A stretch of DNA of 64,000 nt, taken from contig CALVZK010000002.1 in the NCBI GenBank assembly GCA_944372505.1, forward strand, positions 44,692 to 108,691, given 5' to 3'. Positions 1 through 64,000 of this stretch are shown here, piece after piece. Every line of letters begins with the position of its first letter. Position 1 is the first letter of the stretch. Source of the stretch: an uncultured Clostridia bacterium (lineage in GTDB: Bacteria > Bacillota > Clostridia > Christensenellales > UBA1242). The notes under the pieces were generated by a model. It did no database searches and was not told the DNA's origin. It was given only the letters and a program-made list of their open reading frames with translations. Made by a program: the position numbers and the translations under genes.

Positions 1-38
1 AACGATATAAACTCAGAGAATAAATTAGGAGGTTAAAT

Positions 39-1223
39 ATGGAATTATTAGCCCCGGCAGGAAACTTTGACAAATTAATAACAGCTGTTCATTTTGGAGC
101 TGATGCTGTATATTTTTCTGGCAAGAATTTTGGTTTGCGTGCTTTTGCTGGGAATTTTACTGATGATGAAATAGAAAAGGCATTTGAATTTTTGCATAAA
201 AATAATAAAAAAGGTTATGTAACTATCAATATTTTAGCTAATGATAGTGATTTTGAAACAATTGATGAATATTTAAATCTTTTGATAAAAGTTAAAGCAG
301 ATGGAATAATTGTGTCTGATTTAGGTCTAATAAATTATATACGAAAAAACTTTCCCTCTATCAATATTCACGTTTCTACACAAGCAAATATTACGAACTC
401 TTATTCAGCTAAATTTTTAGAAGAACTTGGTGTTAAAAGAATTGTTTTAGCGAGAGAGTTAAATTTAGAACAAATTAAGAATATTCACACAAATTTAAAT
501 AATGTTGAATTAGAGGTTTTTATTCATGGTGCGATGTGTATTTCATATTCTGGGAGATGTTTATTATCAAATTATTTAACTGGCAGAGATAGCAATCGTG
601 GGGCTTGTGTTCAAGCGTGTAGATGGAAATATTTTATAAGGGAAGAAAATAGAGATGATGAACTGCCTATTGAAGAAGATCAAAGAGGTACTTATATATT
701 AAATTCTAAAGATTTATGTTTAATTGATTATCTAGAGCAATTAAAACAGGCAGGAGTTGAAAGTTTAAAAATTGAAGGCAGAATGAAATCAGATTATTAT
801 GTTGCAAGTGTTGTTAATGCTTATAGAAGAGCTATTGACGGATATCAAGATTTAAATATTCTTCACCAGGAACTTGAAAAAACAAGTCATAGACGTTATA
901 CAACGGGGTTTATGTTTGGTAGTGATGATAAAGAGTATTTAGAAGATTCAATGCCTGTTCAATCATATATATTTGTGGCAAAAGTTATAGAAAATTCTAA
1001 AAATGGTCGAGTTAAGGTTGAAATGAGAAATAGATTTAAAGAAGGAGATATTTTAGAAATCCTTTCTCCTAGTGATAATTTTTTAAAGAATATAAAAATA
1101 AATAATATAGTAGACGATAAAGGAGAAAAGATTAATGATGTAAAACTTGTTCAACAAATTGTCGAAATTGATTGTCCATATGATTTAAGTAAAGGAGATA
1201 TTTTAAGAATAGAAAAAAAATAA
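39..1223 (+). CDS. Peptidase U32 family protein
   Basis: 394-aa ORF with AGGAGG RBS upstream. N-terminal ELLAPAGN..KL..A...GADAVY and central HGAMCISYSGRCLLSNY motifs are typical of U32 peptidases. Confidence 0.85.
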   Translation: MELLAPAGNFDKLITAVHFGADAVYFSGKNFGLRAFAGNFTDDEIEKAFEFLHKNNKKGYVTINILANDSDFETIDEYLNLLIKVKADGIIVSDLGLINYIRKNFPSINIHVSTQANITNSYSAKFLEELGVKRIVLARELNLEQIKNIHTNLNNVELEVFIHGAMCISYSGRCLLSNYLTGRDSNRGACVQACRWKYFIREENRDDELPIEEDQRGTYILNSKDLCLIDYLEQLKQAGVESLKIEGRMKSDYYVASVVNAYRRAIDGYQDLNILHQELEKTSHRRYTTGFMFGSDDKEYLEDSMPVQSYIFVAKVIENSKNGRVKVEMRNRFKEGDILEILSPSDNFLKNIKINNIVDDKGEKINDVKLVQQIVEIDCPYDLSKGDILRIEKK

Positions 1224-1248
1224 AACGCTAAAAAGCGTTTTATTTTTT
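1222..1248. terminator. Bidirectional rho-independent terminator between convergent genes
   Basis: AAAACGCT-AAAA-AGCGTTTT hairpin flanked by an A-run and a T-run. Confidence 0.7.
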
Positions 1249-2083
1249 AATCTTTTGAAAAGTAACCAAAACCATAACATTTTGCACCAACATGAGAGCC
1301 CACGACACAACCAATTTCTCCAATTACTATCTCTTGATCTTTTTTAAGAACGGGTTTAATTTTTTCTATTAGTCGTTGTGCAGAGTCCAAAGCATCAGAA
1401 TGAACTATGTATAACGGATGATTTTCGTCCATTTTAGTTAATTTACTTAATAAAAATGATTCTGCTTTCAATGTTCCCATACATTTTGCAATATTTAATA
1501 CTTTTCCTTGTTCTATAGATACTATAGGTTTTACACTTAACATTGAGCCTATAACAGCACTAGTTGAAGATAACCTTCCGCTATTTTTTAAATATTTTAG
1601 ATCATTTATGATTGCATATACATGAATGTTTTTTCTTAGTCTATAAAATTCTTCTTTGATTTTTTCTATATTCTGTTCTTTTTCTATAAATTTGCATAAT
1701 TCAATTATGATTGCGCCTTGCCCTAATGTTGTAGATGCACTTTCTTCAATAAAGACATTCTTCATACCTAGACTATCAGCTGCCATTTGTGCTTGTAATT
1801 TTGTGGTACTCATTTCCATAGAAATTAAAATTGTAATTATAAAAACATCTTCTTTATTTACATATGGTCTATAAAAATTTTCAAACTTATATGCATTAGG
1901 CATTGCTGTTTTAGGAATGATTCCTGTTTCTTGCATTTTTTTATAAAATTCTCTTGTTGGTAAACCTTCTGGATAAAGTTCTTCTCCGAACATAACTTCT
2001 ATAGGAATTATAGTTATATCATATTTTTCCATATATTCTTGTGGAATATCACAAGATGCGTCCGCTACTATTTTAAATTTCAT
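1247..2083 (-). CDS. DegV family fatty-acid-binding protein
   Basis: 278 aa. The N-terminal MKFKIVADASCDIP and overall length and pattern are typical of DegV/EDD-fold proteins. Confidence 0.85.
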   Translation of the reverse strand: MKFKIVADASCDIPQEYMEKYDITIIPIEVMFGEELYPEGLPTREFYKKMQETGIIPKTAMPNAYKFENFYRPYVNKEDVFIITILISMEMSTTKLQAQMAADSLGMKNVFIEESASTTLGQGAIIIELCKFIEKEQNIEKIKEEFYRLRKNIHVYAIINDLKYLKNSGRLSSTSAVIGSMLSVKPIVSIEQGKVLNIAKCMGTLKAESFLLSKLTKMDENHPLYIVHSDALDSAQRLIEKIKPVLKKDQEIVIGEIGCVVGSHVGAKCYGFGYFSKD

Positions 2084-2257
2084 GCATCCTCCAAATATTT
2101 ATACATTTATAATATCATATTGCAATGTCTTTTGTAAAGAAATTATTAACTTTATATTAAAAGAAATTCATCTGCAAATATCATGCAATTTATCTGTTTA
2201 AAGTTTTTTTAAAAAAAAACATTTTTGTAAAATTTTGTAAAAATATTACAAATATAA

Positions 2258-2286
2258 TTGCAATTTTCTATTTACTTATGTATAAT
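2258..2286 (+). promoter_or_regulatory. Sigma-A-type promoter
   Basis: TTGCAA - 17 nt - TATAAT, 29 nt upstream of the 2315 start. Confidence 0.55.
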
Positions 2287-2314
2287 GTCAATGTAAATTA
2301 TATAAGGAGCAACT

Positions 2315-2701
2315 ATGGATAATTATAATGAAATTTTAGTTGAAGAAAAACTAACTATTTATCTAATGGTTTTAAAAATTACTCCAAATTTGAAGGGCTA
2401 TGACCTAATAAAAGAGGGGGTAAGAAAAATTTTACAGGACCCTTCTAAAAAGCATAATGTTAATCAAAGATTATATTTAGAACTTGCAAATATTTTTAAT
2501 TTTGATATGGATCTTGTTGATAGGGCCATGAGGAATGCGATAGAGGTTAGTTTTAAAAGAGGGGGAATTGAAGATTTTGAAAGAACTTTTAAAATTGATT
2601 TTACCTCATCAAAGCCTTCACCTAGAGAGCTTATTTGTATTTTATCGGAAAAAATTATGTTAGATAAAAACATCGCAAAAAGGAGCTTTGTTTCTGCTTA
2701 A
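2315..2701 (+). CDS. Standalone Spo0A C-terminal (DNA-binding effector) domain-like protein, no receiver domain
   Basis: 128 aa. NLKGY, RAMRNAIEVSFKRGGIE and KPSPRELICILSEKI align by eye with B. subtilis Spo0A HIKGY, RAIRHAIEVAWSRGNID and KPTNSEFIAMVADKL. Confidence 0.8.
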   Translation: MDNYNEILVEEKLTIYLMVLKITPNLKGYDLIKEGVRKILQDPSKKHNVNQRLYLELANIFNFDMDLVDRAMRNAIEVSFKRGGIEDFERTFKIDFTSSKPSPRELICILSEKIMLDKNIAKRSFVSA

Positions 2702-2725
2702 TTATTGTTTTAACGTATTTCAATA

Positions 2726-3097
2726 TTAAGATAATTTATTAATAATGGTTGCTTCTGCTTTTTCAAGTCTTCTAAAATAAGTTCTTAATGATAAATTTAA
2801 GTTATCTGCTATCGATTCGGCAGAAAAGTTTTTAATGTATTTTTGTATTAAAATTGCTCTAAATGTTTTATCAATATTTTTTAATATTTTATCCATTTTT
2901 ATTTTAAAATTTATTAATTTGTTTTTTCTTTCTATTAATTTAATAATTTTATTATAACTTTCCTCTGTTGTTATATAATTATTGATAGAATAATAATAAG
3001 AATTTAATGCTTCACTTAAAATTAACTTATCATAACTTTTGGTTAAACTATAACTATATTTATATGCTTTAAAAACATCTTCTATATTTAATTTCAT
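2726..3097 (-). CDS. Phage-type sigma-70 region-4-like HTH regulator (ArpU/RinA/DUF1492-like), paralogue A
   Basis: 123 aa. The C-terminal ILIQKYIKNFSAESIADNLNLSLRTYFRRLEKAEATIINKL resembles a region-4 HTH. Clear paralogue of the 6532..7041 product (shared LI.RK.KLIN.K, ILI.KYI, S.RTYFRRL). Confidence 0.45.
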   Translation of the reverse strand: MKLNIEDVFKAYKYSYSLTKSYDKLILSEALNSYYYSINNYITTEESYNKIIKLIERKNKLINFKIKMDKILKNIDKTFRAILIQKYIKNFSAESIADNLNLSLRTYFRRLEKAEATIINKLS

Positions 3098-3107
3098 TTT
3101 CTCTCCT

Positions 3108-3139
3108 TTTAAAAATAAAAAAGGTCCCGTAGCCGGGAC
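3108..3139 (-). terminator. Rho-independent terminator (second of a tandem pair)
   Basis: Minus-strand GTCCCG-GCTA-CGGGAC hairpin followed by CTTTTTTATTTTT. Confidence 0.65.
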
Positions 3140-3192
3140 AATAAAAAACCCAGCATTCTAAATCATTTTTTTTTGATTTGGAACGCTGGGTT
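3140..3192 (-). terminator. Rho-independent terminator (first of a tandem pair)
   Basis: Minus-strand AACCCAGC ... GCTGGGTT stem with an inner AAATCA/TGATTT hairpin, followed by TTTTTATT. Confidence 0.55.
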
Positions 3193-3196
3193 CGCT

Positions 3197-3385
3197 TTAA
3201 TCTATGAATTCCATAAGTATATAAATTTCATTTTTACATTTTAAACATTTCATATCGTGTATAAAATGTTTCTTTTTTATATGTTCAGGTGGCTTAATAA
3301 GTATTCTACAGGTGGCTTGTTCATTTGAAGTTATACACTCTCCAAGACATCTGCCACAGTGAGGACAAAACAATTTTATGTTCAC
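3197..3385 (-). CDS. Small zinc-ribbon protein, Com-like
   Basis: 62 aa with CPHC (aa 7-10) and CLKC (aa 47-50). Size and Cys spacing resemble Mu Com-type zinc ribbons. 11 nt downstream of lexA. Confidence 0.45.
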   Translation of the reverse strand: MNIKLFCPHCGRCLGECITSNEQATCRILIKPPEHIKKKHFIHDMKCLKCKNEIYILMEFID

Positions 3386-3396
3386 TATATATCTCC

Positions 3397-3987
3397 TTAA
3401 AAACGATGAATATAACTTTGCACTATTCCTAATATTTGAATGTTTTCACTTATTATATCTTTATATTTTGGATTTTCAGGATGTAAATATATTTTGCTAC
3501 CATTCTTTTTTAATCTTTTAACAGTTGCGTTTTCTTCTATTAGTGCTACTACTATTTGACCATTCTCTGCTTCGGCTGATCGGCGTACAACTAAGATATC
3601 TCCATCTCTAATTCCGGCATTTTCCATACTGTCACCAATCGCTGTCAACATGAACAATTCGCCATTTCCAAATATTTCTTTAGGAAGAGAGCATATTGTT
3701 TGATAATTTTCTTGTGCGAAAATAGGGGTCCCGCAACGTACTTGTCCTACCAACGGGGCATATGTGGTAAGACTAAGGTTACAAGACATATCAATTCCGC
3801 CGAGAGGATTTTTTTTGACATGTCCTTGTTGCTCAAGTAAAGATATATAACGATTAACCTGTGATAAACTATTTAGATTTAATTTATCCTTGATACATCT
3901 AAAAGTTGGACTTTTTCCATTTTTAATTTGATAGTTATCAATGAATTCTTTTATTTGTAATAAAAGACTTTGGTTAATGTTTTTCAT
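3397..3987 (-). CDS. lexA: LexA repressor (S24 peptidase)
   Basis: 196 aa. N-terminal winged-helix pattern, AIGDSM (Ser nucleophile), ATVKRL (Lys), and linker PLVGQVRCGTPIFAQE where LexA normally has V-A-A-G. Confidence 0.85.
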   Translation of the reverse strand: MKNINQSLLLQIKEFIDNYQIKNGKSPTFRCIKDKLNLNSLSQVNRYISLLEQQGHVKKNPLGGIDMSCNLSLTTYAPLVGQVRCGTPIFAQENYQTICSLPKEIFGNGELFMLTAIGDSMENAGIRDGDILVVRRSAEAENGQIVVALIEENATVKRLKKNGSKIYLHPENPKYKDIISENIQILGIVQSYIHRF

Positions 3988-4001
3988 AACTTCCCCTTAA
4001 A

Positions 4002-4016
4002 AGAACACTGTGTTCT
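4002..4016. promoter_or_regulatory. Candidate LexA operator (SOS box) upstream of lexA
   Basis: Perfect palindrome AGAACAC-T-GTGTTCT directly upstream of the lexA RBS. GAAC/GTTC arms as in the Firmicute SOS box, but with a 5-nt rather than 4-nt spacer. Confidence 0.5.
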
Positions 4017-4125
4017 TTTATAATTTATTATAAACAAATAAAATTTAAAATCAAGTATTTTTCAGATAATTTTAAAAATATTTTGTAATTATATTTGTAA
4101 AATGATAAAGAAAAGATTTAAATTA

Positions 4126-4154
4126 TTGACAAAATTTTAAAAAAATTATATTAT
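4126..4154 (+). promoter_or_regulatory. Sigma-A-type promoter of metG
   Basis: TTGACA - 17 nt - TATTAT. Confidence 0.5.
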
Positions 4155-4212
4155 ACTAAATTGTATAAATAAATTTTAAGTTGTTTAGATGCTTGAAAAT
4201 TTGGAGGAATTT

Positions 4213-5811
4213 ATGAAAAAAAATATTTTAATTGGAGGCGCTTGGCCATATGCAAACAACTCTCTTCATGTAGGACATTTAGCAGCCTTATTGCCTGGAG
4301 ATGTAATTGCTCGTTATTATAGAGCTAAAGGAGATAATGTTGTTTATGTCTCTGGAACAGATAGCCATGGGACACCTATTACTGTCAGAGCAAAGAAAGA
4401 AAAAATTTCTCCTGAAGTTATTGCCAATAAATATCATGATGAGTTTGTGAAAAATTTTAATGATCTTGATTTTTCTTACGATCTTTATACATCTACTATG
4501 ACAACTTATCATAAAGAACATGTACAAAAGTATTTGAGAAAGATTTATGAAAATGGATTCATTTATAAAAAAACTGAAGAACAAGATTATTGTCCTAACT
4601 GTAATCAATTTTTATCAGATAGAGAAATTATTGGAACTTGTCCACATTGCGGAGGAGAAGCAAAAGGGGATCAATGTGAAAATTGCTTAACAACCTTAAA
4701 CGCTAAAGAAGTTTTAAATAAAAGATGTAGTGTTTGTGGTACTAATACAATTCAAAAAGAAAATACACATCTTTATTTTAAATTGTCTGCTTTTCAAGAT
4801 AAGGTAAAAAAACTTGTTGACAGTCATAAAAATATTTGGCGTCTTAATGCTGTAAAAGAGTCTGAAAAATTTCTATCTCAAGGTCTTTTAGATAGAGCAT
4901 TAACAAGACAGTTAGATTGGGGGGTTGAGGTACCTTTTGATGGATTTGATGACAAAAGAGTTTATGTATGGTTTGAAGCTGTAATGGGATATGTTACTAC
5001 TGCCTGTCGAGTTCTTGAGGATAGGGGAATAAACTTTGAAGAATTTATGAAGGATAAAAATACCATTTCTTATTACTGTCATGGGAAAGATAATATTCCA
5101 TTTCATACTATTATTTATCCATCTTTACTTATGGCAATCGATGAGGAACTCAATTTACCAAACTTTATTATATCGTGTGAATATGTAAATATGAACAATG
5201 AAAAAATGTCAAAAAGCAAGGGAAATCTTATCAGTATAAATGAACTTGTGTCCCTTTATCCAAAAGATTCAATAAGGTTATTCATGATAGCAAATGGTCC
5301 TGAAACTAAAGATATAAATTTTTCTTCAGAAGATTTTAAGTTGATACACAATAAATATCTTGTAGGAGTAATTGGTAACTTTATAAATAGAAATTTATCG
5401 TTCTTGAACAAAAAGTTTTCTGGTAAAATTTGTGAAGGAAAAATAGATAATGATATTATTTCTCTTACTAAAGAAACATACGAAAATGTTGGAAAACAAA
5501 TAGAAGAGGGGAGACTTAAAAGTGCAATTAACATTGCTATAGATTATGTGAACGCAGGAAATAAATTTTATAGTGAACAAATGCCTTGGGTTCAGGTGCA
5601 AGAAAATATTGAAGCTTTCAATAATACCACATATACTTGTGTATATATGATGGCAAATATAGCAAGAATTTTTAGTCCATTTATTCCTGATACTTGTAAA
5701 AGAATTAATGAAAAACTAGGACTTGAAAACAATTGTATTTGGGAAGAAATAAATATTGAAGGTGATTTACAAGTGCAAAATGATGAACTCCTCTTTCAAA
5801 GATTACAATAA
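4213..5811 (+). CDS. metG: Methionine--tRNA ligase
   Basis: WPYANNSLHVGH (HIGH-type), zinc knuckles CPNC/CPHC/CENC/CSVC, KMSKSKGN. Start moved to the ATG at 4213, which has a GGAGG RBS. Confidence 0.95.
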   Translation: MKKNILIGGAWPYANNSLHVGHLAALLPGDVIARYYRAKGDNVVYVSGTDSHGTPITVRAKKEKISPEVIANKYHDEFVKNFNDLDFSYDLYTSTMTTYHKEHVQKYLRKIYENGFIYKKTEEQDYCPNCNQFLSDREIIGTCPHCGGEAKGDQCENCLTTLNAKEVLNKRCSVCGTNTIQKENTHLYFKLSAFQDKVKKLVDSHKNIWRLNAVKESEKFLSQGLLDRALTRQLDWGVEVPFDGFDDKRVYVWFEAVMGYVTTACRVLEDRGINFEEFMKDKNTISYYCHGKDNIPFHTIIYPSLLMAIDEELNLPNFIISCEYVNMNNEKMSKSKGNLISINELVSLYPKDSIRLFMIANGPETKDINFSSEDFKLIHNKYLVGVIGNFINRNLSFLNKKFSGKICEGKIDNDIISLTKETYENVGKQIEEGRLKSAINIAIDYVNAGNKFYSEQMPWVQVQENIEAFNNTTYTCVYMMANIARIFSPFIPDTCKRINEKLGLENNCIWEEINIEGDLQVQNDELLFQRLQ

Positions 5812-5836
5812 AAGACGAATATATTCGTCTTTTTTA
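5811..5836. terminator. Bidirectional terminator after metG
   Basis: AGACGAATATATTCGTCT palindrome flanked by A- and T-runs. Confidence 0.7.
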
Positions 5837-5847
5837 TATTTTAATTT

Positions 5848-6018
5848 TGGTGCTGGTGGTGGGAGTCGAACCCACATGAAGTTGCCTTCGAGGGGGCGAC
5901 GCGTAAAAAAAAAGACCTGTTATGGTCGTTTTTAGCCAAAGCCGGGAGCGACTTGTTCGCGGTCTGGCTCCGACAGGAGTTGATGTCCCAAGGGACTCAA
6001 AATCCTTTAATTTATCTT
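5848..6018 (-). repeat. tRNA-Leu-associated tandem unit 1 (171 nt)
   Basis: 5848-5894 repeats the last 47 nt of tRNA-Leu (anticodon-stem 3' strand through CCA). 5895-5990 is GC-rich. 5989-6005 is an inverted 17-nt copy of the tRNA anticodon arm. Confidence 0.9.
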
Positions 6019-6188
6019 TGGTGCTGGTGGTGGGAGTCGAACCCACATGAAGTTGCCTTCGAGGGGGCGACGCGTAAAAAAAAGACCTGTTATGGTCGTT
6101 TTTAGCCAAAGCCGGGAGCGACTTGTTCGCGGTCTGGTTCCGACAGGAGTTGATGTCCCAAGGGACTCAAAATCCTTTAATTTATCTT
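6019..6188 (-). repeat. tRNA-Leu-associated tandem unit 2 (170 nt)
   Basis: Near-identical to unit 1. Differences seen: A8 versus A9 run, and C5968 versus T6138. Confidence 0.9.
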
Positions 6189-6274
6189 TGGTGCTGGTGG
6201 TGGGAGTCGAACCCACATGAAGTTGCCTTCGAGGGATTTTGAGTCCCTTGCGTCTGCCATTTCGCCACACCAGC
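6189..6274 (-). tRNA. tRNA-Leu (anticodon CAA), CCA encoded
   Basis: Reverse complement reads GCTGGTG-TG-GCGAAATGGCAGACGC-A-AGGGA-CTCAAAA-TCCCT-long variable arm-GTGGGTTCGACTCCCAC-CACCAGC-A-CCA, a class II cloverleaf. Confidence 0.9.
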
Positions 6275-6428
6275 ATTTTCATAATTTTTATTCTAACATA
6301 TTTCGTTTTTATTTTCAACTTTTATTTTGATTTTGTTTATATTTTTTCATTTTTTGATGTTTGCAATTTGGTTTTACTTTTCGTGATTTTCTTTTTTGTA
6401 TTTAAAAAAATTTAAAAAAAATGTCGTA

Positions 6429-6450
6429 TTTTGTAAAATATTTTACAAAA
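6429..6450. promoter_or_regulatory. 22-nt perfect palindrome, candidate operator
   Basis: TTTTGTAAAATATTTTACAAAA, about 25 nt upstream of a TTGACT-N18-TATAAT promoter (6476-6505) that precedes the 6532 gene. Confidence 0.35.
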
Positions 6451-6531
6451 ATATTCAAAATTGTGGCAGTATCATTTGACTGCATGCTTTTTATAATTTT
6501 ATAATTCGTGTATGTACAAAGGAGAAATTAT

Positions 6532-7041
6532 ATGAAAGAAAATTTTTGGTTCAAAACTATTTTATTTGTTTACAAGTATTTAGACAATCTTGCTGAGGCC
6601 ATTGATAATTTAGTTGAAAGACAGGCTTTAAACTCATTTTATTATTTTTCTGGTTCTAGTCAGGATAATTCAGTTATGGCTGTAAGCGATAGAATTATTA
6701 ATTTGATTGATAGGAAAAAAAAGTTAATTAATATAAAAGTTTTAGTAAGCAAATGTTTGCGTAAATGTGACAAAGAATTTGCTCAAATATTAATAGAAAA
6801 ATACATAGATAATGATAAAAGTGAAGATATTGCTTTAAGACATAATCTTTCTATGAGAACATATTTTAGAAGACTTATTCAGGCAGAAGAACAATTTGCT
6901 TCTAAAGCTTGTGAGTTAGGATTTAATGAATCTCGTCTTAACATTTTGCTAGCTAATGAAAAATGGATTAAGGAAGTATACAATTCTTTTTTAAATAAAA
7001 ATCTAAATTGTATCAATGAAAAGCAAAGTTTTGTTGCCTAA
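6532..7041 (+). CDS. Phage-type sigma-70 region-4-like HTH regulator, paralogue B
   Basis: 169 aa from the ATG with an AGGAG RBS. ILIEKYIDNDKSEDIALRHNLSMRTYFRRLIQAEEQF. Paralogue of the 2726..3097 product. Confidence 0.45.
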   Translation: MKENFWFKTILFVYKYLDNLAEAIDNLVERQALNSFYYFSGSSQDNSVMAVSDRIINLIDRKKKLINIKVLVSKCLRKCDKEFAQILIEKYIDNDKSEDIALRHNLSMRTYFRRLIQAEEQFASKACELGFNESRLNILLANEKWIKEVYNSFLNKNLNCINEKQSFVA

Positions 7042-7853
7042 TTTAAATCATTTTCGTCAAATTCAAAATAATCGCCATGTCTTTTTCTTTTTGATATTTT
7101 TGGTTTTTCGTTCAAAACTTTTTCTTTCATAAAAGAAGGTTTCATTAAAAGATAAAAGACTATTAAACATGGAAGGGTTACGCCTATTATAATAAATGTC
7201 ATTGCTACTGGTGACAAACTTGAGGGTATAGCTGATGGCGAAGTAAACGTTGGATTTGTTATTATCTCAAATGTTTCATAATTTGTTACTATTTCTGGAA
7301 GTAATAAATCGCAAAATACTGAAGACACATAACCATATATATCTTTTTCATCTGTATATTTACAATAATACCATATGTTAGACTTCTCTGGAACATATTC
7401 TCCGCCAGTTATCTCTCCATAAAATGTTATATTTTCAGTCAAGTATGGAATTGTTGTGATTTTATATTCATTTACGAATTTTGGATAATGATATATTCCT
7501 AACCCATCTGTTGAGTATACTCTAAATGAAGCTTCTGGAAATGGTTTTATTGGTGTACCATTCATGGCATTTACTTCATTTATTTTTACATATCCTTCTA
7601 AATCTTGATATTTTGCAGAATAAAATTCATCATCAATTTTATCTGTTAATATTACAAAATATGTTTTAGGAATTTCAAAAAGTTTATATTCATCTTGACT
7701 ATAGGGCAAAGAATAAAAATAAACATCATCTTGCTGTATTTTAGCATAATAAGTTTCTTTTGCTAAACTTGAAAAATTGTCATTAACACTTGCAAGAGAT
7801 ATTGCTGTAATAAATAATAATACCAACATGATTAATATTTTTAAATTTTTCAT
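7038..7853 (-). CDS. Exported, C-terminally membrane-anchored protein with two SH3b-like repeats
   Basis: Signal peptide MKNLKILIMLVLLFITAISLA. Two similar ~65-aa segments (..YFYSLP...EIPKTYFV...YSAKYQDLEGYV..; ..GIYHYP....IPYLT...WYYCKY...YGYV). TM segment MTFIIIGVTLPCLIVFYLLM. Confidence 0.4.
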   Translation of the reverse strand: MKNLKILIMLVLLFITAISLASVNDNFSSLAKETYYAKIQQDDVYFYSLPYSQDEYKLFEIPKTYFVILTDKIDDEFYSAKYQDLEGYVKINEVNAMNGTPIKPFPEASFRVYSTDGLGIYHYPKFVNEYKITTIPYLTENITFYGEITGGEYVPEKSNIWYYCKYTDEKDIYGYVSSVFCDLLLPEIVTNYETFEIITNPTFTSPSAIPSSLSPVAMTFIIIGVTLPCLIVFYLLMKPSFMKEKVLNEKPKISKRKRHGDYFEFDENDLN

Positions 7854-7938
7854 GTCTTCATTTTAAAATATAAAAATTTTTATGGTTAAAATTAAATTGT
7901 CGTAATTAGATTATTTAGGAGTTTTTTTAGCGAAAGTT

Positions 7939-9375
7939 ATGGAAGATATTACATATAAGTTAAATTTAGTAGAGAATGAAATTAAAAAAAGAAATGAAAA
8001 TGATTTTTTATCAAAGTACAATGTTGGCGACTTAATCCATAAAAAACAAATGGATTTTCATAGGTGTAACAAGAAAAATCGTTGGGTTTTTGGTGGAAAT
8101 AGAACAGGTAAAACTGAATGTGGAGCAGTCGAAACTGTTTGGCTTGCTAGAGGTATACATCCTTTTAAAAAAAATAAACCTATAAATTGTTGGGTTGTTT
8201 CCTTATCAAGACAAGTGCAACGAGACGTTGCTCAAAATAAAATTTTACATTATTTAAGAAAAGATTGGATAAAACAAATAGTTATGACCAGTGGCAGAGC
8301 GGATAGTGCTGAAGAGGGAATAATTGATTTTATTTTAGTAAAAAATGTTTTTGGAAGTATAAGTAAAATTGGTTTTAAAAGTTGTGACCAAGGGCGAGAA
8401 AAGTTTCAAGGTACGTCTTTGGATTTTGTTTGGTTTGATGAAGAGCCTCCTTATGATATTTACCAAGAGTGTCGTATGCGTGTGCTTGATAAAAAAGGAA
8501 TTATTTTTGGAACAATGACACCTTTGAAAGGATTAAGTTGGGTTTATAATGATATTTTTTTAAATAAAAATAGAGATAAAGAAATTTGGTATGAGCAAAT
8601 GGAATGGGCTGATAATCCTTTTTTAGATAAAGATGAAATTGAAGCAATGACAAAATCACTTTCTAACGAAGAATTAGAATCTAGAAGATATGGAAATTTT
8701 ATTGATAGCGGGGGGCTAGTTTATAGCGAATTCGACATTAATATTCATGTCATTGATCCTTTTGATGTTCCAAAAGAGTGGCAAGATATAATATCTATTG
8801 ATCCTGGCTTAAATAATCCTCTTTCTGCTCATTGGTATTGTCAAGATTATGATGGAAATATTTATGTAATTGCAGAGCATTTTGAAAAAGGTAAAGATGT
8901 TGCTTATCATGCTAAAAAGATAAAAGAAATATCGTCTATGCTTGACTGGCATTATACAAATGGGAAAATTGTTGCTCTTATAGATAGTGCAGCTTCTCAG
9001 CGTACTTTAGCAAGTAGCAAAAGTGTAGTAGAACTTTTTTATGATAATGATATCATAGTTAATCCAAAAGTTAATAAAGATATGTTTTCTGGGATTAATG
9101 TTGTTAAAAGATTTTTAAAAGATGGAGAAGGAAAACCTCACTTATTTATTTTTAAAAATTGCGTTAATTTAATTGAAGAATTTAAGTCTTATTGGTGGGG
9201 CGATGGAGATTTACCTATAAAAAAAGATGACCATTGTTTAGATGAAATGAGATATTACTTAATGACTAAGACACTTCCATTGATTTCATGTAAAACAAAA
9301 AAATCTGAAATTCAATTAGATAAAGAAAAATTAATAAAAAAATTAAATGATAGAAGAAGGAGATTTTATCCTTAA
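7939..9375 (+). CDS. terL: Phage terminase large subunit (orphan)
   Basis: Walker A FGGNRTGKTE, Walker B LDFVWFDEEPP, ADNPFL, nuclease-domain motifs ISIDPG, LIDSAA, DDHCLDEMRYY. Confidence 0.85.
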   Translation: MEDITYKLNLVENEIKKRNENDFLSKYNVGDLIHKKQMDFHRCNKKNRWVFGGNRTGKTECGAVETVWLARGIHPFKKNKPINCWVVSLSRQVQRDVAQNKILHYLRKDWIKQIVMTSGRADSAEEGIIDFILVKNVFGSISKIGFKSCDQGREKFQGTSLDFVWFDEEPPYDIYQECRMRVLDKKGIIFGTMTPLKGLSWVYNDIFLNKNRDKEIWYEQMEWADNPFLDKDEIEAMTKSLSNEELESRRYGNFIDSGGLVYSEFDINIHVIDPFDVPKEWQDIISIDPGLNNPLSAHWYCQDYDGNIYVIAEHFEKGKDVAYHAKKIKEISSMLDWHYTNGKIVALIDSAASQRTLASSKSVVELFYDNDIIVNPKVNKDMFSGINVVKRFLKDGEGKPHLFIFKNCVNLIEEFKSYWWGDGDLPIKKDDHCLDEMRYYLMTKTLPLISCKTKKSEIQLDKEKLIKKLNDRRRRFYP

Positions 9376-9475
9376 AATAAAATATTTTGCAAATTATTTG
9401 GAAAAATAATATTTATATGTTAAATTTAATATATAGTAAAATTTAATTTAAAATTTCTTAATTTTAAGGAGAGAA

Positions 9476-11761
9476 ATGAAGAAAATTATCTTTTCGATTT
9501 TAGCAATTGTTTTATTGTTTGGAGTTGGTATTACGACATCTGACTTTATATCTTTTGCTGAAGATGAATCTCAAGAACAAGTTATAAATGTTTATGATAC
9601 AGATGAATTTATTAGTATTTTTTCTAATGAAATGTATGAAAGTGAAAATTTAATTATAAAATTAAAAGAGGATTTAGATTTTTCCGGAATTGACTTATCT
9701 GACATATATAAGTCAAATAAAGTTTTTAAAGGGCAATTTGATGGTAATGGCCATATTATTTCTAATCTGACATTAACTTCGCAAAATAACTATTATGGGC
9801 TCATTCCACGTGCTAACGGAGCTGTAATTAAAGATTTAAAAGTCTGTGGAAATATTAATTTTCAATTGCAAGAAAATAATCAACAAAAATACATAGGTGT
9901 TTTAGTTGGTCAAGGAGAAAATGTAAAAATATACAATTGTGAATTTGATAATGTGAGTTTAGACGGACAAAATGTTGATAATATTAATTTAAATATTACT
10001 TCAAATATTGTTTTTGGTGGTATCATTGGTAGCGTAAAGTCTTCTATTTCTTCTTCAACACAACAAAGCATAATTAGTGATTGCGTCTTTTATTATGATT
10101 TGAATTTTAATTTTAAATATGATACTTTGGCTTATTTAGGAGGATTAGTAGGCGAACTACAAGCAGGAAGTAAAATTAAAAATTGTCTCAATTTTGGGGA
10201 TATTACTATAAATGAAGAAAATTCTTTAGTCTCTGTTTATAATTCTCAATTTGTAGGTGGTATTATAGGGGATGCTGTCTCTGCAAATTGTGTTAATAAT
10301 TGTTTTGCTGGTATCATAACAATTAATATTAATGTTCTTTCAAATTTATCTTTTGGGGCTATAATAGGGAATTTATCAAATACAAATTCATATTTATCTA
10401 GTTGTTATTGGACTCAAAGCGATTTAGCGGGGATTGGACAAGGAGAAAATGTAAATGATAATTTTAAATTAGTAAATGCTATTAATTCAGAATTTTTAAC
10501 AAACTATAATAATTTTGATATTATCGAATTGTCCTTTGATTTTGATACCATTTGGTGTTTAAGAAATAGTAAAATTTGTCTTCAAAGATTTCAATCTTTT
10601 AATTACTCAATAAATAAAATATTAGATAATGCAGGTATATTAAAGTCAGCAATTATTAAAACTAGTGAAGATGATGAAGGACAATTGAATAGTACGGTAA
10701 ATTATGGGGCTCCTTTAATAATCAGAATTGAATATAATGATCAATATATTGGATATTATACACTAGGCACAATTTATCTTCAAGGAGAAAGTTTAAATAA
10801 ATCTTATTATTCTTATCAACCTATTTTAGATGAAAAAAACAATGTTAAGGGTTATGATATTTATCTAACAGTTAATGATGTAACAGATGGAACATATAGT
10901 TTCTCTTTAGTGGCATCAAGTTATAAATGTTTAGTAAAAATATCTGACGAGGCTAAATTAAATTCACAGGGTGGAGTTAGTGCAGGTAGTAATTATATTG
11001 AATCTTTGAATATTGATTTCACTTATCAAACAAGAACTCAAGTTATTTCTGCCCAAGGAAATGGAATTTATACTTTTTCTTATTGGGAATTGTATTACAA
11101 GGCAGAAGATGATGCAGAAGGAGAGTATACAATATTAAATGAAGATTTTGAAGATGCTAATAGTAGTTCTTTATCTATAAGTTTTGGAGTGTCTCCTTAT
11201 AATCGAGAATTTATGTTAATAGCATATTTCTCTAGTGAAAATGCTATACTTGTTGATTTTACAAATTATCAAAATGAGGGAATTAAGAGTATTTCTCTTA
11301 ATGATAAAGTTTATGAAGGACAATCAATTGCAGTTTCAAATACTGATACAACTGTAAGAATTAAATTAATAACTAATTCATATTATTTGTTAAATGTGGA
11401 ACTATTTTTGCAAAGTGTTGCTGACCTTTATGGACAAAACATTGAAGATTTAGGTATTGTTCAAACTTCAGATCCTATAACAGACGAATTAACTCATGAA
11501 ACAACCTATAACTTTAGATTGAATATGAATACAATAAAAAATATAGAAGATAATCTTTTATCTATTTCTTTTGTGGTAGAAAAAGACAACACGCAATATA
11601 ATCAAAAAATGCTTTTTGTCTATATATTTGTTCCTATCGGTGTAGCAATAGTACTTGGGGTTGGCATTTATTTAATTATCAAATTTACTCGTGGCGGGAA
11701 AAAATCGTCTGCAAGAAAGGAAAAGAAAAAAGAAGATAATTACAAAGATTTTTATATTTAA
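9476..11761 (+). CDS. Large surface protein with GLUG-like repeats and C-terminal membrane anchor
   Basis: Signal peptide. FKGQFDGNGHIISNL followed by repeated G-[GL]-[IL]-[IV]-G segments (YIGVLVGQ, FGGIIGS, YLGGLVGE, FVGGIIGD, FGAIIGN). C-terminal TM plus basic tail. Confidence 0.55.
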   Translation: MKKIIFSILAIVLLFGVGITTSDFISFAEDESQEQVINVYDTDEFISIFSNEMYESENLIIKLKEDLDFSGIDLSDIYKSNKVFKGQFDGNGHIISNLTLTSQNNYYGLIPRANGAVIKDLKVCGNINFQLQENNQQKYIGVLVGQGENVKIYNCEFDNVSLDGQNVDNINLNITSNIVFGGIIGSVKSSISSSTQQSIISDCVFYYDLNFNFKYDTLAYLGGLVGELQAGSKIKNCLNFGDITINEENSLVSVYNSQFVGGIIGDAVSANCVNNCFAGIITININVLSNLSFGAIIGNLSNTNSYLSSCYWTQSDLAGIGQGENVNDNFKLVNAINSEFLTNYNNFDIIELSFDFDTIWCLRNSKICLQRFQSFNYSINKILDNAGILKSAIIKTSEDDEGQLNSTVNYGAPLIIRIEYNDQYIGYYTLGTIYLQGESLNKSYYSYQPILDEKNNVKGYDIYLTVNDVTDGTYSFSLVASSYKCLVKISDEAKLNSQGGVSAGSNYIESLNIDFTYQTRTQVISAQGNGIYTFSYWELYYKAEDDAEGEYTILNEDFEDANSSSLSISFGVSPYNREFMLIAYFSSENAILVDFTNYQNEGIKSISLNDKVYEGQSIAVSNTDTTVRIKLITNSYYLLNVELFLQSVADLYGQNIEDLGIVQTSDPITDELTHETTYNFRLNMNTIKNIEDNLLSISFVVEKDNTQYNQKMLFVYIFVPIGVAIVLGVGIYLIIKFTRGGKKSSARKEKKKEDNYKDFYI

Positions 11762-11896
11762 ATTGTTATAAAACAAAGTTCCTAATAAAATTGTCAAAAT
11801 GTTATCTATAGGGAGGAGCATACAATAAAAAATAACATTAATGAAAAGAAAAATCGTGTTAGAGCAATAATATTTTACAATGATAATATTATTTCT

Positions 11897-12295
11897 ATGT
11901 ACCGCGAAAGACAAGGGAGAATTTTTTACACTTTTCCTGGTGGAGGAATTGAAGAAGGGGAAACTGAAGAAGAGTGTATTAAAAGAGAAGTTTTTGAAGA
12001 GTTTGGAATTATTGTTGAACCTATCAAGAAAATATATAAATATGAAAATAATAACAATATTGAATACTTTTATTTAGCGAAATGGATTTCTGGAGAATTT
12101 GGCACTGGCAAAGGTGAAGAGTTTAAACAAAACCAAACGAATGGAACTTATATTCCTAAATTTATAAAGATTTCTGATATTCCGACTCTTCCACTTATGC
12201 CTCCAGAAGTAGCGTTGGCTTTTTATAATGACTATTTAAAAAAAGGGAAAAATATTAGAAATAATGTAAAATTTATTTTAGGAGAAATTAAATAA
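11897..12295 (+). CDS. NUDIX hydrolase (true start probably upstream, non-AUG)
   Basis: Nudix box GGGIEEGETEEECIKREVFEEFG. The frame is open from 11789, and upstream in frame it reads RVRAIIFYNDNIIS, a typical Nudix N-terminal strand, behind a GGGAGGAG RBS at 11811-11818. Confidence 0.8.
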   Translation: MYRERQGRIFYTFPGGGIEEGETEEECIKREVFEEFGIIVEPIKKIYKYENNNNIEYFYLAKWISGEFGTGKGEEFKQNQTNGTYIPKFIKISDIPTLPLMPPEVALAFYNDYLKKGKNIRNNVKFILGEIK

Positions 12296-12377
12296 AAAAC
12301 ACTTAATTAAATCTATAATAAAGTGTTTTTTTATTTGTTATTTCAAACGTGACTACTGCAAAACGATATAGTTGACA

Positions 12378-13406
12378 TTATTTTTCTAAACTTAAGGCAA
12401 CTTTTTCTGCTATTGTATTATTTACAATTGCACTGTATTGAGGATTGTATTGTGCCTCTTCTGTAGTAGAATTTATTATTTCTAGCATTTTATTAAAGGA
12501 TTGTTCAGTCATAACAGGACTTGAACACCAAGCATCTATTCTTACATATTGTTCGACAGCAATTGCGAGTTCTTCATTAGTCATTCCGGAAAATGAAGGG
12601 GCAAGTGCCTTTGCAGCATCTTCAAGAGAACTATCTCGAAGATAAATATATCCTCTTACCACTGCTCTTAAAAATTTTTCTGCATTATCTGCATGTTTAT
12701 CTAAATAGCTCTGCTTTGTAGCAAAACAAGTATAAGGTAAATATCCTGAAAAATCTCCTACTGCATTTAAGACATATCCATTTCCTTCTTTCTCAAGGTT
12801 TGTTGCTGTAGGTTCAAATAAAGTACAGAATTCATTATTACTAGTTACAAATTCACTACCAATCATAGCAAAAGATACATCTGTTCGTAAATTGACTTGA
12901 CCAATAGCCGTATTTGTTCCTATTGTAAGTCCTGCCTGTTCTATGATGTACTGAAGTGTCATTGCTGGCATTCCACCTTTTCTTCCACCAATAATTGTCT
13001 TTCCTTTTAACATATCTAATGTAAAGTTTTCTATATTTTCTTTAGAAACAAAGAATGAGCCATCTTTTTGCGTTAATTGTCCAAATATAACAGGACTATC
13101 TTTAGAACCTTGCGAGTAAACTACAGTTTCTGGACCTACTAACACTATATCTGCGCTACCACTTAAAAGAGCCGTCATTGAAGCATCCGAACCTGTTGCG
13201 CTTTCGATTGTTACATCTAATCCTTCATCTTCAAAATAGCCTAGATTATAAGCAGCATATAAAGGAGCATAGAAAATACTATGTGTAACTTCATTCAATC
13301 TTATTTTATTACTTGAATCACCAGAACAAGCTAATAAAACAAAACTACTGCAAAGACATATTAAGAGACAAAGAGTAAAAATTGAAAATTTTTTTATGTG
13401 TTGCAT
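12378..13406 (-). CDS. ABC transporter substrate-binding lipoprotein, NMT1/THI5 (sulfonate/nitrate/HMP) type
   Basis: Lipobox LLACSG. IRLNEVTHSIFYAPLYAA...GYFEDEGLDV pattern. Confidence 0.7.
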   Translation of the reverse strand: MQHIKKFSIFTLCLLICLCSSFVLLACSGDSSNKIRLNEVTHSIFYAPLYAAYNLGYFEDEGLDVTIESATGSDASMTALLSGSADIVLVGPETVVYSQGSKDSPVIFGQLTQKDGSFFVSKENIENFTLDMLKGKTIIGGRKGGMPAMTLQYIIEQAGLTIGTNTAIGQVNLRTDVSFAMIGSEFVTSNNEFCTLFEPTATNLEKEGNGYVLNAVGDFSGYLPYTCFATKQSYLDKHADNAEKFLRAVVRGYIYLRDSSLEDAAKALAPSFSGMTNEELAIAVEQYVRIDAWCSSPVMTEQSFNKMLEIINSTTEEAQYNPQYSAIVNNTIAEKVALSLEK

Positions 13407-13584
13407 TTTTCCTCCTACAAAAACTAATTTATGTTATTTCTTCTTTCGTTGTGATAAAATAATTTAAATGAATTTAATCTCATTTTCAATTAAATTTGAT
13501 AAATAAAATATTTTAAATTAAATTTATATTATTTTCAAATAAAATTAATTTGGAAAGCTTGTTTAATTCTGTTATAATATTTTT

Positions 13585-14127
13585 ATGAGAGTTACCGCAG
13601 GTATATTTAAAGGAAGAAAACTGATTGACAATAAATTTGAGCATATTAGACCAACTGCTGATATTGTAAAACAGGCAATTTTTAATAAAATTTCATCAAA
13701 AGTATTTTCATCAAAATTTTTAGATCTTTTTTGTGGTACGGGTGCTATTGGTATAGAAGCAATTAGTCGGGGAGCAAGGGAAGTCGTATTTGCAGATAAA
13801 GATTATAGAAGTGTTAATTTAACAAAAAATAATTTAAAAAACCTAAATATTGAAGCACAGGTTTTAAATCTTGATTTTAAAAAGTGTTTATCCTTTTTAA
13901 AAGGACAAAAGTTTGATATTATTTTTATAGATCCCCCATATAAAAGCGGTGTTTATGAAAGTGTCTTAAACATGATTTTTGATTTTAATTTACTTAATGA
14001 TGATGGAATTATTATTTGTGAGCAAGAAAAATCTTATAATATTGTTCAAAATTATTTTGATTTAGTAGATGAAAAATATTATGGGATAAAAAAAATTTCA
14101 TATTTTGTGAAACAAAAATTATCTTAA
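13585..14127 (+). CDS. rsmD: 16S rRNA (guanine966-N2)-methyltransferase
   Basis: MRVTAGIFKGRKL, DLFCGTGAIGIEAISRGA, FIDPPY. Confidence 0.85.
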   Translation: MRVTAGIFKGRKLIDNKFEHIRPTADIVKQAIFNKISSKVFSSKFLDLFCGTGAIGIEAISRGAREVVFADKDYRSVNLTKNNLKNLNIEAQVLNLDFKKCLSFLKGQKFDIIFIDPPYKSGVYESVLNMIFDFNLLNDDGIIICEQEKSYNIVQNYFDLVDEKYYGIKKISYFVKQKLS

Positions 14128-14141
14128 CTAGGAGAAAGATT

Positions 14142-14735
14142 GTGAGATTAGGTATTGATTTAGATGACTGCGTTGTAAATACTTTTGAAGTTGATTTAGC
14201 GACTTGTTATCTTTTTAGCAAAGAAAAAGGTTTATTAAAGAAATCTTTTTACAAACCAAATTCATCGCATGCACCCAAAACTTTTAATATGAATTCAAAA
14301 GACGATAATGAATTTTTTGCTATTCAAAGAAAAAAAGTGATAGAGCAAGATTTGCTCAAACCGAAATTTTTGGCAAAGAATATTATAAATAAATTATTTG
14401 AAGAAAATTATGAAATATACTTTTTAACTGGTCGTCAAGATAAATATTGGGGAGATGCTTCTAAAGAAAGTGCAAAATGGCTTAAAAAAAATGGATTTAA
14501 GTACAATAAAATAATTGCAAATTGTTATGATAAAGGTCAATTATGTTTAAACAATAATATTGACATTTTAATTGATGATAATGTTAATTACATTAGTCAG
14601 GCAAATAGCTTTAATATTAAAACTATTACATTTTGGTCATGTTTTAACAAAAATTATAAAGATAATTTGAATAGTTTTGCTTCTTGTTGGCCAGAAGTAT
14701 ATGATAAAATTAAAGTACTGGAAAAGAAAATTTAA
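14142..14735 (+). CDS. HAD-superfamily 5'(3')-nucleotidase-like protein
   Basis: GTG start. GIDLDDCV (DxDx motif) and C-terminal ILIDDN. Confidence 0.45.
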   Translation: MRLGIDLDDCVVNTFEVDLATCYLFSKEKGLLKKSFYKPNSSHAPKTFNMNSKDDNEFFAIQRKKVIEQDLLKPKFLAKNIINKLFEENYEIYFLTGRQDKYWGDASKESAKWLKKNGFKYNKIIANCYDKGQLCLNNNIDILIDDNVNYISQANSFNIKTITFWSCFNKNYKDNLNSFASCWPEVYDKIKVLEKKI

Positions 14736-14773
14736 AAATGAAATAAAAAAACTTTATCATTTGATAAAGTTTT

Positions 14774-15502
14774 CTATATTTTTGGTTCAAAATCTTCAAA
14801 AATTACATTATCGCAATACTTTACTACTTTTAAATATTCTGTTTGACTTCTAACAGTCCATGCCAGTAAAGGTAATTTTTTGTATTTTCTTATAAATCGA
14901 TTTGGTATTTTTTTTGCTTCATAGCTTATGAAATTGGGATGACTTATTTTTTTATTTAATAACATTCTTTTAAGTGCATATTTTTTGAAAAATGAAAGCT
15001 TTTCTTTTTTGAAATAGCCAGCAAGTTGACCTCTTAAAATATTAGGCGCGTGTTTGTAAAAATACTCAAGTACATAAGGATTGAACGATTGTATAGCAAA
15101 TTCTCCCTTATAATCTTTAAGTATTTCTATTACTTTCTTTTCAAGTTCTCCAACCTTATTAGAATTTTTTATTTCTATTAATATTGGTGTTCTACCATTT
15201 ACAAATTTAAGTACCTCTTCAAAAGTTGGAATTTTTTCTTTGCTATCTTTTAACCTTAAAATGTCTAAATCTGACTTGTTTAAAAATTTTATATAACCAT
15301 CATTGTCGGTAAGCCTAGATAAACTTTCATCATGAAAAACTACAACTGTACCATCAGCAATAATTTGAACATCTATTTCAATTGGATATCCGGCATCTAT
15401 TGCATTTTGAAATGCGGGCAAAGAATTTTCAGGACATTCTTTATTGTGTAATCCTCTATGTGCAATCGGCGTTTCGACAAGCCATGAATTAAAAATATCC
15501 AT
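14774..15502 (-). CDS. Glycerophosphodiester phosphodiesterase family protein
   Basis: IAHRGL...ENSLPAFQNAIDAGYPIEIDVQ. Start set to the ATG after an AAAGGTGG RBS. Confidence 0.8.
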   Translation of the reverse strand: MDIFNSWLVETPIAHRGLHNKECPENSLPAFQNAIDAGYPIEIDVQIIADGTVVVFHDESLSRLTDNDGYIKFLNKSDLDILRLKDSKEKIPTFEEVLKFVNGRTPILIEIKNSNKVGELEKKVIEILKDYKGEFAIQSFNPYVLEYFYKHAPNILRGQLAGYFKKEKLSFFKKYALKRMLLNKKISHPNFISYEAKKIPNRFIRKYKKLPLLAWTVRSQTEYLKVVKYCDNVIFEDFEPKI

Positions 15503-15831
15503 TTTTACCACCTTTTAATATAATAATTTATGATATGTTATATTTAGACAAAATACGACAAAATTCTATTATTTCTCTCAAAATAAAAAAACAATTTAAT
15601 TTTTGCTTTTTCATTGTTAATTAATTATAATTCGTATTCTTATTTTCAAATATTATAACATAATTTATAAAAAAAGCAAATTTTTTTCTAAATTAACAAT
15701 TTTTATTTATTTTTTTCATATTTTTCTTTATTATTTACAAAAAAATATCAATTTACACATTTGTATTGATTATAAATATCAAACTTATAAAACATTTGAT
15801 TTATTTTTAAAATTTTTATATAATTTCATTT

Positions 15832-17640
15832 ATGGACAGAATGAAAAAAATTAGGAACTTTTGTATTATTGCTCATATTGATCATGGTAAATCAACTCTT
15901 GCAGATAGATTAATTGAAAAAACGGGAACATTGGAAAAAAGGGACATGCAATCCCAACTTTTAGACAGCATGGAACTTGAAAGAGAAAAGGGGATTACTA
16001 TTAAACTTACACCAACACGTATGGTTTATGATTATAACGGAGAAAAGTATGAGTTAAATTTAATTGACACTCCCGGACATGTCGATTTTACCTATGAAGT
16101 TTCAAGATCACTTGCTGCATGCGAAGGAGCTATTTTAATTGTTGATGCTACACAAGGCGTAGAGGCCCAAACTCTTGCTAACGCATATCTTGCAATAGAT
16201 AATAATCTTGAAATATTACCTGTTATAAATAAAATAGATTTGCCAAGTGCAAGGCCAGAAGAAGTTAAACAAGAGATTGAAGATGTTGTAGGAATTCCTG
16301 CAACGCATGCACCTTGTATTTCCGCTAAAGATGGAATAAACATTGAAGATGTTTTAGAAATGATTGTGAAAGAATTTCCATCTCCAAAAGGTGATGAAAA
16401 TGAAAAATTAAAATGTTTAATTTTTGATAGTTATTATGACAATTTTAAGGGTGCTATTTGTTTAGTTAGAATTTTTGATGGTAAAGTAAAAGTTGGCGAC
16501 AAAATACAAATGATGCATACTGGTAAAATTTATGATGTTACCGAAGTAGGCATTTTTGTACCTTTTTCAAAACCTTGTGAAATACTTAAAGCAGGAGATG
16601 TTGGTTATATTGCGGGATCTATAAAAAATATCAGTGACGTTGAAGTTGGTGACACAATTACTAATGCACTTAACCCAGTAGAAACACCATTGCCAGGTTA
16701 CAAAAAAGTCAAACCAGTTGTTTTTTGTGGGATTTTCCCTGTTGATGGAGCAAAATATAATGAACTTAAAGACGCTCTTGAAAAACTTAAATTAAATGAT
16801 GCTTCTCTAGAATATCAGCCTGAAGTATCACAGGCTTTAGGATTTGGTTTCCGTTGTGGTTTTTTAGGACTTTTACATCTTGAAATTATTACCGAAAGAA
16901 TTGAAAGGGAGTTTAATTTAGATATAATAACTACAGCTCCTAGCGTTTATTATAAAATACACAAAACAAATGGCGAAGTTTTACAATTATCCAATCCTTC
17001 CTCTCTTCCTCCTCCTGTAGAAATAGATTTTATTGAAGAACCTTTTGTTAAAGCTAATATATTCTTACCACCTCAATTTGTCGGTTCTGTTATGGAATTA
17101 TGTCAAGACAAAAGAGGAGAATATAAAGATATGATCTATCTTGATCAATCTAGAGTTAAGATTGTTTATCATCTCCCTCTTGGAGAAATAATTTACGACT
17201 TTTTCGATAGTTTGAAATCAAGAACTAGAGGTTATGCTAGTTTTGATTATGAAATTGGAGATTTTGTAAAAAGTGATTTAGTTAGACTTGATATTCTTTT
17301 AAATGGAGAAAAATGCGATGCTTTATCATTGATTGTGCACAAAGATAAGGCTTATTCAAGAGGTAGAGCTTTGGTTGAAAAACTTAAAAAAATAATTCCT
17401 AGACAACTTTTTGAAGTTCCAATTCAAGCCGCTATTGGGGGCAAAATAATTGCTAGAGAAACTGTTTCTGCCATGAGAAAAGATGTTCTTGCCAAATGTT
17501 ATGGAGGAGACATAACTAGGAAAAGAAAACTTTTAGAAAAACAAAAAGAAGGCAAGAAAAGAATGCGTAAGATAGGATCTGTTGAAATTCCTTCTTCTGC
17601 TTTTATGTCGATTTTAAAACTTGATGATGAAGATAAATAG
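15832..17640 (+). CDS. lepA: Elongation factor 4
   Basis: [29 protein letters not shown], and the characteristic C-terminal domain. Confidence 0.97.
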
Positions 17641-17676
17641 GCTAGTTAACAGTTCATATTTAAATTAAGAGGTGTT

Positions 17677-18771
17677 ATGTTAGGAATATATGTTCATATT
17701 CCCTTTTGTGAAAGTAAATGTTGCTATTGCAGTTTTTCATCTTTTGTTAAAGACGAAAGTTTTATCAATCAATATATTAATTTCTTATGTAATGAAATAG
17801 AGACCAGCAATTTAAAAAATAACGAGATAGATAGTATATATATAGGGGGAGGAACGCCTAGTTTATTAGATGCTAAACAAATAGAAAAAATTTTAAATTC
17901 TATAAAAAATACATTCACTTTAGATAAAAAGTGTGAAATAACAATAGAATGTAATCCAAATTCAATAAATTTTGATAAACTTATCAAGTTTAAAAACTAT
18001 GGAATAAATAGAATTTCTTTAGGGGTACAAAGTGTTTATGATGAAGATTTAAAGTTTTTGTGTAGGAAACATAATGTTAAACAAGTTTTTGATGCTCTTG
18101 ACAACATAAATTTAGCTGGATTCGAAAATATAAGTGTAGATTTATTATTAGGATTAAAAAATTCTAGTTTTGATAAATTTAAAAATCAGATTGATATTCT
18201 TTTGAATAAAGGTGTAAAGCATTTTTCATGTTATATGTTACAAGTTGAACAAGGGACTAAACTAAAAATGATGTATGATAATGACAGCTCTTGTATTTTA
18301 AATAATGAAAATTGTGTTTCTTTATTTCAGCAAGTTTCTAGTTATTTTAATAAATTAGGATTTATTCATTATGAAATATCTAATTTTGCGTTACCAGGTT
18401 ATAAAAGTTTACATAACTATAAATATTGGTCGGGAGAACCTTACATAGGATTTGGTCTTTCTGCTCACTCATATCTAAATGGAAAAAGAATAGCCAATGC
18501 TTATAACTTTGATAAATATTTTTCTAACGAGAAAGAATTTGTTGAATTATTAAATAATAGTGAGTTAATAGAAGAGCATATTATGCTCGGTTTAAGATAT
18601 GAAGGGGGAGTTGATATAAATTATTTAAATAAATTAGGCTACGATATTATGCAAAATGACAATTTAAAAAAATATTTAAATCAAAATGTTATATTTAAAA
18701 AGAAGAATAGGCTTTACCTTAACGAAAAATTCTATAGTGTCAACAATATTATTATTCTTGATTTAATTTAA
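17677..18771 (+). CDS. hemW: Radical SAM heme chaperone HemW (HemN-like)
   Basis: YVHIPFCESKCCYCSF (CxxxCxxC). Conserved position after lepA. Confidence 0.85.
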   Translation: MLGIYVHIPFCESKCCYCSFSSFVKDESFINQYINFLCNEIETSNLKNNEIDSIYIGGGTPSLLDAKQIEKILNSIKNTFTLDKKCEITIECNPNSINFDKLIKFKNYGINRISLGVQSVYDEDLKFLCRKHNVKQVFDALDNINLAGFENISVDLLLGLKNSSFDKFKNQIDILLNKGVKHFSCYMLQVEQGTKLKMMYDNDSSCILNNENCVSLFQQVSSYFNKLGFIHYEISNFALPGYKSLHNYKYWSGEPYIGFGLSAHSYLNGKRIANAYNFDKYFSNEKEFVELLNNSELIEEHIMLGLRYEGGVDINYLNKLGYDIMQNDNLKKYLNQNVIFKKKNRLYLNEKFYSVNNIIILDLI

Positions 18772-18844
18772 ATTTTTTAAAAATAGTTGATTTTTATTTT
18801 TTATTGTGTTATTATATAGTCAAGCATTTTTGCTTTACAAAATT

Positions 18845-19129
18845 ATGAAGATTGAAAAAAATTTGTATTTATCTAAATTATTCGATGCTTATGGCAAATT
18901 GTTAAGTGCTAGACAAAAAGAAATTTGCTATTTTGTTTTAAATGATGATTTGACATTAAGTGAAATCGCTCAAAATTTAGGGATTTCGAGGCAAGCTGTT
19001 CTTGATGGCTTAAATAAAGCCGAAAAAAAATTGTTGGAATTTGAAGAACAACTTTCTTTTGTAAAACAGATCTCATTATTAGAAGATGAGATTAAAATGC
19101 TTAAAAACAAATTAAGGAAGGAGGGCTAA
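18845..19129 (+). CDS. ylxM: YlxM/UPF0122 HTH protein
   Basis: LFDAYGKLLSARQKEICYFVLNDDLTLSEIAQNLGISRQAV. Immediately upstream of ffh. Confidence 0.85.
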   Translation: MKIEKNLYLSKLFDAYGKLLSARQKEICYFVLNDDLTLSEIAQNLGISRQAVLDGLNKAEKKLLEFEEQLSFVKQISLLEDEIKMLKNKLRKEG

Positions 19130-20439
19130 TGGCACTTTTTTCATCATTATCAGAAAAATTTAACCATATATTTTCGAAGCTCACCAAAAGAGGAAGACTT
19201 ACCGAACTTGAAATTAAAGAGGCTATGAGGGAAGTTCGAATTGCTTTACTTGAAGCAGATGTCAATTATTTAGTTGCAAAAGACTTTGTTAAGGAAGTTT
19301 CTCAAAAGGCTGTTGGAGATGAAGTTCTTAAAAGTCTTACTCCTGCTCAGCAAGTTATTAAGATTGTTAAAGATGAACTTGTAAATTTAATGTCTTCAAA
19401 TAATCAAAAATTATCAGTTTCTTCTGCTCCTCCTACTGTCATTATGATGTGCGGGCTTCAGGGTGCAGGGAAAACCACAATGTGTGCTAAATTAGGGGCG
19501 TATCTCAAAAAATCCGGCAAAAAACCTTTACTTGTTGCTTGTGATATTTATCGTCCTGCTGCAATTAATCAGTTGCAAGTTGTGGGTAAACAAGCAAATG
19601 TTGAAGTTTTTGAAAAGGGGAAACAAAATCCTGTTAAAACTGCGTCTGAAGCAGTTGAATACGCAAAAAAGCAAGGATTAGATACGGTTATCATCGATAC
19701 TGCTGGGCGTTTGCATATCAATGAAGAGCTGATGAATGAATTAAAGGATATTAAGAAAAAAGTTAATCCTACGGAAGTTATTCTTGTTGTCGATGCTATG
19801 ACGGGGCAAGATGCTGTTACTGTTAGTGAAACATTTAACAATAATCTTGACATTACAGGCGTTATTTTGACCAAGCTGGATGGTGATACACGTGGTGGTG
19901 CTGCTCTTTCTATAAAAGCGATTACTGGCAAACCAATTAAATTCTGTGGGGTTGGTGAAAAAATCGGTGATATAGAACCTTTTTATCCTGATCGTATTGC
20001 TAGTAGAATTTTAGGTATGGGAGATGTTCTTTCTCTTATCGAAAAAGCTCAAGAAGCAGTAACAGAAGAAGAAGCAAAAGAAATGGAAAGAAAATTTCGT
20101 GAAAATTCATTTACTTTTGATGATTATCTTAAACAAATTGACAGCCTTAAAAAAATGGGTAATTTAAAAGATGTAATTTCTATGATTCCGGGTATTGGCA
20201 ACAAAATTAAAAATTTAGATATTGATGAAAGACAAATGCTTGTTAATAAAGCAATAATTCAATCTATGACCCCTCAGGAAAGACAACATCCTGAAATTAT
20301 TAAGGCTAGCAGAAGAGTCCGTATCGCTAATGGTAGCGGTACCTCCGTTCAACAAGTAAATCAACTTCTTAAGCAATTTGAACAATCTAAAGAAATGATG
20401 AAACAACTTAAAGGCGGAAAATTTAAAAAATTCTTTTAG
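19129..20439 (+). CDS. ffh: Signal recognition particle protein
   Basis: GLQGAGKTT, DTAGRL, TKLDGD, Met-rich C-terminal M domain. Confidence 0.97.
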   Translation: MALFSSLSEKFNHIFSKLTKRGRLTELEIKEAMREVRIALLEADVNYLVAKDFVKEVSQKAVGDEVLKSLTPAQQVIKIVKDELVNLMSSNNQKLSVSSAPPTVIMMCGLQGAGKTTMCAKLGAYLKKSGKKPLLVACDIYRPAAINQLQVVGKQANVEVFEKGKQNPVKTASEAVEYAKKQGLDTVIIDTAGRLHINEELMNELKDIKKKVNPTEVILVVDAMTGQDAVTVSETFNNNLDITGVILTKLDGDTRGGAALSIKAITGKPIKFCGVGEKIGDIEPFYPDRIASRILGMGDVLSLIEKAQEAVTEEEAKEMERKFRENSFTFDDYLKQIDSLKKMGNLKDVISMIPGIGNKIKNLDIDERQMLVNKAIIQSMTPQERQHPEIIKASRRVRIANGSGTSVQQVNQLLKQFEQSKEMMKQLKGGKFKKFF

Positions 20440-20508
20440 GTATCAATCACATTTTAAAATGTGTTAGATATAGACTTACTTAAGTCAAATTTTATAAAGG
20501 AGGAAATT

Positions 20509-20766
20509 ATGGCAGTAAAAATCAGACTTACAAGAATGGGAGATAAAAAATCACCTTTCTACAGAGTAATCGTTGCAGATTCTAAGGCTCCTAGAGATGG
20601 CAAATTCATTGACATTATTGGAACTTATAATCCTCTTAAAGATCCTGCAGAAATCAACATTGATACACAAAAAGCTGAAAAATGGCTTAAAAATGGCGCA
20701 CTCCCTACTGATACAGCAAAAGATATTCTTGTAAAAAGTGGCGTTATTGAAAAGAAAAACAAATAA
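20509..20766 (+). CDS. rpsP: 30S ribosomal protein S16
   Basis: [24 protein letters not shown] after an AGGAGG RBS. Confidence 0.95.
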
Positions 20767-20779
20767 TTAGGAGATTTTT

Positions 20780-21019
20780 ATGGAAAAACTAGTTGAATAT
20801 ATTGTTAAAAGTCTTGTTTTAGATGAAGCAAGTGTAAAGGTTACTAGTGAAGAAGATGGTGATGCTACTATTATTCATGTTAGTGTTGCCCCAGACGATC
20901 TTGGCAGAGTAATTGGCAAATCTGGAAGGGTTGCCTCTAGCATTAGATCTATTGTAAAATCTATAAGTGCTAGATCTCATAAAAAAGTTTTTGTTAAATT
21001 TGGAGAACAAAATGCTTGA
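20780..21019 (+). CDS. KH-domain RNA-binding protein (YlqC-like)
   Basis: LGRVIGKSGRVASSIRSIV. Conserved rpsP-KH-rimM order. Confidence 0.85.
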   Translation: MEKLVEYIVKSLVLDEASVKVTSEEDGDATIIHVSVAPDDLGRVIGKSGRVASSIRSIVKSISARSHKKVFVKFGEQNA

Positions 21020-21497
21020 GATAGCAAAAATTTTAAAACCGCAAGGAATTAAGGGAGAAGTTAAAGCTTTACCTTTGACAAATGTCCTTGCTGTTTTTAA
21101 ATCTTTAAAAAATGTTTTTGTACAGTCAAAAGAAATGACGATTGAAAAAATTTCCATGCGTCAAGGTTTTTTGTATATAAAATTTTCTGAAATTAATTCT
21201 AGAAACGATGCAGAACTTTTAAGAAATTTAAAGTTGTATGTTTCTAAAGATTATTTACAGAATTTTAAACAAGATGATGAATTTTTTATTGATGATCTTA
21301 TAGGCATGGTCATTTATGACGAAAATAATATTTTGGTTGGTCAAATTGTTGATGTTATCAATTATGGGAGTTGTGATATTTTTTTGATAGAGAAAGAAGG
21401 AAGACAATTTCAAGTGCCATTTGTTGATGGCGTTTTTGAGAAAAAAGAAGATAGGCTTATAGCTAATAGCGAAAAAATTAAAGAGGTTATGATATGA
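21012..21497 (+). CDS. rimM: Ribosome maturation factor RimM
   Basis: IAKILKPQGIKGEVKA. Start at the ATG after a GGAG RBS, overlapping the KH gene stop. Confidence 0.9.
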   Translation: MLEIAKILKPQGIKGEVKALPLTNVLAVFKSLKNVFVQSKEMTIEKISMRQGFLYIKFSEINSRNDAELLRNLKLYVSKDYLQNFKQDDEFFIDDLIGMVIYDENNILVGQIVDVINYGSCDIFLIEKEGRQFQVPFVDGVFEKKEDRLIANSEKIKEVMI

Positions 21498-22168
21498 TTA
21501 TTGATATTTTAACTCTTTTCCCAGAAAGTTTTTCTTATCTCAATGAAAGTATTATTAAAAGAGCTAAAGAAAAAGGGATTCTTACTATTAACATTATAGA
21601 TATTCGTTCTTTTTCTAAAGATAAACATAAAAAATGTGATGATTATCCTTTTGGAGGAGGCGCAGGAATGTTGATGTGTGCACAACCTATTTATGATGCT
21701 GTAAAAAGTGTGCAAAATGATTCGTCTAAAATCGTGTTACCTTCTCCTAGCGGTCAAATATTCAATATGAATCTAGCAAAAAAACTTGCCAAAGAAGACC
21801 ATTTAATTTTTATTTGTGGACATTATGAAGGAATAGATCAAAGAATTATTGATATTTTTGATCCTTTAGAAATTTCAATAGGCGATTATGTTTTAACGGG
21901 GGGTGAACTTGCTAGTATGGTAATTATTGATACTTTAATTAGGCAAGTAGATGGAGTTATAACAAAAGAAAGTCTTGACGAAGAAAGTTTTAATAATGGT
22001 AGTCTTGAATATCCACAGTATACTAGACCGCAAAATTTTATGGGACATATTGTACCTGAAGTTTTAGTAAGTGGTAATCATCAGCAAATTTTTGATTGGA
22101 GAAAAAAGCAGTCTTTAAAAAAAACAAAAAATATTCGTCCTGATCTAATTAAAGGAGAAAACAAATAA
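21494..22168 (+). CDS. trmD: tRNA (guanine37-N1)-methyltransferase
   Basis: ILTLFPE, DDYPFGGGAGM, CGHYEGIDQR, GDYVLTGGE. Confidence 0.95.
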   Translation: MIIDILTLFPESFSYLNESIIKRAKEKGILTINIIDIRSFSKDKHKKCDDYPFGGGAGMLMCAQPIYDAVKSVQNDSSKIVLPSPSGQIFNMNLAKKLAKEDHLIFICGHYEGIDQRIIDIFDPLEISIGDYVLTGGELASMVIIDTLIRQVDGVITKESLDEESFNNGSLEYPQYTRPQNFMGHIVPEVLVSGNHQQIFDWRKKQSLKKTKNIRPDLIKGENK

Positions 22169-22830
22169 TGAAAATAGGCGTTATTATCGCATGTGAGGAA
22201 GAATTTAATGCTTTTATAAAAAAATTAGAAAAAATTAAAATTGTAAAAAAAAATAACTTTGTATTTTATAAAGGAATTTACAACAGAAAGAAAATATTTT
22301 TAATAAAAAGCGGAGTTGGTAAGACTAATGCAAGTTTTTGCTGTCAAAAATTGATTGATAGTTTTAAATTTGATTTACTTTTAAATATTGGGGCATGCGG
22401 TGGACTAAATAGTGAATTTAATATAGGCGATATTTTATTGATAGATAAATGTTATTTTTGGGATTTTAAACAAATATTTATGAATGAAGAAATTCGACAA
22501 ATTAGTATAGATGAAAACATTTTAAATTTCGCACAAAACATTATAAAAGATGTAAAAATTTGTTCACTAGCTACTGGAGATGATTTTGTAGAGGATATAA
22601 ATATAAAAAACAGAATTATAAGTGATTTTAATGCTTATGCCTGTGATATGGAAGGTATGGCTATAAGTCAGGTATGTTTTAAAAATAAAGTTAAATTTTT
22701 ACTTATTAAATGTGTATCAGATAATGGTGAAAGCATGCAAATGTTTGAAGATAATTTTGTAAGTGTTAGTGAAAAAGTTGCAATTTGTGCATTAAAAATT
22801 ATTGATAAAATAAATTATAAAGTTTTATAG
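22168..22830 (+). CDS. mtnN: MTA/SAH nucleosidase (PNP_UDP_1 family)
   Basis: MKIGVIIACEEE, SGVGKTNAS, GACGGL, ACDMEGMAI. Confidence 0.7.
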   Translation: MKIGVIIACEEEFNAFIKKLEKIKIVKKNNFVFYKGIYNRKKIFLIKSGVGKTNASFCCQKLIDSFKFDLLLNIGACGGLNSEFNIGDILLIDKCYFWDFKQIFMNEEIRQISIDENILNFAQNIIKDVKICSLATGDDFVEDINIKNRIISDFNAYACDMEGMAISQVCFKNKVKFLLIKCVSDNGESMQMFEDNFVSVSEKVAICALKIIDKINYKVL

Positions 22831-22848
22831 TAAAATGGGTGGATTTTT

Positions 22849-23682
22849 ATGGAAGAAAAGAGAATTAATAAAATTAACTGGTTTCCTGGGCATATGACAA
22901 AAACTTTAAAGGAAATCAAAAGATTACTTTTAAATATTGATGTTGTGATATATATTTTAGATTCACGTGCACCAATTTCTTCTATTAATCCTTCACTTAA
23001 TAAGCTTTCACAAAATAAACCTGTTCTATATATATTTAACAAAATTGACTTGGCAGATGAACAAAGAGTAAAAGAAATTGCTAAAAATTATAAAACAGAA
23101 AATAGTGATTATTTAATTTTAAATAGTATTTCTACAAATAATTCAATGAAAATTAAGCAAAAAATATTATTTTTAGGAAAAGACAAAATAGATAAATTTT
23201 CTAAAAAAGGTATTAATGCAATAATTAGAGCCATCGTAATTGGGGTTCCTAACTCCGGTAAAAGTACACTTGTTAATTCTTTGTGTAAGAAAAGCAAAGC
23301 GTTGACCGGTAATCGACCTGGGGTTACGAAACAAATTCAGTGGGTGGCAATAGGTGACAATATTGAATTATGTGATACCCCAGGTACTTTATATCCTAAT
23401 CTTCAAAATCAAGATGTAGCAAAGAAGTTATTTTTTATTGGTAGTATTAAAGATGATGTTATTGTAGACATTTGTGAACTTGCACAAGATTTAATTAATG
23501 TTTTAAATTTAAAATACCAGACAAATTGGCAAAATAGATATCAAGATGCACATACTTTAGAAGAAGTGGCACAAAAAAGAGGATTTATTCTTTCTAAAGG
23601 GGAGTTGGATATTGAACGTGCAGCATATGCAATAATAGATGACTTTAGAAAAGGAAGAATTGGGAGGATAACTCTTGACTGA
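22849..23682 (+). CDS. rbgA: Ribosome biogenesis GTPase A
   Basis: INWFPGHMTKT, circularly permuted GTPase (NKIDL ... GVPNSGKST ... DTPG). Confidence 0.92.
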   Translation: MEEKRINKINWFPGHMTKTLKEIKRLLLNIDVVIYILDSRAPISSINPSLNKLSQNKPVLYIFNKIDLADEQRVKEIAKNYKTENSDYLILNSISTNNSMKIKQKILFLGKDKIDKFSKKGINAIIRAIVIGVPNSGKSTLVNSLCKKSKALTGNRPGVTKQIQWVAIGDNIELCDTPGTLYPNLQNQDVAKKLFFIGSIKDDVIVDICELAQDLINVLNLKYQTNWQNRYQDAHTLEEVAQKRGFILSKGELDIERAAYAIIDDFRKGRIGRITLD

Positions 23683-24029
23683 TGAAAAAAAATTTTAATT
23701 TAATAGAAGGTACAAAAGGTGAATTATTAGCAATTAATTATTTAAAGAAAATTAAATACAACATAATTGAGACAAATTATAAAAATAAATTAGGTGAAAT
23801 TGATATAATTGCTAAGATTAATAATACAATTGTTTTTGTTGAAGTGAAAGAAAGAGAAACATCTTTATTTGGAAGACCTTGCGAAGCGGTAGATTACGTT
23901 AAACAAAATAAAATAAGAAATGTTGCAACTTTGTATTTAATTAAAAATAAACTTATGGATAGTCTTGTAAGATTTGATGTTATTGAAGTTATTGACAACA
24001 AAATAAATCATATTATTAATGCTTTTTAA
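23682..24029 (+). CDS. YraN family endonuclease-like protein (UPF0102)
   Basis: GELLAINYLKK.GY.II..NY....GEIDIIA......VFVEVK.R. Confidence 0.8.
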   Translation: MKKNFNLIEGTKGELLAINYLKKIKYNIIETNYKNKLGEIDIIAKINNTIVFVEVKERETSLFGRPCEAVDYVKQNKIRNVATLYLIKNKLMDSLVRFDVIEVIDNKINHIINAF

Positions 24030-24051
24030 AACGCACATATGCGTTTTTTTT
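24028..24051 (+). terminator. Rho-independent terminator
   Basis: AAAACGCA-CATA-TGCGTTTT hairpin plus T-run. Confidence 0.7.
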
Positions 24052-24094
24052 AATTTAAAGGTTTAATTTTGTTTAATTTGGCAATATTTTATCT

Positions 24095-24604
24095 ATGAAA
24101 AAAAGTTTATCATTTATATTTATAGTTATTTTATTTTTAAGTTCTTTTGCATTATTTTCTTGTGAAGGAGCTGCATTTTTAAAATGTGCAACTATTAGCG
24201 ATGTTACAGCAACTAATAGTGATGATTATGCAATAAAAATTAGCTTTTTTCAAGATAAAAGACTAGAAGATAAATATGTAGACATTCAGGTAAAATCAAA
24301 TAAAGTTGCTGATATTGTTGTATGGGAAGAAAATAAAGACAAAGTAACAATATCATTAGATGATTATGACGAATGGTTCTCTCTTACGAGCTTAATTTGT
24401 TATGGAGAAGGGAAAGAGGGACAAGAAAAATTTGATAAGTTTAGTGAAAGCTATCAAAAAACATATTTATTTAATTATGATGGGAAATTGAACTTGACTT
24501 TTAGAGTTATTGTTGGAGATGTAGAAGATAATATAAATGGTACTGGAGAAATTCTTTTAGGTAGTGAAGTTATTTCAAAGCAGTTTACTTTAAATATAAA
24601 ATAA
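24095..24604 (+). CDS. Lipoprotein, unknown function
   Basis: Signal peptide with lipobox-like ALFSC. Confidence 0.6.
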   Translation: MKKSLSFIFIVILFLSSFALFSCEGAAFLKCATISDVTATNSDDYAIKISFFQDKRLEDKYVDIQVKSNKVADIVVWEENKDKVTISLDDYDEWFSLTSLICYGEGKEGQEKFDKFSESYQKTYLFNYDGKLNLTFRVIVGDVEDNINGTGEILLGSEVISKQFTLNIK

Positions 24605-24677
24605 AAGTGAATTTACTTTTATTTTTTTTATTTTTATAGTATTATATATTAGATAAAGTTTTACATGAGGTGTTTTT

Positions 24678-25328
24678 ATGATTAAAGCAAAAAATCTATT
24701 TTTAAGATATACAAGAGAATTTTATGCTCTTTACAATATTAATTTAGATATTGAAGATGGCGAAAGCGTAGCCTTTGTTGGCGAAGATGAAAGTGGGAAA
24801 ACTAGTCTTCTTCGTATTTTTGCTAAACTTGAAAGTCCCTCTAAAGGAGAATTATACATTAAAGAAATTCCTATTGAAAAATTAAATTATAAGACCGATC
24901 TACAAGCAGGATATGTACCGGCTAGTCCTGTTTTTTTAGAAAAAAAATCTGTTTATGAAAACTTTAAGTTTGCTCTAAAAAATTGGGGATTAAGCGATAG
25001 TGAAATCGAAAATAAAATAAATGAAACAATTATCGAATATTCTATTGAAAAAATTAAAGATACAAAAATAAAAGATTTATCTTTAGATGAAAAATATATT
25101 TTATCATTGATAAGATTATCTTTTAGAGATTTAGATTTGTTGATGATAGATAATATTTTTGATAATATTAGTGAAGCAACTAGTGAAGTTGCCATAAATT
25201 TAATTAAATCTTTAAAAAATAAAAAAACTACATTAGTTGTTGCAACCACAAAAGAAGATATAGCAAAAAAATTATGTAAACGTAAAATTTATTTTAAATA
25301 TGGTTCAATTGTTGATAAATTAGATTAA
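24678..25328 (+). CDS. ABC-ATPase-like protein with degenerate catalytic motifs
   Basis: Walker A GEDESGKT is kept. The signature is LSLDE rather than LSGGQ, Walker B is LLMIDN rather than ..DE, and there is no H-loop His. Confidence 0.6.
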   Translation: MIKAKNLFLRYTREFYALYNINLDIEDGESVAFVGEDESGKTSLLRIFAKLESPSKGELYIKEIPIEKLNYKTDLQAGYVPASPVFLEKKSVYENFKFALKNWGLSDSEIENKINETIIEYSIEKIKDTKIKDLSLDEKYILSLIRLSFRDLDLLMIDNIFDNISEATSEVAINLIKSLKNKKTTLVVATTKEDIAKKLCKRKIYFKYGSIVDKLD

Positions 25329-25330
25329 TA

Positions 25331-25675
25331 TTATAAAAGTATTTCGCCTGGAGGATTTTTGTTGTCCTCTTTTTTTATGTTTTGATTATCTGTTGAATTA
25401 GTTTTAAAAATATTTGTTAATGAAGACAAATTGTTATTTTTGCCTAAAATTGATAGTAACATTGGCATTATATTTTCAAATTGATTATTATTTGTGTTTG
25501 TGTTAAACGAGGAATCTTGTACGTTGTTATTTTGATAGGCTTCAAATGGATAATTATTAAATGCAGAATTCTGATTTTTTTCGTTGTTTAAGTTTTGGTT
25601 GTTAAAAAATTGATTGCCAAATGTTTGCCCACCTAAAAATTTAGAAATTATTTCAAAAATTGGATTATTGTTCAT
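25331..25675 (-). CDS. Asn/Gln-rich low-complexity protein
   Basis: 114-aa ORF, strongly N/Q/F biased. Coding status rests on ORF length only. Confidence 0.4.
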   Translation of the reverse strand: MNNNPIFEIISKFLGGQTFGNQFFNNQNLNNEKNQNSAFNNYPFEAYQNNNVQDSSFNTNTNNNQFENIMPMLLSILGKNNNLSSLTNIFKTNSTDNQNIKKEDNKNPPGEILL

Positions 25676-25771
25676 ATTATATTATATATTATCAAATTCA
25701 ATATAATGTGCTTTATAAAATATTGTGAAATCTTTTTATAGTTTTTCATATATTGAATTAGGAGTATTTAT

Positions 25772-26041
25772 ATGACTAAGATTTCAGAATTTAATATCAA
25801 CAATAAAGATTTTGATAAAACTAAAAATGTTACAGAAGAAGAAATTTATCAAAAATATAATCAATATAAGAATTTGTCACAAAACGAACTTAATAGTGAG
25901 CTTCTAAAAGAAGTAACTCGTCAAAAAGCAAATGGGACGTTTGATTATAAAAAACTTGAAAATATGCTAGAAAGTATAAAAGATATGATAGGATTTGAAA
26001 ATTATCAAAATATGAAAAAAATACTAGAGAGTTTAAAATGA
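25772..26041 (+). CDS. Small hypothetical protein
   Basis: 89 aa with a GGAG RBS. ATGA stop/start overlap with the S8 protease gene. Confidence 0.55.
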   Translation: MTKISEFNINNKDFDKTKNVTEEEIYQKYNQYKNLSQNELNSELLKEVTRQKANGTFDYKKLENMLESIKDMIGFENYQNMKKILESLK

Positions 26042-27177
26042 TTACTTCAAAAATTGATAAAACGCTTTTATTTATTGTGCAAACATTAAAGGAAAATCAT
26101 AAATTTGAATGTATAATTAAAGCGAATGATTACATAAGACTAAAGAAAATTTTAATCAATAGAAAAATCATTATAATAAAAGAGTATCCATTTATTAATG
26201 CTTTTTTAGTATCTTTAAACAAAAAACAGATTTCTCAACTTTCTGTTTTTAGTCAGGTAAAACATATATGTGCAATTTCAAAAGCATCTGCTCTTATGAA
26301 TATTGCTAAAAAAATAATGTGCGTTGATGAGTTACCATTAACTGGCGAAAATATTGGAATAGCATTTATAGATACGGGTATCAAACAACATGCGGATTTT
26401 ATTTTAGGCAAAAATAGAATAGCTTTTTTTAAAGATTTTATAAATAACAAAGATAAAATTTATGATGATAATGGTCATGGGACTTTTGTTGCCGGTGTTG
26501 CTAGTGGCAATGGTGCATTAAGTGCAGGACAATATAGTGGTATTGCTCCAAAATCGAGTATAATATCATTAAAAGCATTGAATAATTTAGGTGAAGCGTC
26601 CGCAGATAAAATATTGGAAGCAATGGAGTGGGTCTATGAAAATTGCAACCAGTATAATATAAAGGTAATATGTATGAGTTTTGGCTCTGATCCACTTGGA
26701 TTTAATGATCCAATTATGAGTGGGGCTGAAGCCTTATGGAGCAAAGGTGTAGTTGTTGTAGCGGCAGCGGGAAATAGCGGACCAGAGTACCAAACAATTA
26801 AAAGTCCTGGCGTATCTAGCAAAATAATTACGGTTGGAGGATTTAATGACAACCGATATGATAACTTAAATTTTAATGAAAAATTTTTTGAAATTGCTGA
26901 ATTTTCATCAAGGGGACCTGCTTTTTCAAGGTTTAAGCCAGACTTAGTTGCACCTGCGGTAGATATAATTTCATGTGGAATAGAAAAAGATTATGTCTCT
27001 TTAAGTGGAACTAGTGTAGCTACACCTATGATTGCAGGTATTTGTGCTTTAATTTTACAAGAAAATCCAACATTAAAACCAAATGAAGTAAAAAGAATTT
27101 TGCTTTCTAAATGTAAACCAATTATTTTCAATAAAAACGTAGAGGGTTTTGGTTATCCTTATTTACATAAGTTTTAA
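26038..27177 (+). CDS. Subtilisin-like serine protease (S8 family)
   Basis: Catalytic triad contexts IAFIDTGI, DDNGHGTFVAG, SGTSVATPMIAG. Confidence 0.88.
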   Translation: MITSKIDKTLLFIVQTLKENHKFECIIKANDYIRLKKILINRKIIIIKEYPFINAFLVSLNKKQISQLSVFSQVKHICAISKASALMNIAKKIMCVDELPLTGENIGIAFIDTGIKQHADFILGKNRIAFFKDFINNKDKIYDDNGHGTFVAGVASGNGALSAGQYSGIAPKSSIISLKALNNLGEASADKILEAMEWVYENCNQYNIKVICMSFGSDPLGFNDPIMSGAEALWSKGVVVVAAAGNSGPEYQTIKSPGVSSKIITVGGFNDNRYDNLNFNEKFFEIAEFSSRGPAFSRFKPDLVAPAVDIISCGIEKDYVSLSGTSVATPMIAGICALILQENPTLKPNEVKRILLSKCKPIIFNKNVEGFGYPYLHKF

Positions 27178-27288
27178 TAAACAAGATTAATTTATTTTTA
27201 TTTTTTTTATTTTTGTTATAATATAAATATAGAAAATTTTTGCTTTTTAACTATGAATTTTGTCATTTTCAAATAAAAAAGGGTTATT

Positions 27289-30200
27289 ATGCTAAAAAAA
27301 TATGGTTTAGTTATATTGTTTAGTATATTTATCATGCTGGCAGGGGTGATGCTTTTATCGTTACAAGATGAAATTAAAAAAGTAGACCAAAATATAGAAG
27401 ATGATATAGAAGATGGACAAGAAGCAGATGCCGAAACTGCAAGTGTAGGGTTTACAATTACTAATGTTTATGGTACCCAAAATAATAGTGATTTAGGTGC
27501 AACATTTAATTATAAATTAAGAGTTATGCAAATTATAGGCAAGGAACATGATAGTGCTTCTGGAACAACAAATACTACAGGTACAATAAGGAAAAATTTA
27601 TCTTCATTGGCAGCAATGAAAACTAGAACTTTAGGTTTATCATACAATTATCTTAAGCCCACAGCAGCAAAAGGATTAGTAAAAATATCAAAAATTACAG
27701 GAGATAATGGTTCTGGACGTGAATGGATTGAGGATAATCTTTTAAATATAAATGCTTATGTTTTTTCAGCTGAAGTCAATGTTGGGAAACATACAGATCC
27801 AAACACTTTTTCTAATATAAAAATATACTGGATAATAGAATGTCCTTTAAACAACAATTCTGGTACAGGAGGTAGTACAACAGTACAATATGACACATAT
27901 AATAACACAGCGACATCTATAACATTGCCTACCAAAACGGGATATACGTTTAAAGGATATTATACTTCAACAAGTGGAGGGACGCAAGTAATCAATCAAA
28001 ACGGAAATTGGCAATGGAGTAGCGATAGTGCTTATCCTACTACTTTATATGCACAATGGGAGCCAGCAACATATAAAGTAAATATAAATATTTTAAGTCC
28101 AAATGGAGTAGAAGATTATAATTCAGGGAGTATTAGTTGGACTAATTATTGGGGCTCTTATACTGGTACAAATGAAGATGTGCAAGATGGAAAATCTAAT
28201 TGCACAAGGACAGGATCTAGTTTTACAATTACCAATATTTCTCCAGCACAATACATGAAAACAGGTAGTGTAAAGTACTATTATGACAACATAGATACAA
28301 CAAGGGTAGATATGACTAAGTCAGGTAAGAATTATATATTACCTAGTAGTTTTAATTTTAATCCTAGTGGCGGATTTGATATAACAATAGAAATAAAAAT
28401 GTTATATGATAATTATACACTAACATTTAATGGAAACAAAGGAGATCCTTCTATTCATTCCAAATCAGTGCAATATGGACAGCCTTTTGGGACATTGCCA
28501 ACGGCAACGAGATTGGGCTATAATTTTGTTGGGTGGTTTACAGAATTTTCAGGTGGTAGTCAAGTAACGGAATCTACAATTATGGATTCTGCAGGTAAAA
28601 CAGTATATGCCCATTGGCAAGCTAAATCATATCAAGCGACATTTGACGACCAAGGAGGAAAAACAAATTTTGTAGATATGTCAAATGTAAAGAGTGGAAC
28701 GATAACTAATAGTGGAAGTGTTACAACATTAGTAACAGGTGGGTTAACGTATACATACGATACAAGCACAAATATATTAACAGTGAACGGTACTCAAACA
28801 GCAAGTACAGTATTTTCATTTGCAATCATAAATGATTTGGTAGCAGGAGATGAATATACATTAACGATGGAGTATATAAGTGGAACGCCATATACAACAA
28901 ATGGATGTGAAGTATTAGAAGTATACAATAAATCAATACAAACTTTGCCAGAGAGAAATAAGTATGATTTTAATTTTCCGGCAAGCGGGAAAACAAGTAT
29001 AACATTAAAAATCACAGAGTATGCCCAAGAGAACGGATATGCTTTAGCATGTAGGATGTGGAGAAATACAGAAAACAGAGTATTTAATAATTACAAAGTA
29101 AAGTTTACAATAACACAGAAGACAGGAGAAGCGAAAAAAGTAAGAGATGTGACATATGATTCAGTATTGACGCCAGTATCGATACCGACGAAATATGGAT
29201 ATAATTTTGCAGGATATTATACACAAGCAAATGGTAAAGGGGAACAATATTATGATTCTACAGGTAAAGCATTCAATAATAAAACATGGGATATTGCAAA
29301 TAATGCAACGCTATATGCGAAATGGACAGCAAAAACAAACTGCGTATTAACATTTAATGCAAATGGAGGGAAAGTTTCTCCATCAAGTAGAAATCAAACA
29401 TATAATGCGGTACTTGGTACATTGCCAATACCAACAAAACCGGGATATATGTTTACAGGATGGTACACAAGCACTAGTGGAGGGAGTGAAGTTACCTCAT
29501 CAACAAAAATGACTTCTTTAACAATGACAATATATGCACATTGGGCGGAGACATGGGCAGCTAAAGGAAATTATTCAGAAGTATTATACATTGATACAGA
29601 TGGATATTTTCAAATAGCAAGTGCTGAAGATTTAGCAAGATTGATTTTTTTGATTAATTATACAACACGTTCAGACGTGCTAACATTTAAATATAAATTA
29701 ACAAATCACATAGACATGTCAAAATACTATTGGGAGCCAATAGGAACGGCTTCGCGACCATTTTCAAGCGCATTCAATGGGAATGGGTATACGATATATG
29801 GAATACATACAATATCGCAAAGTTTAAGAAGAGATAATGGTGGAGATAATAGTGGTCTATTTGGAGTAACAAAAAATGCGGCAATATCCAATTTACACAT
29901 AAAAGATGCAGAAATAAATGGGAAGAATAGTGTAGGTGGAATAATAGGTTCAGCGACAAACAGTACGATAAAGTCAGTAGCAATAGAAGGACAAATAAAC
30001 GGACAGGCAAATATAGGAGGAATAGCAGGTACATCATCAGGGACAACAATAAATGATTGTTTAATAATAATAACAGGAACAACAAGTTCAACTAATAATG
30101 GATTATACACAGGATCAGCTACGTTAAATAACACACTATATAGAATAAATGGTATACAAGGAAAAAGCAGTGGAACATTTGAAAATTGGGTGTATGTAGA

Positions 30201-30795
30201 TAACATGGAATATCCATTGCCATCAGGATTGTCATGGCTTGCAAGTGGAGGAGAAATAGACGACAAAATATTAAAACTATGGTCAGCAACAAATCTAATA
30301 CCAAATGGAGATATGGAAGGGACAGGCTGGAATGTAAATGGAAGTAGTATGAGCTATACAAAAGAAAAAGCATATAGTGGAGAATATTCAGTAAAAATAA
30401 TTGGGACGACATCAGTGGAAGAAGTTTTACTGCAAACAAGTACAGGAATAGTATTAGATCCGAGCCATAAATATTATGTAAGTATATACGGATATCAAGA
30501 TCAAAAAATAGGGAATGAAAGTGTCGATTGTTATTGGCCAATAGCAGAGCCTCATATGGGATCAATATCAAGTAAAAGTGCAGGACAATGGCAACATTAT
30601 TCATGGTTAGTGACAAGAACAAGTTTCACAAGTGGGACATATCCATTAAGATTTGACTTTAACAATCAAAAATTAAATACAACGATATATTATGATAATG
30701 CAAAAATGATAGATTTGACAGCAATATTTGGAGCAGGGAATGAACCAAGCCAAGCATGGCTTGATGAGCATGCGTATCTAATTAGTTTAACATGA
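27289..30795 (+). CDS. 1168-aa surface protein: Listeria-Bacteroides-type repeats + GLUG-like region + C-terminal CBM-like domain
   Basis: N-terminal TM/signal. Four G-Y-x-F-x-G-[WY]-[YF]T....G....YA[HKQ]W repeats. FNGNGYTIYG.., SGLFGV, VGGIIGS, IGGIAGT. C-terminal NLIPNGDMEGTGWN. Confidence 0.7.
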   Translation: MLKKYGLVILFSIFIMLAGVMLLSLQDEIKKVDQNIEDDIEDGQEADAETASVGFTITNVYGTQNNSDLGATFNYKLRVMQIIGKEHDSASGTTNTTGTIRKNLSSLAAMKTRTLGLSYNYLKPTAAKGLVKISKITGDNGSGREWIEDNLLNINAYVFSAEVNVGKHTDPNTFSNIKIYWIIECPLNNNSGTGGSTTVQYDTYNNTATSITLPTKTGYTFKGYYTSTSGGTQVINQNGNWQWSSDSAYPTTLYAQWEPATYKVNINILSPNGVEDYNSGSISWTNYWGSYTGTNEDVQDGKSNCTRTGSSFTITNISPAQYMKTGSVKYYYDNIDTTRVDMTKSGKNYILPSSFNFNPSGGFDITIEIKMLYDNYTLTFNGNKGDPSIHSKSVQYGQPFGTLPTATRLGYNFVGWFTEFSGGSQVTESTIMDSAGKTVYAHWQAKSYQATFDDQGGKTNFVDMSNVKSGTITNSGSVTTLVTGGLTYTYDTSTNILTVNGTQTASTVFSFAIINDLVAGDEYTLTMEYISGTPYTTNGCEVLEVYNKSIQTLPERNKYDFNFPASGKTSITLKITEYAQENGYALACRMWRNTENRVFNNYKVKFTITQKTGEAKKVRDVTYDSVLTPVSIPTKYGYNFAGYYTQANGKGEQYYDSTGKAFNNKTWDIANNATLYAKWTAKTNCVLTFNANGGKVSPSSRNQTYNAVLGTLPIPTKPGYMFTGWYTSTSGGSEVTSSTKMTSLTMTIYAHWAETWAAKGNYSEVLYIDTDGYFQIASAEDLARLIFLINYTTRSDVLTFKYKLTNHIDMSKYYWEPIGTASRPFSSAFNGNGYTIYGIHTISQSLRRDNGGDNSGLFGVTKNAAISNLHIKDAEINGKNSVGGIIGSATNSTIKSVAIEGQINGQANIGGIAGTSSGTTINDCLIIITGTTSSTNNGLYTGSATLNNTLYRINGIQGKSSGTFENWVYVDNMEYPLPSGLSWLASGGEIDDKILKLWSATNLIPNGDMEGTGWNVNGSSMSYTKEKAYSGEYSVKIIGTTSVEEVLLQTSTGIVLDPSHKYYVSIYGYQDQKIGNESVDCYWPIAEPHMGSISSKSAGQWQHYSWLVTRTSFTSGTYPLRFDFNNQKLNTTIYYDNAKMIDLTAIFGAGNEPSQAWLDEHAYLISLT

Positions 30796-30916
30796 TATAT
30801 AGATTAATAGAATTTATTGAAATATAAAACTATAAAAGAGTTGATTATAAAAATCTTCTCTTTTTTTTCTTGCAAATATATATTTTTTAAAATTTTTAAT
30901 TTTTTGGCAAAAATAG

Positions 30917-30945
30917 TTGACTATTTTTTTTAAATTGCATATACT
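30917..30945 (+). promoter_or_regulatory. Sigma-A-type promoter of the hrcA operon
   Basis: TTGACT - 17 nt - TATACT, immediately upstream of CIRCE. Confidence 0.6.
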
Positions 30946-30949
30946 ATTG

Positions 30950-30976
30950 CTAGCACTTAAAGTTATAGAGTGCTAA
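30950..30976. promoter_or_regulatory. CIRCE operator (HrcA binding site)
   Basis: CTAGCACTT-N9-GAGTGCTAA versus the consensus TTAGCACTC-N9-GAGTGCTAA. Confidence 0.85.
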
Positions 30977-30996
30977 AAAGTCGAAAAGAGGTCGTT

Positions 30997-31998
30997 ATGG
31001 AGTTATCACCACGTAAAAAGAAAATTCTTTGTATGGCTGTTGAAGAATATATAAAAGACTGTGCCCCTATCACTAGTGGAAATATTAAAGATGTCACTAG
31101 TCTTGATTGTTCTACTGCAACCTTAAGAAGCGAGTTGAATGCTCTTGAAGCAATGGGATTTTTAAAACAACTTCATACTTCTGGTGGAAGAGTTCCTACC
31201 GCACAAGGTTATAGATATTATGTTGAAAATTTATTATCTACAACTACTGCTAATAATAGTGAACTCGATGAAGTTAAAAATTTAATTTCTAATAAAACGC
31301 GAAGTTTAAGTGAAATTGTATCAGGTATTGCCAAAATTGTTAGTCAAAAAACAAATTATCCCACTGTTATAATGCTTGATGGAGTTGATAATTTAATTTT
31401 GAATGATTTTAAAATTATTCCACTTTTAGAGGATAAATTAATGGTTTTGATTGGTACAATGGCAGGATATATAAACCAAACTCTTGATGTTAAAGCTTCT
31501 ATTGAAGATTGTGACAATGCTTCTCGATATTTGACTAATCATTTTAAAGGAGAAACAATTGGTTTTATGATTGACAATATTGAGGATTATGAAAATGGAA
31601 TGAGGGGAGAAATCTCGGCTTTTGAAAATGTAGTTAATTCTCTTATCGGTGGATTAAAAAAGTTAAATAGCATAAAGCAATTCAATGTTAGACATGAGGG
31701 AACTGCAAAATTATTAGAAAACAACGACCAGATTGAAGATGCAAAACAAGTTATTAATGTTTTAAATAACGAAGAAGAACTTTCCTCAATAATGAAAATG
31801 AAAGGGAATGATGATATTGAAGTAACTGTTGCACAAGAAAACGATGCAAAATGTTCGGTTGTAAAAGCTCCTATTTGTTTTGGGGGAAAAATGCTTGCTT
31901 CCATTGGAGTTATTGGTCCGCAACGAATGGACTATGCAGGAATTGCATCTGCATTAAAAGTTGTTATTGATAGCCTTAATAACTTAAAAGGAGAATAA
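30997..31998 (+). CDS. hrcA: Heat-inducible transcription repressor HrcA
   Basis: LSPRKKKILCMAVEEYI...PITSGNI. Operon position. The GTG at 30970 lies inside CIRCE, so the ATG at 30997 is preferred. Confidence 0.9.
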   Translation: MELSPRKKKILCMAVEEYIKDCAPITSGNIKDVTSLDCSTATLRSELNALEAMGFLKQLHTSGGRVPTAQGYRYYVENLLSTTTANNSELDEVKNLISNKTRSLSEIVSGIAKIVSQKTNYPTVIMLDGVDNLILNDFKIIPLLEDKLMVLIGTMAGYINQTLDVKASIEDCDNASRYLTNHFKGETIGFMIDNIEDYENGMRGEISAFENVVNSLIGGLKKLNSIKQFNVRHEGTAKLLENNDQIEDAKQVINVLNNEEELSSIMKMKGNDDIEVTVAQENDAKCSVVKAPICFGGKMLASIGVIGPQRMDYAGIASALKVVIDSLNNLKGE

Positions 31999-32640
31999 AT
32001 GGCACATAATAAAAAAGAGGATAATTTAGAAAATATTATATCTAACGAAGATGTTACTGATTTAAATGATAATTCTAACAAAGAAGAAGATATTACTAAT
32101 GATCAAGATGTTGATTTAAATAAAGATTTGGATAACAATGAATGTGATTGTAATAGCAGTGGTACTTGTAATTGTTTAGATGATTGTGAATGCAAAGATT
32201 GTAAATGTGAAGAAAATGATAAAAATAATCAATATCTTAATCTTGCCAAGCAAATACAAGCGGATTTTGATAACTTTAGACGACATGCCGTTGAAGATAT
32301 AAAAAAATCAAGATTAGATGGTCAAATTTCTGTAATAGAAGTATTTCTACCTTGTATAGATACCTTTAAAGAAGCAAAAAAATCTATTAATGATGAAAAT
32401 ATTCTTAAAGGCATTGAAATGATTGAGGAAAACATTTTAAATGCTTTAAACAATATTGGGGTTGAAAAAATTGACTCTATTGGGGAAAAATTTGATCCAC
32501 ATCTACATAACGTTATTGCAGTTATGAAAGATGAAAATCAAGAAAACGATATCATCTTGGATGAATTCCAAGCGGGATATAAATTTAATGATAAAATAAT
32601 TAGATATGCTAAAGTCATAGTCAATAAAAAGGAGGGTTAA
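31999..32640 (+). CDS. grpE: Nucleotide exchange factor GrpE with Cys-rich N-terminal insertion
   Basis: C-terminal GrpE core (FDNFRRH...., [10 protein letters not shown]). N-terminal acidic region contains [23 protein letters not shown]. Confidence 0.9.
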
Positions 32641-32644
32641 AATT

Positions 32645-34489
32645 ATGGGAAAAATTATTGGAATTGACTTAGGAACTACAAATTCTTGTGTGGCTGTTAT
32701 GGAAGGTGGAAAGCCTACTGTAATTGCTAATGCTGAAGGCGATAGAACTACACCTTCAGTTGTTGCTTATACTAAAGAAGGAGAAAGGCTTGTTGGTAAA
32801 GTTGCTAAACGACAAGCTATTGTAAATGCTGAAAATACTGTTCAATCTATCAAAAGAGAGATGGGAACAAATTACAAAGTAAAATTAAATGGTAAAGATT
32901 ATACTCCGCAAGAAATATCTGCTATGATTTTGTCTAAATTAAAAGCAGATGCTGAAAGTTATCTCGGCGGAACGGTAACTCAGGCTGTTATTACAGTACC
33001 TGCATACTTCAATGATTCTCAACGTCAAGCAACTAAAGATGCTGGTAAAATTGCAGGGCTTGAAGTTTTGCGTATTATAAATGAACCTACCGCTGCGGCT
33101 CTTGCTTATGGTCTCGACAAAGGCGAAAATGCAAATCAGAAGATTTTAGTTTATGACCTTGGTGGTGGTACATTTGATGTATCAATACTAGAAATTGGTG
33201 ATGGAGTCTTTGAAGTTTTGGCTACTAATGGTAATACTAGACTTGGTGGAGACGATTTTGATAATAGAATTATTGATCAACTTGTAGAAGAATTTAAAAA
33301 GACTAATAACATTGACTTATCAAGCGATAAACTTGCTATGCAAAGATTAAAAGAAGCTGCTGAAAAAGCTAAAATTGATTTATCGGCTACTCCTAAAACT
33401 ACTATTTCATTACCATTTATTTCTGCTGATGCTACAGGACCTAAACATATGGAATATGAACTAACTAGAGCTAAATTTGATTCTATTACAGAAGATCTTG
33501 TAAAAGAAACTATTGATTGTACTATTAAAGCCCTTGCTGATGCTAAACTTGATAAAAATCAAATAGACAAAATTATTCTTGTTGGTGGTTCTACTAGAAT
33601 ACCTGCTGTGCAAGATGCAGTTAAAAACTTTATAGGGAAAGAACCTTACAAAGGAATTAACCCTGATGAATGTGTGGCAGTTGGCGCTGCTATTCAAGCA
33701 GGCGTTCTTGGAGGAGAAGTTAAAGATGTTCTTCTTCTTGATGTAACTCCTCTTTCTCTTGGAATTGAAACTTTAGGTGGAGTATTTACAAAACTTATTG
33801 AAAGAAATACTACAATTCCTACAAGAAAATCTCAAATTTTCTCAACTGCAGTTGACAATCAACCGGGCGTTGATATTCATGTTCTTCAAGGGGAAAGAGA
33901 GTTTGCAAATCAAAATAAAACTCTTGGGAGATTCCAACTCACCGACATTCCACCGGCACCAAGAGGGGTTCCTCAAATTGAAGTAACTTTTGATATTGAT
34001 GCAAACGGAATTGTTAAAGTTTCAGCAAAAGATCTTGGAACTAATAAAGAACAAAATATTACTATTACTGCATCTTCTAATTTAAAAGAAGAAGATATTG
34101 AAAAGGCTATTAAAGAAGCAGAGGCTCATGCCGAAGAAGATAAAAAGAGAAAGGAGCTTGTTGAAACTAAAAATCAAGCTGATAATTTAGTATATGGTCT
34201 TGAAAAGATGATAAAAGAAAATGGTGATAAATTACAAGAAGAAGACAAGAAAAAACTTGAAGAAGCTATAGAAAAAGCAAAAAAAGATATGGAAAGCGAG
34301 GACATTGAAGTCGTTAAAAAAGCAATTGATGAACTTACTAATGTATCTAATGGAATTGTATCAAAGATGTATCAATCAGCAAACCCTAATGGATCTGATG
34401 GCACAAATGGTTCAACCGATTCAAATAACAATGGTTCTAATGGAGACGCAAGTGATCCTGAAGTTGTTGTTGATGACGACAATAAATAA
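32645..34489 (+). CDS. dnaK: Chaperone DnaK (Hsp70)
   Basis: [24 protein letters not shown], and the rest of the protein matches the Hsp70 pattern throughout. Confidence 0.98.
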
Positions 34490-34512
34490 TTATTAAGAGA
34501 GATTTTAATATA

Positions 34513-34848
34513 ATGGATACAAAAAATTATTTAAATAAAATAGTGACAGTAAAAATAGATAGACCGCTTGGGAGTAAACATCCCAAGCATGGTTTTGTTT
34601 ATCCAGTAAATTATGGGTTTATTCCAAATACTATCTCTGGTGATGGGGAAGAACTTGATGCATATGTAATTGGAGAGTTCGAGCCCGTTGAGAGTTTTCA
34701 TGGAGTAGTTAAAGCTATCATTCATAGACTAAATGATGACGATGATAAATTGGTTGTTATGCCAGAAGATAAAGATTATTCAGATGAGCAAATTCGAGCG
34801 CTTACTGAATTTCAAGAAAGGTTTTTTGAAAGTATAATAATTAGATAA
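34513..34848 (+). CDS. Compact inorganic-pyrophosphatase-like protein
   Basis: YPVNYGFIPNTISGDGEELDAYVIG and DDDDKLV resemble the family I PPase core. Only 111 aa. Confidence 0.6.
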   Translation: MDTKNYLNKIVTVKIDRPLGSKHPKHGFVYPVNYGFIPNTISGDGEELDAYVIGEFEPVESFHGVVKAIIHRLNDDDDKLVVMPEDKDYSDEQIRALTEFQERFFESIIIR

Positions 34849-35102
34849 TAAATATTAATATTAAAACATAATTTTTCTTAGATAAAAAGATAACACAAAC
34901 ATTTAACTTAACGGAGAAACCAGTGGAACTGATCAAGATGCATGTGTTTTAGGAAATGAATGTTTTTTCGCGTAAAATTTATAAAAAATGCAATTTTTTC
35001 AGCATCAAAAAATTCCGTAGATTTAGAAATTTTAAAAAATATATACATGCGTAATTTTGGAAAAGATAGTATAGTGGATATTATATAATAGAGGAATATA
35101 AA

Positions 35103-36224
35103 ATGGCAAATAAAGATTATTATTCAATTCTTGGAGTTGATAAGTCAGCAAGTGAAGATGAAATAAAATCTGCATATAGAAGACTTGCAAAAAAATATCA
35201 TCCTGATTTAAATAAAACTCCGGAAGCAGCAGAAAAATTCAAAGATATTAATGAAGCCTACGAGGTACTTGGAGATCCAAAGAAAAGATCAAATTATGAC
35301 CAGTTTGGTTCTGCAGAAGGAAATCCTTTTTCAGGTGGCGGTAGTGGCGGATTTGGTGACTTCTTTGGCGGAAATGGCGGAGGATTTTCCGACATATTTT
35401 CTGATATATTTTCTGCTTTTGGTGGTGGAAGAGGTGACAGTCAAATTCGAGAAAAAGGTCAAGACATAAATTTATCTATAAATCTTTCTTTTGAAGAAGC
35501 TGCTTTTGGTGTAGAAAAGAGTATTACTGTTGGAAAATTAGAAAAATGTAGTTCATGTCAAGGTACTGGCGCCAAAAATGGCAAAGAGTTCTCGATATGC
35601 CCAGAGTGTAATGGTACTGGAAGGGTAAGATATCAGCAAAATACTCTTTTTGGAACTACTATAAGAGAAGCTGGCTGTCCAAAATGTAATGCTACAGGAA
35701 AAATAATTAAAGAGAAGTGCAGTGAATGTAATGGTAAAGGATATCAAAAAGTAAATAAAACTATAAAAGTTAAATTTCCTGCAGGTATTGACAACGGTCA
35801 GACTTTACGCATGAGAGGCGAAGGAAATGCTCCTACAAGACAAGGTGTTAATGGAGACTTAAACATAAAAGTTCAAGTTATGCCACATAAAATATTAGTT
35901 AGAAAGGGTGATGACTTATTTATGGATTTATATTTGCCATTTACTATGCTTTTATTAGGGACTAAAATAGATGTCCCTGTAGTTAACGGCACGTATCAAT
36001 TAACTATACCAGAATTGACTTCAAGTGGAACTGTTATGAGAATTAAGGGTAAAGGTATCAAACATTTGAATAGAGATGGATACGGTGATTTACTTGTAAC
36101 AATTAAATCAGAGCCACCTAAAAGTTTAGACAAACAAACCAAAGAATTAATACAAAAACTTGCTACTGAAATTGGCGATAACTCATATACAAAATACAAT
36201 AACTTTTTAAAAAAAATGAAATAA
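35103..36224 (+). CDS. dnaJ: Chaperone DnaJ
   Basis: J domain (YYSILGV...KKYHPD), G/F region, four CxxCxGxG zinc motifs. Confidence 0.97.
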
Positions 36225-36233
36225 ATTTAATAT

Positions 36234-36262
36234 AGACATCAAAAAAATGATGTCTTTTTTTT
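36234..36262 (+). terminator. Rho-independent terminator after dnaJ
   Basis: AGACATCA-AAAAAA-TGATGTCT hairpin plus T8. Confidence 0.75.
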
Positions 36263-36305
36263 GACAAAAATTACTTTTAATATATAATATTATAAAGGAA
36301 TATAT

Positions 36306-37319
36306 ATGAATAAAAAAACTCTTGTTATAAATTTATTAGGAGGTCCTGGGGCGGGAAAATCTACTTTCGCAACAGTCCTCTTTTCAAAGTTAAAAAAAAT
36401 GGGAGTTTCATGTGAATATGTTGGTGAGTTTGCCAAAGATTTAGTATGGGAAAATAGAGAGGAAACTTTAAAGGACCAAGTTTATATTTTTGGAAAGCAA
36501 TATCATAAAATCAAACGTGTTGAGGGAAAAGTTAGTTTTATTATAACGGACAGCCCTTTGCCTTTAAGTATGTATTATAATCACATTTTAGATGGAAATA
36601 ATAAAATTGATGAATTGACGTTTAATAATTTTGTTCTTTCCTGCTACAATAATTTTGATAATTTAAACTTTTATCTGGAAAGAAATTTTCCTTACGATCC
36701 GGAAGGGAGAGTACAAGGAGAGGAAGAAAGTATTTTAGTAAATGGACAAATAAAAAGTTACTTAACTAAACAAAATATACCTTATAAAATTATTAAAAAC
36801 GATCAAAAAAGCATAAATCAAATCGCAACTTTGTTAAATCAATTGTATGCTATTTATAAAAATCAAGAAAAAGTTGAAATGGAATATGAAAGAAAATTTT
36901 TGGTAGAAAATTTTGATGTTTCAAACAGCACAAAAGAATACATAGTAAGTCAATATTATTTAAATATTGGGAGCACTGAAAAAAGAATAAGAAAGATCTA
37001 CAATAAATTTTATTTCACAGAAAAAATTGGTTCGGGTGATACAAGGGAAGAATTTGAATGTGAAATTAGTGAAAAACAATATAAATATCTTTTGAAATTT
37101 AAAAAAGGAAAAGAAATTAATAAAAAAAGATATATAGTAAATTTAAACGGCGTTAAAAGTTGTGAAATAAACATATTTGACAAACCAATAAAAATCAATA
37201 TGATTGAAGTAGAATTTGTCGACCAGGAACAAATGAAAAAATTTATACCTCCAAAATGGTTTGGCAAAGAGGTAACAGGAATCAAAGAATTCGATAATTA
37301 TTCAATTGCAAATAAATAA
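36306..37319 (+). CDS. Fusion protein: P-loop NTPase/kinase-like domain + CYTH (triphosphate tunnel) domain
   Basis: N-terminal LLGGPGAGKST Walker A. From about aa 191, MEYERKFLV (the ExExK signature of CYTH domains), followed by about 145 aa. Confidence 0.6.
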   Translation: MNKKTLVINLLGGPGAGKSTFATVLFSKLKKMGVSCEYVGEFAKDLVWENREETLKDQVYIFGKQYHKIKRVEGKVSFIITDSPLPLSMYYNHILDGNNKIDELTFNNFVLSCYNNFDNLNFYLERNFPYDPEGRVQGEEESILVNGQIKSYLTKQNIPYKIIKNDQKSINQIATLLNQLYAIYKNQEKVEMEYERKFLVENFDVSNSTKEYIVSQYYLNIGSTEKRIRKIYNKFYFTEKIGSGDTREEFECEISEKQYKYLLKFKKGKEINKKRYIVNLNGVKSCEINIFDKPIKINMIEVEFVDQEQMKKFIPPKWFGKEVTGIKEFDNYSIANK

Positions 37320-37321
37320 CA

Positions 37322-37346
37322 AAAAAGAGGTTTAAACCTCTTTTTT
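37322..37346. terminator. Bidirectional terminator
   Basis: AAAAAGAGGTTT/AAACCTCTTTTT palindrome between convergent genes. Confidence 0.7.
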
Positions 37347-37360
37347 TAGTTAATATTAAT

Positions 37361-38059
37361 TTAGTTATGGGTAATATAATTTATTATTGCTAATAATGAT
37401 GTAACGGCAGTATCACAGCGGAGAATTCTTTTACCTAACGATATTGAATTTCCGCCATTTTCTATTATTAATTTTCTTTCTTTTTCACTGAACCCTGCTT
37501 CATTTCCAACAATGAGTGCTATTTTATTTTTGTTTTTTAATATTTCGCTATCAATTTTATTTGTTTCAACCTCGTTTGCAAATATTATCACATCATATTC
37601 TTTAAATTTTTTTAGCATATCATTAAAAGAGATAAGATTGTTTGCATTTATTAACTTGGATCTTTCACATTGTTTACACGCAGTCATAATTTGACTTTGT
37701 AAGCGAGATAGTTTTATCTCTTTTATGATTGAATATTCACCTTTAAAAAAATATAAAATATTTACGCCTAATTCTATTGATTTTGCTACTATATTATCAA
37801 AATATTCTTTTTTTGGCATCATTTGAAAAAGGGTAATTTCTTTTTTAGGGTTTGCTTGACACTTTTTTGTTTCTAAAATTGATAATATAGCATAATCTTT
37901 TTCCATTTTTTCAATTTTAGAATAATAATCAAAATCATCATTGGTGCAAGCTATGACTTCATCGCCTTCTTTCATACGCAATACTTTTTTTAAATGTTCG
38001 AATTCACTGCCTTTAATAATAATTTTGCCATCAATCTTTGTTCCAAAGAATCTTCTCAT
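37361..38059 (-). CDS. rsmE: 16S rRNA (uracil1498-N3)-methyltransferase
   Basis: MRRFF start, H.LKVLRMKEGD, and C-terminal GNEAGFSEKE plus LGKRILRCDTA. Confidence 0.85.
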   Translation of the reverse strand: MRRFFGTKIDGKIIIKGSEFEHLKKVLRMKEGDEVIACTNDDFDYYSKIEKMEKDYAILSILETKKCQANPKKEITLFQMMPKKEYFDNIVAKSIELGVNILYFFKGEYSIIKEIKLSRLQSQIMTACKQCERSKLINANNLISFNDMLKKFKEYDVIIFANEVETNKIDSEILKNKNKIALIVGNEAGFSEKERKLIIENGGNSISLGKRILRCDTAVTSLLAIINYITHN

Positions 38060-38126
38060 ATTTACTCCTATGAAAAGATTATATCATATTTAAATTTATA
38101 AACAAATTTAAATTTATTTTTTAATT

Positions 38127-38378
38127 TTAGTTTTTATATATTCCTTTACTTATTAAATATCCCGCCATAAAGAAAGCGGCATTTTTAGGTATTGAGAAAT
38201 TTATATTATCATAACAGATTGGGGGCCCAGGGCAACAATTAAAGTTTGAATTATTGCAAGGTAAACAAGGGTTAAAACAAGAAGGACAACTTGTTTGCCA
38301 ATAACCACAATTGTTGTTATAAGGACAATGACAAAGGTCTACATAAGAGCCTAATCTATATTGAGTATTAATTATCAT
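38127..38378 (-). CDS. Small Cys/Pro/Asn-rich protein
   Basis: 83 aa with 11 Cys in aa 16-55 (LCHCPYNNNCGYWQTSCPSCFNPCLPCNNSNFNCCPGPPIC) and a hydrophobic C-terminal segment. GGAGG RBS. Confidence 0.55.
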   Translation of the reverse strand: MIINTQYRLGSYVDLCHCPYNNNCGYWQTSCPSCFNPCLPCNNSNFNCCPGPPICYDNINFSIPKNAAFFMAGYLISKGIYKN

Positions 38379-38461
38379 GTTTCCTCCTTATTCATTATGT
38401 GAATATTTTTTTAATTTTGTGTTTAAGTCATACTAACTTTTTTATTTTAATATCTTATTTT

Positions 38462-39487
38462 ATGAAAGTTTTATTTTCGGTCTTTACTATCGTTGGGGTT
38501 GTTTTTGGATCGGGGTTCATTAGTGGAAAAGAACTTGTAGTATATTTTGCGAGATTTGGTATTTTTAGTTTGCCATTTTTATTGATTGTTTTTGCTTTGT
38601 TTTTTTTGACTTTTAAAAAGTTGCTAAATGTAGGAGATAATGTTGTTGCAAGATTAAAAAAAAGTCATTTATTTTTTTGTATAAATTTAATATCTTCTGT
38701 TATATTTGCAAGTGCAATGTTTGGTGCTGATAGAAATTTAATTAATTTCGACAATATTTTATTCAATTTTTTAATTATTTTTATAATTTTTATTATTTGT
38801 TTTCTAGTTTATAAAAAAGGCATAAAATATTTAAACAAATTAAATTTTTATTTAATTCCACTATCATTGTTATTTTTTGTCATATTACTATTTAAAAAAA
38901 TTGATTTTTATTTACCTTTTTTTGATGGGAATAACATATTGTTTTCTCCAATTTATAATATTTTGTATGTTGCTCTTAATTTGTCTACGGGTGCAGTTTT
39001 AATTGCAAGTTTAGGTAAAAATATGACTAAAAGACAAAAAGCACAAGCATCTTTTATTTCTGCGCTTGTGCTTTGTATTGTCTTGCTTTTAGCAATAATT
39101 GTTTTACTTCAAAATCCCTTTGTTTTTAGCACACAGATGCCACTTTTATCTCTTTTTCAAGGGAAGGAAAAGATAATATTTAATTTTATAATCCTTATAG
39201 GCTGTAATACGACATTATTTTCTCTTGTTTATTCTATTTCTTTTTCTATGCGAGGGCTGTGCAATAATGAGTTTTTAATTTTCTCAACAAGTATAATTTT
39301 GCCGTATTTAATAGGTTATTTAGGATTTGGCTTTATTGTATCTTATCTTTATCCTCTTGCAAGTGTTTTGGGTCTTGTTTTTTTATTTGATATTATTCTT
39401 TTTAAAAACACAGATAAATCATTTTTTAAATCTTTTTTCAAGCGGACTAACAAGAAGATACATTCCAGTGGCAAGAATACAAAGTAG
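38462..39487 (+). CDS. Polytopic membrane protein, YkvI-like
   Basis: About 10 predicted TM segments. N-terminal IVGVVFGSGFISGKELVVYF resembles the YkvI-family GAGFASGQE motif. Confidence 0.45.
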   Translation: MKVLFSVFTIVGVVFGSGFISGKELVVYFARFGIFSLPFLLIVFALFFLTFKKLLNVGDNVVARLKKSHLFFCINLISSVIFASAMFGADRNLINFDNILFNFLIIFIIFIICFLVYKKGIKYLNKLNFYLIPLSLLFFVILLFKKIDFYLPFFDGNNILFSPIYNILYVALNLSTGAVLIASLGKNMTKRQKAQASFISALVLCIVLLLAIIVLLQNPFVFSTQMPLLSLFQGKEKIIFNFIILIGCNTTLFSLVYSISFSMRGLCNNEFLIFSTSIILPYLIGYLGFGFIVSYLYPLASVLGLVFLFDIILFKNTDKSFFKSFFKRTNKKIHSSGKNTK

Positions 39488-40240
39488 AGTTATGCTTGCC
39501 ATTACTATATCTAATTTTAAAATTTGACTTCCGTAATTTATTAAATATCCTAGTCCTGCTTTGCTTGATAGATATTCTCCAATGATAGTTCCTACCCAAC
39601 TCATACCAACATTAATTTTTAATACTGAAAAAAATGCAGGTATTGAATTTGGAAGTATTAATTTAAATAATATTTGTAATTTATTTGCGTGCATTGATTT
39701 CATGAGTAATATTTTATCATTATCACATGAGATGAAGGCATTTAGCATAGATATTGTTGTTAAGATTACGCAAATTAAAACACACATTACAATCGTGGCG
39801 CCTGTTCCTGAACCTACCCAAAATATTATCATTGGGCCTAGGGCGATTTTTGGTAAACTATTTAAAATGATTAAATATGGTTCCAGAATTCGTCTTAACT
39901 TTTCGCTCCACCACAATAGTATTGCTATAAATGTTCCCAACACAGTAGCTATTATAAAACCAATTATTGTTTCATACAAAGATGTCCAAATATGAATCCA
40001 TAAATTACCATCTTCCGCAAGGTCAATTATAGTATTTACTATTCTTGACGGGCTTGAAAAGAAGAAAGGATCAATAGCGCCTGTGTCTGCCAGTAATTGC
40101 CATAACCCTATAAATAAGGCAAAAATTATTATTTGTCCTAACAATACCAAGCATTTGTCTTTTTTAATGTTTCTTAGGTATTTTTTACGGGCTTTTGAGT
40201 AATTTATTTGTTTCTTTTTCATTAAACCAGATTTCTCCAA
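39419..40240 (-). CDS. ABC transporter permease (NitT/TauT/SsuC-type)
   Basis: Six-TM binding-protein-dependent permease pattern. Overlaps the ATPase gene upstream. Confidence 0.8.
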   Translation of the reverse strand: MEKSGLMKKKQINYSKARKKYLRNIKKDKCLVLLGQIIIFALFIGLWQLLADTGAIDPFFFSSPSRIVNTIIDLAEDGNLWIHIWTSLYETIIGFIIATVLGTFIAILLWWSEKLRRILEPYLIILNSLPKIALGPMIIFWVGSGTGATIVMCVLICVILTTISMLNAFISCDNDKILLMKSMHANKLQILFKLILPNSIPAFFSVLKINVGMSWVGTIIGEYLSSKAGLGYLINYGSQILKLDIVMASITLLCILATGMYLLVSPLEKRFKK

Positions 40241-40977
40241 ATCATTTCAAAATATTTGCCAAAATCTTTATCCTCTCGCTTTGATAGTGGAGTTGCGCCT
40301 GTAAATGAAATGTTAACATTTTCCTTAACTTTTGCTGGTCTTTTTGATAATATGACTATTTTATTTGACATACTTAATGCTTCTGATATGTCATGTGTTA
40401 CAAGTAAAGCGGTTTTTTGTTCGCTTTTTATTATATCGTATACATCATCGCATACCTTTAACCTTGTTTGAAAATCAAGTGCCGAAAAGGGTTCGTCAAG
40501 AAGCAATAAAGATGGCTGTAAAACAAGCGTTCTAATCAATGCGACACGCTGACGCATTCCACCACTCAATTGTCGAGGCTTTTTGTTTTTGAAGTTGTAA
40601 AGATCATATTTTTTTAAAAGTTCTTCGGCAAACGCTAATTTTTGAGGATCTTTTTTTTGTTTCCGAACTTCGAGCCCTAAGGTTATATTTTGCCATATGG
40701 TTCTCCATTCAAAAAGGTGGTCGCGTTGAAACATATATCCTATCCGACTATCATTTTTTTCTACAGGCTTTCCGTCTATTAGGATTTCACCGCTAGAAGG
40801 AAATAAAAGTCCTGCCGTTAAAGACAATATGGTAGTTTTTCCACAACCACTAGGGCCTACTAAAGAAGTAAATTCTTTTTCTTTCACATCAAAACTAACT
40901 TCATCAAGTGCTTTGATCTCATTTTCTTTTGTTTGATAAAAATAACTTACATCTTTAAACTCAAGTAACTTTTTCAT
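40222..40977 (-). CDS. ABC transporter ATP-binding protein (NitT/TauT type)
   Basis: GPSGCGKTT, LSGGMRQRVAL, LLLLDEPFSALD, LVTHD. Confidence 0.92.
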   Translation of the reverse strand: MKKLLEFKDVSYFYQTKENEIKALDEVSFDVKEKEFTSLVGPSGCGKTTILSLTAGLLFPSSGEILIDGKPVEKNDSRIGYMFQRDHLFEWRTIWQNITLGLEVRKQKKDPQKLAFAEELLKKYDLYNFKNKKPRQLSGGMRQRVALIRTLVLQPSLLLLDEPFSALDFQTRLKVCDDVYDIIKSEQKTALLVTHDISEALSMSNKIVILSKRPAKVKENVNISFTGATPLSKREDKDFGKYFEMIWRNLV

Positions 40978-41068
40978 TTGTATGACCTCTACAATATCAG
41001 TTTAGCAAGTTAAAAGCGAATTGTTACATTTTTTATTTTTTTGGCAGTAATTATTGTTTTAATAAATT

Positions 41069-41401
41069 ATGAAAAGTAAAATTTACTCGAGGCTAAAAGG
41101 AGCAAGTCGAGTGAATGAAGAAGATAAGATTAAGAAAGCATTAATGAAAAAAGCACTTGGATATAATGCTGATGAATCAGTAGAAGAATATACTTTTGAT
41201 GAACATGGGCAGAAGATATTATCAAAGCAAAAAGTCACAAAAAAACATTATAGTCCCGATATTAGTGCTGTTAAAGTCTTACTAGAGAGATATTTTAAGA
41301 CTTACGAAGAACAATTACTTGATTTTTCAGATGAAGAACTTGAAGAAGAAAAAAAGCGACTTTTGAGTCTTTTAAAGGAGGATAAGGGTGGAAATTTTTG
41401 A
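41069..41401 (+). CDS. Terminase small subunit-like protein
   Basis: KKALGYNADESVEEYTFDE.G....KQKVTKKHYSPDISAVKVLLERY resembles small-terminase sequences of Firmicute phages. Position is before the portal. An alternative GTG start at 41111 has an AAGGAG RBS. Confidence 0.45.
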   Translation: MKSKIYSRLKGASRVNEEDKIKKALMKKALGYNADESVEEYTFDEHGQKILSKQKVTKKHYSPDISAVKVLLERYFKTYEEQLLDFSDEELEEEKKRLLSLLKEDKGGNF

Positions 41402-41612
41402 AGTAAAGCATTTAGTCAAATGCGATTTCAACGGCTGTAACAATTTAGCAAAATATAGTTTTTCTACAAAGGGTTTATTGAAAAAAGATCTTTGCTTTTG
41501 TGAAGATTGTTTAAGACAAATGTATGAAATTATTGCTAAAATGCAGAAGCCAAGATCTGTTTCTAGTCCATTCAGATTAAATAAAAGGATGAAAAAATAT
41601 GAAGAAAGATAA
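41388..41612 (+). CDS. Small Cys-containing (zinc-ribbon-like) protein in the slot where terL normally sits
   Basis: 74 aa with CDFNGC ... CFCEDC. Overlaps both neighbours by 14 nt. Confidence 0.5.
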   Translation: MEIFEVKHLVKCDFNGCNNLAKYSFSTKGLLKKDLCFCEDCLRQMYEIIAKMQKPRSVSSPFRLNKRMKKYEER

Positions 41613-43449
41613 TAACAAAATTGTTGAAGAAGTTTTAAAAGATTTTAAAGATAGAGCAGAAAAAAGAAAGAGTTTTGATCTTATCTGGCAAATTAACATG
41701 AATTTTTTGATGGGTAATCAATATTGCAATGTTGGATATGGTGGTCACCTCGAAGAAGCGGATCGTCAGTTTTTTTGGCAGGAACGCGAAGTTTATAATC
41801 ATATAGCGCCTACTTTTGATATTCGATATGCAAAATTATCAAAAATAAAGCCAGATATTAATGTTTTGCCTTCTACTAGTGATGAAAGGGATAAGCAATC
41901 TGCCAAGGTTTCAAAAAAAATTTATAAATACATTAAAAATAAATTAAAAATTGATAGTTTGGTAAATCAAGCAATCAAGTGGTCAGAAGTTTGCGGAACT
42001 GTGTTTTATAAAATCAGTTGGAATAGTGATATTGGACAAATTATAGGGATTGATGAAAGTGGTTCGAAAATAAAAAGTGGCGATGTTGAAATTAGCGTTG
42101 TCAGCCCATTTGAAATTTATCCTGATAGTAGTGTATGTGATAGTTTAAAAGCTTGTCAAAGCCTAATTCATGCAAAAGCATATACAACGGCTCAAGTTAA
42201 GCAAATGTATGGTGTTGAAGTAGAAGGGAAAAAAGTTAATACATATGCTTTAGACAGTGTAGCTGAGGGTGTTGGAGGACTCGGACTTACTGGTACTATG
42301 CCGAAAATAATTGAGAGCGTAAAAGATGACAGTGTTATTGTTGTGGAAAGATATATTCGACCTAATGCAGACTATTTAAATGGTAGATTAACAATTGTAG
42401 CTGGAGATAAATTGGTATTTGATGGAGATTTACCTTATCAATGCGGTGAAGATGGAGATAGAGATTTTCCTTTTATTAGACAAACTAGTATTGAAGAACC
42501 GGGGAGTTTTTGGGGAAGTAGTGTAGTTGAAAGACTAATACCAGTTCAAAGAGCATATAACGCTGTAAAAAACAGAAAACATGAATTTTTGAATAGACTT
42601 TCTTTGGGAGTGTTAAGTGTAGAAGATGGCTCTGTTGATTTAGATAATCTTGAAGAAGAAGGATTATGCCCTGGGAAAGTTTTAGTTTATAGACAAGGGG
42701 CAAATGAACCTAAATATTTAGAAGGAGAAAATATCCCGTCGGGATTAAATGAAGAAGAACAATTCTTGCTTGATGAATTCAATAAAATTAGTGGAGTAAA
42801 TGATTTATTAAGTTTTAGTTCTCTATCGTCAAATTTAAGTGGAACTGCTCTTGAACTAATGATATCTCAAGATGAAGCAAGATTAAATGCTCCTATTGAA
42901 AGTATTAAATGTGCAGTTAAAGATATTGCAAGTATGATTTTAAGATTATATAAACAATACGCATCGTTTCCTAGAATTGCTAAAATTGTGGGAGAAAATG
43001 GGGAAGTTGAAATGTTCTATTTCTCTTCAAATGATATTTCTAGCGAAGATATTGAACTTGAAAATATTACTGATGGGATGCAAAGTCTTTCTCAACGTAG
43101 AGATTTAATTTTTTCTTTATTAGAAAACGGAATACTTCAAAATGAAGACGGTAATTTATCTAATAGAATGAAAAGCAAAATATTAGAAATGCTTGGTATG
43201 GGGATTTGGGAGAATGCTCAAGATATTACAGATCTTCATATAAAGAAAGCAGATAAAGAAAATTTAAAATTGTTAAAAAATGAAAATGTTTCAGTTAGCG
43301 AAATTGATGAACATAAATTACACTTAAATGAACATATTGCTTTTATGCTTGGTCAAGATTATGAAAAAGCATGCAAAGATAATAAATCTTTAGAAGAAAA
43401 GTTTTTAGCACATATTCGTGAGCACAAATCAAAATTGGAGGATAAATAA
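41599..43449 (+). CDS. Putative portal protein
   Basis: 616 aa with no P-loop. Lies between the small-terminase-like and scaffold/capsid genes. Assignment rests on size and position. Confidence 0.6.
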   Translation: MKKDNNKIVEEVLKDFKDRAEKRKSFDLIWQINMNFLMGNQYCNVGYGGHLEEADRQFFWQEREVYNHIAPTFDIRYAKLSKIKPDINVLPSTSDERDKQSAKVSKKIYKYIKNKLKIDSLVNQAIKWSEVCGTVFYKISWNSDIGQIIGIDESGSKIKSGDVEISVVSPFEIYPDSSVCDSLKACQSLIHAKAYTTAQVKQMYGVEVEGKKVNTYALDSVAEGVGGLGLTGTMPKIIESVKDDSVIVVERYIRPNADYLNGRLTIVAGDKLVFDGDLPYQCGEDGDRDFPFIRQTSIEEPGSFWGSSVVERLIPVQRAYNAVKNRKHEFLNRLSLGVLSVEDGSVDLDNLEEEGLCPGKVLVYRQGANEPKYLEGENIPSGLNEEEQFLLDEFNKISGVNDLLSFSSLSSNLSGTALELMISQDEARLNAPIESIKCAVKDIASMILRLYKQYASFPRIAKIVGENGEVEMFYFSSNDISSEDIELENITDGMQSLSQRRDLIFSLLENGILQNEDGNLSNRMKSKILEMLGMGIWENAQDITDLHIKKADKENLKLLKNENVSVSEIDEHKLHLNEHIAFMLGQDYEKACKDNKSLEEKFLAHIREHKSKLEDK

Positions 43450-43451
43450 AT

Positions 43452-44138
43452 ATGGAAGAAATAAGAGAACAACCGACCATGGAACCGGCAAATGCTTTAA
43501 ACCTAGCAGAAATAGACAGTGTCGAGAGTGAGGTCGGCTCTCAAGGCGAATTTGGCAAATTCAAAAATGCAGATGCATTGTTAGAGGCCTATAACAATTT
43601 GCAGGCTGAATTTACCAGAAAGTGCCAACTGCTAAGTAATTTGCAAAAAGATAAGATGCAAGAGGAAAAATTTAGCGAAAGAGAAAATGACACATCAAAT
43701 TTCAATAATATTAATGAATTGGAAGGTGTTAATAAAAATGAAGTTTTAGATGAATCTAATAATAGTGAAATTAGCGAGAAAAATTTTGAAGAAAGCCTAC
43801 AAGCATTCCTTGATGCAAATGCCGATGCAAAAGAATTTGCAAATGAAATTAAAAATGAGTTTTCTAATGCAAAAACAAGCCCATTTGAAGATGCTTGGGC
43901 TAAGGTTGTTTTTTCTCAATTAAAGGAAGGCAAACTTAGTGACAATATGATTAATCAATATTTAATTAGTGATGAAAATATTAAAAATAAAGTTATAGAA
44001 TCATATTTAAAGAATCTTCAAAACAATAAACCACCTTTGATAATATCTTCCAGCGGGGAAAGGCTGTCACAAGTAAAACCAGACAGTCCTAAAACCCTTG
44101 CTGAAGCAAAACAAATAGTGGATAAAATGTTTAGTTAA
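43452..44138 (+). CDS. Putative scaffolding protein
   Basis: 228 aa, acidic, predicted helical. The GKFKNADALLEAYNNLQAEFTRK segment is common in phage scaffold proteins. Directly upstream of the capsid gene. Confidence 0.55.
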   Translation: MEEIREQPTMEPANALNLAEIDSVESEVGSQGEFGKFKNADALLEAYNNLQAEFTRKCQLLSNLQKDKMQEEKFSERENDTSNFNNINELEGVNKNEVLDESNNSEISEKNFEESLQAFLDANADAKEFANEIKNEFSNAKTSPFEDAWAKVVFSQLKEGKLSDNMINQYLISDENIKNKVIESYLKNLQNNKPPLIISSSGERLSQVKPDSPKTLAEAKQIVDKMFS

Positions 44139-44487
44139 AAATAATGACATAAAATTATTTTAAAATATTGTTAAAAATATTATAAAGTTTAGAAATTTTA
44201 TTAAAAAATAAAATATTAAAGAAATTAAAATAAAAAATGTAAAAATTAAAAAAATATTTTAATTAATTAATAAAAAATAATTTTAATATTTTTTATGTTA
44301 TTTTTTAAATAAAAAAAATAATAAATTATTAATTTTGCATTATTTTTTAATTATTATAATTTTAAATATTATTTTATTTACATTTTTTGTTGAAAAATAG
44401 GTCGAATTTAATTAATTATTATTTAAATTAAAATAATTATTTAAATAAAATAAATTTTAATTTTAATGTAATTTAAAAGGAGAAAAT
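44139..44487. other. Extreme A+T spacer inside the head operon
   Basis: 349 nt with only 21 G/C by hand count (about 6% G+C). Ends with an AAAAGGAG RBS for the capsid gene. Confidence 0.9.
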
Positions 44488-45702
44488 ATGGTTACATTAC
44501 AAACAGCTGAAAATGCTTTAAAAACAGTTTATTTAGGCGTAGTTGCTAATCAACTTAATGATAATGCAAATCCTCTTCTTGCTAGAATTAAAAAAACTAG
44601 TAAAGATGTTTGGGGAAAAGAAATTAGAAAACTTGCTCCATTTGGCATAAACGGTGGAATAGGAGCAGGAAGCGAAACTGCAGCTTTGCCTATTGCTTCT
44701 GAAAATAGTTATGTACAATTCGTTGCAGATCTTAAAAACCTTTATGGTAAAATTGAAATTTCTGACAAAGCTATTAGAGCTTCTGCAAATAATATCGGGG
44801 CTTTTGTTAATCTTCTTTCTGATGAAATGGAAGGTCTTGTTAAAGCAAGTTCATTTAATCTTGGAAGAATGCTATATGGAGATGGTAGTGGTGTTTTAGC
44901 CACTGTTAATGCGCATCAAAACAAAACTATTACTTGTGATAAAGTAAATAATCTTATCGAAGGTATGCTTGTAGATATTTATAATGGTGCTACAAAAGCA
45001 AATAACTATCCAGTTAAAATAGTTTATGTTGATAGAGTAAACAAAAAATTCACTTATTCATCTTCAGAGACATTAGTTTTAAATAGTGGATTTAAAGTTT
45101 ATCTTCAAGGATCAAAAGGAAGTGAAATTTCTGGATTAGGGAAAATTTTTGATTCTTCTGCTACCAGTATTTATGGAGTTAGCAAAAGTGATTATCCTTG
45201 GTTAAATCCATATGTTAATAGTACTCAAAAAGAAATTAGTGATATTGTTATTCAAGAAGCCATTGATTTTCTTGATATGAATGTTGATTCGAAAATTAAC
45301 TTTATTACTTGTTCAAGCCAAGTAAGGAGAGTTTATCAAGAATATTTAGGAGCTTATAGAAGAAATATAGAAATTGCTTCTTTAGAGGGTGGATATAAAA
45401 CTATAACTCACAATGGAATACCTGTTGTTGCAGATAGATTTGTAGATGATGATACAATGTATTTGCTTAATACAGATGACTTTGTTTTACATCAACTTTG
45501 CGATTGGAAATGGTTAGAGGGAGAAAATGGTCAAATTTTAAGACAAAATCCAGGCTATCCAACTTATAGTGCAACACTAGTTAAATACGCAGAATTGATT
45601 TGTGATAAACCATGTGGACAAGCAAAGATTAGTGGTATCAAAGCAACAGTAACGAATCCATTTACAACAGTTGTTGAGACTACCGTAGAGGAAACAGCGT
45701 AA
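44488..45702 (+). CDS. Putative major capsid protein
   Basis: 404 aa, follows the scaffold gene, strong RBS, dedicated terminator downstream. No motif-level proof. Confidence 0.6.
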   Translation: MVTLQTAENALKTVYLGVVANQLNDNANPLLARIKKTSKDVWGKEIRKLAPFGINGGIGAGSETAALPIASENSYVQFVADLKNLYGKIEISDKAIRASANNIGAFVNLLSDEMEGLVKASSFNLGRMLYGDGSGVLATVNAHQNKTITCDKVNNLIEGMLVDIYNGATKANNYPVKIVYVDRVNKKFTYSSSETLVLNSGFKVYLQGSKGSEISGLGKIFDSSATSIYGVSKSDYPWLNPYVNSTQKEISDIVIQEAIDFLDMNVDSKINFITCSSQVRRVYQEYLGAYRRNIEIASLEGGYKTITHNGIPVVADRFVDDDTMYLLNTDDFVLHQLCDWKWLEGENGQILRQNPGYPTYSATLVKYAELICDKPCGQAKISGIKATVTNPFTTVVETTVEETA

Positions 45703-45715
45703 TAAAAAGGGAGAC

Positions 45716-45756
45716 AGGCAAAAAGCAGAGATAGTTTTTTGCCTTTTCTTCTGTTT
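45716..45756 (+). terminator. Rho-independent terminator/attenuator after the capsid gene
   Basis: AGGCAAAAA ... TTTTTGCCT 9-bp stem followed by a T-rich tract. Confidence 0.65.
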
Positions 45757-45767
45757 TTGGAGGTTAA

Positions 45768-46079
45768 ATGAGATATTTAGAGATAACTGAAGATGTATAT
45801 TTGATAGGAAAAAGATTAAAAGAAATTGATAGAAGTTACATCATTTTATACAATCTTGATAAAAAGTCTTACGAAGTACATTCTCAAGGAAGAGGTAAAG
45901 GAAGTTATTGTTTTACAGTGCCATATGATATATTAGATGCTCGAACAATAACATATGCACGAAAAACAAGTGTAGAGAGAAGGGATAAAATAATAGAGGA
46001 GATTGAAATTAACAACCAAAAACTTTACGAAAGATCAATTAAAGAGCAAGTAAATAAGATAAAGGAGGCACTATGCTAG
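45768..46079 (+). CDS. Hypothetical phage-module protein
   Basis: 103-aa ORF with a GGAGG RBS. Confidence 0.6.
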   Translation: MRYLEITEDVYLIGKRLKEIDRSYIILYNLDKKSYEVHSQGRGKGSYCFTVPYDILDARTITYARKTSVERRDKIIEEIEINNQKLYERSIKEQVNKIKEALC

Positions 46080-46621
46080 TAAAAGACATAATAAAGTTAG
46101 CATGTGAATTCATAGGGTTAGAAACGGTTAAAGCGGGGATCGAGAGTAATAACTTAACCGAAGAGGATGAATTAGTTTGTGATAGTCTAGTTAACTTATT
46201 TAATCTTATCAACGACGAGATAACTAGCGAGTATATACCAATTTATCGTAAAGAGAGAGTAAAGTGCAACGATTTTAAAGTAAATTACTCATCATTAAAA
46301 GAGGAGCCATTACAAATCATATCAGTAAAAGATATATGTGGACGGAAGATAAGATTCAAAGCGTTTGAGGATCACATTGTAGCGATAGCAAGCATGGTAG
46401 AGATAATTTATACAGTTAAATCAGAAAGATTAGAAATAGACGACGAAATTAGTTCCAGTTTACCAGAGAGGGTATATGCATATGGAATAGTAAGGGAATA
46501 TTATTTTTTACAAACAATGTTTGATGATGCAGATGTGTGGGAGGAGCGCTTTAAGAATAGTTTGCAAGTATTACAGAGGAGGAAAAGCGAGACGACAATG
46601 GCTCGAAGGAGGTGGCTTTAA
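46073..46621 (+). CDS. Hypothetical protein, possibly head-tail connector/adaptor
   Basis: 182 aa. Position after the capsid gene. GGAGG RBS. Overlaps its neighbours. Confidence 0.35.
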   Translation: MLVKDIIKLACEFIGLETVKAGIESNNLTEEDELVCDSLVNLFNLINDEITSEYIPIYRKERVKCNDFKVNYSSLKEEPLQIISVKDICGRKIRFKAFEDHIVAIASMVEIIYTVKSERLEIDDEISSSLPERVYAYGIVREYYFLQTMFDDADVWEERFKNSLQVLQRRKSETTMARRRWL

Positions 46622-48102
46622 TGTTTTATAGAAACACCTTAAAAACGAAAAAGACGAAAGAGAAAGAGATAAAGATAAACATATTCGAGAAAGGCTTAAC
46701 AGACAAAGATGGGTTTATAAGTGAAAATGGAGAAGGGCAAGAGAGTTACAACTTTGATATGAACAGCGGGGCATTAAAATCGGGATATGGATTTAGCAAA
46801 TTAATGTTGCCTTCAACAACAGAGGACCTCGAGAGTGAAAGCGAGTTAAGTATAAGAGGGAACGAGATAAAATCATTATGGAAATTAAAATGGTATAATT
46901 TCAATACAGACGAGAACAATTATTATTTATTTTACTATAATGATGAAGGAAATGTATGTTATGACAATTTATTTGGGCAAAGGCTTGCGACATTTATAGT
47001 ACCAAATGATTTCAGTGAAGTACCATATGCAACGTATTATAGAACGGGGCAGCAAGATACATTGTTATTATCTGGCGAGGGAGATGATTTAGTAATTATT
47101 ACAGGTAACGGAGTGCAAAGAAATGCAAGTGCGCCGAAAATTGTTTCATGTTGTAATCATTATGGAAGATTATTTGCCATAACCTCATCAGAGCGAGGGA
47201 CACTAGTTTATAGTGAAGATACGGACATATTAAATTTTACCGATGAATTATGTAAAGATTTAGATTTCAGTGACGAACGCGGAGATTTAAACAAAATTTT
47301 ATCTTTTAACGATTATTTATATTTATTTAGAGACTTTGGAATTACAGAAGTTTCGCAATATGGAACCGATGACAATTTTGCTATAAGTCATTTATATATG
47401 TCTAATAGTTATATATATCCAAATACAATAGCCCAATGTGGAGACGACATAATATTTTTAGATAGCAGTGGATTAAAAGTATTTAATGGTTCATCAGTAA
47501 AAGAAATAGAAAGTGTTTACAATGCAAAGATAAGCAAAAAAAATCAAAAATATGCTTGGGGAGAATACTATAACGGAAAATATTTTTTATCATGTAAAAT
47601 AGATTTTGCAGATAATAGACAAATCGGGTGTGAAAAGAACTCTACAGGTTATATAAATAATGTTCTGTTAGTATATGATATATCAAAGAAAAGTTTCGAG
47701 ATAGTAAGAGGTATAGATATAAATAGATTACTGACTTTAAACAATCCTCACAAGAGTAAACTTGTGGCTTGCTTTAACAACGAGCATAAAGATAAAATTG
47801 GACAACTTAACGAAGACGGAAAAATATTTGGAGAGCAACTTGAAAAATATTGGCGAAGCACAAATAGCGATTTTGGTTATAGTGGAAAAGTTAAAAGGAT
47901 ACGATCGTTTACCATAAAGACAAGCGGTGCATGCAAAGTAACTTTTGAGAGCGAGAATATGATAAAAGAGATATCTGTCAAAGGCAAGGAAGGAGTACAA
48001 AGAATAAACACAAATATCATAGGGAAAGAGTTTATTGTAACGATAGAAAGTTTAGGAGATGCTTTTATAAGTAACTTTGTTTTAAATGTAGGAGTTTGCT
48101 AA
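46621..48102 (+). CDS. Large structural protein of unknown role (beta-rich)
   Basis: 493 aa from the ATG at 46621 (AAGGAGG RBS 8 nt upstream, TAATG overlap with the previous stop). Repetitive beta-strand-like segments. Confidence 0.55.
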   Translation: MFYRNTLKTKKTKEKEIKINIFEKGLTDKDGFISENGEGQESYNFDMNSGALKSGYGFSKLMLPSTTEDLESESELSIRGNEIKSLWKLKWYNFNTDENNYYLFYYNDEGNVCYDNLFGQRLATFIVPNDFSEVPYATYYRTGQQDTLLLSGEGDDLVIITGNGVQRNASAPKIVSCCNHYGRLFAITSSERGTLVYSEDTDILNFTDELCKDLDFSDERGDLNKILSFNDYLYLFRDFGITEVSQYGTDDNFAISHLYMSNSYIYPNTIAQCGDDIIFLDSSGLKVFNGSSVKEIESVYNAKISKKNQKYAWGEYYNGKYFLSCKIDFADNRQIGCEKNSTGYINNVLLVYDISKKSFEIVRGIDINRLLTLNNPHKSKLVACFNNEHKDKIGQLNEDGKIFGEQLEKYWRSTNSDFGYSGKVKRIRSFTIKTSGACKVTFESENMIKEISVKGKEGVQRINTNIIGKEFIVTIESLGDAFISNFVLNVGVC

Positions 48103-48210
48103 TTGAGACTAAAATATAAAAATCATATTGCACTGATAAATAAAGCCCGCCAAAAAGAAGAGGAGAAAATCATCCTTGACTTATTAACAATAAAAGGAAA
48201 GGGGATTTAA
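48103..48210 (+). CDS. Possible 35-aa ORF (TTG start)
   Basis: TTG directly after the preceding stop, AGGAG about 8 nt upstream. Ends 1 nt before the next ATG and fills the gap exactly. Confidence 0.3.
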   Translation: MRLKYKNHIALINKARQKEEEKIILDLLTIKGKGI

Positions 48211-48211
48211 A

Positions 48212-48442
48212 ATGGATTTTTGGAACGAACTGATTAAAATAATAGTTTCTTATGGAATATTTGCAATGTTGTTTGTATTTCTGTTTTTTTATCAACTAAA
48301 GGATAGTTCAAAAAGAGAAGAAGCGTATAGACAAACAATAGAAGAATTAACTTCACATTTAGAAACTTTAAACGAAGTAAGAGATGAAGTTAGCGAATTA
48401 AAAGAAATTGTGTCTAGGAGGGATAATGAAAAATCGAATTAA
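48212..48442 (+). CDS. BhlA/UviB-family holin-like protein
   Basis: 76 aa. One N-terminal TM (YGIFAMLFVFLFFYQL) followed by K.SSKREE and a coiled-coil tail, as in BhlA/UviB. Confidence 0.6.
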   Translation: MDFWNELIKIIVSYGIFAMLFVFLFFYQLKDSSKREEAYRQTIEELTSHLETLNEVRDEVSELKEIVSRRDNEKSN

Positions 48443-48722
48443 GTCTTATAGTTTTTGGACAGCCTTATCTGGGGCAGTAGTAATTTTCTTGAACGCACTA
48501 GGTGAATTGTTTGGTTTTTCCGTGCAAGATGAACTTGTATCAGGGATAATTATGGCAGTTGCAGGAATTTTGGTGGTATTCGGAATTGTAACAATGCCAA
48601 ATGACAATCAAAATAGCGAAGAAGAAATTGAAGAAGACACGGAAGAAAATGTTACTCAAGTTACAAAAGAAGAAGATTCACGACAAGAGGAAAGCAAAGA
48701 GGAAGATAGCGATAAAAATTAG
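48426..48722 (+). CDS. Holin (phi LC3-like, two TM) with acidic tail
   Basis: MKNRIKSYSFWTALSGAVVIFLNALGELFG ... IIMAVAGILVVFGIV, then an E/D-rich C-terminus. Confidence 0.6.
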   Translation: MKNRIKSYSFWTALSGAVVIFLNALGELFGFSVQDELVSGIIMAVAGILVVFGIVTMPNDNQNSEEEIEEDTEENVTQVTKEEDSRQEESKEEDSDKN

Positions 48723-49003
48723 AAGAAAAGTAAAAAGCATAAAATTAATAAAAAAAACAACAAGAAAAATAAATTATTTTGTTGTTTTGATTTAATTTTA
48801 ATGAAAAAATGAATTTTTGGAGCAAAAATACACAAGAAGAGTTTATATTCTGTCATACATAATTCATTCTTAAATTGTCATTAACTTAACGATAAATTAG
48901 AATGTAAGTCTAAAAAAGATTAAGAAATATTTTAAATAAAAAAGAATTTTTTAATATGAAGACATTTTATAAAACTTGATACAAAAAGATGCCTTAAATC
49001 AAA

Positions 49004-49040
49004 CAAAAGAAGCGGTCACATTTTGTGACCGCTTTTTATT
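49004..49040. terminator. Bidirectional terminator
   Basis: AGCGGTCAC-ATTTT-GTGACCGCT hairpin with a flanking A-run and T-run. Confidence 0.75.
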
Positions 49041-49135
49041 GTTGTTGAGATTTATATTATTTTATTTACTTATAATTTTAAGCAGTGATTTGATAAGTTA
49101 TATTTAAACAAAATAATTTAATTAAAATCTTTTAA

Positions 49136-51259
49136 TTATGGAACCGGAGAGTCTTCATTATCTAAATATTTAAGCCCTGTATAGAATTTATAGTTTGTAG
49201 TCATATCACCTGCTTTTTTAATAACCTTGTATGTGATTTCAAGATAATCACAACCATCACTTCCACTGAACATTGCAGGATTTAATCTTCCTGATGTGTA
49301 TGTGTAACCATCTTGCAATGCTTCTTGATCAAGTGATGTTGAACCCGGTTCTACTATCTCATAATATTTTCTTATGTTGTTTGTACCAACAAGAATTAAT
49401 GGCTCTTTTGATACAAGCGGATTGCCTTTGTAATCATTGCGTCCTACATCGGTTTTAAGTATGCCATTACCAATGTTCGTGTTGAAAACTCCAACATGCA
49501 AATAGCCTATGTCATCAAACACAACCCCGCTACAATGGTCTCTTGGAGCATTGACTCCATCACCGCCACCAATTGTATCGCCTTTATATCCATAAATATA
49601 ATCTATTTCGAAAGGTCCGTCATATACTCGCACTTTTTTAGATTGAATTATTCGTCTTGTGTTTGTTGCGTGATTGTAATAATTTAAGTCAACTATTATA
49701 TCGATATATCTATTCCAGTCGTATACAGCGTCTTCTGTTTCAAGATCTGCATTTCCGTCAAGATCTGCATCGTATTTAAGTGCTATCCATAATCCGTCAA
49801 CATATGTCTCTTGCTTAAACATAAGCACAACACTTTGATATTCAAGTGGTCTTATTGCATATTGATGCTCTTCTTTGTTAGGATCATAAACTGGGAAGTT
49901 TTTGTCATCTTCAATTTTAAATGTAGAACCAGCATATTCCATTATATTAGATGCGAGGAATCTGTCATCAATCGTTACATCACTTCCTTCATCTTTACCA
50001 ATTGAAACATCATTACATACAGCATTGATTACATTTCTTACTGTTGTTTCATAATTTCTTCCTAAGTCGTCTGTTGAGGCAGTACATCCTGGCGCCAACT
50101 GATAGGTGATTGACCCGTCTGGGTGAGTAACCTGTAAATAAGCTTGTCCGTATGTGTTTGTTTGATAAGTCATAAATGAGTCATCTCTTAAGGCATCTTC
50201 ACCAATTACGTTTTCTAATACCCAATTTTGAATTTTGGTAATTTGTCTTGAAACAAGTCCAACATAAGTGCCCAGTGTTTTAAATCTTGCCTTTGCTGTC
50301 TCAAGTGCACTGTCTACTGATTCATAAGTGCCTATTGTGATTCTATAATATGGATATTCATTTGTCTGTGTCACATAAACTTGACTTGGCTCTAAATCGA
50401 CAGCATAGGTATAAATCACATACTCAAGTGTCTTGACAAAATCAGAATAATTGTCATATATATATTGATCACTTGTCCCTAAATAAATTGAACTGTAATT
50501 ATTGGTGTAATCAGGAGTTAAATAAGTATTATTTATAATTGTGTTTAAATCTCCATACTCATCTTCTAAACTTAAATAAGTATTAAAAATGTAATTTTGA
50601 TTTTCATAACTTGTCACATATGAATAGTTATAATACAAAAGTGCAGGTATATTATCAATATTTGGGGAGAAAGACCAATTCCATTTTGTGTTTAAATCTG
50701 CGCCAATTATATAATATTTTTCAAAGTCTTCGTTGTCTTCATCAATAGTTAAATTTCCATCTGCGTCTATTGTGGCAGAGTGCGTTACCATGCCGACAGA
50801 GTCCACTTGATATCGAATACTGTCATATAAATAAGGTAGGTTTTCTAAATCAAATCCAGGATTATTAGAAGAAATAAAAGTATTATTACCTATTGCATAA
50901 TTGTTGTATAAGTACATTAAAATACCCCAAGCATATTGTCCATAATAATCGTTTACCCCTTCGCCGGAGCCATCAGCACCGCCAGAGCCATAGTCATAGT
51001 CATAGTTGTCAGGCCTGTAAAGCACTTTAGAGCCGTATAGATCAGGTGGCAAAGCCTCTTCAATGCCGGGGTCGTTTCCGCTTGATGGGGCATCTTCTTT
51101 ATTGTCTCCGCTTGATGAGTCATCTTCGTCCCAGCCGACAAGGTCTTTTCCTATTTCAATAAGTTCATCTAAAGAAAAACCACAACTAATACTCATAAGA
51201 CCAAAGCAGGATATGAGCAAACAACAAAATATTCTTATAAAAATATTCTTTTTCTTCAT
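49136..51259 (-). CDS. 707-aa lipoprotein, unknown function
   Basis: Signal peptide ending LMSISCG (lipobox-like), acidic/Ser linker, then a Y/N/D-rich globular region. Confidence 0.7.
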   Translation of the reverse strand: MKKKNIFIRIFCCLLISCFGLMSISCGFSLDELIEIGKDLVGWDEDDSSSGDNKEDAPSSGNDPGIEEALPPDLYGSKVLYRPDNYDYDYGSGGADGSGEGVNDYYGQYAWGILMYLYNNYAIGNNTFISSNNPGFDLENLPYLYDSIRYQVDSVGMVTHSATIDADGNLTIDEDNEDFEKYYIIGADLNTKWNWSFSPNIDNIPALLYYNYSYVTSYENQNYIFNTYLSLEDEYGDLNTIINNTYLTPDYTNNYSSIYLGTSDQYIYDNYSDFVKTLEYVIYTYAVDLEPSQVYVTQTNEYPYYRITIGTYESVDSALETAKARFKTLGTYVGLVSRQITKIQNWVLENVIGEDALRDDSFMTYQTNTYGQAYLQVTHPDGSITYQLAPGCTASTDDLGRNYETTVRNVINAVCNDVSIGKDEGSDVTIDDRFLASNIMEYAGSTFKIEDDKNFPVYDPNKEEHQYAIRPLEYQSVVLMFKQETYVDGLWIALKYDADLDGNADLETEDAVYDWNRYIDIIVDLNYYNHATNTRRIIQSKKVRVYDGPFEIDYIYGYKGDTIGGGDGVNAPRDHCSGVVFDDIGYLHVGVFNTNIGNGILKTDVGRNDYKGNPLVSKEPLILVGTNNIRKYYEIVEPGSTSLDQEALQDGYTYTSGRLNPAMFSGSDGCDYLEITYKVIKKAGDMTTNYKFYTGLKYLDNEDSPVP

Positions 51260-51515
51260 ATATATATGATAACCTTTTTTCTTCTAAAAATCAACATTTT
51301 GTTGTGATTTTCTTTATAGTTGATATTTTTTATATATAAAAAATCAAAAAATGACGAAAAAATGTTAAAATTTATTATGGTTATTAGGGTTTATATGTTA
51401 TCATACTTAAGTAAATTGCCTCTTTTTTTGATAATTTTGATAAAAATTGAAAAATGCTATTGAAATTTTTGTTTATATGGTATATAATATAACAAACGAT
51501 AAGGAGGAAATTTTA

Positions 51516-52679
51516 ATGGGGGGAATAGTGAAAGAACCTAAGAAAAAATATAAAATGGGATTAGGAAAGAAAATTGTTGCAGCCCTTTGTGCTGTTTTAA
51601 TCGTCGTAGGCGTTGGACTTGGTGTTTATTTTGGGCTTGCAAATAAAGATAGCAACAATATTATTCCAGATCAACCGGGGATTGAACAACCTGAAAATCC
51701 AGAAAATCCAGGTGGTGACATTGAACAACCTGAAGATCCAGAGAATCCAGGTGGCGACATTGAACAACCTGAAGATCCAGAAAACCCAGGTGGGGACATT
51801 GAAGAACCTGAAGATCCAGAAAACCCAGGTGGAGATATTGAAGAACCTGAAGATCCAGAAAATCCTGGTGGCGATATAGAAGATCCTAAAGATCCATTTG
51901 TGCTTGACACTTTAGATGAACTTATGGCTTATCGTCAAGGCACACTTTACAATACTTTAAATGAAAAGTTTATGGACGGAATTCTTTATAGATGCACATT
52001 ATCTCATGATTACACATATCAAGATGCAACAAATATAGAATGGACAATTTTAGAGTCATCACAAACCGATATTAGTAAAGTTCAAGTGAGATTTAATATA
52101 ACAACAGGTAATACCTATCGTTATTATGTAGGGGAAGCAACTTTTAAAGAACCAATATCAGTTCAAGACTTTGCAAATGCTAATATTACTCAAAGCATGG
52201 TTGATCAAGCAACATACAAATATACTTATACTGGTAGTGCTTTGGCTGATCAGTTAGAAAACTATAAACCACTTGCAGAAGCAATTGTGACTAAACTTGG
52301 TGGCACTGTTGGAGCTAATGACCAGTTGTTACCCACTATGGATACTGCTTCTACTGATCCACAATATTCTTGGGTGAGAAATTGTTATGTAAAACAAATT
52401 ACGGATAGTGGTGTAAACGAGTATACAATAACAATTAATGCAAAAAATGCTTCAGGGAATAATTTAATCAATCAATTAATTTTAAATTTACAAGCAGGTG
52501 AATACAAAAATCAAAAAGTTGAGAAAAATGTTATTGAATTAGCACCTGCATTTGATGAAAACAGTGTTGACAAGCAAACACCTGAATATGAAAATACTGC
52601 AAAAACTGCATCACGAGTTTCAATTGGAAAAATATCAAACGAAAATGGAGATGTTTACGACTTATATCTTGATTTATAA
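51516..52679 (+). CDS. Membrane-anchored surface protein with PE[DN]PENPGGDIE tandem repeats
   Basis: Start at the ATG after an AAGGAGG RBS. N-terminal TM IVAALCAVLIVVGVGLGVYFGL, repeat linker, about 260-aa C-terminal domain. Confidence 0.75.
   Translation: MGGIVKEPKKKYKMGLGKKIVAALCAVLIVVGVGLGVYFGLANKDSNNIIPDQPGIEQPENPENPGGDIEQPEDPENPGGDIEQPEDPENPGGDIEEPEDPENPGGDIEEPEDPENPGGDIEDPKDPFVLDTLDELMAYRQGTLYNTLNEKFMDGILYRCTLSHDYTYQDATNIEWTILESSQTDISKVQVRFNITTGNTYRYYVGEATFKEPISVQDFANANITQSMVDQATYKYTYTGSALADQLENYKPLAEAIVTKLGGTVGANDQLLPTMDTASTDPQYSWVRNCYVKQITDSGVNEYTITINAKNASGNNLINQLILNLQAGEYKNQKVEKNVIELAPAFDENSVDKQTPEYENTAKTASRVSIGKISNENGDVYDLYLDL
51681..51896 (+). repeat. In-frame 39-nt tandem repeat, 5.5 copies
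   Basis: ATTGAA[CG]AACCTGAA[AG]ATCCAGA[AG]AA[TC]CC[AT]GGTGG[TCGA]GA[CT] repeated head to tail. Encodes IE[QE]PE[ND]PENPGGD. Confidence 0.95.
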
Positions 52680-52687
52680 TTAAAACA

Positions 52688-52717
52688 AAAAATCTACTTT
52701 CAAAAGTAGATTTTTTT
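52688..52717 (+). terminator. Rho-independent terminator
   Basis: AAAAATCTACTTT-TCAA-AAGTAGATTTTT hairpin. Confidence 0.75.
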
Positions 52718-52907
52718 ATGTTTAAAATATAAAAAGTCATTTTAATTAAAATTGACAAGAGTATTCTTATCAAATGTTTTATGCTAAAATTTTTTTAGTA
52801 AATTATATAACTTTTGTTTATAAAAAATAATTAAAAAAATAAGAAGTTTAAATAAAATAAGTAAATTTAACAAATTTAAACAATTATTTTGCCTATAAAG
52901 AAAATTT

Positions 52908-55031
52908 TTGATAAAATTAGAAAAAATGAATACAAAGCGATTTATAAACTTTAGATACATATTTTATCCATTTCTAGCATTTTTATTTGGTATTATTGTT
53001 GCTAGAGGCCTTTATCAAGGCAAAGTTGAGATTTTAGTTATTACAATTCTTTTACTTTTATCACTTGGCACATTTTTGATATTAAGAAAAAGATACAAAA
53101 TTTTAATTATATTATTTTGTCTATTTTTTATAGGTAATGGATTTTACTATATAGGCGAGGCAAGATATTACAATAAGGATTATACAGGGCAAGTTTTAGT
53201 TGTAGGCAGAGTCAGTGATGATTTTGAGGAAAGCGATTATTATTATCAAGTCTTATTAAAAGATGCGTCAATAAATGGAGAAAAAACTAGAAATATTAAA
53301 GTTAGTTTTTCAAAAAATGGTTTACAGTTAAAAGTTGGAGATATTGTTTCATTTGAAAGTGAAGTCGAGGCGGTCAAATTATTTTCTTTAAATAGTTTTA
53401 ATTCTACCTATTACAGAAGCAATACTGGATACACGACAGACACTGTAAATTTGAAAAATGTTGTTATAAGTGAAGGGCATGTCAATTTAGATGAAAAAAT
53501 AAGGTTGTCAGTCAAAGAAAAATTATATGACAACTTAAGTGAAGAAAATGCGTCTGTTGCCTACGCTGTTCTTTTTGGTGATAAAAGTGGTATTTCTTAT
53601 GAGGTTAAAGAAAGTTATAGAAATAGTGGCATAATTCATATTTTAACTGTCAGTGGTTTACATGTTTCTTTCCTTGTTGCTTTGATTTGGGGATTGCTAA
53701 AATTATTAAGAGTAAATAAGTATGCTAATTTTGCAATTACTACTACCATTATTATTTTTTATTCCGCGCTTTGTGGCTTCACTCCATCTGTTTTAAGAGC
53801 AGGTATAATGGGGATTATCCTTATGCTTGCGGGACTTTTACAAAAGCGCTATGATTCTCTTAACGCAATGGGTGTTGCTGGATTTATTATTCTTTTAGTT
53901 AATCCGTTAAGTGCTTTTGATGTTGGCTTTCTTATGTCTATGGCTTGTGTTTGTGGTATTATTTTACTTTATCCTTTATTTAATAATCTTTTCAAAAAGT
54001 TTATGCCTAAATTTGTTCGTCAATATATTGCTGTTTCTTTATCTGCGCAAATTACAATTTTACCATTTTTAGCGCTATTTTCTTCTTACATCAATTTACT
54101 ATCGTTTATTGTAAATTTATTTGTTGTACCTTTATTCTCTATTATCTATCCTTGGTTATTTTTCTCTGCTATCTTATCTATCATCATGCCTTTCATGTCT
54201 TTCCTATTAGTTCCTGTAGGTTGGGGATTTAGTGCTATTTATTATATCGCCTATATATTTTCTTACACTATTTTACAAGTTCCTCTTAAACCTTTCTATT
54301 TTTCTGTTATGGTTTTCTTTTTCTTGCTTGTTTATCTATGCAGTCAGTTCTTTATGTGTAAACCTATCAATAAATTTTTGTGTGCGTCCGCTATTATTTT
54401 CTGTCTTTCGTGCTCCTTTGGATTTACTTCGATTGGATCAAATATGAAAACCGGACTTGTATATCTTAATTATTATAATAAGGAAGCGATTATTCTTAAA
54501 AACTCTAATGGACAAACGATGTTAATTGGAGATAATTATTTAGTCAGCAGATACATGGACAACTTTAATTTAAACAATATTGACATTTATCTGTCCCTTG
54601 ATGATATTTCCTCTTTCAATACTTTTGATTTAAGCGAATATAAAATTAAACATTTTCTTTCTACAAATGGCGAAATTACTGATAATTTTGTCATTTGTAA
54701 TCCTAATACTAATATAACAGTTGGGGATTACGATATTGTTTTTGTAGAAAACGATAACAAGGTTATTGGGGCAAATATTTCCTTTGATGGATATCAAATT
54801 TTTGTTGCTAATAGCGAAGTTTTGAATTATAATGATATTGCTTTATTTGATAATGATTATTTTAATCCTGATATTTTTATCGTTGCCGAAGATTATTATC
54901 TTGCAGAAAACTATAATGGAATCTCTATTAGTACTGTAAAAAACGATATAACTTCTTTTAATTTTCTTGATTATGGTAATTTTTCTTTAAGTTTTAATAA
55001 CGAAAGTTTTGTTTTTAGGGGGCTTGATTGA
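52908..55031 (+). CDS. comEC: DNA internalisation competence protein ComEC/Rec2 with degenerate C-terminal MBL domain
   Basis: Polytopic Competence domain (GIIHILTVSGLHVSFL, FTPSVLRAGIMG). The C-terminal ~200 aa lacks the DxGQGD, HxHxDH and HHGS motifs. Start uncertain (TTG at 52908 or ATG at 52926). Confidence 0.85.
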   Translation: MIKLEKMNTKRFINFRYIFYPFLAFLFGIIVARGLYQGKVEILVITILLLLSLGTFLILRKRYKILIILFCLFFIGNGFYYIGEARYYNKDYTGQVLVVGRVSDDFEESDYYYQVLLKDASINGEKTRNIKVSFSKNGLQLKVGDIVSFESEVEAVKLFSLNSFNSTYYRSNTGYTTDTVNLKNVVISEGHVNLDEKIRLSVKEKLYDNLSEENASVAYAVLFGDKSGISYEVKESYRNSGIIHILTVSGLHVSFLVALIWGLLKLLRVNKYANFAITTTIIIFYSALCGFTPSVLRAGIMGIILMLAGLLQKRYDSLNAMGVAGFIILLVNPLSAFDVGFLMSMACVCGIILLYPLFNNLFKKFMPKFVRQYIAVSLSAQITILPFLALFSSYINLLSFIVNLFVVPLFSIIYPWLFFSAILSIIMPFMSFLLVPVGWGFSAIYYIAYIFSYTILQVPLKPFYFSVMVFFFLLVYLCSQFFMCKPINKFLCASAIIFCLSCSFGFTSIGSNMKTGLVYLNYYNKEAIILKNSNGQTMLIGDNYLVSRYMDNFNLNNIDIYLSLDDISSFNTFDLSEYKIKHFLSTNGEITDNFVICNPNTNITVGDYDIVFVENDNKVIGANISFDGYQIFVANSEVLNYNDIALFDNDYFNPDIFIVAEDYYLAENYNGISISTVKNDITSFNFLDYGNFSLSFNNESFVFRGLD

Positions 55032-55972
55032 AAACTTTAAAAAAACGTTTACAAAATTCTTTATCCAATTTCTATCTTCTTCAAGGGGAAGATTACTATC
55101 TTTATGATAGAGCGTTTTCTATGATTAAAAATAGGGCAAACATTCAATTAGAAGATTTTAATCTTTCTAAATTTGATGATGAAAATTTTTCCATGCAAGC
55201 CGTTATTCAGTCTGCAGAAGCAATTCCTATGGCAAGTGATTATAAAATTATATTAGTTAAAAATATCTCCAAAATTACTAAAAGTGATGAAAATTTGCTA
55301 CTTGACTATTTGAAAAATCCTTCGCCTTCTTCTATTATTGTTATTTTTGATTTCTTTAATAAATTTGATTTTATTAAAAGTCTTGTTGAATTTGTTGATT
55401 GCAAAAGATTTGACAGAAAAACTTCCTCCATTTTCCTTGTCAATGAATTTGCAAAAAGAGGGAAACAAATTAGTCAAGAAGCCTTAGATACTTTATTAGA
55501 TTATTGTAATGGCTATTTAACTAGGGCAGTGAATGAAATTGATAAACTTGCCTATTTTGACCTTTCTAATTCTTTAATTACTAAAAATCAAGTACAAATT
55601 CTGGTTAACAAAGATGAAGAATTTGCGGTCTTTGAACTTACTGAAGCATTAGGTCAAAAAAATGCAGATAAGGCTCTTAAAATTTTAAATGATCTTATTA
55701 AAGAACAAGGACTGTTAGGGCTTATCACCAATCACTTTCGTAGACTTTTCTTTATCGCTATTTCTGATCTAGATGATAAATCTCTTGCAAATCTACTTGG
55801 TGTTAAAGAATATGCTATCTCTAAACAAAAAACTCAAATTAAAAACTTTTCTAAATTACAGTTAAAAAAGATTTTTTCTCTCCTTGAAGATATTGATTTT
55901 AATATTAAATCTGGTGCTATGCTTCAAGAAAATGCACTATATTATCTCGTTCTTTCTATTCTTTATATTTAG
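55028..55972 (+). CDS. holA: DNA polymerase III subunit delta
   Basis: FYLLQGEDYYLYDRA N-terminus, length, and the conserved comEC-holA adjacency. TTG start after AGGGGG. Confidence 0.75.
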   Translation: MKTLKKRLQNSLSNFYLLQGEDYYLYDRAFSMIKNRANIQLEDFNLSKFDDENFSMQAVIQSAEAIPMASDYKIILVKNISKITKSDENLLLDYLKNPSPSSIIVIFDFFNKFDFIKSLVEFVDCKRFDRKTSSIFLVNEFAKRGKQISQEALDTLLDYCNGYLTRAVNEIDKLAYFDLSNSLITKNQVQILVNKDEEFAVFELTEALGQKNADKALKILNDLIKEQGLLGLITNHFRRLFFIAISDLDDKSLANLLGVKEYAISKQKTQIKNFSKLQLKKIFSLLEDIDFNIKSGAMLQENALYYLVLSILYI

Positions 55973-56033
55973 TGTATTTATAAATCTTGCTTTATTTTTA
56001 TATTTAAAAAAATCAATGATATTTCATTGATTT

Positions 56034-56600
56034 TTATTTCTCTTTTTCATTATTTTTTTCTTTTTTGTCCACAATGTATTTTTTGATTTCATCATAAACT
56101 GCTTTGACTCTTTTGTCTTTTTTTATTTTATTGTATTCTTCTTCTAAATATTTTTCAGCTTCTTCAATATTTTCATTGTTAATTAGTGCTAAATGTTCTG
56201 AACTTTTATCACTTTTATTTTCTAACAAAAATTTTATACTTGCTTTGCTATCTTTAGATCGAATAATTACTTTCTCGTGCTGTTTCAAAATTTCTTTGCT
56301 AGGAGAATATTTAGATTGATCTAAGTTGTATTTAACATTTTTGCTTAAAATAATAGCAAGATGAAGCATTTCTTCTTCCTCTGTATCTAATATTTTTTCT
56401 TTTCTATTTTTAATTAAGATTTCATTTATTAAATCAATTTCTAAATTATCAAATAAATTTTTTAATATTTTTTTTAGTACTGAATTCGCATATTTTAATC
56501 CTTTTTCTTTTTTTATTATTTTATAATTATTGTAAATATCAGTTACAGTTCTGTTATCTTTAAAAAAAACTTCTTGCATAATCTCTTTTTCGTTGCTCAT
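56034..56600 (-). CDS. Lys/Glu-rich hypothetical protein
   Basis: 188-aa ORF with a GGAGGA RBS and its own TTGACA-17-TAATAT promoter (56638-56666, minus strand). Confidence 0.55.
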   Translation of the reverse strand: MSNEKEIMQEVFFKDNRTVTDIYNNYKIIKKEKGLKYANSVLKKILKNLFDNLEIDLINEILIKNRKEKILDTEEEEMLHLAIILSKNVKYNLDQSKYSPSKEILKQHEKVIIRSKDSKASIKFLLENKSDKSSEHLALINNENIEEAEKYLEEEYNKIKKDKRVKAVYDEIKKYIVDKKEKNNEKEK

Positions 56601-56691
56601 TTTTGTCCTCCATAAAATACAAAAATTTTCAATTTTATATTAGTATAATTAAATAAAAATGTCAATATTGTTTTATGTTTCTTTATGATTT

Positions 56692-57861
56692 TTAAAACAT
56701 ATATAGATTATTTAGGTCAATCTCATCAAGAGAATTTTTATTGTCAAACTCACTATGTATTTTGTTCGATGCTTGAGATGAACTTTTTCTGTTTAAAGTT
56801 TTTCTACGACGAGGAAGTTTGTAAGATTTTCTTTCTGTGTTTACCGAAATTCCTTTCTCTTTCTTTATTGTTAGGGTGATATTGCCTTCTTCATAAGTAC
56901 AATATACAGGTCCATGTTTTTTTAACCTTTCAAGTGTTTTTTTGTCAGGGTGTCCATATATGTTTTCTTTTGCACAACTAATAATTGAATAAAAGTTGTC
57001 AGCAAATTCATTAAGAAAAGTTTCACTTGATGAATTTTTAGAACAATGATGAGCTACCTTAACGACGATTGTTTTTGATAAATCAATCTGATTATCCTCA
57101 CAAAAAAGTTGAATTTTATCTTCTATATTTGAACTTATATCACCTAAAAATATAAAATTTTTATTTTTATAATTTGCTAAAAGAACTAAAGAATTGTCGT
57201 TTTCATTTGTGTATAAATCGGTTGGACTTAAAAATCTAAAATGTATATTTCCAATATTAAATGATAAACCATTTAAAATATCTTGAGTTGTAATAAAATT
57301 AATTTTATCACATCGTATTTCTTCATAATTTTGGTATTTAGATATTTCTTCAGGTTTTGGACGTGTTTTCTTTCTTGAGTTCAATAAGAATATTTCATTA
57401 ATATGATTTTTTTTGACAATATTTGTAAAATCTTCCATATGATCTTTATGTAAATGTGTAAGGATGGCAAATTTGATAGTTTTTTTAACATAAGTATTGA
57501 GGTAATTTTCCACTTTCCCTTTGTCGCCTCCAAAATCTATTAAAGCAAATTCTCCCTTGTTTTCAATTAGAAAACTTTCTCCTTGTCCACAATCAATTGC
57601 GGTAATTTTACATCCAGTATCATTTATTTGTTTCTTTCTTTTTATTTTTTTATATGGAGTTATATTTCTAAAAGGAGATAAAATATTTTTAAAAAGGAAT
57701 GGATTTGTTTTATCTCTATTATAGTATTTTAACGACAAATAATCTGAAATTATTTCAGATTCTTTATCATAATCAAATCTTTTATTGTCAAATCCTCTAA
57801 TTTTTTTTACATTTAACAAATTTTTAATTTTAGGAATTTGCCATTCTTTCTTTAACTGCAT
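56692..57861 (-). CDS. Standalone ComEC-type MBL-fold protein, copy A
   Basis: ITAIDCGQGESFLIE, AILTHLHKDHMEDF, VKVAHHCSKNSSSETF, NIYGHPDKKTLERL. No TM or signal peptide. Start lies inside the upstream partner gene. Confidence 0.8.
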   Translation of the reverse strand: MQLKKEWQIPKIKNLLNVKKIRGFDNKRFDYDKESEIISDYLSLKYYNRDKTNPFLFKNILSPFRNITPYKKIKRKKQINDTGCKITAIDCGQGESFLIENKGEFALIDFGGDKGKVENYLNTYVKKTIKFAILTHLHKDHMEDFTNIVKKNHINEIFLLNSRKKTRPKPEEISKYQNYEEIRCDKINFITTQDILNGLSFNIGNIHFRFLSPTDLYTNENDNSLVLLANYKNKNFIFLGDISSNIEDKIQLFCEDNQIDLSKTIVVKVAHHCSKNSSSETFLNEFADNFYSIISCAKENIYGHPDKKTLERLKKHGPVYCTYEEGNITLTIKKEKGISVNTERKSYKLPRRRKTLNRKSSSQASNKIHSEFDNKNSLDEIDLNNLYMF

Positions 57862-58939
57862 CAAGTTTTTTCTCCAATAAATCTAATTCGTAGTTATATG
57901 AAATATCATATTCTACATGAGAAAAATAATATTTTTTTTGTTTAGTTTGTTTGTCGTATACTAATACTACAATATCCTCAGGTCTTGCATATTTAGGCAA
58001 ATCTTCTTCATCGACATAATTATTGAAATCGTTTTCAACATTACAATTTGATAATCTATACACATGATCGAATTCAAGTTCCATAATTTCATATTTGCCG
58101 ATTATATCTTCTTTGGAATACGGTAAAGGATGTTTAATATAATATTCTTCGGCTTTTTTACTAATTTTTTCTAATATTTTTCTTTTATTTTTTAAAGCAT
58201 TTATTTTTTCTGTATATTTATCATAATATTCTTGAAGAGTTTTGCACCCTTTTACATTTGATGCTTTCATTAAAACTTGATTGTAAGTAACATTTAACTC
58301 TTTTAAATCATCGTCAAAGATATATGCATAAGAAGGACCTAATTCAAATTTTAAATATATATCTCCAGTTGTGAGATTCCCATTAAGTTCATAATCGCAA
58401 ATAAATGTTAATTTATGGATATCATCAAGTTCACACATGGATACGCCATATTTGTAGATATCTTCAACAAGATATCTATGAATTTTAAAATGATTATTGT
58501 CAAATTTTACTTTATTATCAAATCTTGCTAAAAAATCCTTAAAGTATTTAGTAAAAATATGATCTTTTATTAATTTATCACCATTTATATATACAAGGTC
58601 AAGGGGAGAAAATTCTTGTTGTGGTTTGTTAAATTTGATTAGCTTTTTATCTCCATTCTTGATTAAATAAATGTATTTGTTATCAATTTTTTTAATAATA
58701 TGAAGATCTTCCAAAGTAGGAATAAATTTTTCTTCAGATTTTTGTATTTGTTTAAATATGTGGGGGTTAAAATATTCATTAAAACAATTTCCTACTTTAA
58801 CATCACCTTCAAATTCATTTCGAAAATATCCAAACTTTATACCGGAATGATTTTCGGTTAAAACTACATATTTATTACAATACAATACTCTATTAAAACG
58901 TAATTGATTTATTTTATCTATTCTTTTTTCTTTATCCAT
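57830..58939 (-). CDS. Uncharacterised partner protein, copy A
   Basis: 369-aa ORF with GGAG RBS. No motif I recognise. Its last ~11 codons overlap the MBL-A start. Confidence 0.7.
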   Translation of the reverse strand: MDKEKRIDKINQLRFNRVLYCNKYVVLTENHSGIKFGYFRNEFEGDVKVGNCFNEYFNPHIFKQIQKSEEKFIPTLEDLHIIKKIDNKYIYLIKNGDKKLIKFNKPQQEFSPLDLVYINGDKLIKDHIFTKYFKDFLARFDNKVKFDNNHFKIHRYLVEDIYKYGVSMCELDDIHKLTFICDYELNGNLTTGDIYLKFELGPSYAYIFDDDLKELNVTYNQVLMKASNVKGCKTLQEYYDKYTEKINALKNKRKILEKISKKAEEYYIKHPLPYSKEDIIGKYEIMELEFDHVYRLSNCNVENDFNNYVDEEDLPKYARPEDIVVLVYDKQTKQKKYYFSHVEYDISYNYELDLLEKKLDAVKERMANS

Positions 58940-58951
58940 AAATACTCCTTT

Positions 58952-60112
58952 TTAAATTGCAATAAAATTATCTAAATCAATTTCACCAATATTATTTGTT
59001 TCTCTATGTATTTTGTTCGATTCTTGAGATGAACTTTTTCTGTTTAAAGATTTTCTAATTCGAGGAAGATTGTAAGATTCTCTTTCTGTATTTACCGAAA
59101 TTCCTTTCTCTTTCTTTATTGTTAGGGTGATATTGCCTTCTTCATAAGTACAGTATACAGGTCCATGTTTTTTTAACCTTTCAAGTGTTTTTTTGTCAGG
59201 GTGTCCATATATGTTTTCTTTTGCACAACTAATAATTGAATAAAAGTTGTCAGCAAATTCATTAAGAAAAGTTTCGCTCGATGAATATTTAGAACAATGA
59301 TGAGCTACCTTAACAACTACTGTTTTTGATAAATCAATGTTGTTTTTTTCACAGAATTTTGAGATTTTTCTTTCAGTTGCAAATCCTACATCTCCTAAAA
59401 ATATAAAATTTTTGTTTTGGTAGGTTGCAAGAAGAACTAAAGAGTTGTCGTTTTCTTTATCAGAAATTTCAATAGGACTTAAAAATTTAAATTCTACATT
59501 ACCAACATTAAATGATAGACCATTTAAAATATCTTGAGTTGTAATAAAATTAATTTTATCACATCGTATTTCCTCATAATTTTGATATTTAATAAATTCT
59601 TTTTGTTTTGGTGGTTTCTCATTTCTTGAATTTAATAAAAAAATTTGATTTATATTAAAATTTTTAACAATATCGACAAAATCTCCCATATGATCATCAT
59701 GTAAATGAGTAAGAATAGCAAATTTAATGGGTTTTTTAACATATGTCTTTAAATATCTTGCAATATTTCCTTTATCCTTCCCAAAATCTATTAAAGCATA
59801 TTCTCCTTTGTTTTCAATTAAAAAACTTTCTCCTTGTCCACAATCAATTGCGGTAATTTTACATCCAGTATCATTTATTTTTCTTTTTCTATCAATTTTT
59901 TTGTATGAGGTTAAATTTCTAAAAGGAGATAAAATATTTTTAAAAAGGAATGGGTTTGCTTTATCTTTATTATAATATTTTAACGACAAATAATCTGAGA
60001 TTATTTCAGATTCTTCTTCTAAATCCTTTATTTTATTGTTTTGTCCTTTAATAAAATGTACATTAATGTAATTTTTTATTTTAGGAATTTGCCATTCTTT
60101 CTTTAACTGCAT
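58952..60112 (-). CDS. Standalone ComEC-type MBL-fold protein, copy B
   Basis: Same motifs as copy A (AILTHLHDDHMGDF, VKVAHHCSKYSSSETF). About four fifths identical to copy A by eye. Confidence 0.8.
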   Translation of the reverse strand: MQLKKEWQIPKIKNYINVHFIKGQNNKIKDLEEESEIISDYLSLKYYNKDKANPFLFKNILSPFRNLTSYKKIDRKRKINDTGCKITAIDCGQGESFLIENKGEYALIDFGKDKGNIARYLKTYVKKPIKFAILTHLHDDHMGDFVDIVKNFNINQIFLLNSRNEKPPKQKEFIKYQNYEEIRCDKINFITTQDILNGLSFNVGNVEFKFLSPIEISDKENDNSLVLLATYQNKNFIFLGDVGFATERKISKFCEKNNIDLSKTVVVKVAHHCSKYSSSETFLNEFADNFYSIISCAKENIYGHPDKKTLERLKKHGPVYCTYEEGNITLTIKKEKGISVNTERESYNLPRIRKSLNRKSSSQESNKIHRETNNIGEIDLDNFIAI

Positions 60113-61181
60113 CAAGTTTTTTCTCCAAATAATTTAAATAATAATTAAAAGAATTATCATAATCAGTACGAGTGAAATAATATTTTTCTTGTTTAGTATT
60201 TTTATCTTTTACAAGAATAACTATATCTTTTTCCCTTACATAATTAGGTAGATCTTTTATTTCAACATAGATACATTTTGTATCATCATCATAATCTACC
60301 AACCTATATACATTGTCAGTCTCTAGTTCAACTACTTCAAATTTTCCAATAATATCTTTTTCGGAAAATGGCAAAGGATGTTTAGCATAATATTCTTCGG
60401 CTTTCTTACTAATTTTTTCAAATATTTTTCTTTTATTTTTTAAAGCATTTATTTTTTTTGTATATTTATCATAATATTCTTGAAGAGTTTTGCACCCTTT
60501 TACATTTGATGTTTTCATTAAAACTTGGTTATAAGTAACTTTTAACTCTTTTAAATCATCGTCAAAGATATATGCATAAGAAGGACCTAATTCAATTTTT
60601 AAATATATATCTCCAGTTGTAAAATTCCCATTAAGTTCATAATCGCAAATATATGTTAATTGATTAATATCATCAAGTTCACATATGGAGACACCATGTT
60701 TATGAAAGTCTTCAACAAGATATCTATGAATTCTAAAATGGTTATTGTCAAATTTTACTTTATTATCAAATCTTGCTAAAAAATCCTTAAAGTATTTAGT
60801 AAAAACATTATCTTTTATTAGCTTGTCACCATTTATATATACAAGGTCAAGAGGAGAAAATTCTTCTTGTGGTTTGTTAAATTTAATTAGTTTTTTATCT
60901 CCATTCTTAATTAAGTAAATGTATTTGTTGTCAATTTTTTTAATAATATGAAGTTCTTCAAGTGTAGGAATAAATGTTTCTTCAGATTTTTCTACTAAAA
61001 CAAAGGTTTTACCATTTGAACCAAAATTAAGATCATAATAAGCCCCAATTTGCGGAGGATCAACAAAAATTTCTTTTGACCAGCCAAGTTTATATCCATC
61101 GCAATCTTCGGTTAATACAACATATTTATTAAAAAAGAGAACTTTATCTAAATTTAATTTTTTCATTTTTTCTTTATCCAT
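60081..61181 (-). CDS. Uncharacterised partner protein, copy B
   Basis: 366 aa. The central ~230 aa is nearly identical to copy A, the termini are diverged. Overlaps the MBL-B start. Confidence 0.7.
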   Translation of the reverse strand: MDKEKMKKLNLDKVLFFNKYVVLTEDCDGYKLGWSKEIFVDPPQIGAYYDLNFGSNGKTFVLVEKSEETFIPTLEELHIIKKIDNKYIYLIKNGDKKLIKFNKPQEEFSPLDLVYINGDKLIKDNVFTKYFKDFLARFDNKVKFDNNHFRIHRYLVEDFHKHGVSICELDDINQLTYICDYELNGNFTTGDIYLKIELGPSYAYIFDDDLKELKVTYNQVLMKTSNVKGCKTLQEYYDKYTKKINALKNKRKIFEKISKKAEEYYAKHPLPFSEKDIIGKFEVVELETDNVYRLVDYDDDTKCIYVEIKDLPNYVREKDIVILVKDKNTKQEKYYFTRTDYDNSFNYYLNYLEKKLDAVKERMANS

Positions 61182-61352
61182 AATTTTTATCTCCCAAATG
61201 AATTTAAATTAATCTTACATTCTTATATGTTTATATATTATCATACTTAATTTATATAGTCAATGAAATATTTTTTTGAATATATAAAAGATTTCCTCTT
61301 TTACTTGAAAATAATTTATTTTTATGCTAATCTTAAAATTGGAATTGATATT

Positions 61353-62663
61353 ATGTATAAACCTGTTGTTGCTATTGTTGGTAGACCAAATGTTGGAAAA
61401 AGCACTTTTTTTAATAAAATTTGCGGTAAAAGAATTAGTATTGTTGATGACACTCCTGGTGTAACAAGAGATAGAATTTACGCTGATGGTGAATGGAGTG
61501 GGCATGCTTTTACTTTGGTTGATACTGGGGGCTTAGATTCTACAAGTGATGATAAGTTCCAAAATGATATAAAAAAACAGGCTCAGATTGCAATTCAAGA
61601 AGCAGATGTTATTGTTTTTATGGTTGATGGTAGGGTAGGAGTTACTGCAAATGATGAAGAAGTTGCCACAATTCTCCATAGGAGCAAAAAACCTGTTGTG
61701 CTTGTTGTTAACAAACTTGATCGTTTTGAAGTAGAAAATACTTATGATTTTTATAGTTTGGCGTTAGGACACCCATATCCGTTATCTGTTATGCAAAGTA
61801 AAGGCATCGGCGATATTTTAGATGCAATAGTTTCATATTTTAAAGACAATTCGACAAATGAGGAGTCAAAATATTGTAAAGTTGCCATTGTTGGTAGACC
61901 TAATGTAGGAAAAAGTTCAATTGTAAATAAATTGATTGGAAATGAAAGGGTGGTTGTAAGTGATGTTGAAGGTACAACGAGGGATTCTGTGTTGGTGCCT
62001 TTTAAATACAACAAAAAAGATTATGCACTTGTTGACACGGCGGGGTTAAGACGTCAGCGAAGCGTAGAAAAAATTTCTGTTGAAGGGTACAGTGTTTTAA
62101 GAACTATGTCTGCAATAGATGAAGCAGATATCGTTTTAATTGTAGTTGATGGCAGCGAGGAAAAACTTTCAGAACAAGACGTTAGAATTGCGGGATATGT
62201 TCATGAAGCTGGAAAGCCTTCTGTAATTGTTGTAAATAAATGGGATATTAAATCTAAATCTAAAGAAAAATTTGAGAAAGGACTCGTACAGGATCTAAGT
62301 TTCATGAGTTATTTTCAATCTATTTATGTATCGGCGTTAACTGGTCAAAGTATTGGCCAAATTATGGAATTAGCAGAATTAAGTTATCAAAACAGCGCAA
62401 GAAGAATTACAACCGGATTGCTTAATAATATTTTGCACGACGCTATATTGAATTTTGAGCCACCAGCTAAAGGTACTACAAAGACAAAAATTAAATACAT
62501 TACTCAAACTTCAGTTTGTCCGCCTACGTTCGTTCTTTTTGTTAATGATGCAAATTTAATTAATTTTTCTTATAAAAGATATCTTGAAAATAGATTTAGA
62601 GAGCGTTTAGATTTAAAAGGCACACCAATAAAATTTGTTATTAAAGGAAAAGGAGAGGAATAA
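61353..62663 (+). CDS. der: Ribosome-associated GTPase Der/EngA
   Basis: Two GTPase domains (VAIVGRPNVGKST twice; DTGG / DTAG; NKLD / NKWD) plus a KH-like C-terminus. Start at the ATG at 61353. Confidence 0.96.
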   Translation: MYKPVVAIVGRPNVGKSTFFNKICGKRISIVDDTPGVTRDRIYADGEWSGHAFTLVDTGGLDSTSDDKFQNDIKKQAQIAIQEADVIVFMVDGRVGVTANDEEVATILHRSKKPVVLVVNKLDRFEVENTYDFYSLALGHPYPLSVMQSKGIGDILDAIVSYFKDNSTNEESKYCKVAIVGRPNVGKSSIVNKLIGNERVVVSDVEGTTRDSVLVPFKYNKKDYALVDTAGLRRQRSVEKISVEGYSVLRTMSAIDEADIVLIVVDGSEEKLSEQDVRIAGYVHEAGKPSVIVVNKWDIKSKSKEKFEKGLVQDLSFMSYFQSIYVSALTGQSIGQIMELAELSYQNSARRITTGLLNNILHDAILNFEPPAKGTTKTKIKYITQTSVCPPTFVLFVNDANLINFSYKRYLENRFRERLDLKGTPIKFVIKGKGEE

Positions 62664-63451
62664 TGGTCGATGCAATGATTTTTATTTTAGTCGCGTTTAT
62701 CTCTTATTTTATAGGGACTATTAATTTTTCAAAAATTATGGCATGGCAATATCGCCATAAAGATATCACTAAACTTGGAAGCGGAAATCCTGGTACAATG
62801 AATATGCTTCGAAATTTTGGCTTTGGACTTGCTCTTGCTACATTTTTGCTTGAAGTAATTAAAGCGGGTTTATGTTGCCTTGCATTCAAGCTTATATATC
62901 CTCAATATGATCAAGTCATTTATTTCTTTTCTGGTCTATTTTTAATGATAGGATATAATTTCCCTGTTTGGTCAAAATTTAAAGGCGGTAAAGGAGTTGC
63001 AACATTTGCAGGTATATTTCTTTTTTCAAATTTATGGTACGTAGCACTCGCTTGGTTTGTGGTGTGTTTTGTATTATTAATTATTATTGATTATGGAAGT
63101 GTTATTTCGTTCACATATATTGGTGGAATGACAGTTGCTTATACTATTTATGTTTGGCTAACTAACACATATCTAGCTTGGGCAATAACTGCAATTATTT
63201 GGTTTCTATTGATTTTAACAATTGTAAAACATAGGGGCAATATTAAAAGATTAATAACTCATACCGAAAGCAAAGTAGAATTCAAAAATAAGTTAAAAAA
63301 AGTTTTTTGTCATAAAAAGGGTGAAGAAATTATAGATGAATCTGAAATAGATCATAAACCTGAAGAAATTATAGTTATAGATGGTGAGCAGCCAACAGAA
63401 GACAATAAGGAAGAAGTAGATAACAAAAAGGAAGACAAAAAAGAAGAATGA
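62663..63451 (+). CDS. plsY: Glycerol-3-phosphate acyltransferase PlsY with acidic C-terminal extension
   Basis: GSGNPGTMNMLR, KGGKGVAT, HRGNIKRL. An extra ~60-aa E/K/D-rich tail follows. Confidence 0.88.
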   Translation: MVDAMIFILVAFISYFIGTINFSKIMAWQYRHKDITKLGSGNPGTMNMLRNFGFGLALATFLLEVIKAGLCCLAFKLIYPQYDQVIYFFSGLFLMIGYNFPVWSKFKGGKGVATFAGIFLFSNLWYVALAWFVVCFVLLIIIDYGSVISFTYIGGMTVAYTIYVWLTNTYLAWAITAIIWFLLILTIVKHRGNIKRLITHTESKVEFKNKLKKVFCHKKGEEIIDESEIDHKPEEIIVIDGEQPTEDNKEEVDNKKEDKKEE

Positions 63452-63565
63452 TAAATTTTGTAAATTAAATTAGAAGGCTAAATGCTTTCTTTTTTTATTT
63501 TAATACAATCGTTCTAAATATTTAATTTCATACATAGAATAGAGTTGTATCATTGGAGGTATATT

Positions 63566-64000
63566 ATGGAAAAATTCCAAATTTATGATGATATTAAAAC
63601 TCGTACTAATGGTGATATTTATATAGGTGTTGTGGGACCTGTTAGAGTTGGTAAATCTACTTTTATCACACAATTCATGCAAAAATTAGTACTTCCTAAT
63701 ATCACTGAAAAAAATGCTAAAGAACGCACCATTGATGAACTTCCTCAAAGTGCTGACGGTAAAACTATCATGACTACACAGCCTAGATTTGTACCTAATG
63801 AGGCTGTTCAAATAAGGGTTGCTGGCGCTGATATGAAGGTTAGAATGATTGACTGTGTTGGCTATCTTGTTAGTGGTGCTATGGGACACATAGAAGAAGA
63901 TAAACCTAGACTTGTAAAAACTCCGTGGTCGGACGAAGAGTTACCTTTTGAACAAGCTGCAGAACTTGGTACTAGCAAAGTTATAAACGAACATTCTACT
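63566..64000 (+). CDS. spoIVA: Stage IV sporulation protein A (5' partial, runs off the window)
   Basis: Not in the ORF track because it has no stop in the window. ATG at 63566 after GGAGG. MEKFQIYDDIKTRTNGDIYIGVVGPVRVGKSTFI...ELPQSADGKTIMTTQPRFVP matches the SpoIVA N-terminus. Confidence 0.9.
   Translation, partial: MEKFQIYDDIKTRTNGDIYIGVVGPVRVGKSTFITQFMQKLVLPNITEKNAKERTIDELPQSADGKTIMTTQPRFVPNEAVQIRVAGADMKVRMIDCVGYLVSGAMGHIEEDKPRLVKTPWSDEELPFEQAAELGTSKVINEHST

Follow-up and report, generated by a model that had tools for sequence, protein, structure and literature searches.

Tandem units beside a clostridial tRNA-Leu gene as members of a candidate family of protein-less insertion elements with target-complementary hairpin arms

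The tRNA-Leu(CAA) gene of an uncultured Clostridia bacterium (GenBank assembly GCA_944372505.1, contig CALVZK010000002.1) is followed by two tandem units, for which the best explanation, at a rough probability of 0.5, is that they are protein-less insertion elements of tRNA genes, addressed by the base pairing of a hairpin arm and moved by an enzyme encoded elsewhere. Each unit is composed of approximately 110 nt of conserved sequence, together with a spacer and a piece of the tRNA. The family of miniature, tRNA-gene-specific elements to which they belong is new. The logic of inserting into a tRNA gene and yet keeping it whole is already known, but the small size, the lack of an enzyme, the use of one core at multiple targets and the target-complementary hairpin have no known counterpart among the families described so far. 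The window referred to below is the whole stretch of DNA that was analysed, 64,000 nt in length, and positions are numbered from its first letter.

The intact tRNA-Leu(CAA) gene (6189-6274, minus strand), identified by both ARAGORN and Rfam, is 86 nt long with an encoded CCA and lies behind a sigma-70-like promoter, TTGAAA-17-TAGAAT with TG, at 6290-6318 on the same strand. In tRNA orientation the two units occupy 6188-6019 (170 nt) and 6018-5848 (171 nt), and TRF reports a period of 170 bp with 2.3 copies at 99% identity over 5846-6235. Each is arranged in the same order: a spacer, a 32-nt imperfect hairpin, a CTCC-TGTC-GGAG hairpin, the sequence CCAGACCGCGAACAAGTCGCTCCCGGCTTTGGCTAAAAAC, a GACC-ATAACA-GGTC hairpin, the sequence ACGCGTCGCC and, finally, tRNA bases 40-86. 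The spacer is the 13-nt AT sequence AAGATAAATTAAA, found once per unit after CCA (6176-6188 and 6006-6018, minus strand). In unit 1, the first hairpin (6145-6176) consists of an outer arm at 6159-6175, the loop CTTG and the imperfect partner GGACATCAACTCC. Hairpin 2 (6135-6149), which here reads CTCC-TGTC-GGAA, has a stem that covaries across the family; it is followed by the conserved core (6098-6137), by the covarying GACC-ATAACA-GGTC hairpin with A and T tracts on either side (6076-6097) and by the near-invariant element end (6066-6075). Directly next to this end is the CC that opens the first displaced copy of tRNA bases 40-86 (6019-6065, minus strand; 47 nt, exact). The module of unit 2, from the arm through GTCGCC, spans 5895-6005, with its arm at 5989-6005, hairpin 2 at 5965-5979, core at 5928-5967, A/T-flanked hairpin at 5912-5927 and end at 5895-5904. 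The second displaced copy of bases 40-86 (5848-5894, minus strand; 47 nt, exact) is succeeded by unrelated flank, and the outer limit of the array is set by the terminator hairpin (5810-5833, plus strand) of the convergent MetRS gene (4189-5811).

The last 47 nt of tRNA-Leu are thus present in three exact copies (6189-6235, 6019-6065 and 5848-5894), and the units themselves differ by one A/G substitution (plus-strand T6138/C5968) and by a run of T8 versus T9. An initial annotation of this DNA, made from the sequence alone, had reported a tRNA-Leu(CAA) with two near-identical units, each with a perfect copy of the tRNA 3' part and several hairpins. ARAGORN, Rfam, TRF and the exact anatomy bear out the arrangement, the hairpins are present, and the 47-nt copy is exact both times. 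The core G+C of about 60% given there is too high: a value of 0.52 was measured over the 93-110 nt separating spacer from tRNA copy, against 0.288 for the window and 0.23-0.28 for the flanks. The annotation was also correct that each unit carries an exact antisense of the anticodon arm. The arm GGATTTTGAGTCCCTTG (6159-6175 and 5989-6005) is the exact reverse complement of tRNA-Leu bases 25-41 (6234-6250, minus strand), which comprise the 5' strand of the anticodon stem, the loop and the CC that opens the 3' strand. For the extended 21-mer of this arm, 0.01 chance matches are expected and three were found, namely the two units and the tRNA itself.

The surroundings are those of an ordinary low-GC Firmicute chromosome, with MetRS, LepA, Ffh, TrmD, the DnaK operon, ComEC and a few phage-like remnants. 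In an independent short-read assembly with the same MetRS gene, the contig ends within the first repeat, as is expected of a real tandem repeat. Two "ORFs", 5834-6109 and 6007-6318, were rejected as genes. They run into the repeats and the tRNA, and shared DNA is the only reason for their clustering with similar pseudo-ORFs.

Homologues of the core, which the initial annotation had proposed to seek, are numerous: approximately 40 copies of the ~110-nt core are present in some 30 MAG or metagenome loci of low-GC Clostridia. An exact 22-mer of the core was found at 10 loci in species-representative genomes (Clostridia and Christensenellaceae MAGs), and a 20-mer at 25 metagenome loci, 18 of them real and seven chance matches within high-GC coding DNA; searching by exact 20-22-mers overstates the conservation of that stretch and misses diverged relatives. 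Carriers of the 22-mer are uncultured Clostridia, a Christensenellaceae MAG, Candidatus Caccovivens and one bin labelled Eggerthellaceae, which is probably mis-binned, given that it is near-identical to a Clostridiales locus. A covariance model trained on 25 distinct full-length copies, the window copies included, recovered 39 copies in the first locus set and two more in later loci. It scores the window copies, both of which belong to the training set, at 112 and 108 bits, and also picks up a diverged copy, L012:30-107. The neighbouring tRNAs are Leu-CAA, Leu-TAA, Leu-AAG, Trp, Lys-CTT, Ser-CGA and initiator Met. Junctions of the one core fall at tRNA base 40 (Leu anticodon stem), 59 (Trp T-stem), 71-75 (Leu T-stem/acceptor) and 77 (Ser), and the core was found once inverted, at a D-loop.

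No described family accounted for the module in the collections searched. With permissive Rfam thresholds, the array (E<=10) and six other loci (E<=0.1) gave tRNA only, plus a sub-threshold Gut-1 outside the module; the Rfam search suggested by the initial annotation thus returned nothing for the array beyond its tRNA. By blastn, both units matched phage and plasmid collections in their tRNA pieces only, and exact patterns for the arm, the core, the tRNA 3' part, the element end and the core-hairpin junction had no match among viral contigs. Searches of the literature on RNA-guided integration at tRNA genes, on CIMEs and on miniature site-specific elements turned up nothing like the module.

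Across the family, the element always has an intact tRNA on one side and, on the other, a displaced duplicate of that tRNA's distal part. The invariant end, ..TTAACGCGTCGCC, is followed by the local tRNA copy, which opens with CC and reaches CCA or beyond, such that the junction takes the form ..ACGCGTCG-CC. The resulting direct repeats measure 12, 16, 21, 22, 27, 41, 45, 47, 53, 54 or 77 nt, and that of L008 exceeds 150 nt if an interruption is allowed. Their inner edge is always CC, while the outer edge lies at CCA or from 6 to more than 100 nt past it, a variation expected if the element brought its own tRNA piece into hosts whose flanks resemble it to differing degrees. The repeats of L012 and L020 go no further than CCA, and between tRNA and element these loci have a terminator and spacer of foreign origin. 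This terminator and spacer are homologous to those of L006, L027 and L034, which are sited at another tRNA-Leu, indicating that the stretch travels with the element. The displaced copy of L011 has a window-type acceptor end, unlike that of its local tRNA, which indicates transfer or recombination between lineages. A classical crossover in the anticodon loop or T-loop was rejected because the repeats start after the loop and not inside it. Together, the CC-precise junction, the duplicated distal part, the donor-type spacer on the tRNA side and the tandem arrays describe the geometry of recombination at CC with a replacement piece.

The presence and number of modules vary among close relatives, which speaks for movement. 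Contigs that share one identical MetRS (88% identical to that of the window) differ in whether they carry the module: L050 has an identical tRNA-Leu(CAA) without it, L054 and L055 have it (95.8 bits), and L052, with the same MetRS, has a different tRNA at that place. L050 versus L054 is the one comparison of an empty with an occupied site, and it is complicated by the nesting of the L054 element in another mini-element. Two units are found in the window versus one in the syntenic L011, two in L012 versus one in L020, and two in L006, L007 and L027 versus a recombinant single copy in L015 and L016. Within single samples, contigs of matching read coverage carry the module at three or four different tRNAs; in one human-gut sample, three coverage-matched contigs have it at three different tRNAs.

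Among known systems, tRNA-integrating genomic islands, their protein-less derivatives (CIMEs) and tandem accretion at att sites have been reviewed (PMC5704250, PMC6323972). The module resembles these in lying within a tRNA gene that is kept whole by a copy of its distal part, present on both sides, in forming tandem arrays at one tRNA, and in the non-autonomy of the derivatives, which depend on an enzyme in trans. It differs from them in being ~110 nt long, in having no integrase-carrying relative and in using one core for many tRNAs and positions. Direct repeats of the distal tRNA are present, as in islands and CIMEs, whereas neither an integrase in the element or a relative nor a single fixed sublocation within the tRNA was found. 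Nor do attP arms have the target-complementary hairpin arm or the covarying, strand-asymmetric hairpins of the module.

The initial annotation had proposed stacked att scars, and in that reading the units would be passive attP arms left behind by integrase-bearing islands or prophages that lost their interior, amplified by unequal recombination. Such an origin is unlikely. It draws support from the direct repeats of the tRNA 3' part that flank the units, which do act as att-type repeats, from a copy number that varies among relatives in a manner fitting unequal exchange (L006 versus L015 and L016), and from other elements stacked at the same tRNAs, such as the defence island of L022 with its large serine recombinase (LSR), a remnant of which persists in L019 and L029. 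The units are not, however, decayed remnants of larger integrase-bearing islands: a near-identical core recurs at no fewer than seven tRNA genes, with junctions at bases 40, 59, 71 and 77, which does not fit an att specificity determined by protein. None of the ~40 copies at the ~30 loci compared is within an integrase-bearing element, LSR homologues (72-94% identity) lack the module, and the phage, plasmid and viral collections contain none. Compensatory changes in the hairpins, considered next, further show a fold under selection.

Covariation analysis, likewise suggested by the initial annotation, found hairpin 2 and the A/T-flanked hairpin to covary, with nine pairs showing double changes across the two. 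In hairpin 2 the TGTC loop is constant, while the stem appears as CTCC/GGAG, CACC/GGTG, GTCC/GGAC, GCC/GGC, GGC/GCC, CCC/GGG or GACC/GGTC. Such compensatory changes imply selection on folding. The hairpin GACC-ATAACA-GGTC is terminator-like in both directions, but in L012:30-107 CTAAC/GTTAG replaces the A and T tracts, so that this hairpin is a structure and not only a terminator.

The better-folding strand is the one antisense to the tRNA, which is the plus strand of the window. Summed local energies are -435 kcal/mol for the antisense and -348 kcal/mol for the tRNA strand, with 50 versus 12 G.U pairs, and the consensus energies are -25.7 and -18.9 kcal/mol, respectively. Of the alignment pairs, three are G.U in 17, 24 and 21 of the 25 sequences; read from the tRNA strand, they would become A.C. 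For the window unit, the fold z-score is -2.17 on the plus strand versus -0.90 on the minus. The sole substitution between the units falls in hairpin 2, where it gives G.U on the plus strand and C.A on the minus; the claim of the initial annotation that it preserves plus-strand pairing therefore holds, and the preference extends to the whole family. The strand evidence is nevertheless mixed: three helices favour the antisense strand, but the arm variant of L054 wobbles only on the tRNA-sense strand. Judged from the sequences, the folded form may be either RNA or single-stranded DNA.

A family of structured small RNAs was the other proposal of the initial annotation. Here an RNA, host-encoded or addictive, and co-transcribed with the tRNA or antisense to it, would use the arm or the antisense tRNA copy to pair with the tRNA or its precursor and control its maturation or stability, and the tRNA copies would be incidental. 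The conserved, covarying hairpins, one of them terminator-like, the numerous homologues, the plus-strand z-score and the 17 nt of perfect complementarity to the anticodon arm all agree with this proposal, as does the finding that no terminator separates the tRNA promoter and gene from unit 1 in the window. A purely regulatory RNA is nonetheless improbable, as it leaves unexplained why the displaced copy always opens at the arm-covered CC beside the invariant end, why near-identical strains differ in presence of the module, and why armless insertions occur inside pseudo-tRNA copies. Furthermore, no promoter is evident for the better-folding strand, and no Rfam family matches. The interpretation in the initial annotation is partly supported: each of its two proposals catches part of the picture, and neither is sufficient.

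The feature that suggests an address is the arm. Each module has a hairpin at its far end, and the outer arm of this hairpin is antisense to 10-21 nt of the neighbouring tRNA, with the exception of the initiator-Met copies. In the Leu-CAA, Leu-TAA, Trp, Lys and Ser types the match spans 13-21 nt with at most one mismatch, compared with at most 9-12 nt for shuffled arms; in the Leu T-arm type it is 10 nt, which is near the shuffle maximum. The complementary stretch always includes CC, and in several T-arm copies it runs 6-8 nt past CC with a single mismatch at the first C. The arm follows its target (CTCAAAA versus CTTAAAA), and the partner strand compensates (TTTTGAG/CATCAA versus TTTTAAG/CTTAA). 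With one core at many tRNA positions and only the arm varying with the target, the arm is inferred to specify the site. Insertions without a complementary arm are confined to partial or pseudo-tRNA copies; among them are the module in initiator-Met pseudo-copies and W, a separate small module described below, which is seen inside the L054 displaced copy and inside a pseudo 5' half at L052. Alternatively, insertion could have produced the arm as an inverted copy of the target, so that it would be a by-product and not a guide. A snap-back or hairpin-opening origin of the arm was rejected, as it predicts a palindrome centred on the junction, unlike what is seen.

Under the preferred reading, the element would enter a tRNA gene at CC, after its hairpin arm, as RNA or as folded single-stranded DNA, has chosen the site by pairing with the target. 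Together with the element would come a duplicate of the displaced segment, in many cases with a terminator as well, and this duplicate would keep the tRNA gene functional. The conserved end and the core would be handled by an enzyme from elsewhere in the genome. The pair of copies in the window would then reflect either renewed insertion at the regenerated site or an unequal exchange involving the 47-nt repeats.

A candidate for the enzyme was sought in and around the loci. Pfam and PHROGs searches of essentially all window ORFs of at least 110 aa yielded housekeeping genes and phage-like remnants, and no recombinase, transposase, reverse transcriptase or TnpB. All-against-all BLAST of the ORFs from all loci recovered synteny groups only, with no protein common to the loci. 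The window likewise lacks Pfam domains of TnpA (Y1) and TnpB/IscB as well as a DEDD/Tnp recombinase, and none of the last type recurs near the loci. A single lead came from L022, where the LSR gene of the defence island ends approximately 150 nt before the module; L019 and L029 keep the last 11 codons of this gene as a 33-nt remnant. Nine LSR homologues (72-94% identity) share the boundary ..TCCGCACCA, beyond which unrelated host DNA follows, without the module, and the LSR was therefore rejected as the partner of the module. The unrelated DNA after the boundary identifies the adjacency in L022 as stacking at one tRNA: the L022-type LSR elements are defence islands integrating at tRNA 3' ends, stacked by chance with the module. 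In an LSR att site, the LSR gene is adjacent and crossover takes place at a central dinucleotide inside sites with dyad symmetry. Here, L022 alone has an LSR upstream of its module, and by inspection there is no dyad symmetry around the CC.

Several known systems combine small non-coding DNA or RNA with target choice. The PATEs of the IS200/IS605 family are short and protein-less, have hairpins near both ends and strand-specific structure, and possess a guide-like sequence tied to the insertion site. The module shares with them subterminal, strand-specific hairpins and a short conserved motif at one junction, but differs in its long target duplications and in an arm that is an inverted copy within a hairpin and not the adjacent flank. 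Background on these non-autonomous elements and on omega-RNAs is available (PMC10055086, PMC10690162). The units could accordingly be viewed as remnants of a PATE-like single-strand DNA transposon, moved in trans by a Y1 HUH transposase that recognises strand-specific hairpins near both ends and inserts beside GG of the structured strand. The hairpins are indeed near both ends and strand-asymmetric (G.T pairs 50 versus 12), the invariant end lies 16-18 nt from the hairpin foot with a flank that always ends GG/CC, and the structured plus strand is probably the lagging-strand template, judging from GC skew and gene orientation. This origin is nonetheless quite improbable: the IS200/IS605 family makes no target duplications, whereas the repeats here range from 12 to more than 100 nt; the window has no TnpA or TnpB gene; Rfam returned no omega-RNA or IS605 match; and a target-complementary arm of 10-21 nt is not predicted.

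Less probable still, and decidedly remote, is a non-autonomous retroelement, in which a co-transcript of tRNA and trailer would be copied by target-primed reverse transcription from a nick at CC, with a variable second nick. One precise and one variable junction, the varying repeat length and the donor-type spacers and terminators carried at the tRNA-proximal end would suit such a mechanism, and in the window the element is predicted to be co-transcribed with the tRNA. However, the window lacks a reverse transcriptase, nor was one noticed near any locus. Many repeats end right at CCA, as fits limits of homology better than random second nicks, and structure is better kept on the strand opposite the proposed template RNA.

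Further resemblances are partial. The attP(+) site of CTX phage, which integrates at dif, is a folded single-strand hairpin that mimics the target and exploits a host recombinase. Like it, the module has an imperfect, bulged hairpin that reproduces the target duplex, has no recombinase of its own and forms tandem arrays; unlike it, the module targets several tRNA genes with no Xer-type site evident, and its hairpin is ~100 nt from the junction. Group II introns, which are built of six domains, recognise their targets by EBS-IBS pairing, and the module similarly has an internal segment complementary to the target strand just upstream of the insertion point. At 110 nt, however, it is too short for six domains, it has no intron-encoded protein, and the tRNA is uninterrupted. 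A MITE is a poor comparison, in that the ends GGATTTTGAG.. and ..ACGCGTCGCC share no inverted repeat and the duplication varies in length. The module is also unlike a T-box or other known tRNA-binding RNA, as it has no Rfam match and, rather than in a 5' leader upstream of an ORF, is positioned downstream of tRNA genes.

A further formal parallel is to the bridge RNAs of IS110/IS1111 elements, in which the target guides include the core dinucleotide, CT in the case of IS621 (PMC11208160). The module, too, has a dinucleotide that its end shares with the target (here CC, with the end ..GTCG-CC). On the better-folding strand, left target in sense (ending CC) and right target in antisense (ending GG) have the polarity of LTG and RTG, and at 110-170 nt the structured non-coding module is comparable in size. 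On the other hand, no DEDD/Tnp recombinase adjoins any copy or occurs in the window. The module has one arm, in an imperfect hairpin, hairpins and not two guide loops are seen in its consensus fold, and no donor guide was identified. Moreover, its "right guide" is the displaced target DNA itself, and IS110 elements lack a target duplication of 12-100 nt. As neither an IS110 recombinase nor a two-loop structure nor a donor guide was found, the likeness is one of resemblance and not of membership.

If the arm directs insertion, approximately 110 nt of nucleic acid would comprise both an address and a recombination handle, served by an enzyme in trans. Such a module would be of interest for programmable DNA insertion and would help to explain why tRNA genes are hot spots for mobile DNA. 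Even on a conservative view, these copies constitute a repeat family that is abundant in uncultured gut Clostridia and unannotated. Short-read assemblies break on it at tRNA genes, pseudo-tRNA fragments and spurious ORFs arise from it, and tRNA genes gain terminators from it.

The layout of the element recurs in two other small, GC-rich modules, W and Z: a junction-spanning antisense arm, a short loop, a sense-like partner, a hairpin core and the displaced tRNA part. A wider, tentative reading, for which the case is weaker, is that the module is the nucleic-acid part of a programmable insertion or recombination system, guided by base pairing and split from its enzyme, and that the mechanism is a general one with at least three unrelated cores (the present one, W and Z). 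The arm and the tRNA copy might then set the target around the CC core, much as a bridge RNA or an attachment site of folded single-stranded DNA would, with the core and the end as the handle for a trans-acting recombinase. Of these additional modules, W is ~70 nt in length and is located at the T-loop of tRNA-Leu(CAA) in L050, L054 and L055, and Z is found in L022.

The module under study, a protein-less element of about 110 nt beside tRNA genes that carries a hairpin arm complementary to its own tRNA, is accompanied by other small elements at some of the MAG and metagenome loci compared (designated L). One of these, mini-module W (L050 7440-7510; L054 2060-2250; L052 2690-2740), is inserted at the T-loop of tRNA-Leu(CAA) and is composed of an arm, TGGGAGTCGAAC, its partner, GGTTCGCC, and an AT-rich hairpin, GGGGCACCTGAAAAATCGTAAGATTTTTGGGGTCGG. 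In L054 and L055, W is nested with the studied module, and in L052 a relative interrupts a pseudo tRNA 5′ half at its D-loop. A second element, mini-module Z, is found on the reverse strand of L022 at roughly 5200-5340, about 70-190 nt past the displaced tRNA copy, i.e. the second copy of the distal part of the tRNA. It is GC-rich and about 100 nt long, starts with GCGGGTCGAAC, the antisense of the T-loop, and its end abuts GACCCCCACCACCAGCACCA, in which the same tRNA is partially copied for a third time.

The studied module itself also occurs in other settings. The initiator tRNA-Met region is repeated as tandem pseudo-copies in L002 (4363-4690), L017 and L021; in each pseudo-copy the 5′ half is degenerate, the 42-nt 3′ part is exact and the flank measures 87 nt. 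The module lies within the last pseudo-copy, at the border of the T-loop and T-stem, and is devoid of the complementary arm. At L012 30-107, where the contig begins and the remainder of the locus is missing, a diverged copy borders on CCAACTGAGCCACATCAGCA; in reverse complement, this sequence is the first 20 nt of a tRNA, from the D-loop to the 5′ end. The L012 copy was inserted the other way round and displaced the 5′ part of the tRNA.

Additional motifs lie near tRNA genes and module copies. Directly after the CCA of several different tRNAs is the sequence GAGAAAAAACTGCGCTTCTGCC ... GGCGCTTGTTTTTTCTC ..CGCGACCAAGCGAAAAGCG (L050 7560-7685, L052 2440-2515, L054 1960-2040, L008, L036 and L022), which may represent a further tRNA-associated repeat. 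A conserved, structured-looking motif, GGAACC.CCGATGAG.AACCTCTATCGGGAACC, with complementary GTTT..AAAC flanks, is situated downstream of two module copies in differing contexts (L002 4870-4940; L012 195-260). About 40 nt past the displaced tRNA-Ser copy of L023, a region with repeated AATGATATT motifs matches the Rfam Gut-1 RNA motif below threshold (1480-1549, minus strand; 41.8 bits against a gathering score of 50, E 2e-5).

A family of large serine recombinases was observed at the edges of defence islands (L022 5650-7176; L037, L039, L041, L045, L047 and L048), which comprise type I restriction-modification, HEPN/Toprim and KAP NTPase systems. The final codons of the recombinase gene resemble a tRNA 3′ end (..GGTTCG..TCCGCACCA), and conservation within the family ends exactly at these codons, followed by a terminator. 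From this boundary, it appears that integration of the islands takes place at the CCA end of tRNA genes and that the attachment site lies within the recombinase gene itself.

In the window, tRNA-Leu and its array (5848-6274) are on the minus strand, whereas the majority of genes, like the cumulative GC skew, have the opposite orientation. Replication and transcription of tRNA-Leu therefore probably meet head-on, and lagging-strand synthesis would take the better-folding strand of the module as its template. Two mechanical ORFs, 5834-6109 (91 aa) and 6007-6318 (103 aa), cross the repeats and tRNA, and L006, L007, L016 and L027 have similar pseudo-ORFs. Such ORFs may end up as hypothetical proteins in gene-caller annotation.

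On the 5′ side of tRNA-Leu is a small phage-like islet (6508-11761) that related genomes keep adjoining this tRNA, with synteny in L011 and part of L050. It contains a sigma/regulator-like ORF (6508-7041) paralogous to 2726-3097, a terminase large subunit (7939-9375), and 271-aa and 761-aa ORFs, neither assigned a function; no integrase is found within it. A P22-like portal protein (41599-43449) opens a second region, 41599-48102, surrounded by housekeeping genes, in which the four ORFs that follow have no Pfam matches. Together, the lone terminase and the portal region suggest scattered remnants of a phage or gene-transfer-agent-like set.

Two further gene clusters are present. Upstream of MetRS, and kept there in L001 and L050, a three-protein cluster (2315-3987) encodes a 128-aa protein made up of the Spo0A C-terminal DNA-binding domain and nothing else; its other two products are a DUF1492/sigma-70 region-4 protein and a LexA-like S24 peptidase. 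On the minus strand at 56692-61181 are four successive ORFs of 366-390 aa, adjacent members overlapping at their ends; ORFs 1 and 3 have a metallo-beta-lactamase fold, ORFs 2 and 4 are without a Pfam match, and the run looks like a two-gene unit duplicated in tandem.

What the first reader, a model, noticed from the sequence alone, without database searches (positions are those of the whole stretch)
7939..9375. Orphan large terminase 32 kb from its cognate head module, next to a phage late-regulator paralogue
Seen in sequence. This is an intact 478-aa TerL (Walker A FGGNRTGKT, Walker B VWFDEEP, nuclease motifs IDPG, IDSAA and DDHCLDEMRYY) with no neighbouring terS, portal or capsid gene. Upstream lie a sigma-region-4-like regulator (6532-7041) and an oppositely oriented SH3b-like membrane protein. 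Downstream lies a 761-aa surface protein. The head module at 41-48.7 kb lacks exactly this gene. Established knowledge: ArpU/RinA-type regulators normally sit immediately upstream of terS-terL in Firmicute phages, and dispersal of packaging, head and lysis genes over several loci is a hallmark of domesticated elements such as RcGTA. Inference: one functional system may be split over at least three loci: the lexA-linked regulator locus, the regulator-terL locus, and the head-holin locus.
Basis: partly seen in the sequence, partly recalled or inferred. Interest (0 to 1): 0.6.

Follow-up and report, generated by a model that had tools for sequence, protein, structure and literature searches.

The report
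Split-off terminase of a domesticated phage
The lone DNA-packaging gene belongs to a small phage-derived particle-making gene cluster that gut Clostridia inherit as part of their chromosome; in this lineage one rearrangement moved it away from the capsid genes, and the cluster looks like a gene transfer agent, though that is untested.

Summary
An intact 478-aa large terminase (TerL, 7939-9375) lies among housekeeping genes. It is 31.7 kb from a cluster encoding portal, scaffold, capsid, adaptor, tail nozzle and two holins (41.07-48.72 kb) that has no terL.

Comparison across 80 species-level genomes shows they are one system. In 40 Christensenellales-type MAGs the same genes are contiguous: regulator, SH3b membrane protein (opposite strand), TerL, small terS-like gene, portal through to holins. 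Five genomes have a 2.8-5 kb insertion after TerL. In 23 genomes TerL is orphaned as it is here, and these form one clade in the TerL tree.

The element has no integrase or replication genes. It keeps fixed chromosomal neighbours and diverges in step with them. It is under purifying selection as strong as on lepA (dN/dS 0.07 against 0.06). No isolated phage reaches 30% identity.

A canonical LexA box lies upstream of the regulator in 18 of 49 relatives, and in the window's clade lexA itself is adjacent.

Best reading: the packaging motor of a domesticated, probably SOS-linked, podovirus-derived GTA-like element whose operon was split once. Particle production and DNA transfer are untested. The closest described system is FpGTA of Faecalibacterium.

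The parts
7939..9375 (+). TerL, the large terminase (packaging ATPase plus nuclease). It is intact and is the finding itself.
   Evidence: Terminase_6N and Terminase_6C and phrog_2. Catalytic motifs are invariant among orthologues. dN/dS median is 0.07. It lies directly upstream of the portal in 40 related genomes.
6532..7041 (+). Reg1, a sigma-region-4 / DUF1492-like regulator, conserved upstream of TerL in split, intermediate and many unsplit genomes.
   Evidence: phrog_36 and phrog_248. Weak ArpU/RinA hits below cut-off. The L076 orthologue hits Sigma70_r4_2 and DUF1492. Synteny.
6432..6505 (+). Reg1 promoter region: perfect palindrome TGTAAAATATTTTACA (6432-6447), TGGCAGTA (6464-6471), -35 TTGACT (6476-6481) and -10 TATAAT (6500-6505). 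A TGTCGTA motif lies at 6422-6428.
   Evidence: This is the best sigma-70-like site of the region, 11 of 12. The palindrome occurs once in the window against 0.09 expected. The whole architecture is conserved across the clade.
7038..7853 (-). 271-aa membrane protein with a signal peptide, SH3b-like repeats and a C-terminal transmembrane segment. It is transcribed divergently from TerL and is a conserved partner in all three arrangements.
   Evidence: Synteny. The L076 orthologue hits SH3_3 at 28.9 bits, above cut-off.
7898..7904 (+). TGTCGTA motif 41 nt before the TerL start. In relatives it is part of a conserved GCAAR-N8-TGTCGWA element. Candidate site for regulator-dependent transcription; this is inference.
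   Evidence: Position conserved 40-56 nt upstream of TerL in nearly all loci of the split clade. There are 7 matches in the window against 2.3 expected.
9476..11761 (+). 761-aa membrane-anchored surface protein. It is a passenger gene inserted after TerL and is absent from the unsplit operons.
   Evidence: No family hit. It lies between TerL and the terS-like gene in L043-L045 and is absent in the 40 unsplit loci.
3397..3987 (-). lexA, a bona fide SOS repressor, with the palindrome AGAACACTGTGTTCT (4002-4016) just upstream of its start.
   Evidence: TIGR00498 at 141 bits against a cut-off of 111. Sequence. A GAAC-N5-GTTC box lies about 30 nt (100 nt in L020) upstream of lexA in all 10 split-clade loci that hold lexA.
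2726..3097 (-). Reg2, a lineage-specific paralogue of Reg1 placed downstream of lexA. A second GAAC-N5-GTTC box (3181-3193) lies 84 nt before its start.
   Evidence: 46% identity to Reg1, E 1e-26. DUF1492 and Sigma70_r4_2. Box. No separate Reg2 was found in the other loci.
41069..41401 (+). Small terS-like protein. The ORF as listed is 110 aa. The probable true start is GTG 41111, after AAAGGAG at 41095-41101. In unsplit genomes this gene follows TerL directly.
   Evidence: phrog_309 terS is hit by 18 of 21 family members, best E 1.5e-8. Gene order. Start inferred from orthologues.
41018..41068 (+). Conserved upstream region of the head operon: TGTTAC ... TGGCAGTA (41042-41049), overlapping a -35-like hexamer.
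   Evidence: Conserved in the window, L117, L118 and L119, with correlated changes on both arms (TTAC/GTAA against TGAC/GTCA). A weak sigma-70-like site TTGGCA-16-TAAATT is found there.
41388..41612 (+). 74-aa Cys-rich (zinc-ribbon-like) protein between the terS-like gene and the portal. Function unknown.
   Evidence: ORF. Orthologues occupy the same position.
41599..43449 (+). Portal protein of the P22/SU10 type.
   Evidence: P22_portal 5.8e-19. phrog_156 2.9e-37. dN/dS 0.086.
43452..44138 (+). Putative scaffolding protein, assigned by position and acidic helical composition.
   Evidence: Lies between portal and capsid genes. Conserved in all arrangements. No family hit.
44488..45702 (+). Major capsid protein of the podovirus type.
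   Evidence: NF033394 capsid_maj_Podo at 260 bits against a cut-off of 80. phrog_14242 6e-49. dN/dS 0.098.
45768..46079 (+). 103-aa conserved protein of unknown role.
   Evidence: Conserved position.
46073..46621 (+). Head-tail adaptor candidate.
   Evidence: Weak SU10_adaptor hit, below cut-off. Position lies between the capsid and nozzle genes.
46612..48102 (+). Tail nozzle/hub protein, P22 gp10-like and T7 gp12-like.
   Evidence: AF2 model with pLDDT 88, pTM 0.88. Foldseek against PDB: Pa223 tail E 1.5e-19, TM 0.74, followed by tail complexes of VP1, GP4, P22, SU10 and T7. BFVD matches are named 'P22 Gp10'.
48212..48722 (+). Two overlapping holin genes (48212-48442 and 48408-48722).
   Evidence: Orthologues carry Holin_BhlA and a weak Phage_holin_1 hit. 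holin_phiLC3 hit is weak.

Best explanation
TerL at 7939-9375 is the DNA-packaging motor of a small (about 12 kb), chromosomally fixed, podovirus-derived particle gene set. Its parts are a regulator, an SH3b membrane protein, TerL, a terS-like protein, portal, scaffold, capsid, adaptor, nozzle and two holins. The set is inherited vertically across a large group of gut Clostridia (Christensenellales-type MAGs). In the ancestor of the window's clade, a surface-protein gene was inserted after terL and a chromosomal rearrangement then cut the operon between that gene and the terS-like gene. As a result terL stayed with the regulator and lexA, while the structural and lysis genes ended up next to an ABC transporter.

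Proposed working, all of it inferred. DNA damage inactivates LexA. The sigma-region-4-like regulator(s) are then expressed and switch on terL and the head-holin operon from separate promoters. Procapsids assemble on the portal. TerL, together with the short terS-like protein, packages DNA by a headful-type mechanism. Adaptor and nozzle close the particle, and the holins release it. Because the element has no replication, integration or excision genes, the packaged DNA would be host DNA. That would make it a gene transfer agent in the manner of FpGTA or RcGTA.
For: Shown:
- TerL is intact.
- The gene set occurs contiguous in 40 of 80 species loci, with a 2.8-5 kb gap in 5, and with TerL orphaned in 23.
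- The orphans form a single clade in an NJ TerL tree: 26 orphans plus 6 undetermined loci, and no unsplit locus.
- Both loci occur on one 242-kb scaffold of another genome, 184 kb apart.
- The head locus sits at the same chromosomal junction (ABC transporter/rsmE) in 5 split-clade genomes.
- The TerL block sits at the same junction (DegV, Spo0A_C, lexA on one side; NMT1, rsmD, lepA on the other).
- No integrase or replication genes flank the unsplit element in L076; the neighbours there are a gyrA/parC-like gene, a deacetylase and SSB.
- TerL identity tracks the flanking core genes: r=0.86 with NMT1 (n=20) and r=0.93 with GDPD (n=12).
- dN/dS is 0.07 for TerL, 0.086 for portal and 0.098 for the capsid protein, against 0.062 for lepA.
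- The best isolated-phage TerL is at most 29.5% identical.
- Portal relatives in IMG/VR number 25, are at most 52% identical, and all lie on contigs of 13 kb or less.
- TerL, portal and capsid protein share the same nearest isolated phages, the Jasminevirus group. That group has the same gene order.
- The 496-aa protein folds as a podovirus nozzle.
- A LexA box lies upstream of the regulator in 18 of 49 loci, against about 0.4 expected. The lexA gene is genuine and adjacent.

From the literature:
- A podovirus-like GTA with two dispersed operons exists in Faecalibacterium.
- GTA-like packaging of about 4-7 kb fragments was seen in Christensenellaceae MAGs, with no locus identified (PMC12946183).
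Against: - There are no expression, particle or packaged-DNA data for this organism.
- No endolysin, tail fibre or receptor-binding protein was found in either locus. Two genes present in some unsplit operons (a 374-aa protein and DUF7934) are absent from the window. The particle may therefore be incomplete, or further loci may exist outside the window.
- The promoters of terL and of the head operon are each conserved but are not evidently the same, so co-regulation is not shown.
- The canonical LexA box of the relatives lies in a divergent intergenic region. It could serve the neighbouring large SH3 membrane-protein gene instead.
- The window's clade has no canonical N4 box. It has only GAAC-N5-GTTC palindromes, at lexA and at Reg2.
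- The terS assignment rests on a partial PHROG match.
- Whole-genome co-occurrence was seen directly in only two genomes.
Confidence: 0.72

Rival explanations
1. A domesticated particle system with a function other than gene transfer. Examples would be SOS-triggered altruistic lysis with release of DNA or cytoplasmic goods, a decoy or anti-phage role, or a capsid used for delivery to other species. TerL would still be its packaging enzyme.
For: The same evidence supports domestication. No tail fibre or receptor-binding protein and no endolysin were identified. Two holins and a LexA link point to a damage-induced lysis programme.
Against: An intact terminase, portal and nozzle under strong purifying selection imply that DNA is packaged and can leave through a tail channel. 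GTA-like packaging has been observed in related gut families (PMC12946183).
Confidence: 0.17
2. An active mobile element, either a small prophage or a capsid-forming satellite (cf-PICI-like). Its genes happen to lie in two places, and it excises, replicates and packages itself.
For: The cluster encodes a near-complete podovirus head and short tail plus lysis genes. Geneticists' tools flag relatives as viral in IMG/VR. A tRNA-Leu with two tandem partial copies lies 260 bp from the regulator gene.
Against: No integrase, excisionase, replication or lysogeny genes occur in or beside the element in the window or in L076. The chromosomal junctions are fixed, and divergence tracks the host genes over 60-85% protein identity. 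A self-packaging element could not survive having terL 32-184 kb from its head genes. All IMG/VR relatives are fragments of 13 kb or less.
Confidence: 0.04
3. Unrelated prophage debris. The TerL gene and the head module would be leftovers of different phages and have no functional connection.
For: They are 31.7 kb apart, separated by housekeeping genes, with no shared obvious promoter.
Against: They are adjacent in 40 related genomes. They share their nearest isolated phages. Every ORF is intact, and dN/dS is 0.07-0.10, comparable to lepA. Debris would decay.
Confidence: 0.02

Closest known systems
FpGTA of Faecalibacterium prausnitzii (Nat Commun 2026, PMC12946183)
   Same: It occurs in gut Clostridia. 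It is a podovirus-type small gene set of about 10.5 kb: terS lacking an obvious DNA-binding domain, terL, portal, scaffold and capsid protein, plus short-tail proteins. Holin genes are part of the system. It is chromosomal, conserved across species, and dispersed over two loci about 125 kb apart.
   Different: In FpGTA, terL stays in the head operon and the second locus holds tail fibre, receptor-binding and lysis genes. Here terL itself, with the regulator, is the separated part, and the holins stay with the head genes. Here the terS-like gene lies after terL. A LexA link is seen here and is not reported there. Sequence homology to FpGTA proteins could not be tested because no Faecalibacterium sequence was reachable. 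FpGTA particles and their roughly 8.5-9 kb DNA are shown experimentally; nothing has been shown for this element.
RcGTA of Rhodobacter capsulatus (Alphaproteobacteria; own knowledge and the introduction of PMC12946183)
   Same: It is a domesticated phage head, packaging and lysis system. It is vertically inherited, encoded at several chromosomal loci, has a terS without a DNA-binding domain, and is under host regulation.
   Different: RcGTA is siphovirus-like with an HK97-type head-tail cluster in which terL remains. Its regulation runs through CtrA, quorum sensing and GafA, not LexA. The lineage and ancestry are unrelated.
PBSX-type defective prophages of Bacillus (own knowledge)
   Same: Firmicute host, SOS-inducible, packages host DNA, and cannot propagate itself.
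   Different: PBSX is a contiguous myovirus-like prophage of about 28 kb with its own repressor. It acts mainly as a killing particle. The TerL hit to the PBSX terminase family is far below cut-off (35.6 bits against 105).
Jasminevirus podophages of Arthrobacter (Brad, Adat, Jasmine), Microbacterium phage Shocker, Cellulosimicrobium phage DS1
   Same: They are the nearest isolated phages for TerL, portal and capsid protein alike. The gene order is the same: terminase, small genes, portal, scaffold-like gene, capsid protein.
   Different: Identity is only 23-29%. They have full 45-kb genomes with replication, lysin and tail genes, and they infect actinobacterial hosts.

Membership tests
Large terminase (TerL), Terminase_6 / T4-P22-like group | N-terminal ASCE ATPase with Walker A and Walker B motifs | tested here: met
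   Terminase_6N at 61 bits against a cut-off of 22. GGNRTGKT and DFVWFDEEP are invariant among orthologues.
Large terminase (TerL), Terminase_6 / T4-P22-like group | C-terminal RNase-H-like nuclease with conserved acidic residues | tested here: met
   Terminase_6C at 26.8 bits against a cut-off of 22.6. D288, D349 and D430-D431 are invariant. There is a weak match to the P22 nuclease domain 4dkw.
Gene transfer agent (GTA) | Phage-derived structural and packaging genes fixed in the host chromosome and inherited vertically under purifying selection | tested here: met
   Synteny and junctions are conserved. Divergence tracks the host genes. dN/dS is 0.07-0.10.
Gene transfer agent (GTA) | No genes for autonomous replication, integration or excision | tested here: met
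   None was found in the window's two loci and their flanks, nor around the unsplit element in L076. Only one unsplit locus was examined in this detail.
Gene transfer agent (GTA) | Particles package essentially random host DNA in pieces too small to carry the whole gene set | not testable with these tools
   This needs sequencing of particle DNA. The only indirect support is GTA-like packaging of about 4-7 kb fragments reported for Christensenellaceae MAGs, without a locus.
Gene transfer agent (GTA) | Particles deliver DNA to recipient cells | not testable with these tools
   No tail fibre or receptor-binding protein was identified. Adaptor and nozzle are present.
FpGTA family (Faecalibacterium) | Sequence homology of TerL, portal and capsid protein to the FpGTA I proteins (e.g. 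RCH50849.1, RCH50851.1) | not tested
Only the architecture was compared. Distant contiguous relatives exist in Oscillospiraceae and Eubacteriales MAGs (L012 and L067; TerL 52% and 42%).
ArpU/RinA late-transcription regulators | Match to TIGR01637 or TIGR01636 above cut-off | tested here: not met
   18.8 bits against a cut-off of 43.1, and 16.5 against 31.9. The protein belongs to the wider sigma-region-4 / DUF1492-like group.
ArpU/RinA late-transcription regulators | Position immediately upstream of the packaging genes | tested here: met
   Reg1 lies one gene upstream of TerL in split, intermediate and many unsplit loci.
SOS (LexA) regulon member | LexA operator at the promoter of the regulator or the element | tested here: inconclusive
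   A canonical GAAC-N4-GTTC box is present in 18 of 49 relatives at a fixed distance from TerL, but it lies in a divergent intergenic region. In the window only GAAC-N5-GTTC palindromes occur, at lexA and at Reg2. None occurs at Reg1, TerL or the head promoter.
Prophage / PICI-type satellite | Integrase, att sites and a replication module; variable presence among strains | tested here: not met
   See the replication/integration row under GTA. The element is fixed at conserved junctions.

The most novel reading that the evidence does not exclude
This gene set would be an order-wide, LexA-wired, podovirus-type gene transfer agent of gut Christensenellales and related Clostridia. It would be the unidentified genetic basis of the GTA-like packaging reported for Christensenellaceae MAGs. 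The window's clade would be a natural experiment: the packaging motor gene has been physically uncoupled from the capsid operon yet is kept under housekeeping-level constraint. That implies trans-acting co-ordination of two loci by the duplicated sigma-region-4-like regulators.
Probability: 0.4. Interest if true: 0.75.

Novelty: new member of a known kind. Interest (0 to 1): 0.6.

Why it matters
GTAs are well characterised almost only in Alphaproteobacteria. The first gut example, FpGTA, was published in 2026, and that study saw GTA-like packaging in Christensenellaceae without finding the genes.

The element described here is a concrete and widespread candidate. Among the best 80 species-level loci it occurs in three evolutionary stages.

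It offers testable predictions: SOS induction, a podovirus-like particle, and small packaged fragments. It also offers a clean natural case for asking how a domesticated phage keeps working after its operon is broken.

For annotation, it shows that an 'orphan terminase' in these genomes is a conserved host gene rather than prophage debris.

Tried and rejected
1. Pairing TerL and portal by NCBI accession neighbourhood using listing of cluster members. Too few accessions were returned.
2. Matching contig lengths between the TerL and portal hit lists. Only one shared contig was found, the 242,099-bp scaffold.
3. Looking for a single promoter motif common to the regulator, terL and head promoters. 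TGTCGTA occurs 7 times in the window against 2.3 expected, and TGGCAGTA 3 times against 1.1. Each promoter is well conserved among orthologues, but the three are not demonstrably alike, so I make no co-regulation claim.
4. Searching the window for canonical LexA boxes. Matches are at chance level.
5. Sequence search of TerL and of the terS-like family against PDB. Only marginal hits were found.
6. Testing whether the 761-aa protein is related to the large SH3 membrane protein that flanks unsplit elements. It is not.
7. IMG/VR as a source of complete phage relatives. Only short fragments of at most 52% identity were found.
8. Homology to FpGTA. Not possible, because no Faecalibacterium sequence was available.
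9. The first dN/dS script timed out. It was redone with one alignment per gene.
10. The second structure-prediction slot and the metagenome scan were not used.
Full report
**1. The observation**

The ORF at 7939-9375(+) encodes 478 aa. It matches Terminase_6N (1.5e-16) and Terminase_6C (5.8e-6), both above Pfam's cut-offs, and PHROG phrog_2 'terminase large subunit' at 4e-37. They are invariant in an alignment with four orthologues of 72-76% identity.

The window has about 28% G+C. Between terL and the phage-like module at 41-48.7 kb lie ordinary core genes: an NMT1-family binding protein, rsmD, GDPD, lepA, hemN, ffh, rimM, trmD, rbgA, hrcA-grpE-dnaK-dnaJ, rsmE and an ABC transporter.

The module at 41-48.7 kb contains the following genes:
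- a small terS-like gene (41069-41401);
- a 74-aa Cys-rich ORF;
- a P22/SU10-type portal;
- a scaffold-like protein;
- a podovirus-type major capsid protein (NF033394, 260 bits against a cut-off of 80);
- a 103-aa protein;
- an adaptor candidate;
- a 496-aa protein;
- two holins.

It has no terL.

**2. The neighbours of terL**

The upstream regulator most likely starts at ATG 6532, after an AAAGGAG ribosome-binding site. It hits PHROG transcriptional regulator/activator families. It matches ArpU/RinA only weakly and below threshold. Its orthologue in L076 reaches the Sigma70_r4_2 cut-off and also hits DUF1492.

It is 46% identical (E 1e-26) to the 123-aa DUF1492 / sigma-region-4 protein at 2726-3097, which lies next to lexA. 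That lexA is genuine: TIGR00498 at 141 bits against a cut-off of 111.

The 271-aa protein on the opposite strand has a signal peptide and a C-terminal membrane anchor. Its L076 orthologue passes the SH3_3 cut-off. The 761-aa protein after terL has a signal peptide and a C-terminal anchor, and matches no family.

**3. Relatives: this is a host-fixed element**

TerL has thousands of database relatives. The best 120 cluster representatives are all 74-100% identical, and many lie on contigs of 100-390 kb from Clostridia MAGs. The portal shows the same pattern.

In genomes with 76-79% TerL identity, the block regulator / membrane protein (opposite strand) / TerL / large surface protein sits in the same chromosomal context as in the window. 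DegV, a stand-alone Spo0A C-terminal domain protein and lexA lie on one side; NMT1, rsmD, GDPD, lepA and hemN lie on the other.

In five genomes of this clade the head-holin locus sits at one and the same junction, next to the ABC transporter and rsmE, with identical internal order and never with a terL.

One 242,099-bp scaffold carries both loci. TerL is at about 201,970 and the portal at about 15,950, so they are 184 kb apart there, against 31.7 kb in the window.

**4. The decisive comparison**

I scanned one genome per GTDB species with an alignment of concatenated TerL+portal sequences. I then mapped 35 window proteins onto every locus.

| Arrangement among the 80 best loci | Loci | TerL identity to window |
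|---|---|---|
| TerL and portal within 1.2 kb of each other (unsplit) | 40 | 42-68% |
| As above, but contig ends just after the terS-like gene | 2 | 64-65% |
| Gap of 2.8-5.0 kb between TerL and portal (intermediate) | 5 | 65-68% |
| At least 4 kb of sequence after TerL with no portal (orphan) | 23 | 66-84% |
| Contig too short to tell | 10 | 64-79% |

The unsplit loci come from MAGs labelled Christensenellaceae, Christensenella, Candidatus Scatosoma and Clostridia.

The unsplit order is: regulator, SH3b membrane protein (opposite strand), TerL, terS-like gene, (Cys-rich ORF), portal, scaffold, capsid protein, 103-aa protein, adaptor, 496-aa protein, (one or two extra genes), two holins.

In three of the five intermediate loci (L043-L045, including Christensenella sp. 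UBA5893), the gap holds a homologue of the 761-aa surface protein. That is exactly the gene that follows TerL in the window.

In a neighbour-joining tree of TerL, the 26 orphan TerLs fall in one clade. The clade otherwise contains only 6 loci too short to classify, and no unsplit or intermediate locus.

The simplest history is a contiguous operon, then insertion of a surface-protein gene after terL, then a single rearrangement that separated terL from the rest. Deep branches of the NJ tree are not reliable, so the placement of the intermediate genomes as direct ancestors is plausible but not proved. The head module's 'missing' gene is therefore this terL.

**5. Domestication rather than a prophage**

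- Around the unsplit element in L076 the neighbours are a gyrA/parC-like gene, a polysaccharide deacetylase, an SSB-domain protein and membrane proteins. There is no integrase, replication or lysogeny module. Neither locus in the window has one either.
- Across genomes, TerL identity to the window tracks that of the adjacent core genes: r=0.86 with NMT1 (n=20) and r=0.93 with GDPD (n=12). TerL is more conserved (mean 75%) than NMT1 (65%), DegV (68%) or RsmD (58%), and less conserved only than LepA (85%).
- Nei-Gojobori dN/dS for pairs with dS below 2 has a median of 0.07 for TerL (16 pairs), 0.086 for portal, 0.098 for the capsid protein and 0.062 for lepA. Many dS values are near saturation, so these are rough figures. 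The conclusion of strong constraint is safe.
- The best TerL among 50,697 isolated phage genomes is 29.5% identical.
- IMG/VR holds only 25 portal relatives, all at most 52% identical and all on contigs of 13 kb or less. That is what an island of about 12 kb would yield when flagged as 'viral'.
- TerL, portal and capsid protein have the same nearest isolated phages: the Arthrobacter Jasminevirus group, Microbacterium phage Shocker and Cellulosimicrobium phage DS1, at 23-29% identity. In phage Brad the order is terminase, two small genes, portal, one gene, capsid protein.

**6. What the particle would look like**

The 496-aa protein was modelled with a 43-sequence alignment (pLDDT 88, pTM 0.88). 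It matches the tail nozzle/hub proteins of podoviruses: Pa223 (E 1.5e-19, TM 0.74), then VP1, GP4, the P22 tail complex, SU10 and T7 gp12. In BFVD it matches proteins named 'P22 Gp10'.

With portal, adaptor candidate and nozzle, the module therefore encodes a head plus a short tail stub, not a head only.

The small gene after TerL belongs to a family in which 18 of 21 members hit PHROG phrog_309 'terminase small subunit'. The match covers only about 50 positions of a 319-position profile. This is compatible with a shortened TerS lacking a DNA-binding domain, as reported for RcGTA and FpGTA. That reading is inference.

No endolysin, tail fibre or receptor-binding protein was found. Two genes present in some unsplit operons, a 374-aa protein and a DUF7934 coiled-coil protein, are absent from the window.

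**7. Regulation**

In relatives with 60-72% TerL identity, 18 of 49 loci have an exact GAAC-N4-GTTC box 1.2-1.8 kb upstream of TerL, in the intergenic region before the regulator. The box is mostly GAACAAATGTTC or GAACATATGTTC, the classical Gram-positive LexA operator. Only 14 further boxes occur in the remaining 941 kb, so about 0.4 loci would be expected by chance. That region is shared with a divergently transcribed large SH3 membrane-protein gene, so the target gene is not certain.

In the window's clade lexA itself is the upstream neighbour. A GAAC-N5-GTTC palindrome precedes lexA in all ten loci that include it. In the window it is AGAACACTGTGTTCT at 4002-4016. A second N5 box lies 84 nt before the paralogous regulator at 2726-3097. 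No canonical N4 box exceeds chance in the window.

The regulator's own promoter is strikingly conserved. It comprises a perfect palindrome TGTAAAATATTTTACA (unique in the window; 0.09 expected), TGGCAGTA, TTGACT, an 18-nt spacer and TATAAT.

TerL is preceded by a conserved GCAAR-N8-TGTCGWA element with no sigma-70-like promoter.

The head operon is preceded by TGT(T/G)AC ... TGGCAGT(A/C), with correlated changes on the two arms.

The motifs TGTCGWA (regulator and terL) and TGGCAGT (regulator and head operon) recur. Their statistics in the window are modest, so I do not claim a common promoter.

Compared with sister genomes, the window has metG and tRNA-Leu inserted between lexA and the regulator, the lexA segment inverted, and an extra regulator paralogue.

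**8. Interpretation**

Shown: terL is the cognate terminase of the 41-kb module. The whole is a vertically inherited, selectively maintained, podovirus-derived gene set without mobility genes. The split is a single ancestral event in this clade.

Inferred: the set makes DNA-filled particles upon DNA damage and releases them by holin-mediated lysis, packaging host DNA. That would make it a GTA-like element.

The closest described system is FpGTA of Faecalibacterium. It is podovirus-like, has two operons 125 kb apart, and packages fragments of 8.4-8.9 kb. The same paper reports GTA-like packaging in the Christensenellaceae genera HGM11616 and QANA01, with read-length peaks near 4.1, 6.3 and 7.1 kb, and names no locus (PMC12946183).

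I could not test sequence homology to FpGTA, nor whether those two genera carry this element. No paper describing this element was found in the searchable library.

**9. Verdict**

It is a new member of a known kind: GTA-like domesticated phage elements. Three features are of interest: an order-wide distribution in gut Clostridia, a LexA connection, and a natural operon split that isolates the packaging motor gene. Interest is 0.6. The value lies mainly in giving a concrete, testable candidate for GTA activity in Christensenellales.

Noticed in passing
window 5846-6274: tRNA-Leu(CAA) at 6189-6274(-) is preceded by a 170-bp tandem repeat (2.3 copies, 99% identical). Each unit starts with the 3' 46 nt of the tRNA and ends with a copy of its anticodon-arm sequence. 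It may be left over from repeated integration at the tRNA, or it may be a tRNA-derived repeat. It lies between metG and the regulator, at the spot where the window differs from sister genomes.
   Followed up: partly
L010 10001-11464 and L011 (ENA ERZ27245261 k141_1505934; JGI 3300000114): A second, independent orphan TerL, 49% identical to the window's. It lies in a high-G+C genome between tilS and ackA, preceded by two small overlapping ORFs (139 and 152 aa). No portal or capsid gene lies within 10 kb. Orphan terminases in chromosomal contexts may therefore be more widespread.
   Followed up: no
window 2315-2701: A stand-alone Spo0A C-terminal DNA-binding domain protein (128 aa, no receiver domain) is syntenic with lexA and the regulator-TerL block across the split clade. 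Whether it takes part in control of the element is unknown.
   Followed up: no
window 52908-55972; L117 15409-17845: comEC-holA lies just downstream of the head-holin locus, directly after the holins in L117. RcGTA recipients need ComEC for DNA uptake (own knowledge). The adjacency may be coincidental, because comEC-holA is a common housekeeping pair.
   Followed up: no
window 7854-7880 and orthologous positions: Immediately upstream of the start codon of the 271-aa membrane protein (minus strand), a TAAAAT hexamer ends about 6 nt before the ATG and there is no Shine-Dalgarno sequence. This is conserved across the clade as CAT-N6-ATTTTAA on the plus strand. It suggests a leaderless mRNA.
   Followed up: no
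L076 18165-20305; also L043, L044, L054, L081 and others: Some unsplit and intermediate operons carry one or two extra genes between the nozzle and the holins: a 374-aa protein with no hits and a coiled-coil DUF7934 protein. Both are missing from the window and from the other split-clade head loci. They have either been lost or moved to a further locus.
   Followed up: partly
window 3110-3200: Between lexA and the paralogous regulator, the GAAC-N5-GTTC box at 3181-3193 is also the 3' arm of an 8-bp inverted repeat (AACCCAGC ... GCTGGGTT) with a loop of about 30 nt. The box sequence GAACC(T/C)AGCGTTC recurs downstream of lexA in five other genomes. Whether it is an operator or an RNA hairpin is unresolved.
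   Followed up: partly
protein hits P0244, P0286, P0305, P0316, P0329, P0330: Several TerL relatives at 35-52% identity are about 780-900 aa long. The terminase occupies the C-terminal half, and an N-terminal extension of about 330-480 aa of unknown nature precedes it.
   Followed up: no

Follow-up and report, generated by a model that had tools for sequence, protein, structure and literature searches.

The window, the whole 64,000-nucleotide stretch of DNA that was analysed, contains a module of eleven phage-derived, same-strand ORFs with overlapping or abutting starts (Table 1), as the first-pass annotation had described. They include a P22/SU10-type portal, a podovirus-type capsid, an SU10-type adaptor, two holins and a 35-aa ORF. 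The flanks were also read correctly, with an ABC transporter on one side, and ComEC, HolA and a 707-aa protein whose signal sequence is of the lipoprotein type on the other. The large terminase gene (terL) lies at a second site; we call the lineages with this arrangement split, and relatives in which terL adjoins the remaining genes unsplit. The system's own genes amount to roughly 11 kb.

Table 1 Features of the two sites in the window
Feature	Position	Strand	Evidence	Intact loci; median identity
Promoter/operator of reg177	6422..6505	+	TGTCGTA; palindrome TTGTAAAATATTTTACAA (6431-6448); TGGCAGT-N5-TTGACT-N18-TATAAT	
reg177, DUF1492/phrog_36-type late-gene regulator, 177 aa	6508..7041	+	phrog_36 7e-09; phrog_248 1.2e-07	
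Membrane-anchored extracytoplasmic protein, 271 aa	7038..7853	-	Signal peptide; C-terminal TM helix	
Large terminase TerL	7939..9375	+	Terminase_6N 1.5e-16; Terminase_6C 5.8e-06; phrog_2 4.2e-37	
Surface protein downstream of terL, 761 aa	9476..11761	+	Signal peptide; GLUG-like repeats; C-terminal TM anchor	
Structural module promoter	41021..41082	+	TTGTTACA; TGGCAGT (41042-41048), N5, -35 TTGTTT (41054-41059), 17 nt, -10 TAAAAT (41077-41082)	
TerS-like small protein, 96 aa	41111..41401	+	GTG 41111; RBS AAAGGAG 41096-41102; phrog_309 match	64%
Cys-rich, zinc-ribbon-like protein, 74 aa	41388..41612	+	Conserved Cys pattern	61/61; 62%
Portal protein, P22/SU10 type, 616 aa	41599..43449	+	PF16510 P22_portal 5.8e-19; phrog_156 2.9e-37	69/69; 70%
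Acidic scaffold-like protein, 228 aa	43452..44138	+	Slot and composition	65/66; 47%
Major capsid protein, podovirus-type HK97-family, 404 aa	44488..45702	+	NCBIfam NF033394 capsid_maj_Podo 2.4e-77; phrog_14242 6.3e-49	77/77; 76%
Terminator-like hairpin after capsid gene	45716..45744	+	Sequence	
Conserved protein, capsid-to-adaptor slot, 103 aa	45768..46079	+	Conservation	70/70; 52%
Head-to-tail adaptor, SU10 type	46073..46621	+	PF24175 SU10_adaptor 0.0013; profile alignment	75/75
Tail nozzle/tail hub, 493 aa, beta-propeller plus beta-sandwich	46621..48102	+	AlphaFold2 model; Foldseek	72/72
Conserved ORF, nozzle-to-holin slot, ~35 aa	48103..48210	+	Peptide ..YKNxIxLIN..EExI..D.L..	
BhlA-family holin-like protein	48212..48442	+	PF10960 1.6e-15	65/65
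Phage_holin_1-family holin	48408..48722	+	PF04531 1.3e-05; phrog_297 1.2e-11	
Terminator-like hairpin ending module	49007..49037	+	14-bp stem with T-run	

The portal-sized and capsid-sized proteins match the corresponding phage families, and more than 6,400 homologues of the capsid protein were found, with identities of 77% or more for each of the best 120. The ORF between them has no match among Pfam, PHROGs and NCBIfam profiles, and we retain its earlier description as acidic and scaffold-like on position and composition only; its place between portal and capsid is that of the scaffold in P22 and Jasminevirus. The reading of the first ORF as small-terminase-like stands in part: it has a single weak match to the terminase small subunit family phrog_309 (1.7e-05, profile positions 196-247 of 319 only) and lies directly 3′ of terL in unsplit relatives, but it matched nothing in Pfam, NCBIfam or the PDB and no DNA-binding domain was found in it. 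Its start is most likely GTG 41111 and not, as first annotated, ATG 41069 (110 aa), because this ATG falls between the -35 and -10 elements of a promoter conserved in 48/58 species. The 74-aa Cys-rich gene also occurs in some unsplit clusters (L100-L102 and L108), and no family match was found for the 103-aa protein.

The first-pass annotation took the module to be head-only, with no tail, whereas the analysis identified an adaptor and a nozzle. The Pfam match of the adaptor falls below that database's cut-off, but its family profile aligns over the full length (probability 93.7%, E 2e-7) to a phage protein in the same slot that has a precomputed weak SU10_adaptor hit. The AlphaFold2 model of the 493-aa protein (57 sequences; pLDDT 88.4, pTM 0.89) was compared with the PDB by Foldseek, giving the Pa223 tail (9nwi_Y, E 1.2e-20, TM 0.74), with further matches to VP1, GP4, SU10, the PhiM1 nozzle, the P22 tail complex and the T7 gp12 nozzle. 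The protein is thus predicted to fold as a podovirus tail nozzle, and the module therefore encodes a minimal short tail in addition to the head. The 35-aa ORF, previously listed as possible, is real, its peptide being conserved at the equivalent position in many species; in other sub-lineages the post-nozzle slot holds a 163-, ~300- or ~480-aa gene. The two genes proposed as holin-like both match such families, and gene callers place the start of the Phage_holin_1-family gene at 48426. Domain searches of the whole 64 kb found no integrase, replication, tail-tube or endolysin domains, and no att-like repeats were found in the window, in line with the earlier reading that integrase, replication and endolysin genes, recombinase and att-like direct repeats are lacking. 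No tail fibre or receptor-binding protein, needle or ejection protein was recognised in the window, whereas the closest true phages have all of these as well as an endolysin.

The architecture of the module promoter is kept in 48/58 orthologous ABC-to-terS intergenic regions, against 0.15 expected from shuffles. The same architecture is found at the reg177 promoter, and intergenic matches to the full pattern occur in the window only at the module promoter and at 6464. The TGGCAGT-N5-(-35) element common to both promoters is a pattern match and a putative site. A similar element is also present upstream of lexA in one relative (L014). The palindrome region of reg177, a gene that probably starts at ATG 6532, is conserved even in unsplit species with ~60% capsid identity. 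The first-pass annotation had tentatively connected the regulators at 2.7-9.4 kb with the module; this applies to reg177, which precedes terL in all lineages, split and unsplit alike, and travels with the cluster at all depths, but not to LexA and the Spo0A_C-like gene (2.7-4 kb), which are linked to terL in the split lineage only. No LexA box was found near the system. The terminator assigned to the capsid gene was located as a terminator-like hairpin, and a second one follows the holins; a similar G+C-rich hairpin with a T-run is present at the equivalent post-capsid position in L010 and L012.

At the second site, the Walker A, Walker B and nuclease Asp motifs of TerL were recognised by eye. 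Its homologues are 74-85% identical among the matches listed, and 76-78% in L014 and L016. Among split-lineage species, terL and the module are found on one contig in two only (this window and SIG418), and synteny of the terL locus extends to two more species (L014/L015 and L016/L017). Orthologues of the 271-aa membrane protein always lie between reg177 and terL, with position and strand constant in all lineages. The 761-aa surface protein is syntenic with terL in the split lineage only, at 30-34% identity, and has a weak match to the L076 module (21% identity, E 6.5e-4), so its membership of the system is uncertain.

In 57 GTDB species the module occupies the identical chromosomal place, in the order ABC transporter (minus strand), module, a variable surface protein in some cases, and comEC-holA. 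Unsplit clusters, with terL adjoining the rest, are found at eight genome loci (L079, L082, L085, L090, L092, L094, L095 and L097) and among IMG/VR fragments (L100-L102 and L104-L108). These clusters are flanked by housekeeping genes that recur in different species (RNase J, Peptidase U32, SSB, PolA and SpoVAC), and all 11 IMG/VR matches are pieces of the cluster. The host loci fetched span 26-58% G+C. Gene order in these relatives shows an ancestral contiguous cluster that became a fixed chromosomal feature of gut Clostridia across a broad clade and ran from the DUF1492-type regulator through the opposite-strand membrane protein, terL, the terS-like gene, the Cys protein (in some) and the portal to the scaffold-like, capsid, 103-aa, adaptor and nozzle genes, a variable post-nozzle gene and the holins. 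In the window's lineage this cluster was cut between terL and the terS-like gene, leaving the regulator and terL near the ancestral site and the remainder between the ABC transporter and comEC, and both halves have since remained intact under purifying selection. Since terL is contiguous with the terS-like, portal and other genes in these deeper-branching relatives, the 'orphan' terL is the module's own terminase, predicted to act in trans, parted from it by an old rearrangement and conserved at 76-85% identity. This supports the earlier suggestion of a domesticated particle-forming locus with dispersed parts.

Comparison of the related genomes revealed, besides the fixed site, intactness of all scored ORFs (the portal, capsid, adaptor, nozzle, 103-aa and 74-aa genes) and purifying selection. 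The median identities (capsid 76, portal 70, DnaJ 75, HolA 59 and ComEC 41) place the conservation of the capsid protein at the level of DnaJ. Distances of the module proteins follow those of the ABC proteins across 48 taxa (Spearman 0.79-0.92, Mantel p<=0.001). Within the window's species, the portal gene has 8-9 synonymous and 0 non-synonymous differences, and the pN/pS of the nozzle gene is low, ~0.03-0.08.

The gene set is thus inherited vertically and intact in uncultured gut Clostridia, over two chromosomal sites and in at least 57 species. Genes of phage origin, for a DNA-packaging capsid and a stubby tail, that are passed on in this way look like a new gene-transfer-agent (GTA)-like system and not a dead prophage. 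We consider it probable that the locus, known here from genes alone, is a host-maintained, podovirus-derived particle system of the GTA type, with the module in the window as its structural and lysis half. In such a system, some signal would fire the module and regulator promoters together, because both carry the TGGCAGT-N5-(-35) element. The scaffold and capsid proteins would build procapsids on the portal, and TerL, supplied in trans, would partner the terS-like protein and fill the heads with DNA, most likely host DNA by the headful. The adaptor and nozzle would then seal the portal vertex, completing a particle with a short tail, and the two holins, with a wall hydrolase encoded elsewhere, would free the particles by lysing a subpopulation.

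The particles might instead be PBSX- or bacteriocin-like, released by lysis and perhaps packaging DNA, but selected for killing, DNA or nutrient release or altruistic lysis and not for delivery, which we regard as unlikely. A BhlA-family protein ends the module, the PHROGs label for this family being 'bacteriocin production or immunity', and the split lineage is without recognised fibre, needle and ejection proteins, which makes injection doubtful; PBSX, a DNA-packaging particle that is described as tailocin-like, offers a precedent (PMC12946183). However, capsid, portal and terminase are conserved like core housekeeping proteins, which is hard to square with a dispensable DNA-filled head. The module's tail is also a podoviral nozzle, whereas known killing particles work via contractile or long tails. 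Borrowing of fibres or tail parts from resident or infecting phages by chromosomal DNA-filled heads with a nozzle, in the manner of capsid-forming PICIs (cf-PICIs), appears quite improbable. The cf-PICIs are mobile and variably present elements, with integrase, att sites, replication module and helper-phage induction, and are described as stealing phage tails only. Like them, the locus is a tail-poor head and packaging gene set carried on a bacterial chromosome; its head genes form a complete set, receptor-binding proteins are absent and the post-nozzle slot varies by sub-lineage, as for an exchangeable host-range module. However, no integrase, replication module, att site, excision signature or variable presence was found for the locus, which lies at one constant position in 57 species and diverges in step with host genes, and since the cluster encodes its own adaptor and nozzle, a foreign long tail would have no interface.

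We give almost no credence to a functionless, decaying or recently grounded prophage remnant, one of the earlier proposals, which the comparative data contradict. Although there are no replication, integration, fibre or endolysin genes and the terL slot is empty, the ORFs are intact in all examined species and under strong purifying selection, the same site is kept across hosts of such different G+C content, the capsid matches DnaJ in conservation, the divergence of the module parallels that of host genes and the relocated terL has been retained. An encapsulin-like, capsid-derived compartment or other DNA-free use, also proposed at first, is hardly credible. In other systems, shell proteins of the HK97 family have come to serve as compartments, but encapsulin systems are without portal, terminase, adaptor, nozzle and holins; here all of these, including a TerL with ATPase and nuclease motifs, are conserved alongside the capsid gene, and the conserved terminase and portal speak for DNA packaging.

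Among known systems, GTAs of the RcGTA type are siphovirus-like, with tail tube and tape measure, are sequence-unrelated to the locus, and are regulated by CtrA and quorum sensing, which have no counterpart here. By analogy, the RcGTA-type GTA of Alphaproteobacteria is still the concept that seems to fit the locus best, as a vertical, phage-derived head-and-tail cluster with dispersed parts, host control and lysis genes (PMC12946183). PBSX of Bacillus subtilis is likewise a chromosomally fixed Firmicute defective phage that packages host DNA and depends on lysis for its release. It is, in contrast, myovirus-like, with a contractile tail and one contiguous ~28 kb block, and occurs only among close relatives of B. 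subtilis.

The closest known analogue is FpGTA of Faecalibacterium prausnitzii, a two-operon, podovirus-like GTA-like element that packages ~8.5-9 kb of host DNA, for which particle production and packaging of 8.4-8.9 kb were shown, and which is near-ubiquitous in its host genus and without replication or integration genes (PMC12946183). Both are GTA-like elements of gut Clostridia built from podovirus-type parts, although particles are only known for FpGTA; both occupy more than one chromosomal locus, have no replication or integration genes, and keep a core order in which one further gene separates portal from capsid, with adaptor and nozzle following. The further gene is a Prp-like protease in FpGTA and the acidic scaffold-like protein in the locus. 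Compared by family name, the capsids differ ('N4-gp56 family' in NCBI naming against capsid_maj_Podo), and the N4-gp56 name is absent among NCBIfam matches of the locus capsid at E <= 0.01. In FpGTA, operon I includes terL and the second operon codes for fibre, receptor-binding protein, holin and endolysin, whereas the second site of the locus holds the regulator and terL, and its holins sit with the head genes.

No complete phage relative of the cluster was found, the IMG/VR matches all being fragments and the nearest isolates, the Jasminevirus phages (Arthrobacter phages Brad, Adat and Jasmine), only 24-29% identical. Their 45-kb genomes carry fibres, lysins and DNA metabolism genes, as well as a gene for a 1,803-aa protein that follows the nozzle gene, in the slot of T7-like internal/ejection proteins, all absent at the locus. 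The gene order, from terL and small genes through portal and scaffold to capsid and then adaptor and nozzle, is that of P22/SU10/T7-like podoviruses, which also have the P22/SU10-type portal and a matching nozzle fold. The Jasminevirus genomes are the best phage matches of both capsid and portal, and are among those of TerL (27.5% identity), for which a few other podoviruses give slightly better scores.

We ran the family searches proposed in the first-pass annotation on the ORFs of the module, the eleven coupled, same-strand ORFs which that annotation had described and which are indeed found with overlapping or abutting starts. The portal, the major capsid protein and the two holins were matched to known families, the terS-like protein weakly and the 182-aa protein below threshold, and the 74-, 228-, 103- and 493-aa ORFs have no significant family match, the 74- and 493-aa ones giving faint PHROG matches only. 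The portal also scored 28.8 bits against PF23899, slightly below the cut-off of 30. Profile searches against the PDB gave nothing usable for the terS-like protein and the adaptor, 17 terS-like orthologues scanned against Pfam had no match, and comparisons with gp21 and gp11 of Jasminevirus, an Arthrobacter podovirus genus, were negative. The roles of the terS, scaffold, 74-aa, 103-aa, 271-aa and 761-aa proteins are putative.

Coordinates of the features discussed, with family matches (E-values unless stated otherwise)
Feature	Position (strand)	Product (aa)	Match or content
Peptidase U32 gene	39-1223		
Spo0A_C-only gene	2315-2701 (+)		Stand-alone Spo0A C-terminal DNA-binding domain, no receiver domain; PF08769 2.7e-17
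Second DUF1492-type regulator	2726-3097 (-)		Paralogue of the 177-aa regulator
AGAACACTGTGTTCT	4002-4016		GAAC..GTTC palindrome, upstream of lexA
TTGTAAAATATTTTACAA	6431-6448		Perfect 18-bp palindrome
177-aa regulator	6508-7041	177	phrog_36 and phrog_248; DUF1492-like
271-aa protein	7038-7853 (-)	271	
TerL	7939-9375		Large terminase; Terminase_6N and 6C domains
761-aa protein	9476-11761 (+)	761	GLUG-like repeats
Subtilase	26038-27177 (+)		
Repeat protein	27289-30795 (+)	1,168	Listeria-Bacteroides repeats
Module	41069-48722		Eleven ORFs
First ORF (terS-like)			Weak small-terminase match, phrog_309 1.7e-05, covering part of the profile
Portal			P22/SU10-type; PF16510 5.8e-19, 68.5 bits (cut-off 26.1); phrog_156 2.9e-37
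Spacer between scaffold-like and capsid genes	44139-44487		349 bp, almost all A+T
Major capsid protein			phrog_14242 6.3e-49; NCBIfam NF033394 capsid_maj_Podo 2.4e-77
Predicted adaptor		182	Sub-threshold SU10_adaptor (Pfam)
Nozzle	46621-48102	493	
Holin-like protein			BhlA family, 1.6e-15
Holin			Phage_holin_1 1.3e-05; phrog_297 1.2e-11
707-aa protein	49136-51259 (-)	707	Lipoprotein-type signal sequence
410-aa protein	51447-52679 (+)	410	Tandem repeats at 51642-51935
Tandemly duplicated gene pair	56692-61181 (-)	390, 369, 387, 366	

The module had been described as head-only and without a tail, which is not borne out by its 493- and 182-aa products. The AlphaFold2 model of the 493-aa protein, built on a 57-sequence alignment, is a beta-propeller followed by a beta-sandwich (pLDDT 88.4, pTM 0.89), and in a Foldseek search against the PDB all its top matches are podovirus nozzle or tail-hub chains, with Pa223 first (E 1.2e-20, TM 0.74) and further matches to VP1, GP4, SU10, Pan3, the PhiM1 nozzle, the P22 tail complex and T7 gp12. 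The profile of the 182-aa protein (23 orthologues) aligned over the full length with a metagenomic phage protein from the same slot (probability 93.7%, E 2e-7), which itself has a precomputed weak Pfam SU10_adaptor match; the single-sequence AlphaFold model, with a pLDDT of 42, was set aside. From this alignment and its place directly upstream of the nozzle, the 182-aa protein is assigned as an SU10-type adaptor. With the nozzle and the adaptor, the module thus codes for a head and a minimal podoviral tail. As expected for a P22/SU10-like podovirus, the portal is of that type and the adaptor and beta-propeller nozzle come straight after the head genes; the tail needle or fibres and the ejection proteins, also looked for in this comparison, are absent from the window. 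The slot after the nozzle holds just a conserved ORF of about 35 aa in the window, and a 163-aa, ~300-aa (DUF7934) or ~480-aa gene in other sub-lineages.

The G+C content is about 28-30% over the whole window, without a break at the module. The flanks are as first described, with a minus-strand ABC transporter on one side and the 707-aa lipoprotein-type protein, the 410-aa repeat protein, ComEC and HolA on the other, and the rest of the window is housekeeping DNA (lepA, ffh, rpsP, rimM, trmD, hrcA-grpE-dnaK-dnaJ, der, plsY, metG, lexA). Domain searches of the 64-kb window found no integrase, replication, tail-tube, tape-measure or endolysin domains, and the reported absence of att-like repeats and of a recombinase was confirmed over the same window, in which an Rfam scan found one tRNA and no other family.

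The large terminase, whose sequence shows Walker A, Walker B and nuclease Asp motifs, is encoded apart from the module, in a locus of regulator, membrane protein and terL that is syntenic in other species. In deeper-branching species (capsid identity 55-65%) and on IMG/VR fragments, the two sets of genes are contiguous, in the order DUF1492/phrog_36-type regulator, 230-270-aa membrane protein (on the opposite strand), terL, terS-like gene, sometimes the Cys protein gene, portal, scaffold-like gene, capsid, 103-aa gene, adaptor, nozzle, a variable gene and holin. These unsplit clusters are embedded in housekeeping genes common to several species (SSB, RNase J, O-methyltransferase, Peptidase U32, PolA, SpoVAC), and the presence of the Peptidase U32 gene in the window as well suggests that it was the block from the terS-like gene to the holins that moved, terL remaining close to the ancestral site. 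On a 248,656-bp contig of the SIG418 MAG, which carries both halves, terL and the module lie about 54 kb apart on opposite strands. The orphan terL, earlier suspected to be part of a dispersed system, is thus contiguous with the terS-like/portal cluster in deeper relatives, and by this gene order we assign it to the system of the module. As in gene transfer agents (GTAs), the genes occupy several loci, here 6.5-9.4 kb (terL and regulator) and 41.1-48.7 kb (module). The split operon can be regarded as a natural experiment, in which function, not linkage, keeps terL and the structural genes together.

In the window, the products of the two genes beside terL are surface proteins, each with a signal peptide and, at the C-terminus, a membrane anchor. 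In all lineages, high-G+C ones among them, the gene for the 271-aa protein lies between those for the regulator and TerL. The 761-aa protein evolves fast (30-34% identity); its Sec signal and membrane anchor rule it out as a tail fibre, and its apparent link to the module in the relative locus L076 is at 21% identity only.

Nine metagenome contigs encode an identical capsid protein amid the same neighbours. More than 6,400 homologues came up in the capsid search, the best 120 of them all at least 77% identical, and TerL homologues are 74-85% identical among the matches listed. Scanning one genome per GTDB species, we found a relative in 96 species and fetched 80 loci. The module lies at the same site, downstream of the same ABC transporter, in 57 of the 80, and upstream of comEC-holA where the contig is long enough, with a variable surface-protein gene or none in between. 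The claim that the ORFs are intact holds across species for all those scored, counting genes not cut by a contig end: portal (69/69), capsid (77/77), adaptor (75/75), nozzle (72/72), 103-aa (70/70) and 74-aa (61/61). Median identities to the window protein, across the species of the scan, are 80% for the ABC ATPase, 76% for the capsid, 75% for DnaJ, 70% for the portal, 59% for HolA, 55% for RsmE, 48% for the nozzle, 45% for the adaptor and 41% for ComEC, so that the capsid is conserved like DnaJ. Among 48 taxa, pairwise distances in the capsid, portal, nozzle and adaptor rise with those in the neighbouring ABC proteins (Spearman 0.79-0.92, Mantel p ≤ 0.001). Within the species of the window, the portal has 8-9 synonymous and 0 non-synonymous differences, and the nozzle a pN/pS of about 0.03-0.08. 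The proposed check in related genomes therefore finds the module syntenic, intact and under purifying selection, and vertical inheritance with purifying selection across the host clade is what a GTA shows. The fetched host loci span 26% to 58% G+C, which indicates that the element is old. The MAGs of the relatives are titled Clostridia, Eubacteriales and in some cases Christensenella or Christensenellaceae, the last two being the labels of some high-G+C unsplit loci, so cultured members of that family may give an experimental entry point.

The nozzle gene has 3-5% nucleotide divergence within the species of the window (pS 0.12-0.20), mostly synonymous and spread along the gene, which may reflect a recombination mosaic, because rsmE is similarly diverse. 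In the adjacent capsid, adaptor and holin genes, identity within this species is mostly 99.6-100%, with the BhlA holin gene of one contig at 97%.

A close complete phage is absent from INPHARED. The best matches there of both capsid (27%) and portal (24%) are the same Arthrobacter podoviruses of the genus Jasminevirus; TerL is 27.5% identical to theirs, and slightly more similar, at about 29%, to that of a few other podoviruses. Jasminevirus shares the order terL, two small genes, portal, scaffold and capsid, but differs in having tail-fibre-type proteins, a 1,803-aa post-nozzle protein, two lysins and DNA metabolism genes. Members of the capsid family among 1.84 billion cluster representatives make up a continuum that begins at 59% identity and reaches down to about 31%. 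The order of the cluster is unchanged in a 43% relative, and the 37% and 32% relatives lie in ordinary phage contexts, one with a 1,000-aa CBM-bearing post-nozzle protein and the other with an Acb2/Tad1 anti-defence gene. This continuum and these contexts indicate that the domesticated clade derives from a podovirus lineage. Judged by gene content, the lineage of the window has evidently lost the fibres, any needle or plug-like gene, the ejection proteins and the lysins.

The intergenic region between the ABC ATPase and the first ORF contains a conserved promoter, TGT(G/T)AC, 14-17 nt, T(G/T)GCA(G/C)T, N5, TTGnnn, 17-18 nt, TATAAT. It occurs in 48 of 58 species, where shuffled sequence would be expected to yield 0.15. 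The start first chosen for this ORF, ATG 41069, falls between the -35 and -10 boxes, and the most likely start of the gene is GTG 41111, which lies behind an AAAGGAG ribosome-binding site and agrees with the orthologue N-termini and one public gene call. The promoter of the 177-aa regulator, which accompanies the cluster at all depths, has the same layout (TGGCAGT-N5-(-35)-N18-TATAAT), and in the intergenic DNA of the window the full pattern occurs at these two promoters only, the regulator one at 6464-6505 and the module one at 41042-41082. RinA-, ArpU- and DUF1492-type regulators are late-gene activators in phages of Gram-positive bacteria. A sigma-54 promoter was rejected, since TGGCA..TTG has one extra base between GG and G(C/A) and a normal -35/-10 pair follows, so we take it for a sigma-A promoter preceded by an upstream element. 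In the relative locus L014 (6938-6978) the lexA promoter carries a similar element, TGGCAC-N6-TTGCAT, so TGGCAGT-type elements may not be confined to the particle system. The palindrome TTGTAAAATATTTTACAA, which precedes the -35 box of the regulator gene by about 28 bp, is probably an operator of some regulator; its right half and the downstream ATATTCAAAA are kept in unsplit species with capsids only about 60% identical. The A+T spacer upstream of the capsid gene may hold an internal promoter for this highly expressed gene; in other species the gap is about 15 to 358 nt.

The first-pass annotation had pointed to regulators at 2.7-9.4 kb as possible dispersed parts of the system. Of these, lexA and the Spo0A_C-only gene are neighbours of terL in the split lineage only, and no LexA box lies near the system: the classical box GAAC-N4-GTTC is at chance level in the window, and AGAACACTGTGTTCT, which has a 5-nt spacer where the classical box has 4 nt, is the sole good copy there and is probably the SOS box and lexA operator of this organism. 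LexA/SOS control was thus rejected. The 0A-box-like TGTCGWA occurs 14 times in the window (6.35 expected), and both the regulator gene and terL are preceded by copies; Spo0A-box control is a lead only, as the split lineage alone shows linkage between the Spo0A_C-like gene and the system. The Spo0A_C-only gene adjoins the second DUF1492-type regulator.

The portal, capsid, adaptor, nozzle, TerL and holin genes are of phage origin and resident in the host genome, and replication or integration functions are absent from the window; the most economical reading is a host-maintained particle system of GTA type, known here from its genes. Coordinated promoters would switch on the structural genes, procapsids would assemble on the portal and be filled by TerL in trans, the adaptor and nozzle would seal the filled heads, and the two holins with an unlinked wall hydrolase would release the particles. 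Simple decay, the prophage remnant that the first-pass annotation had offered as one reading, is contradicted by the shared site in 57 species, the intact scored ORFs, the low pN/pS and the co-divergence with host genes. A satellite (PICI or cf-PICI) borrowing phage fibres would supply the missing tail parts, and is contradicted by the fixed position across species and by the lack, in the window, of integrase or recombinase, att repeats and replication module, as well as of variable presence. An encapsulin-like role is also contradicted by specific tests. The main rival, a PBSX-like use without transfer, for example killing or DNA release, is a real possibility, favoured by the missing fibre and ejection genes. 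Sheath, tube, tape-measure and baseplate domains are absent from the window, and TerL scores 35.6 bits on the PBSX-family terminase model against a cut-off of 105. Delivery to recipients is in doubt, because fibre, receptor-binding and ejection proteins were not recognised in the window. With about 32 kb between its two sites, the GTA-type system would not fit as a whole into one small head.

To our knowledge, few GTAs are known, and almost all of them are from Alphaproteobacteria. FpGTA of Faecalibacterium, reported in 2026 as the first GTA from a gut commensal, is podovirus-like with two operons and packages about 8.5-9 kb of host DNA in ~40-nm particles; the same study observed GTA-like packaging in several gut Clostridia, where the encoding genes were not found (PMC12946183). 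Mainly by analogy with FpGTA, we infer that random host DNA would be packaged and transferred. The FpGTA capsid is of the N4-gp56 family by its NCBI name (RCH50849.1), whereas that of the window matches NF033394 and has one other NCBIfam match at E ≤ 0.01, a weak HK97 one; FpGTA operon I has terS and terL beside the portal, whereas terL is apart from it in the window; and operon II encodes a fibre, receptor-binding protein, holin and endolysin, of which the window has holins, after the nozzle, the other three not being seen. With a different capsid family name and operon layout, we treat the system as an independent member of the FpGTA kind, and the locus is apparently a second, independent podovirus-derived GTA-like family. 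The literature searched contained no description of this particle family. Its clear gene set, its conserved promoter and the wide range of its hosts among gut MAGs from humans and animals provide a signature for genome screens and for virome reads mapping evenly to bacterial chromosomes.

A fuller proposal, which we consider unlikely in its entirety, is that of a new GTA family independent of FpGTA and from another podovirus lineage, fixed deep in uncultured gut Clostridia (at least 96 GTDB species, loci of 26-58% G+C), which would have outlived the operon split because TerL works in trans. With the fibre, needle and ejection genes lost and the module directly upstream of comEC, the particles might hand DNA to the competence machinery of the recipient and not inject it; protected DNA packets and competence uptake would then be two halves of one exchange system.

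The 707- and 410-aa genes sit between the module and comEC. They are hypervariable within the species of the window, with indels and 80-94% nucleotide identity, and other species have this insert, have it inverted or lack it. In the 410-aa protein a 13-aa PEDPENPGGDIEQ-like unit is repeated in tandem about five times (39-nt period). Further along, the gene pair present in two tandem copies encodes a ~390-aa metallo-beta-lactamase-fold protein overlapping a ~367-aa protein without Pfam match. The 1,168-aa repeat protein and the adjoining subtilase (together 26038-30795) form another large surface-protein locus within otherwise housekeeping DNA.
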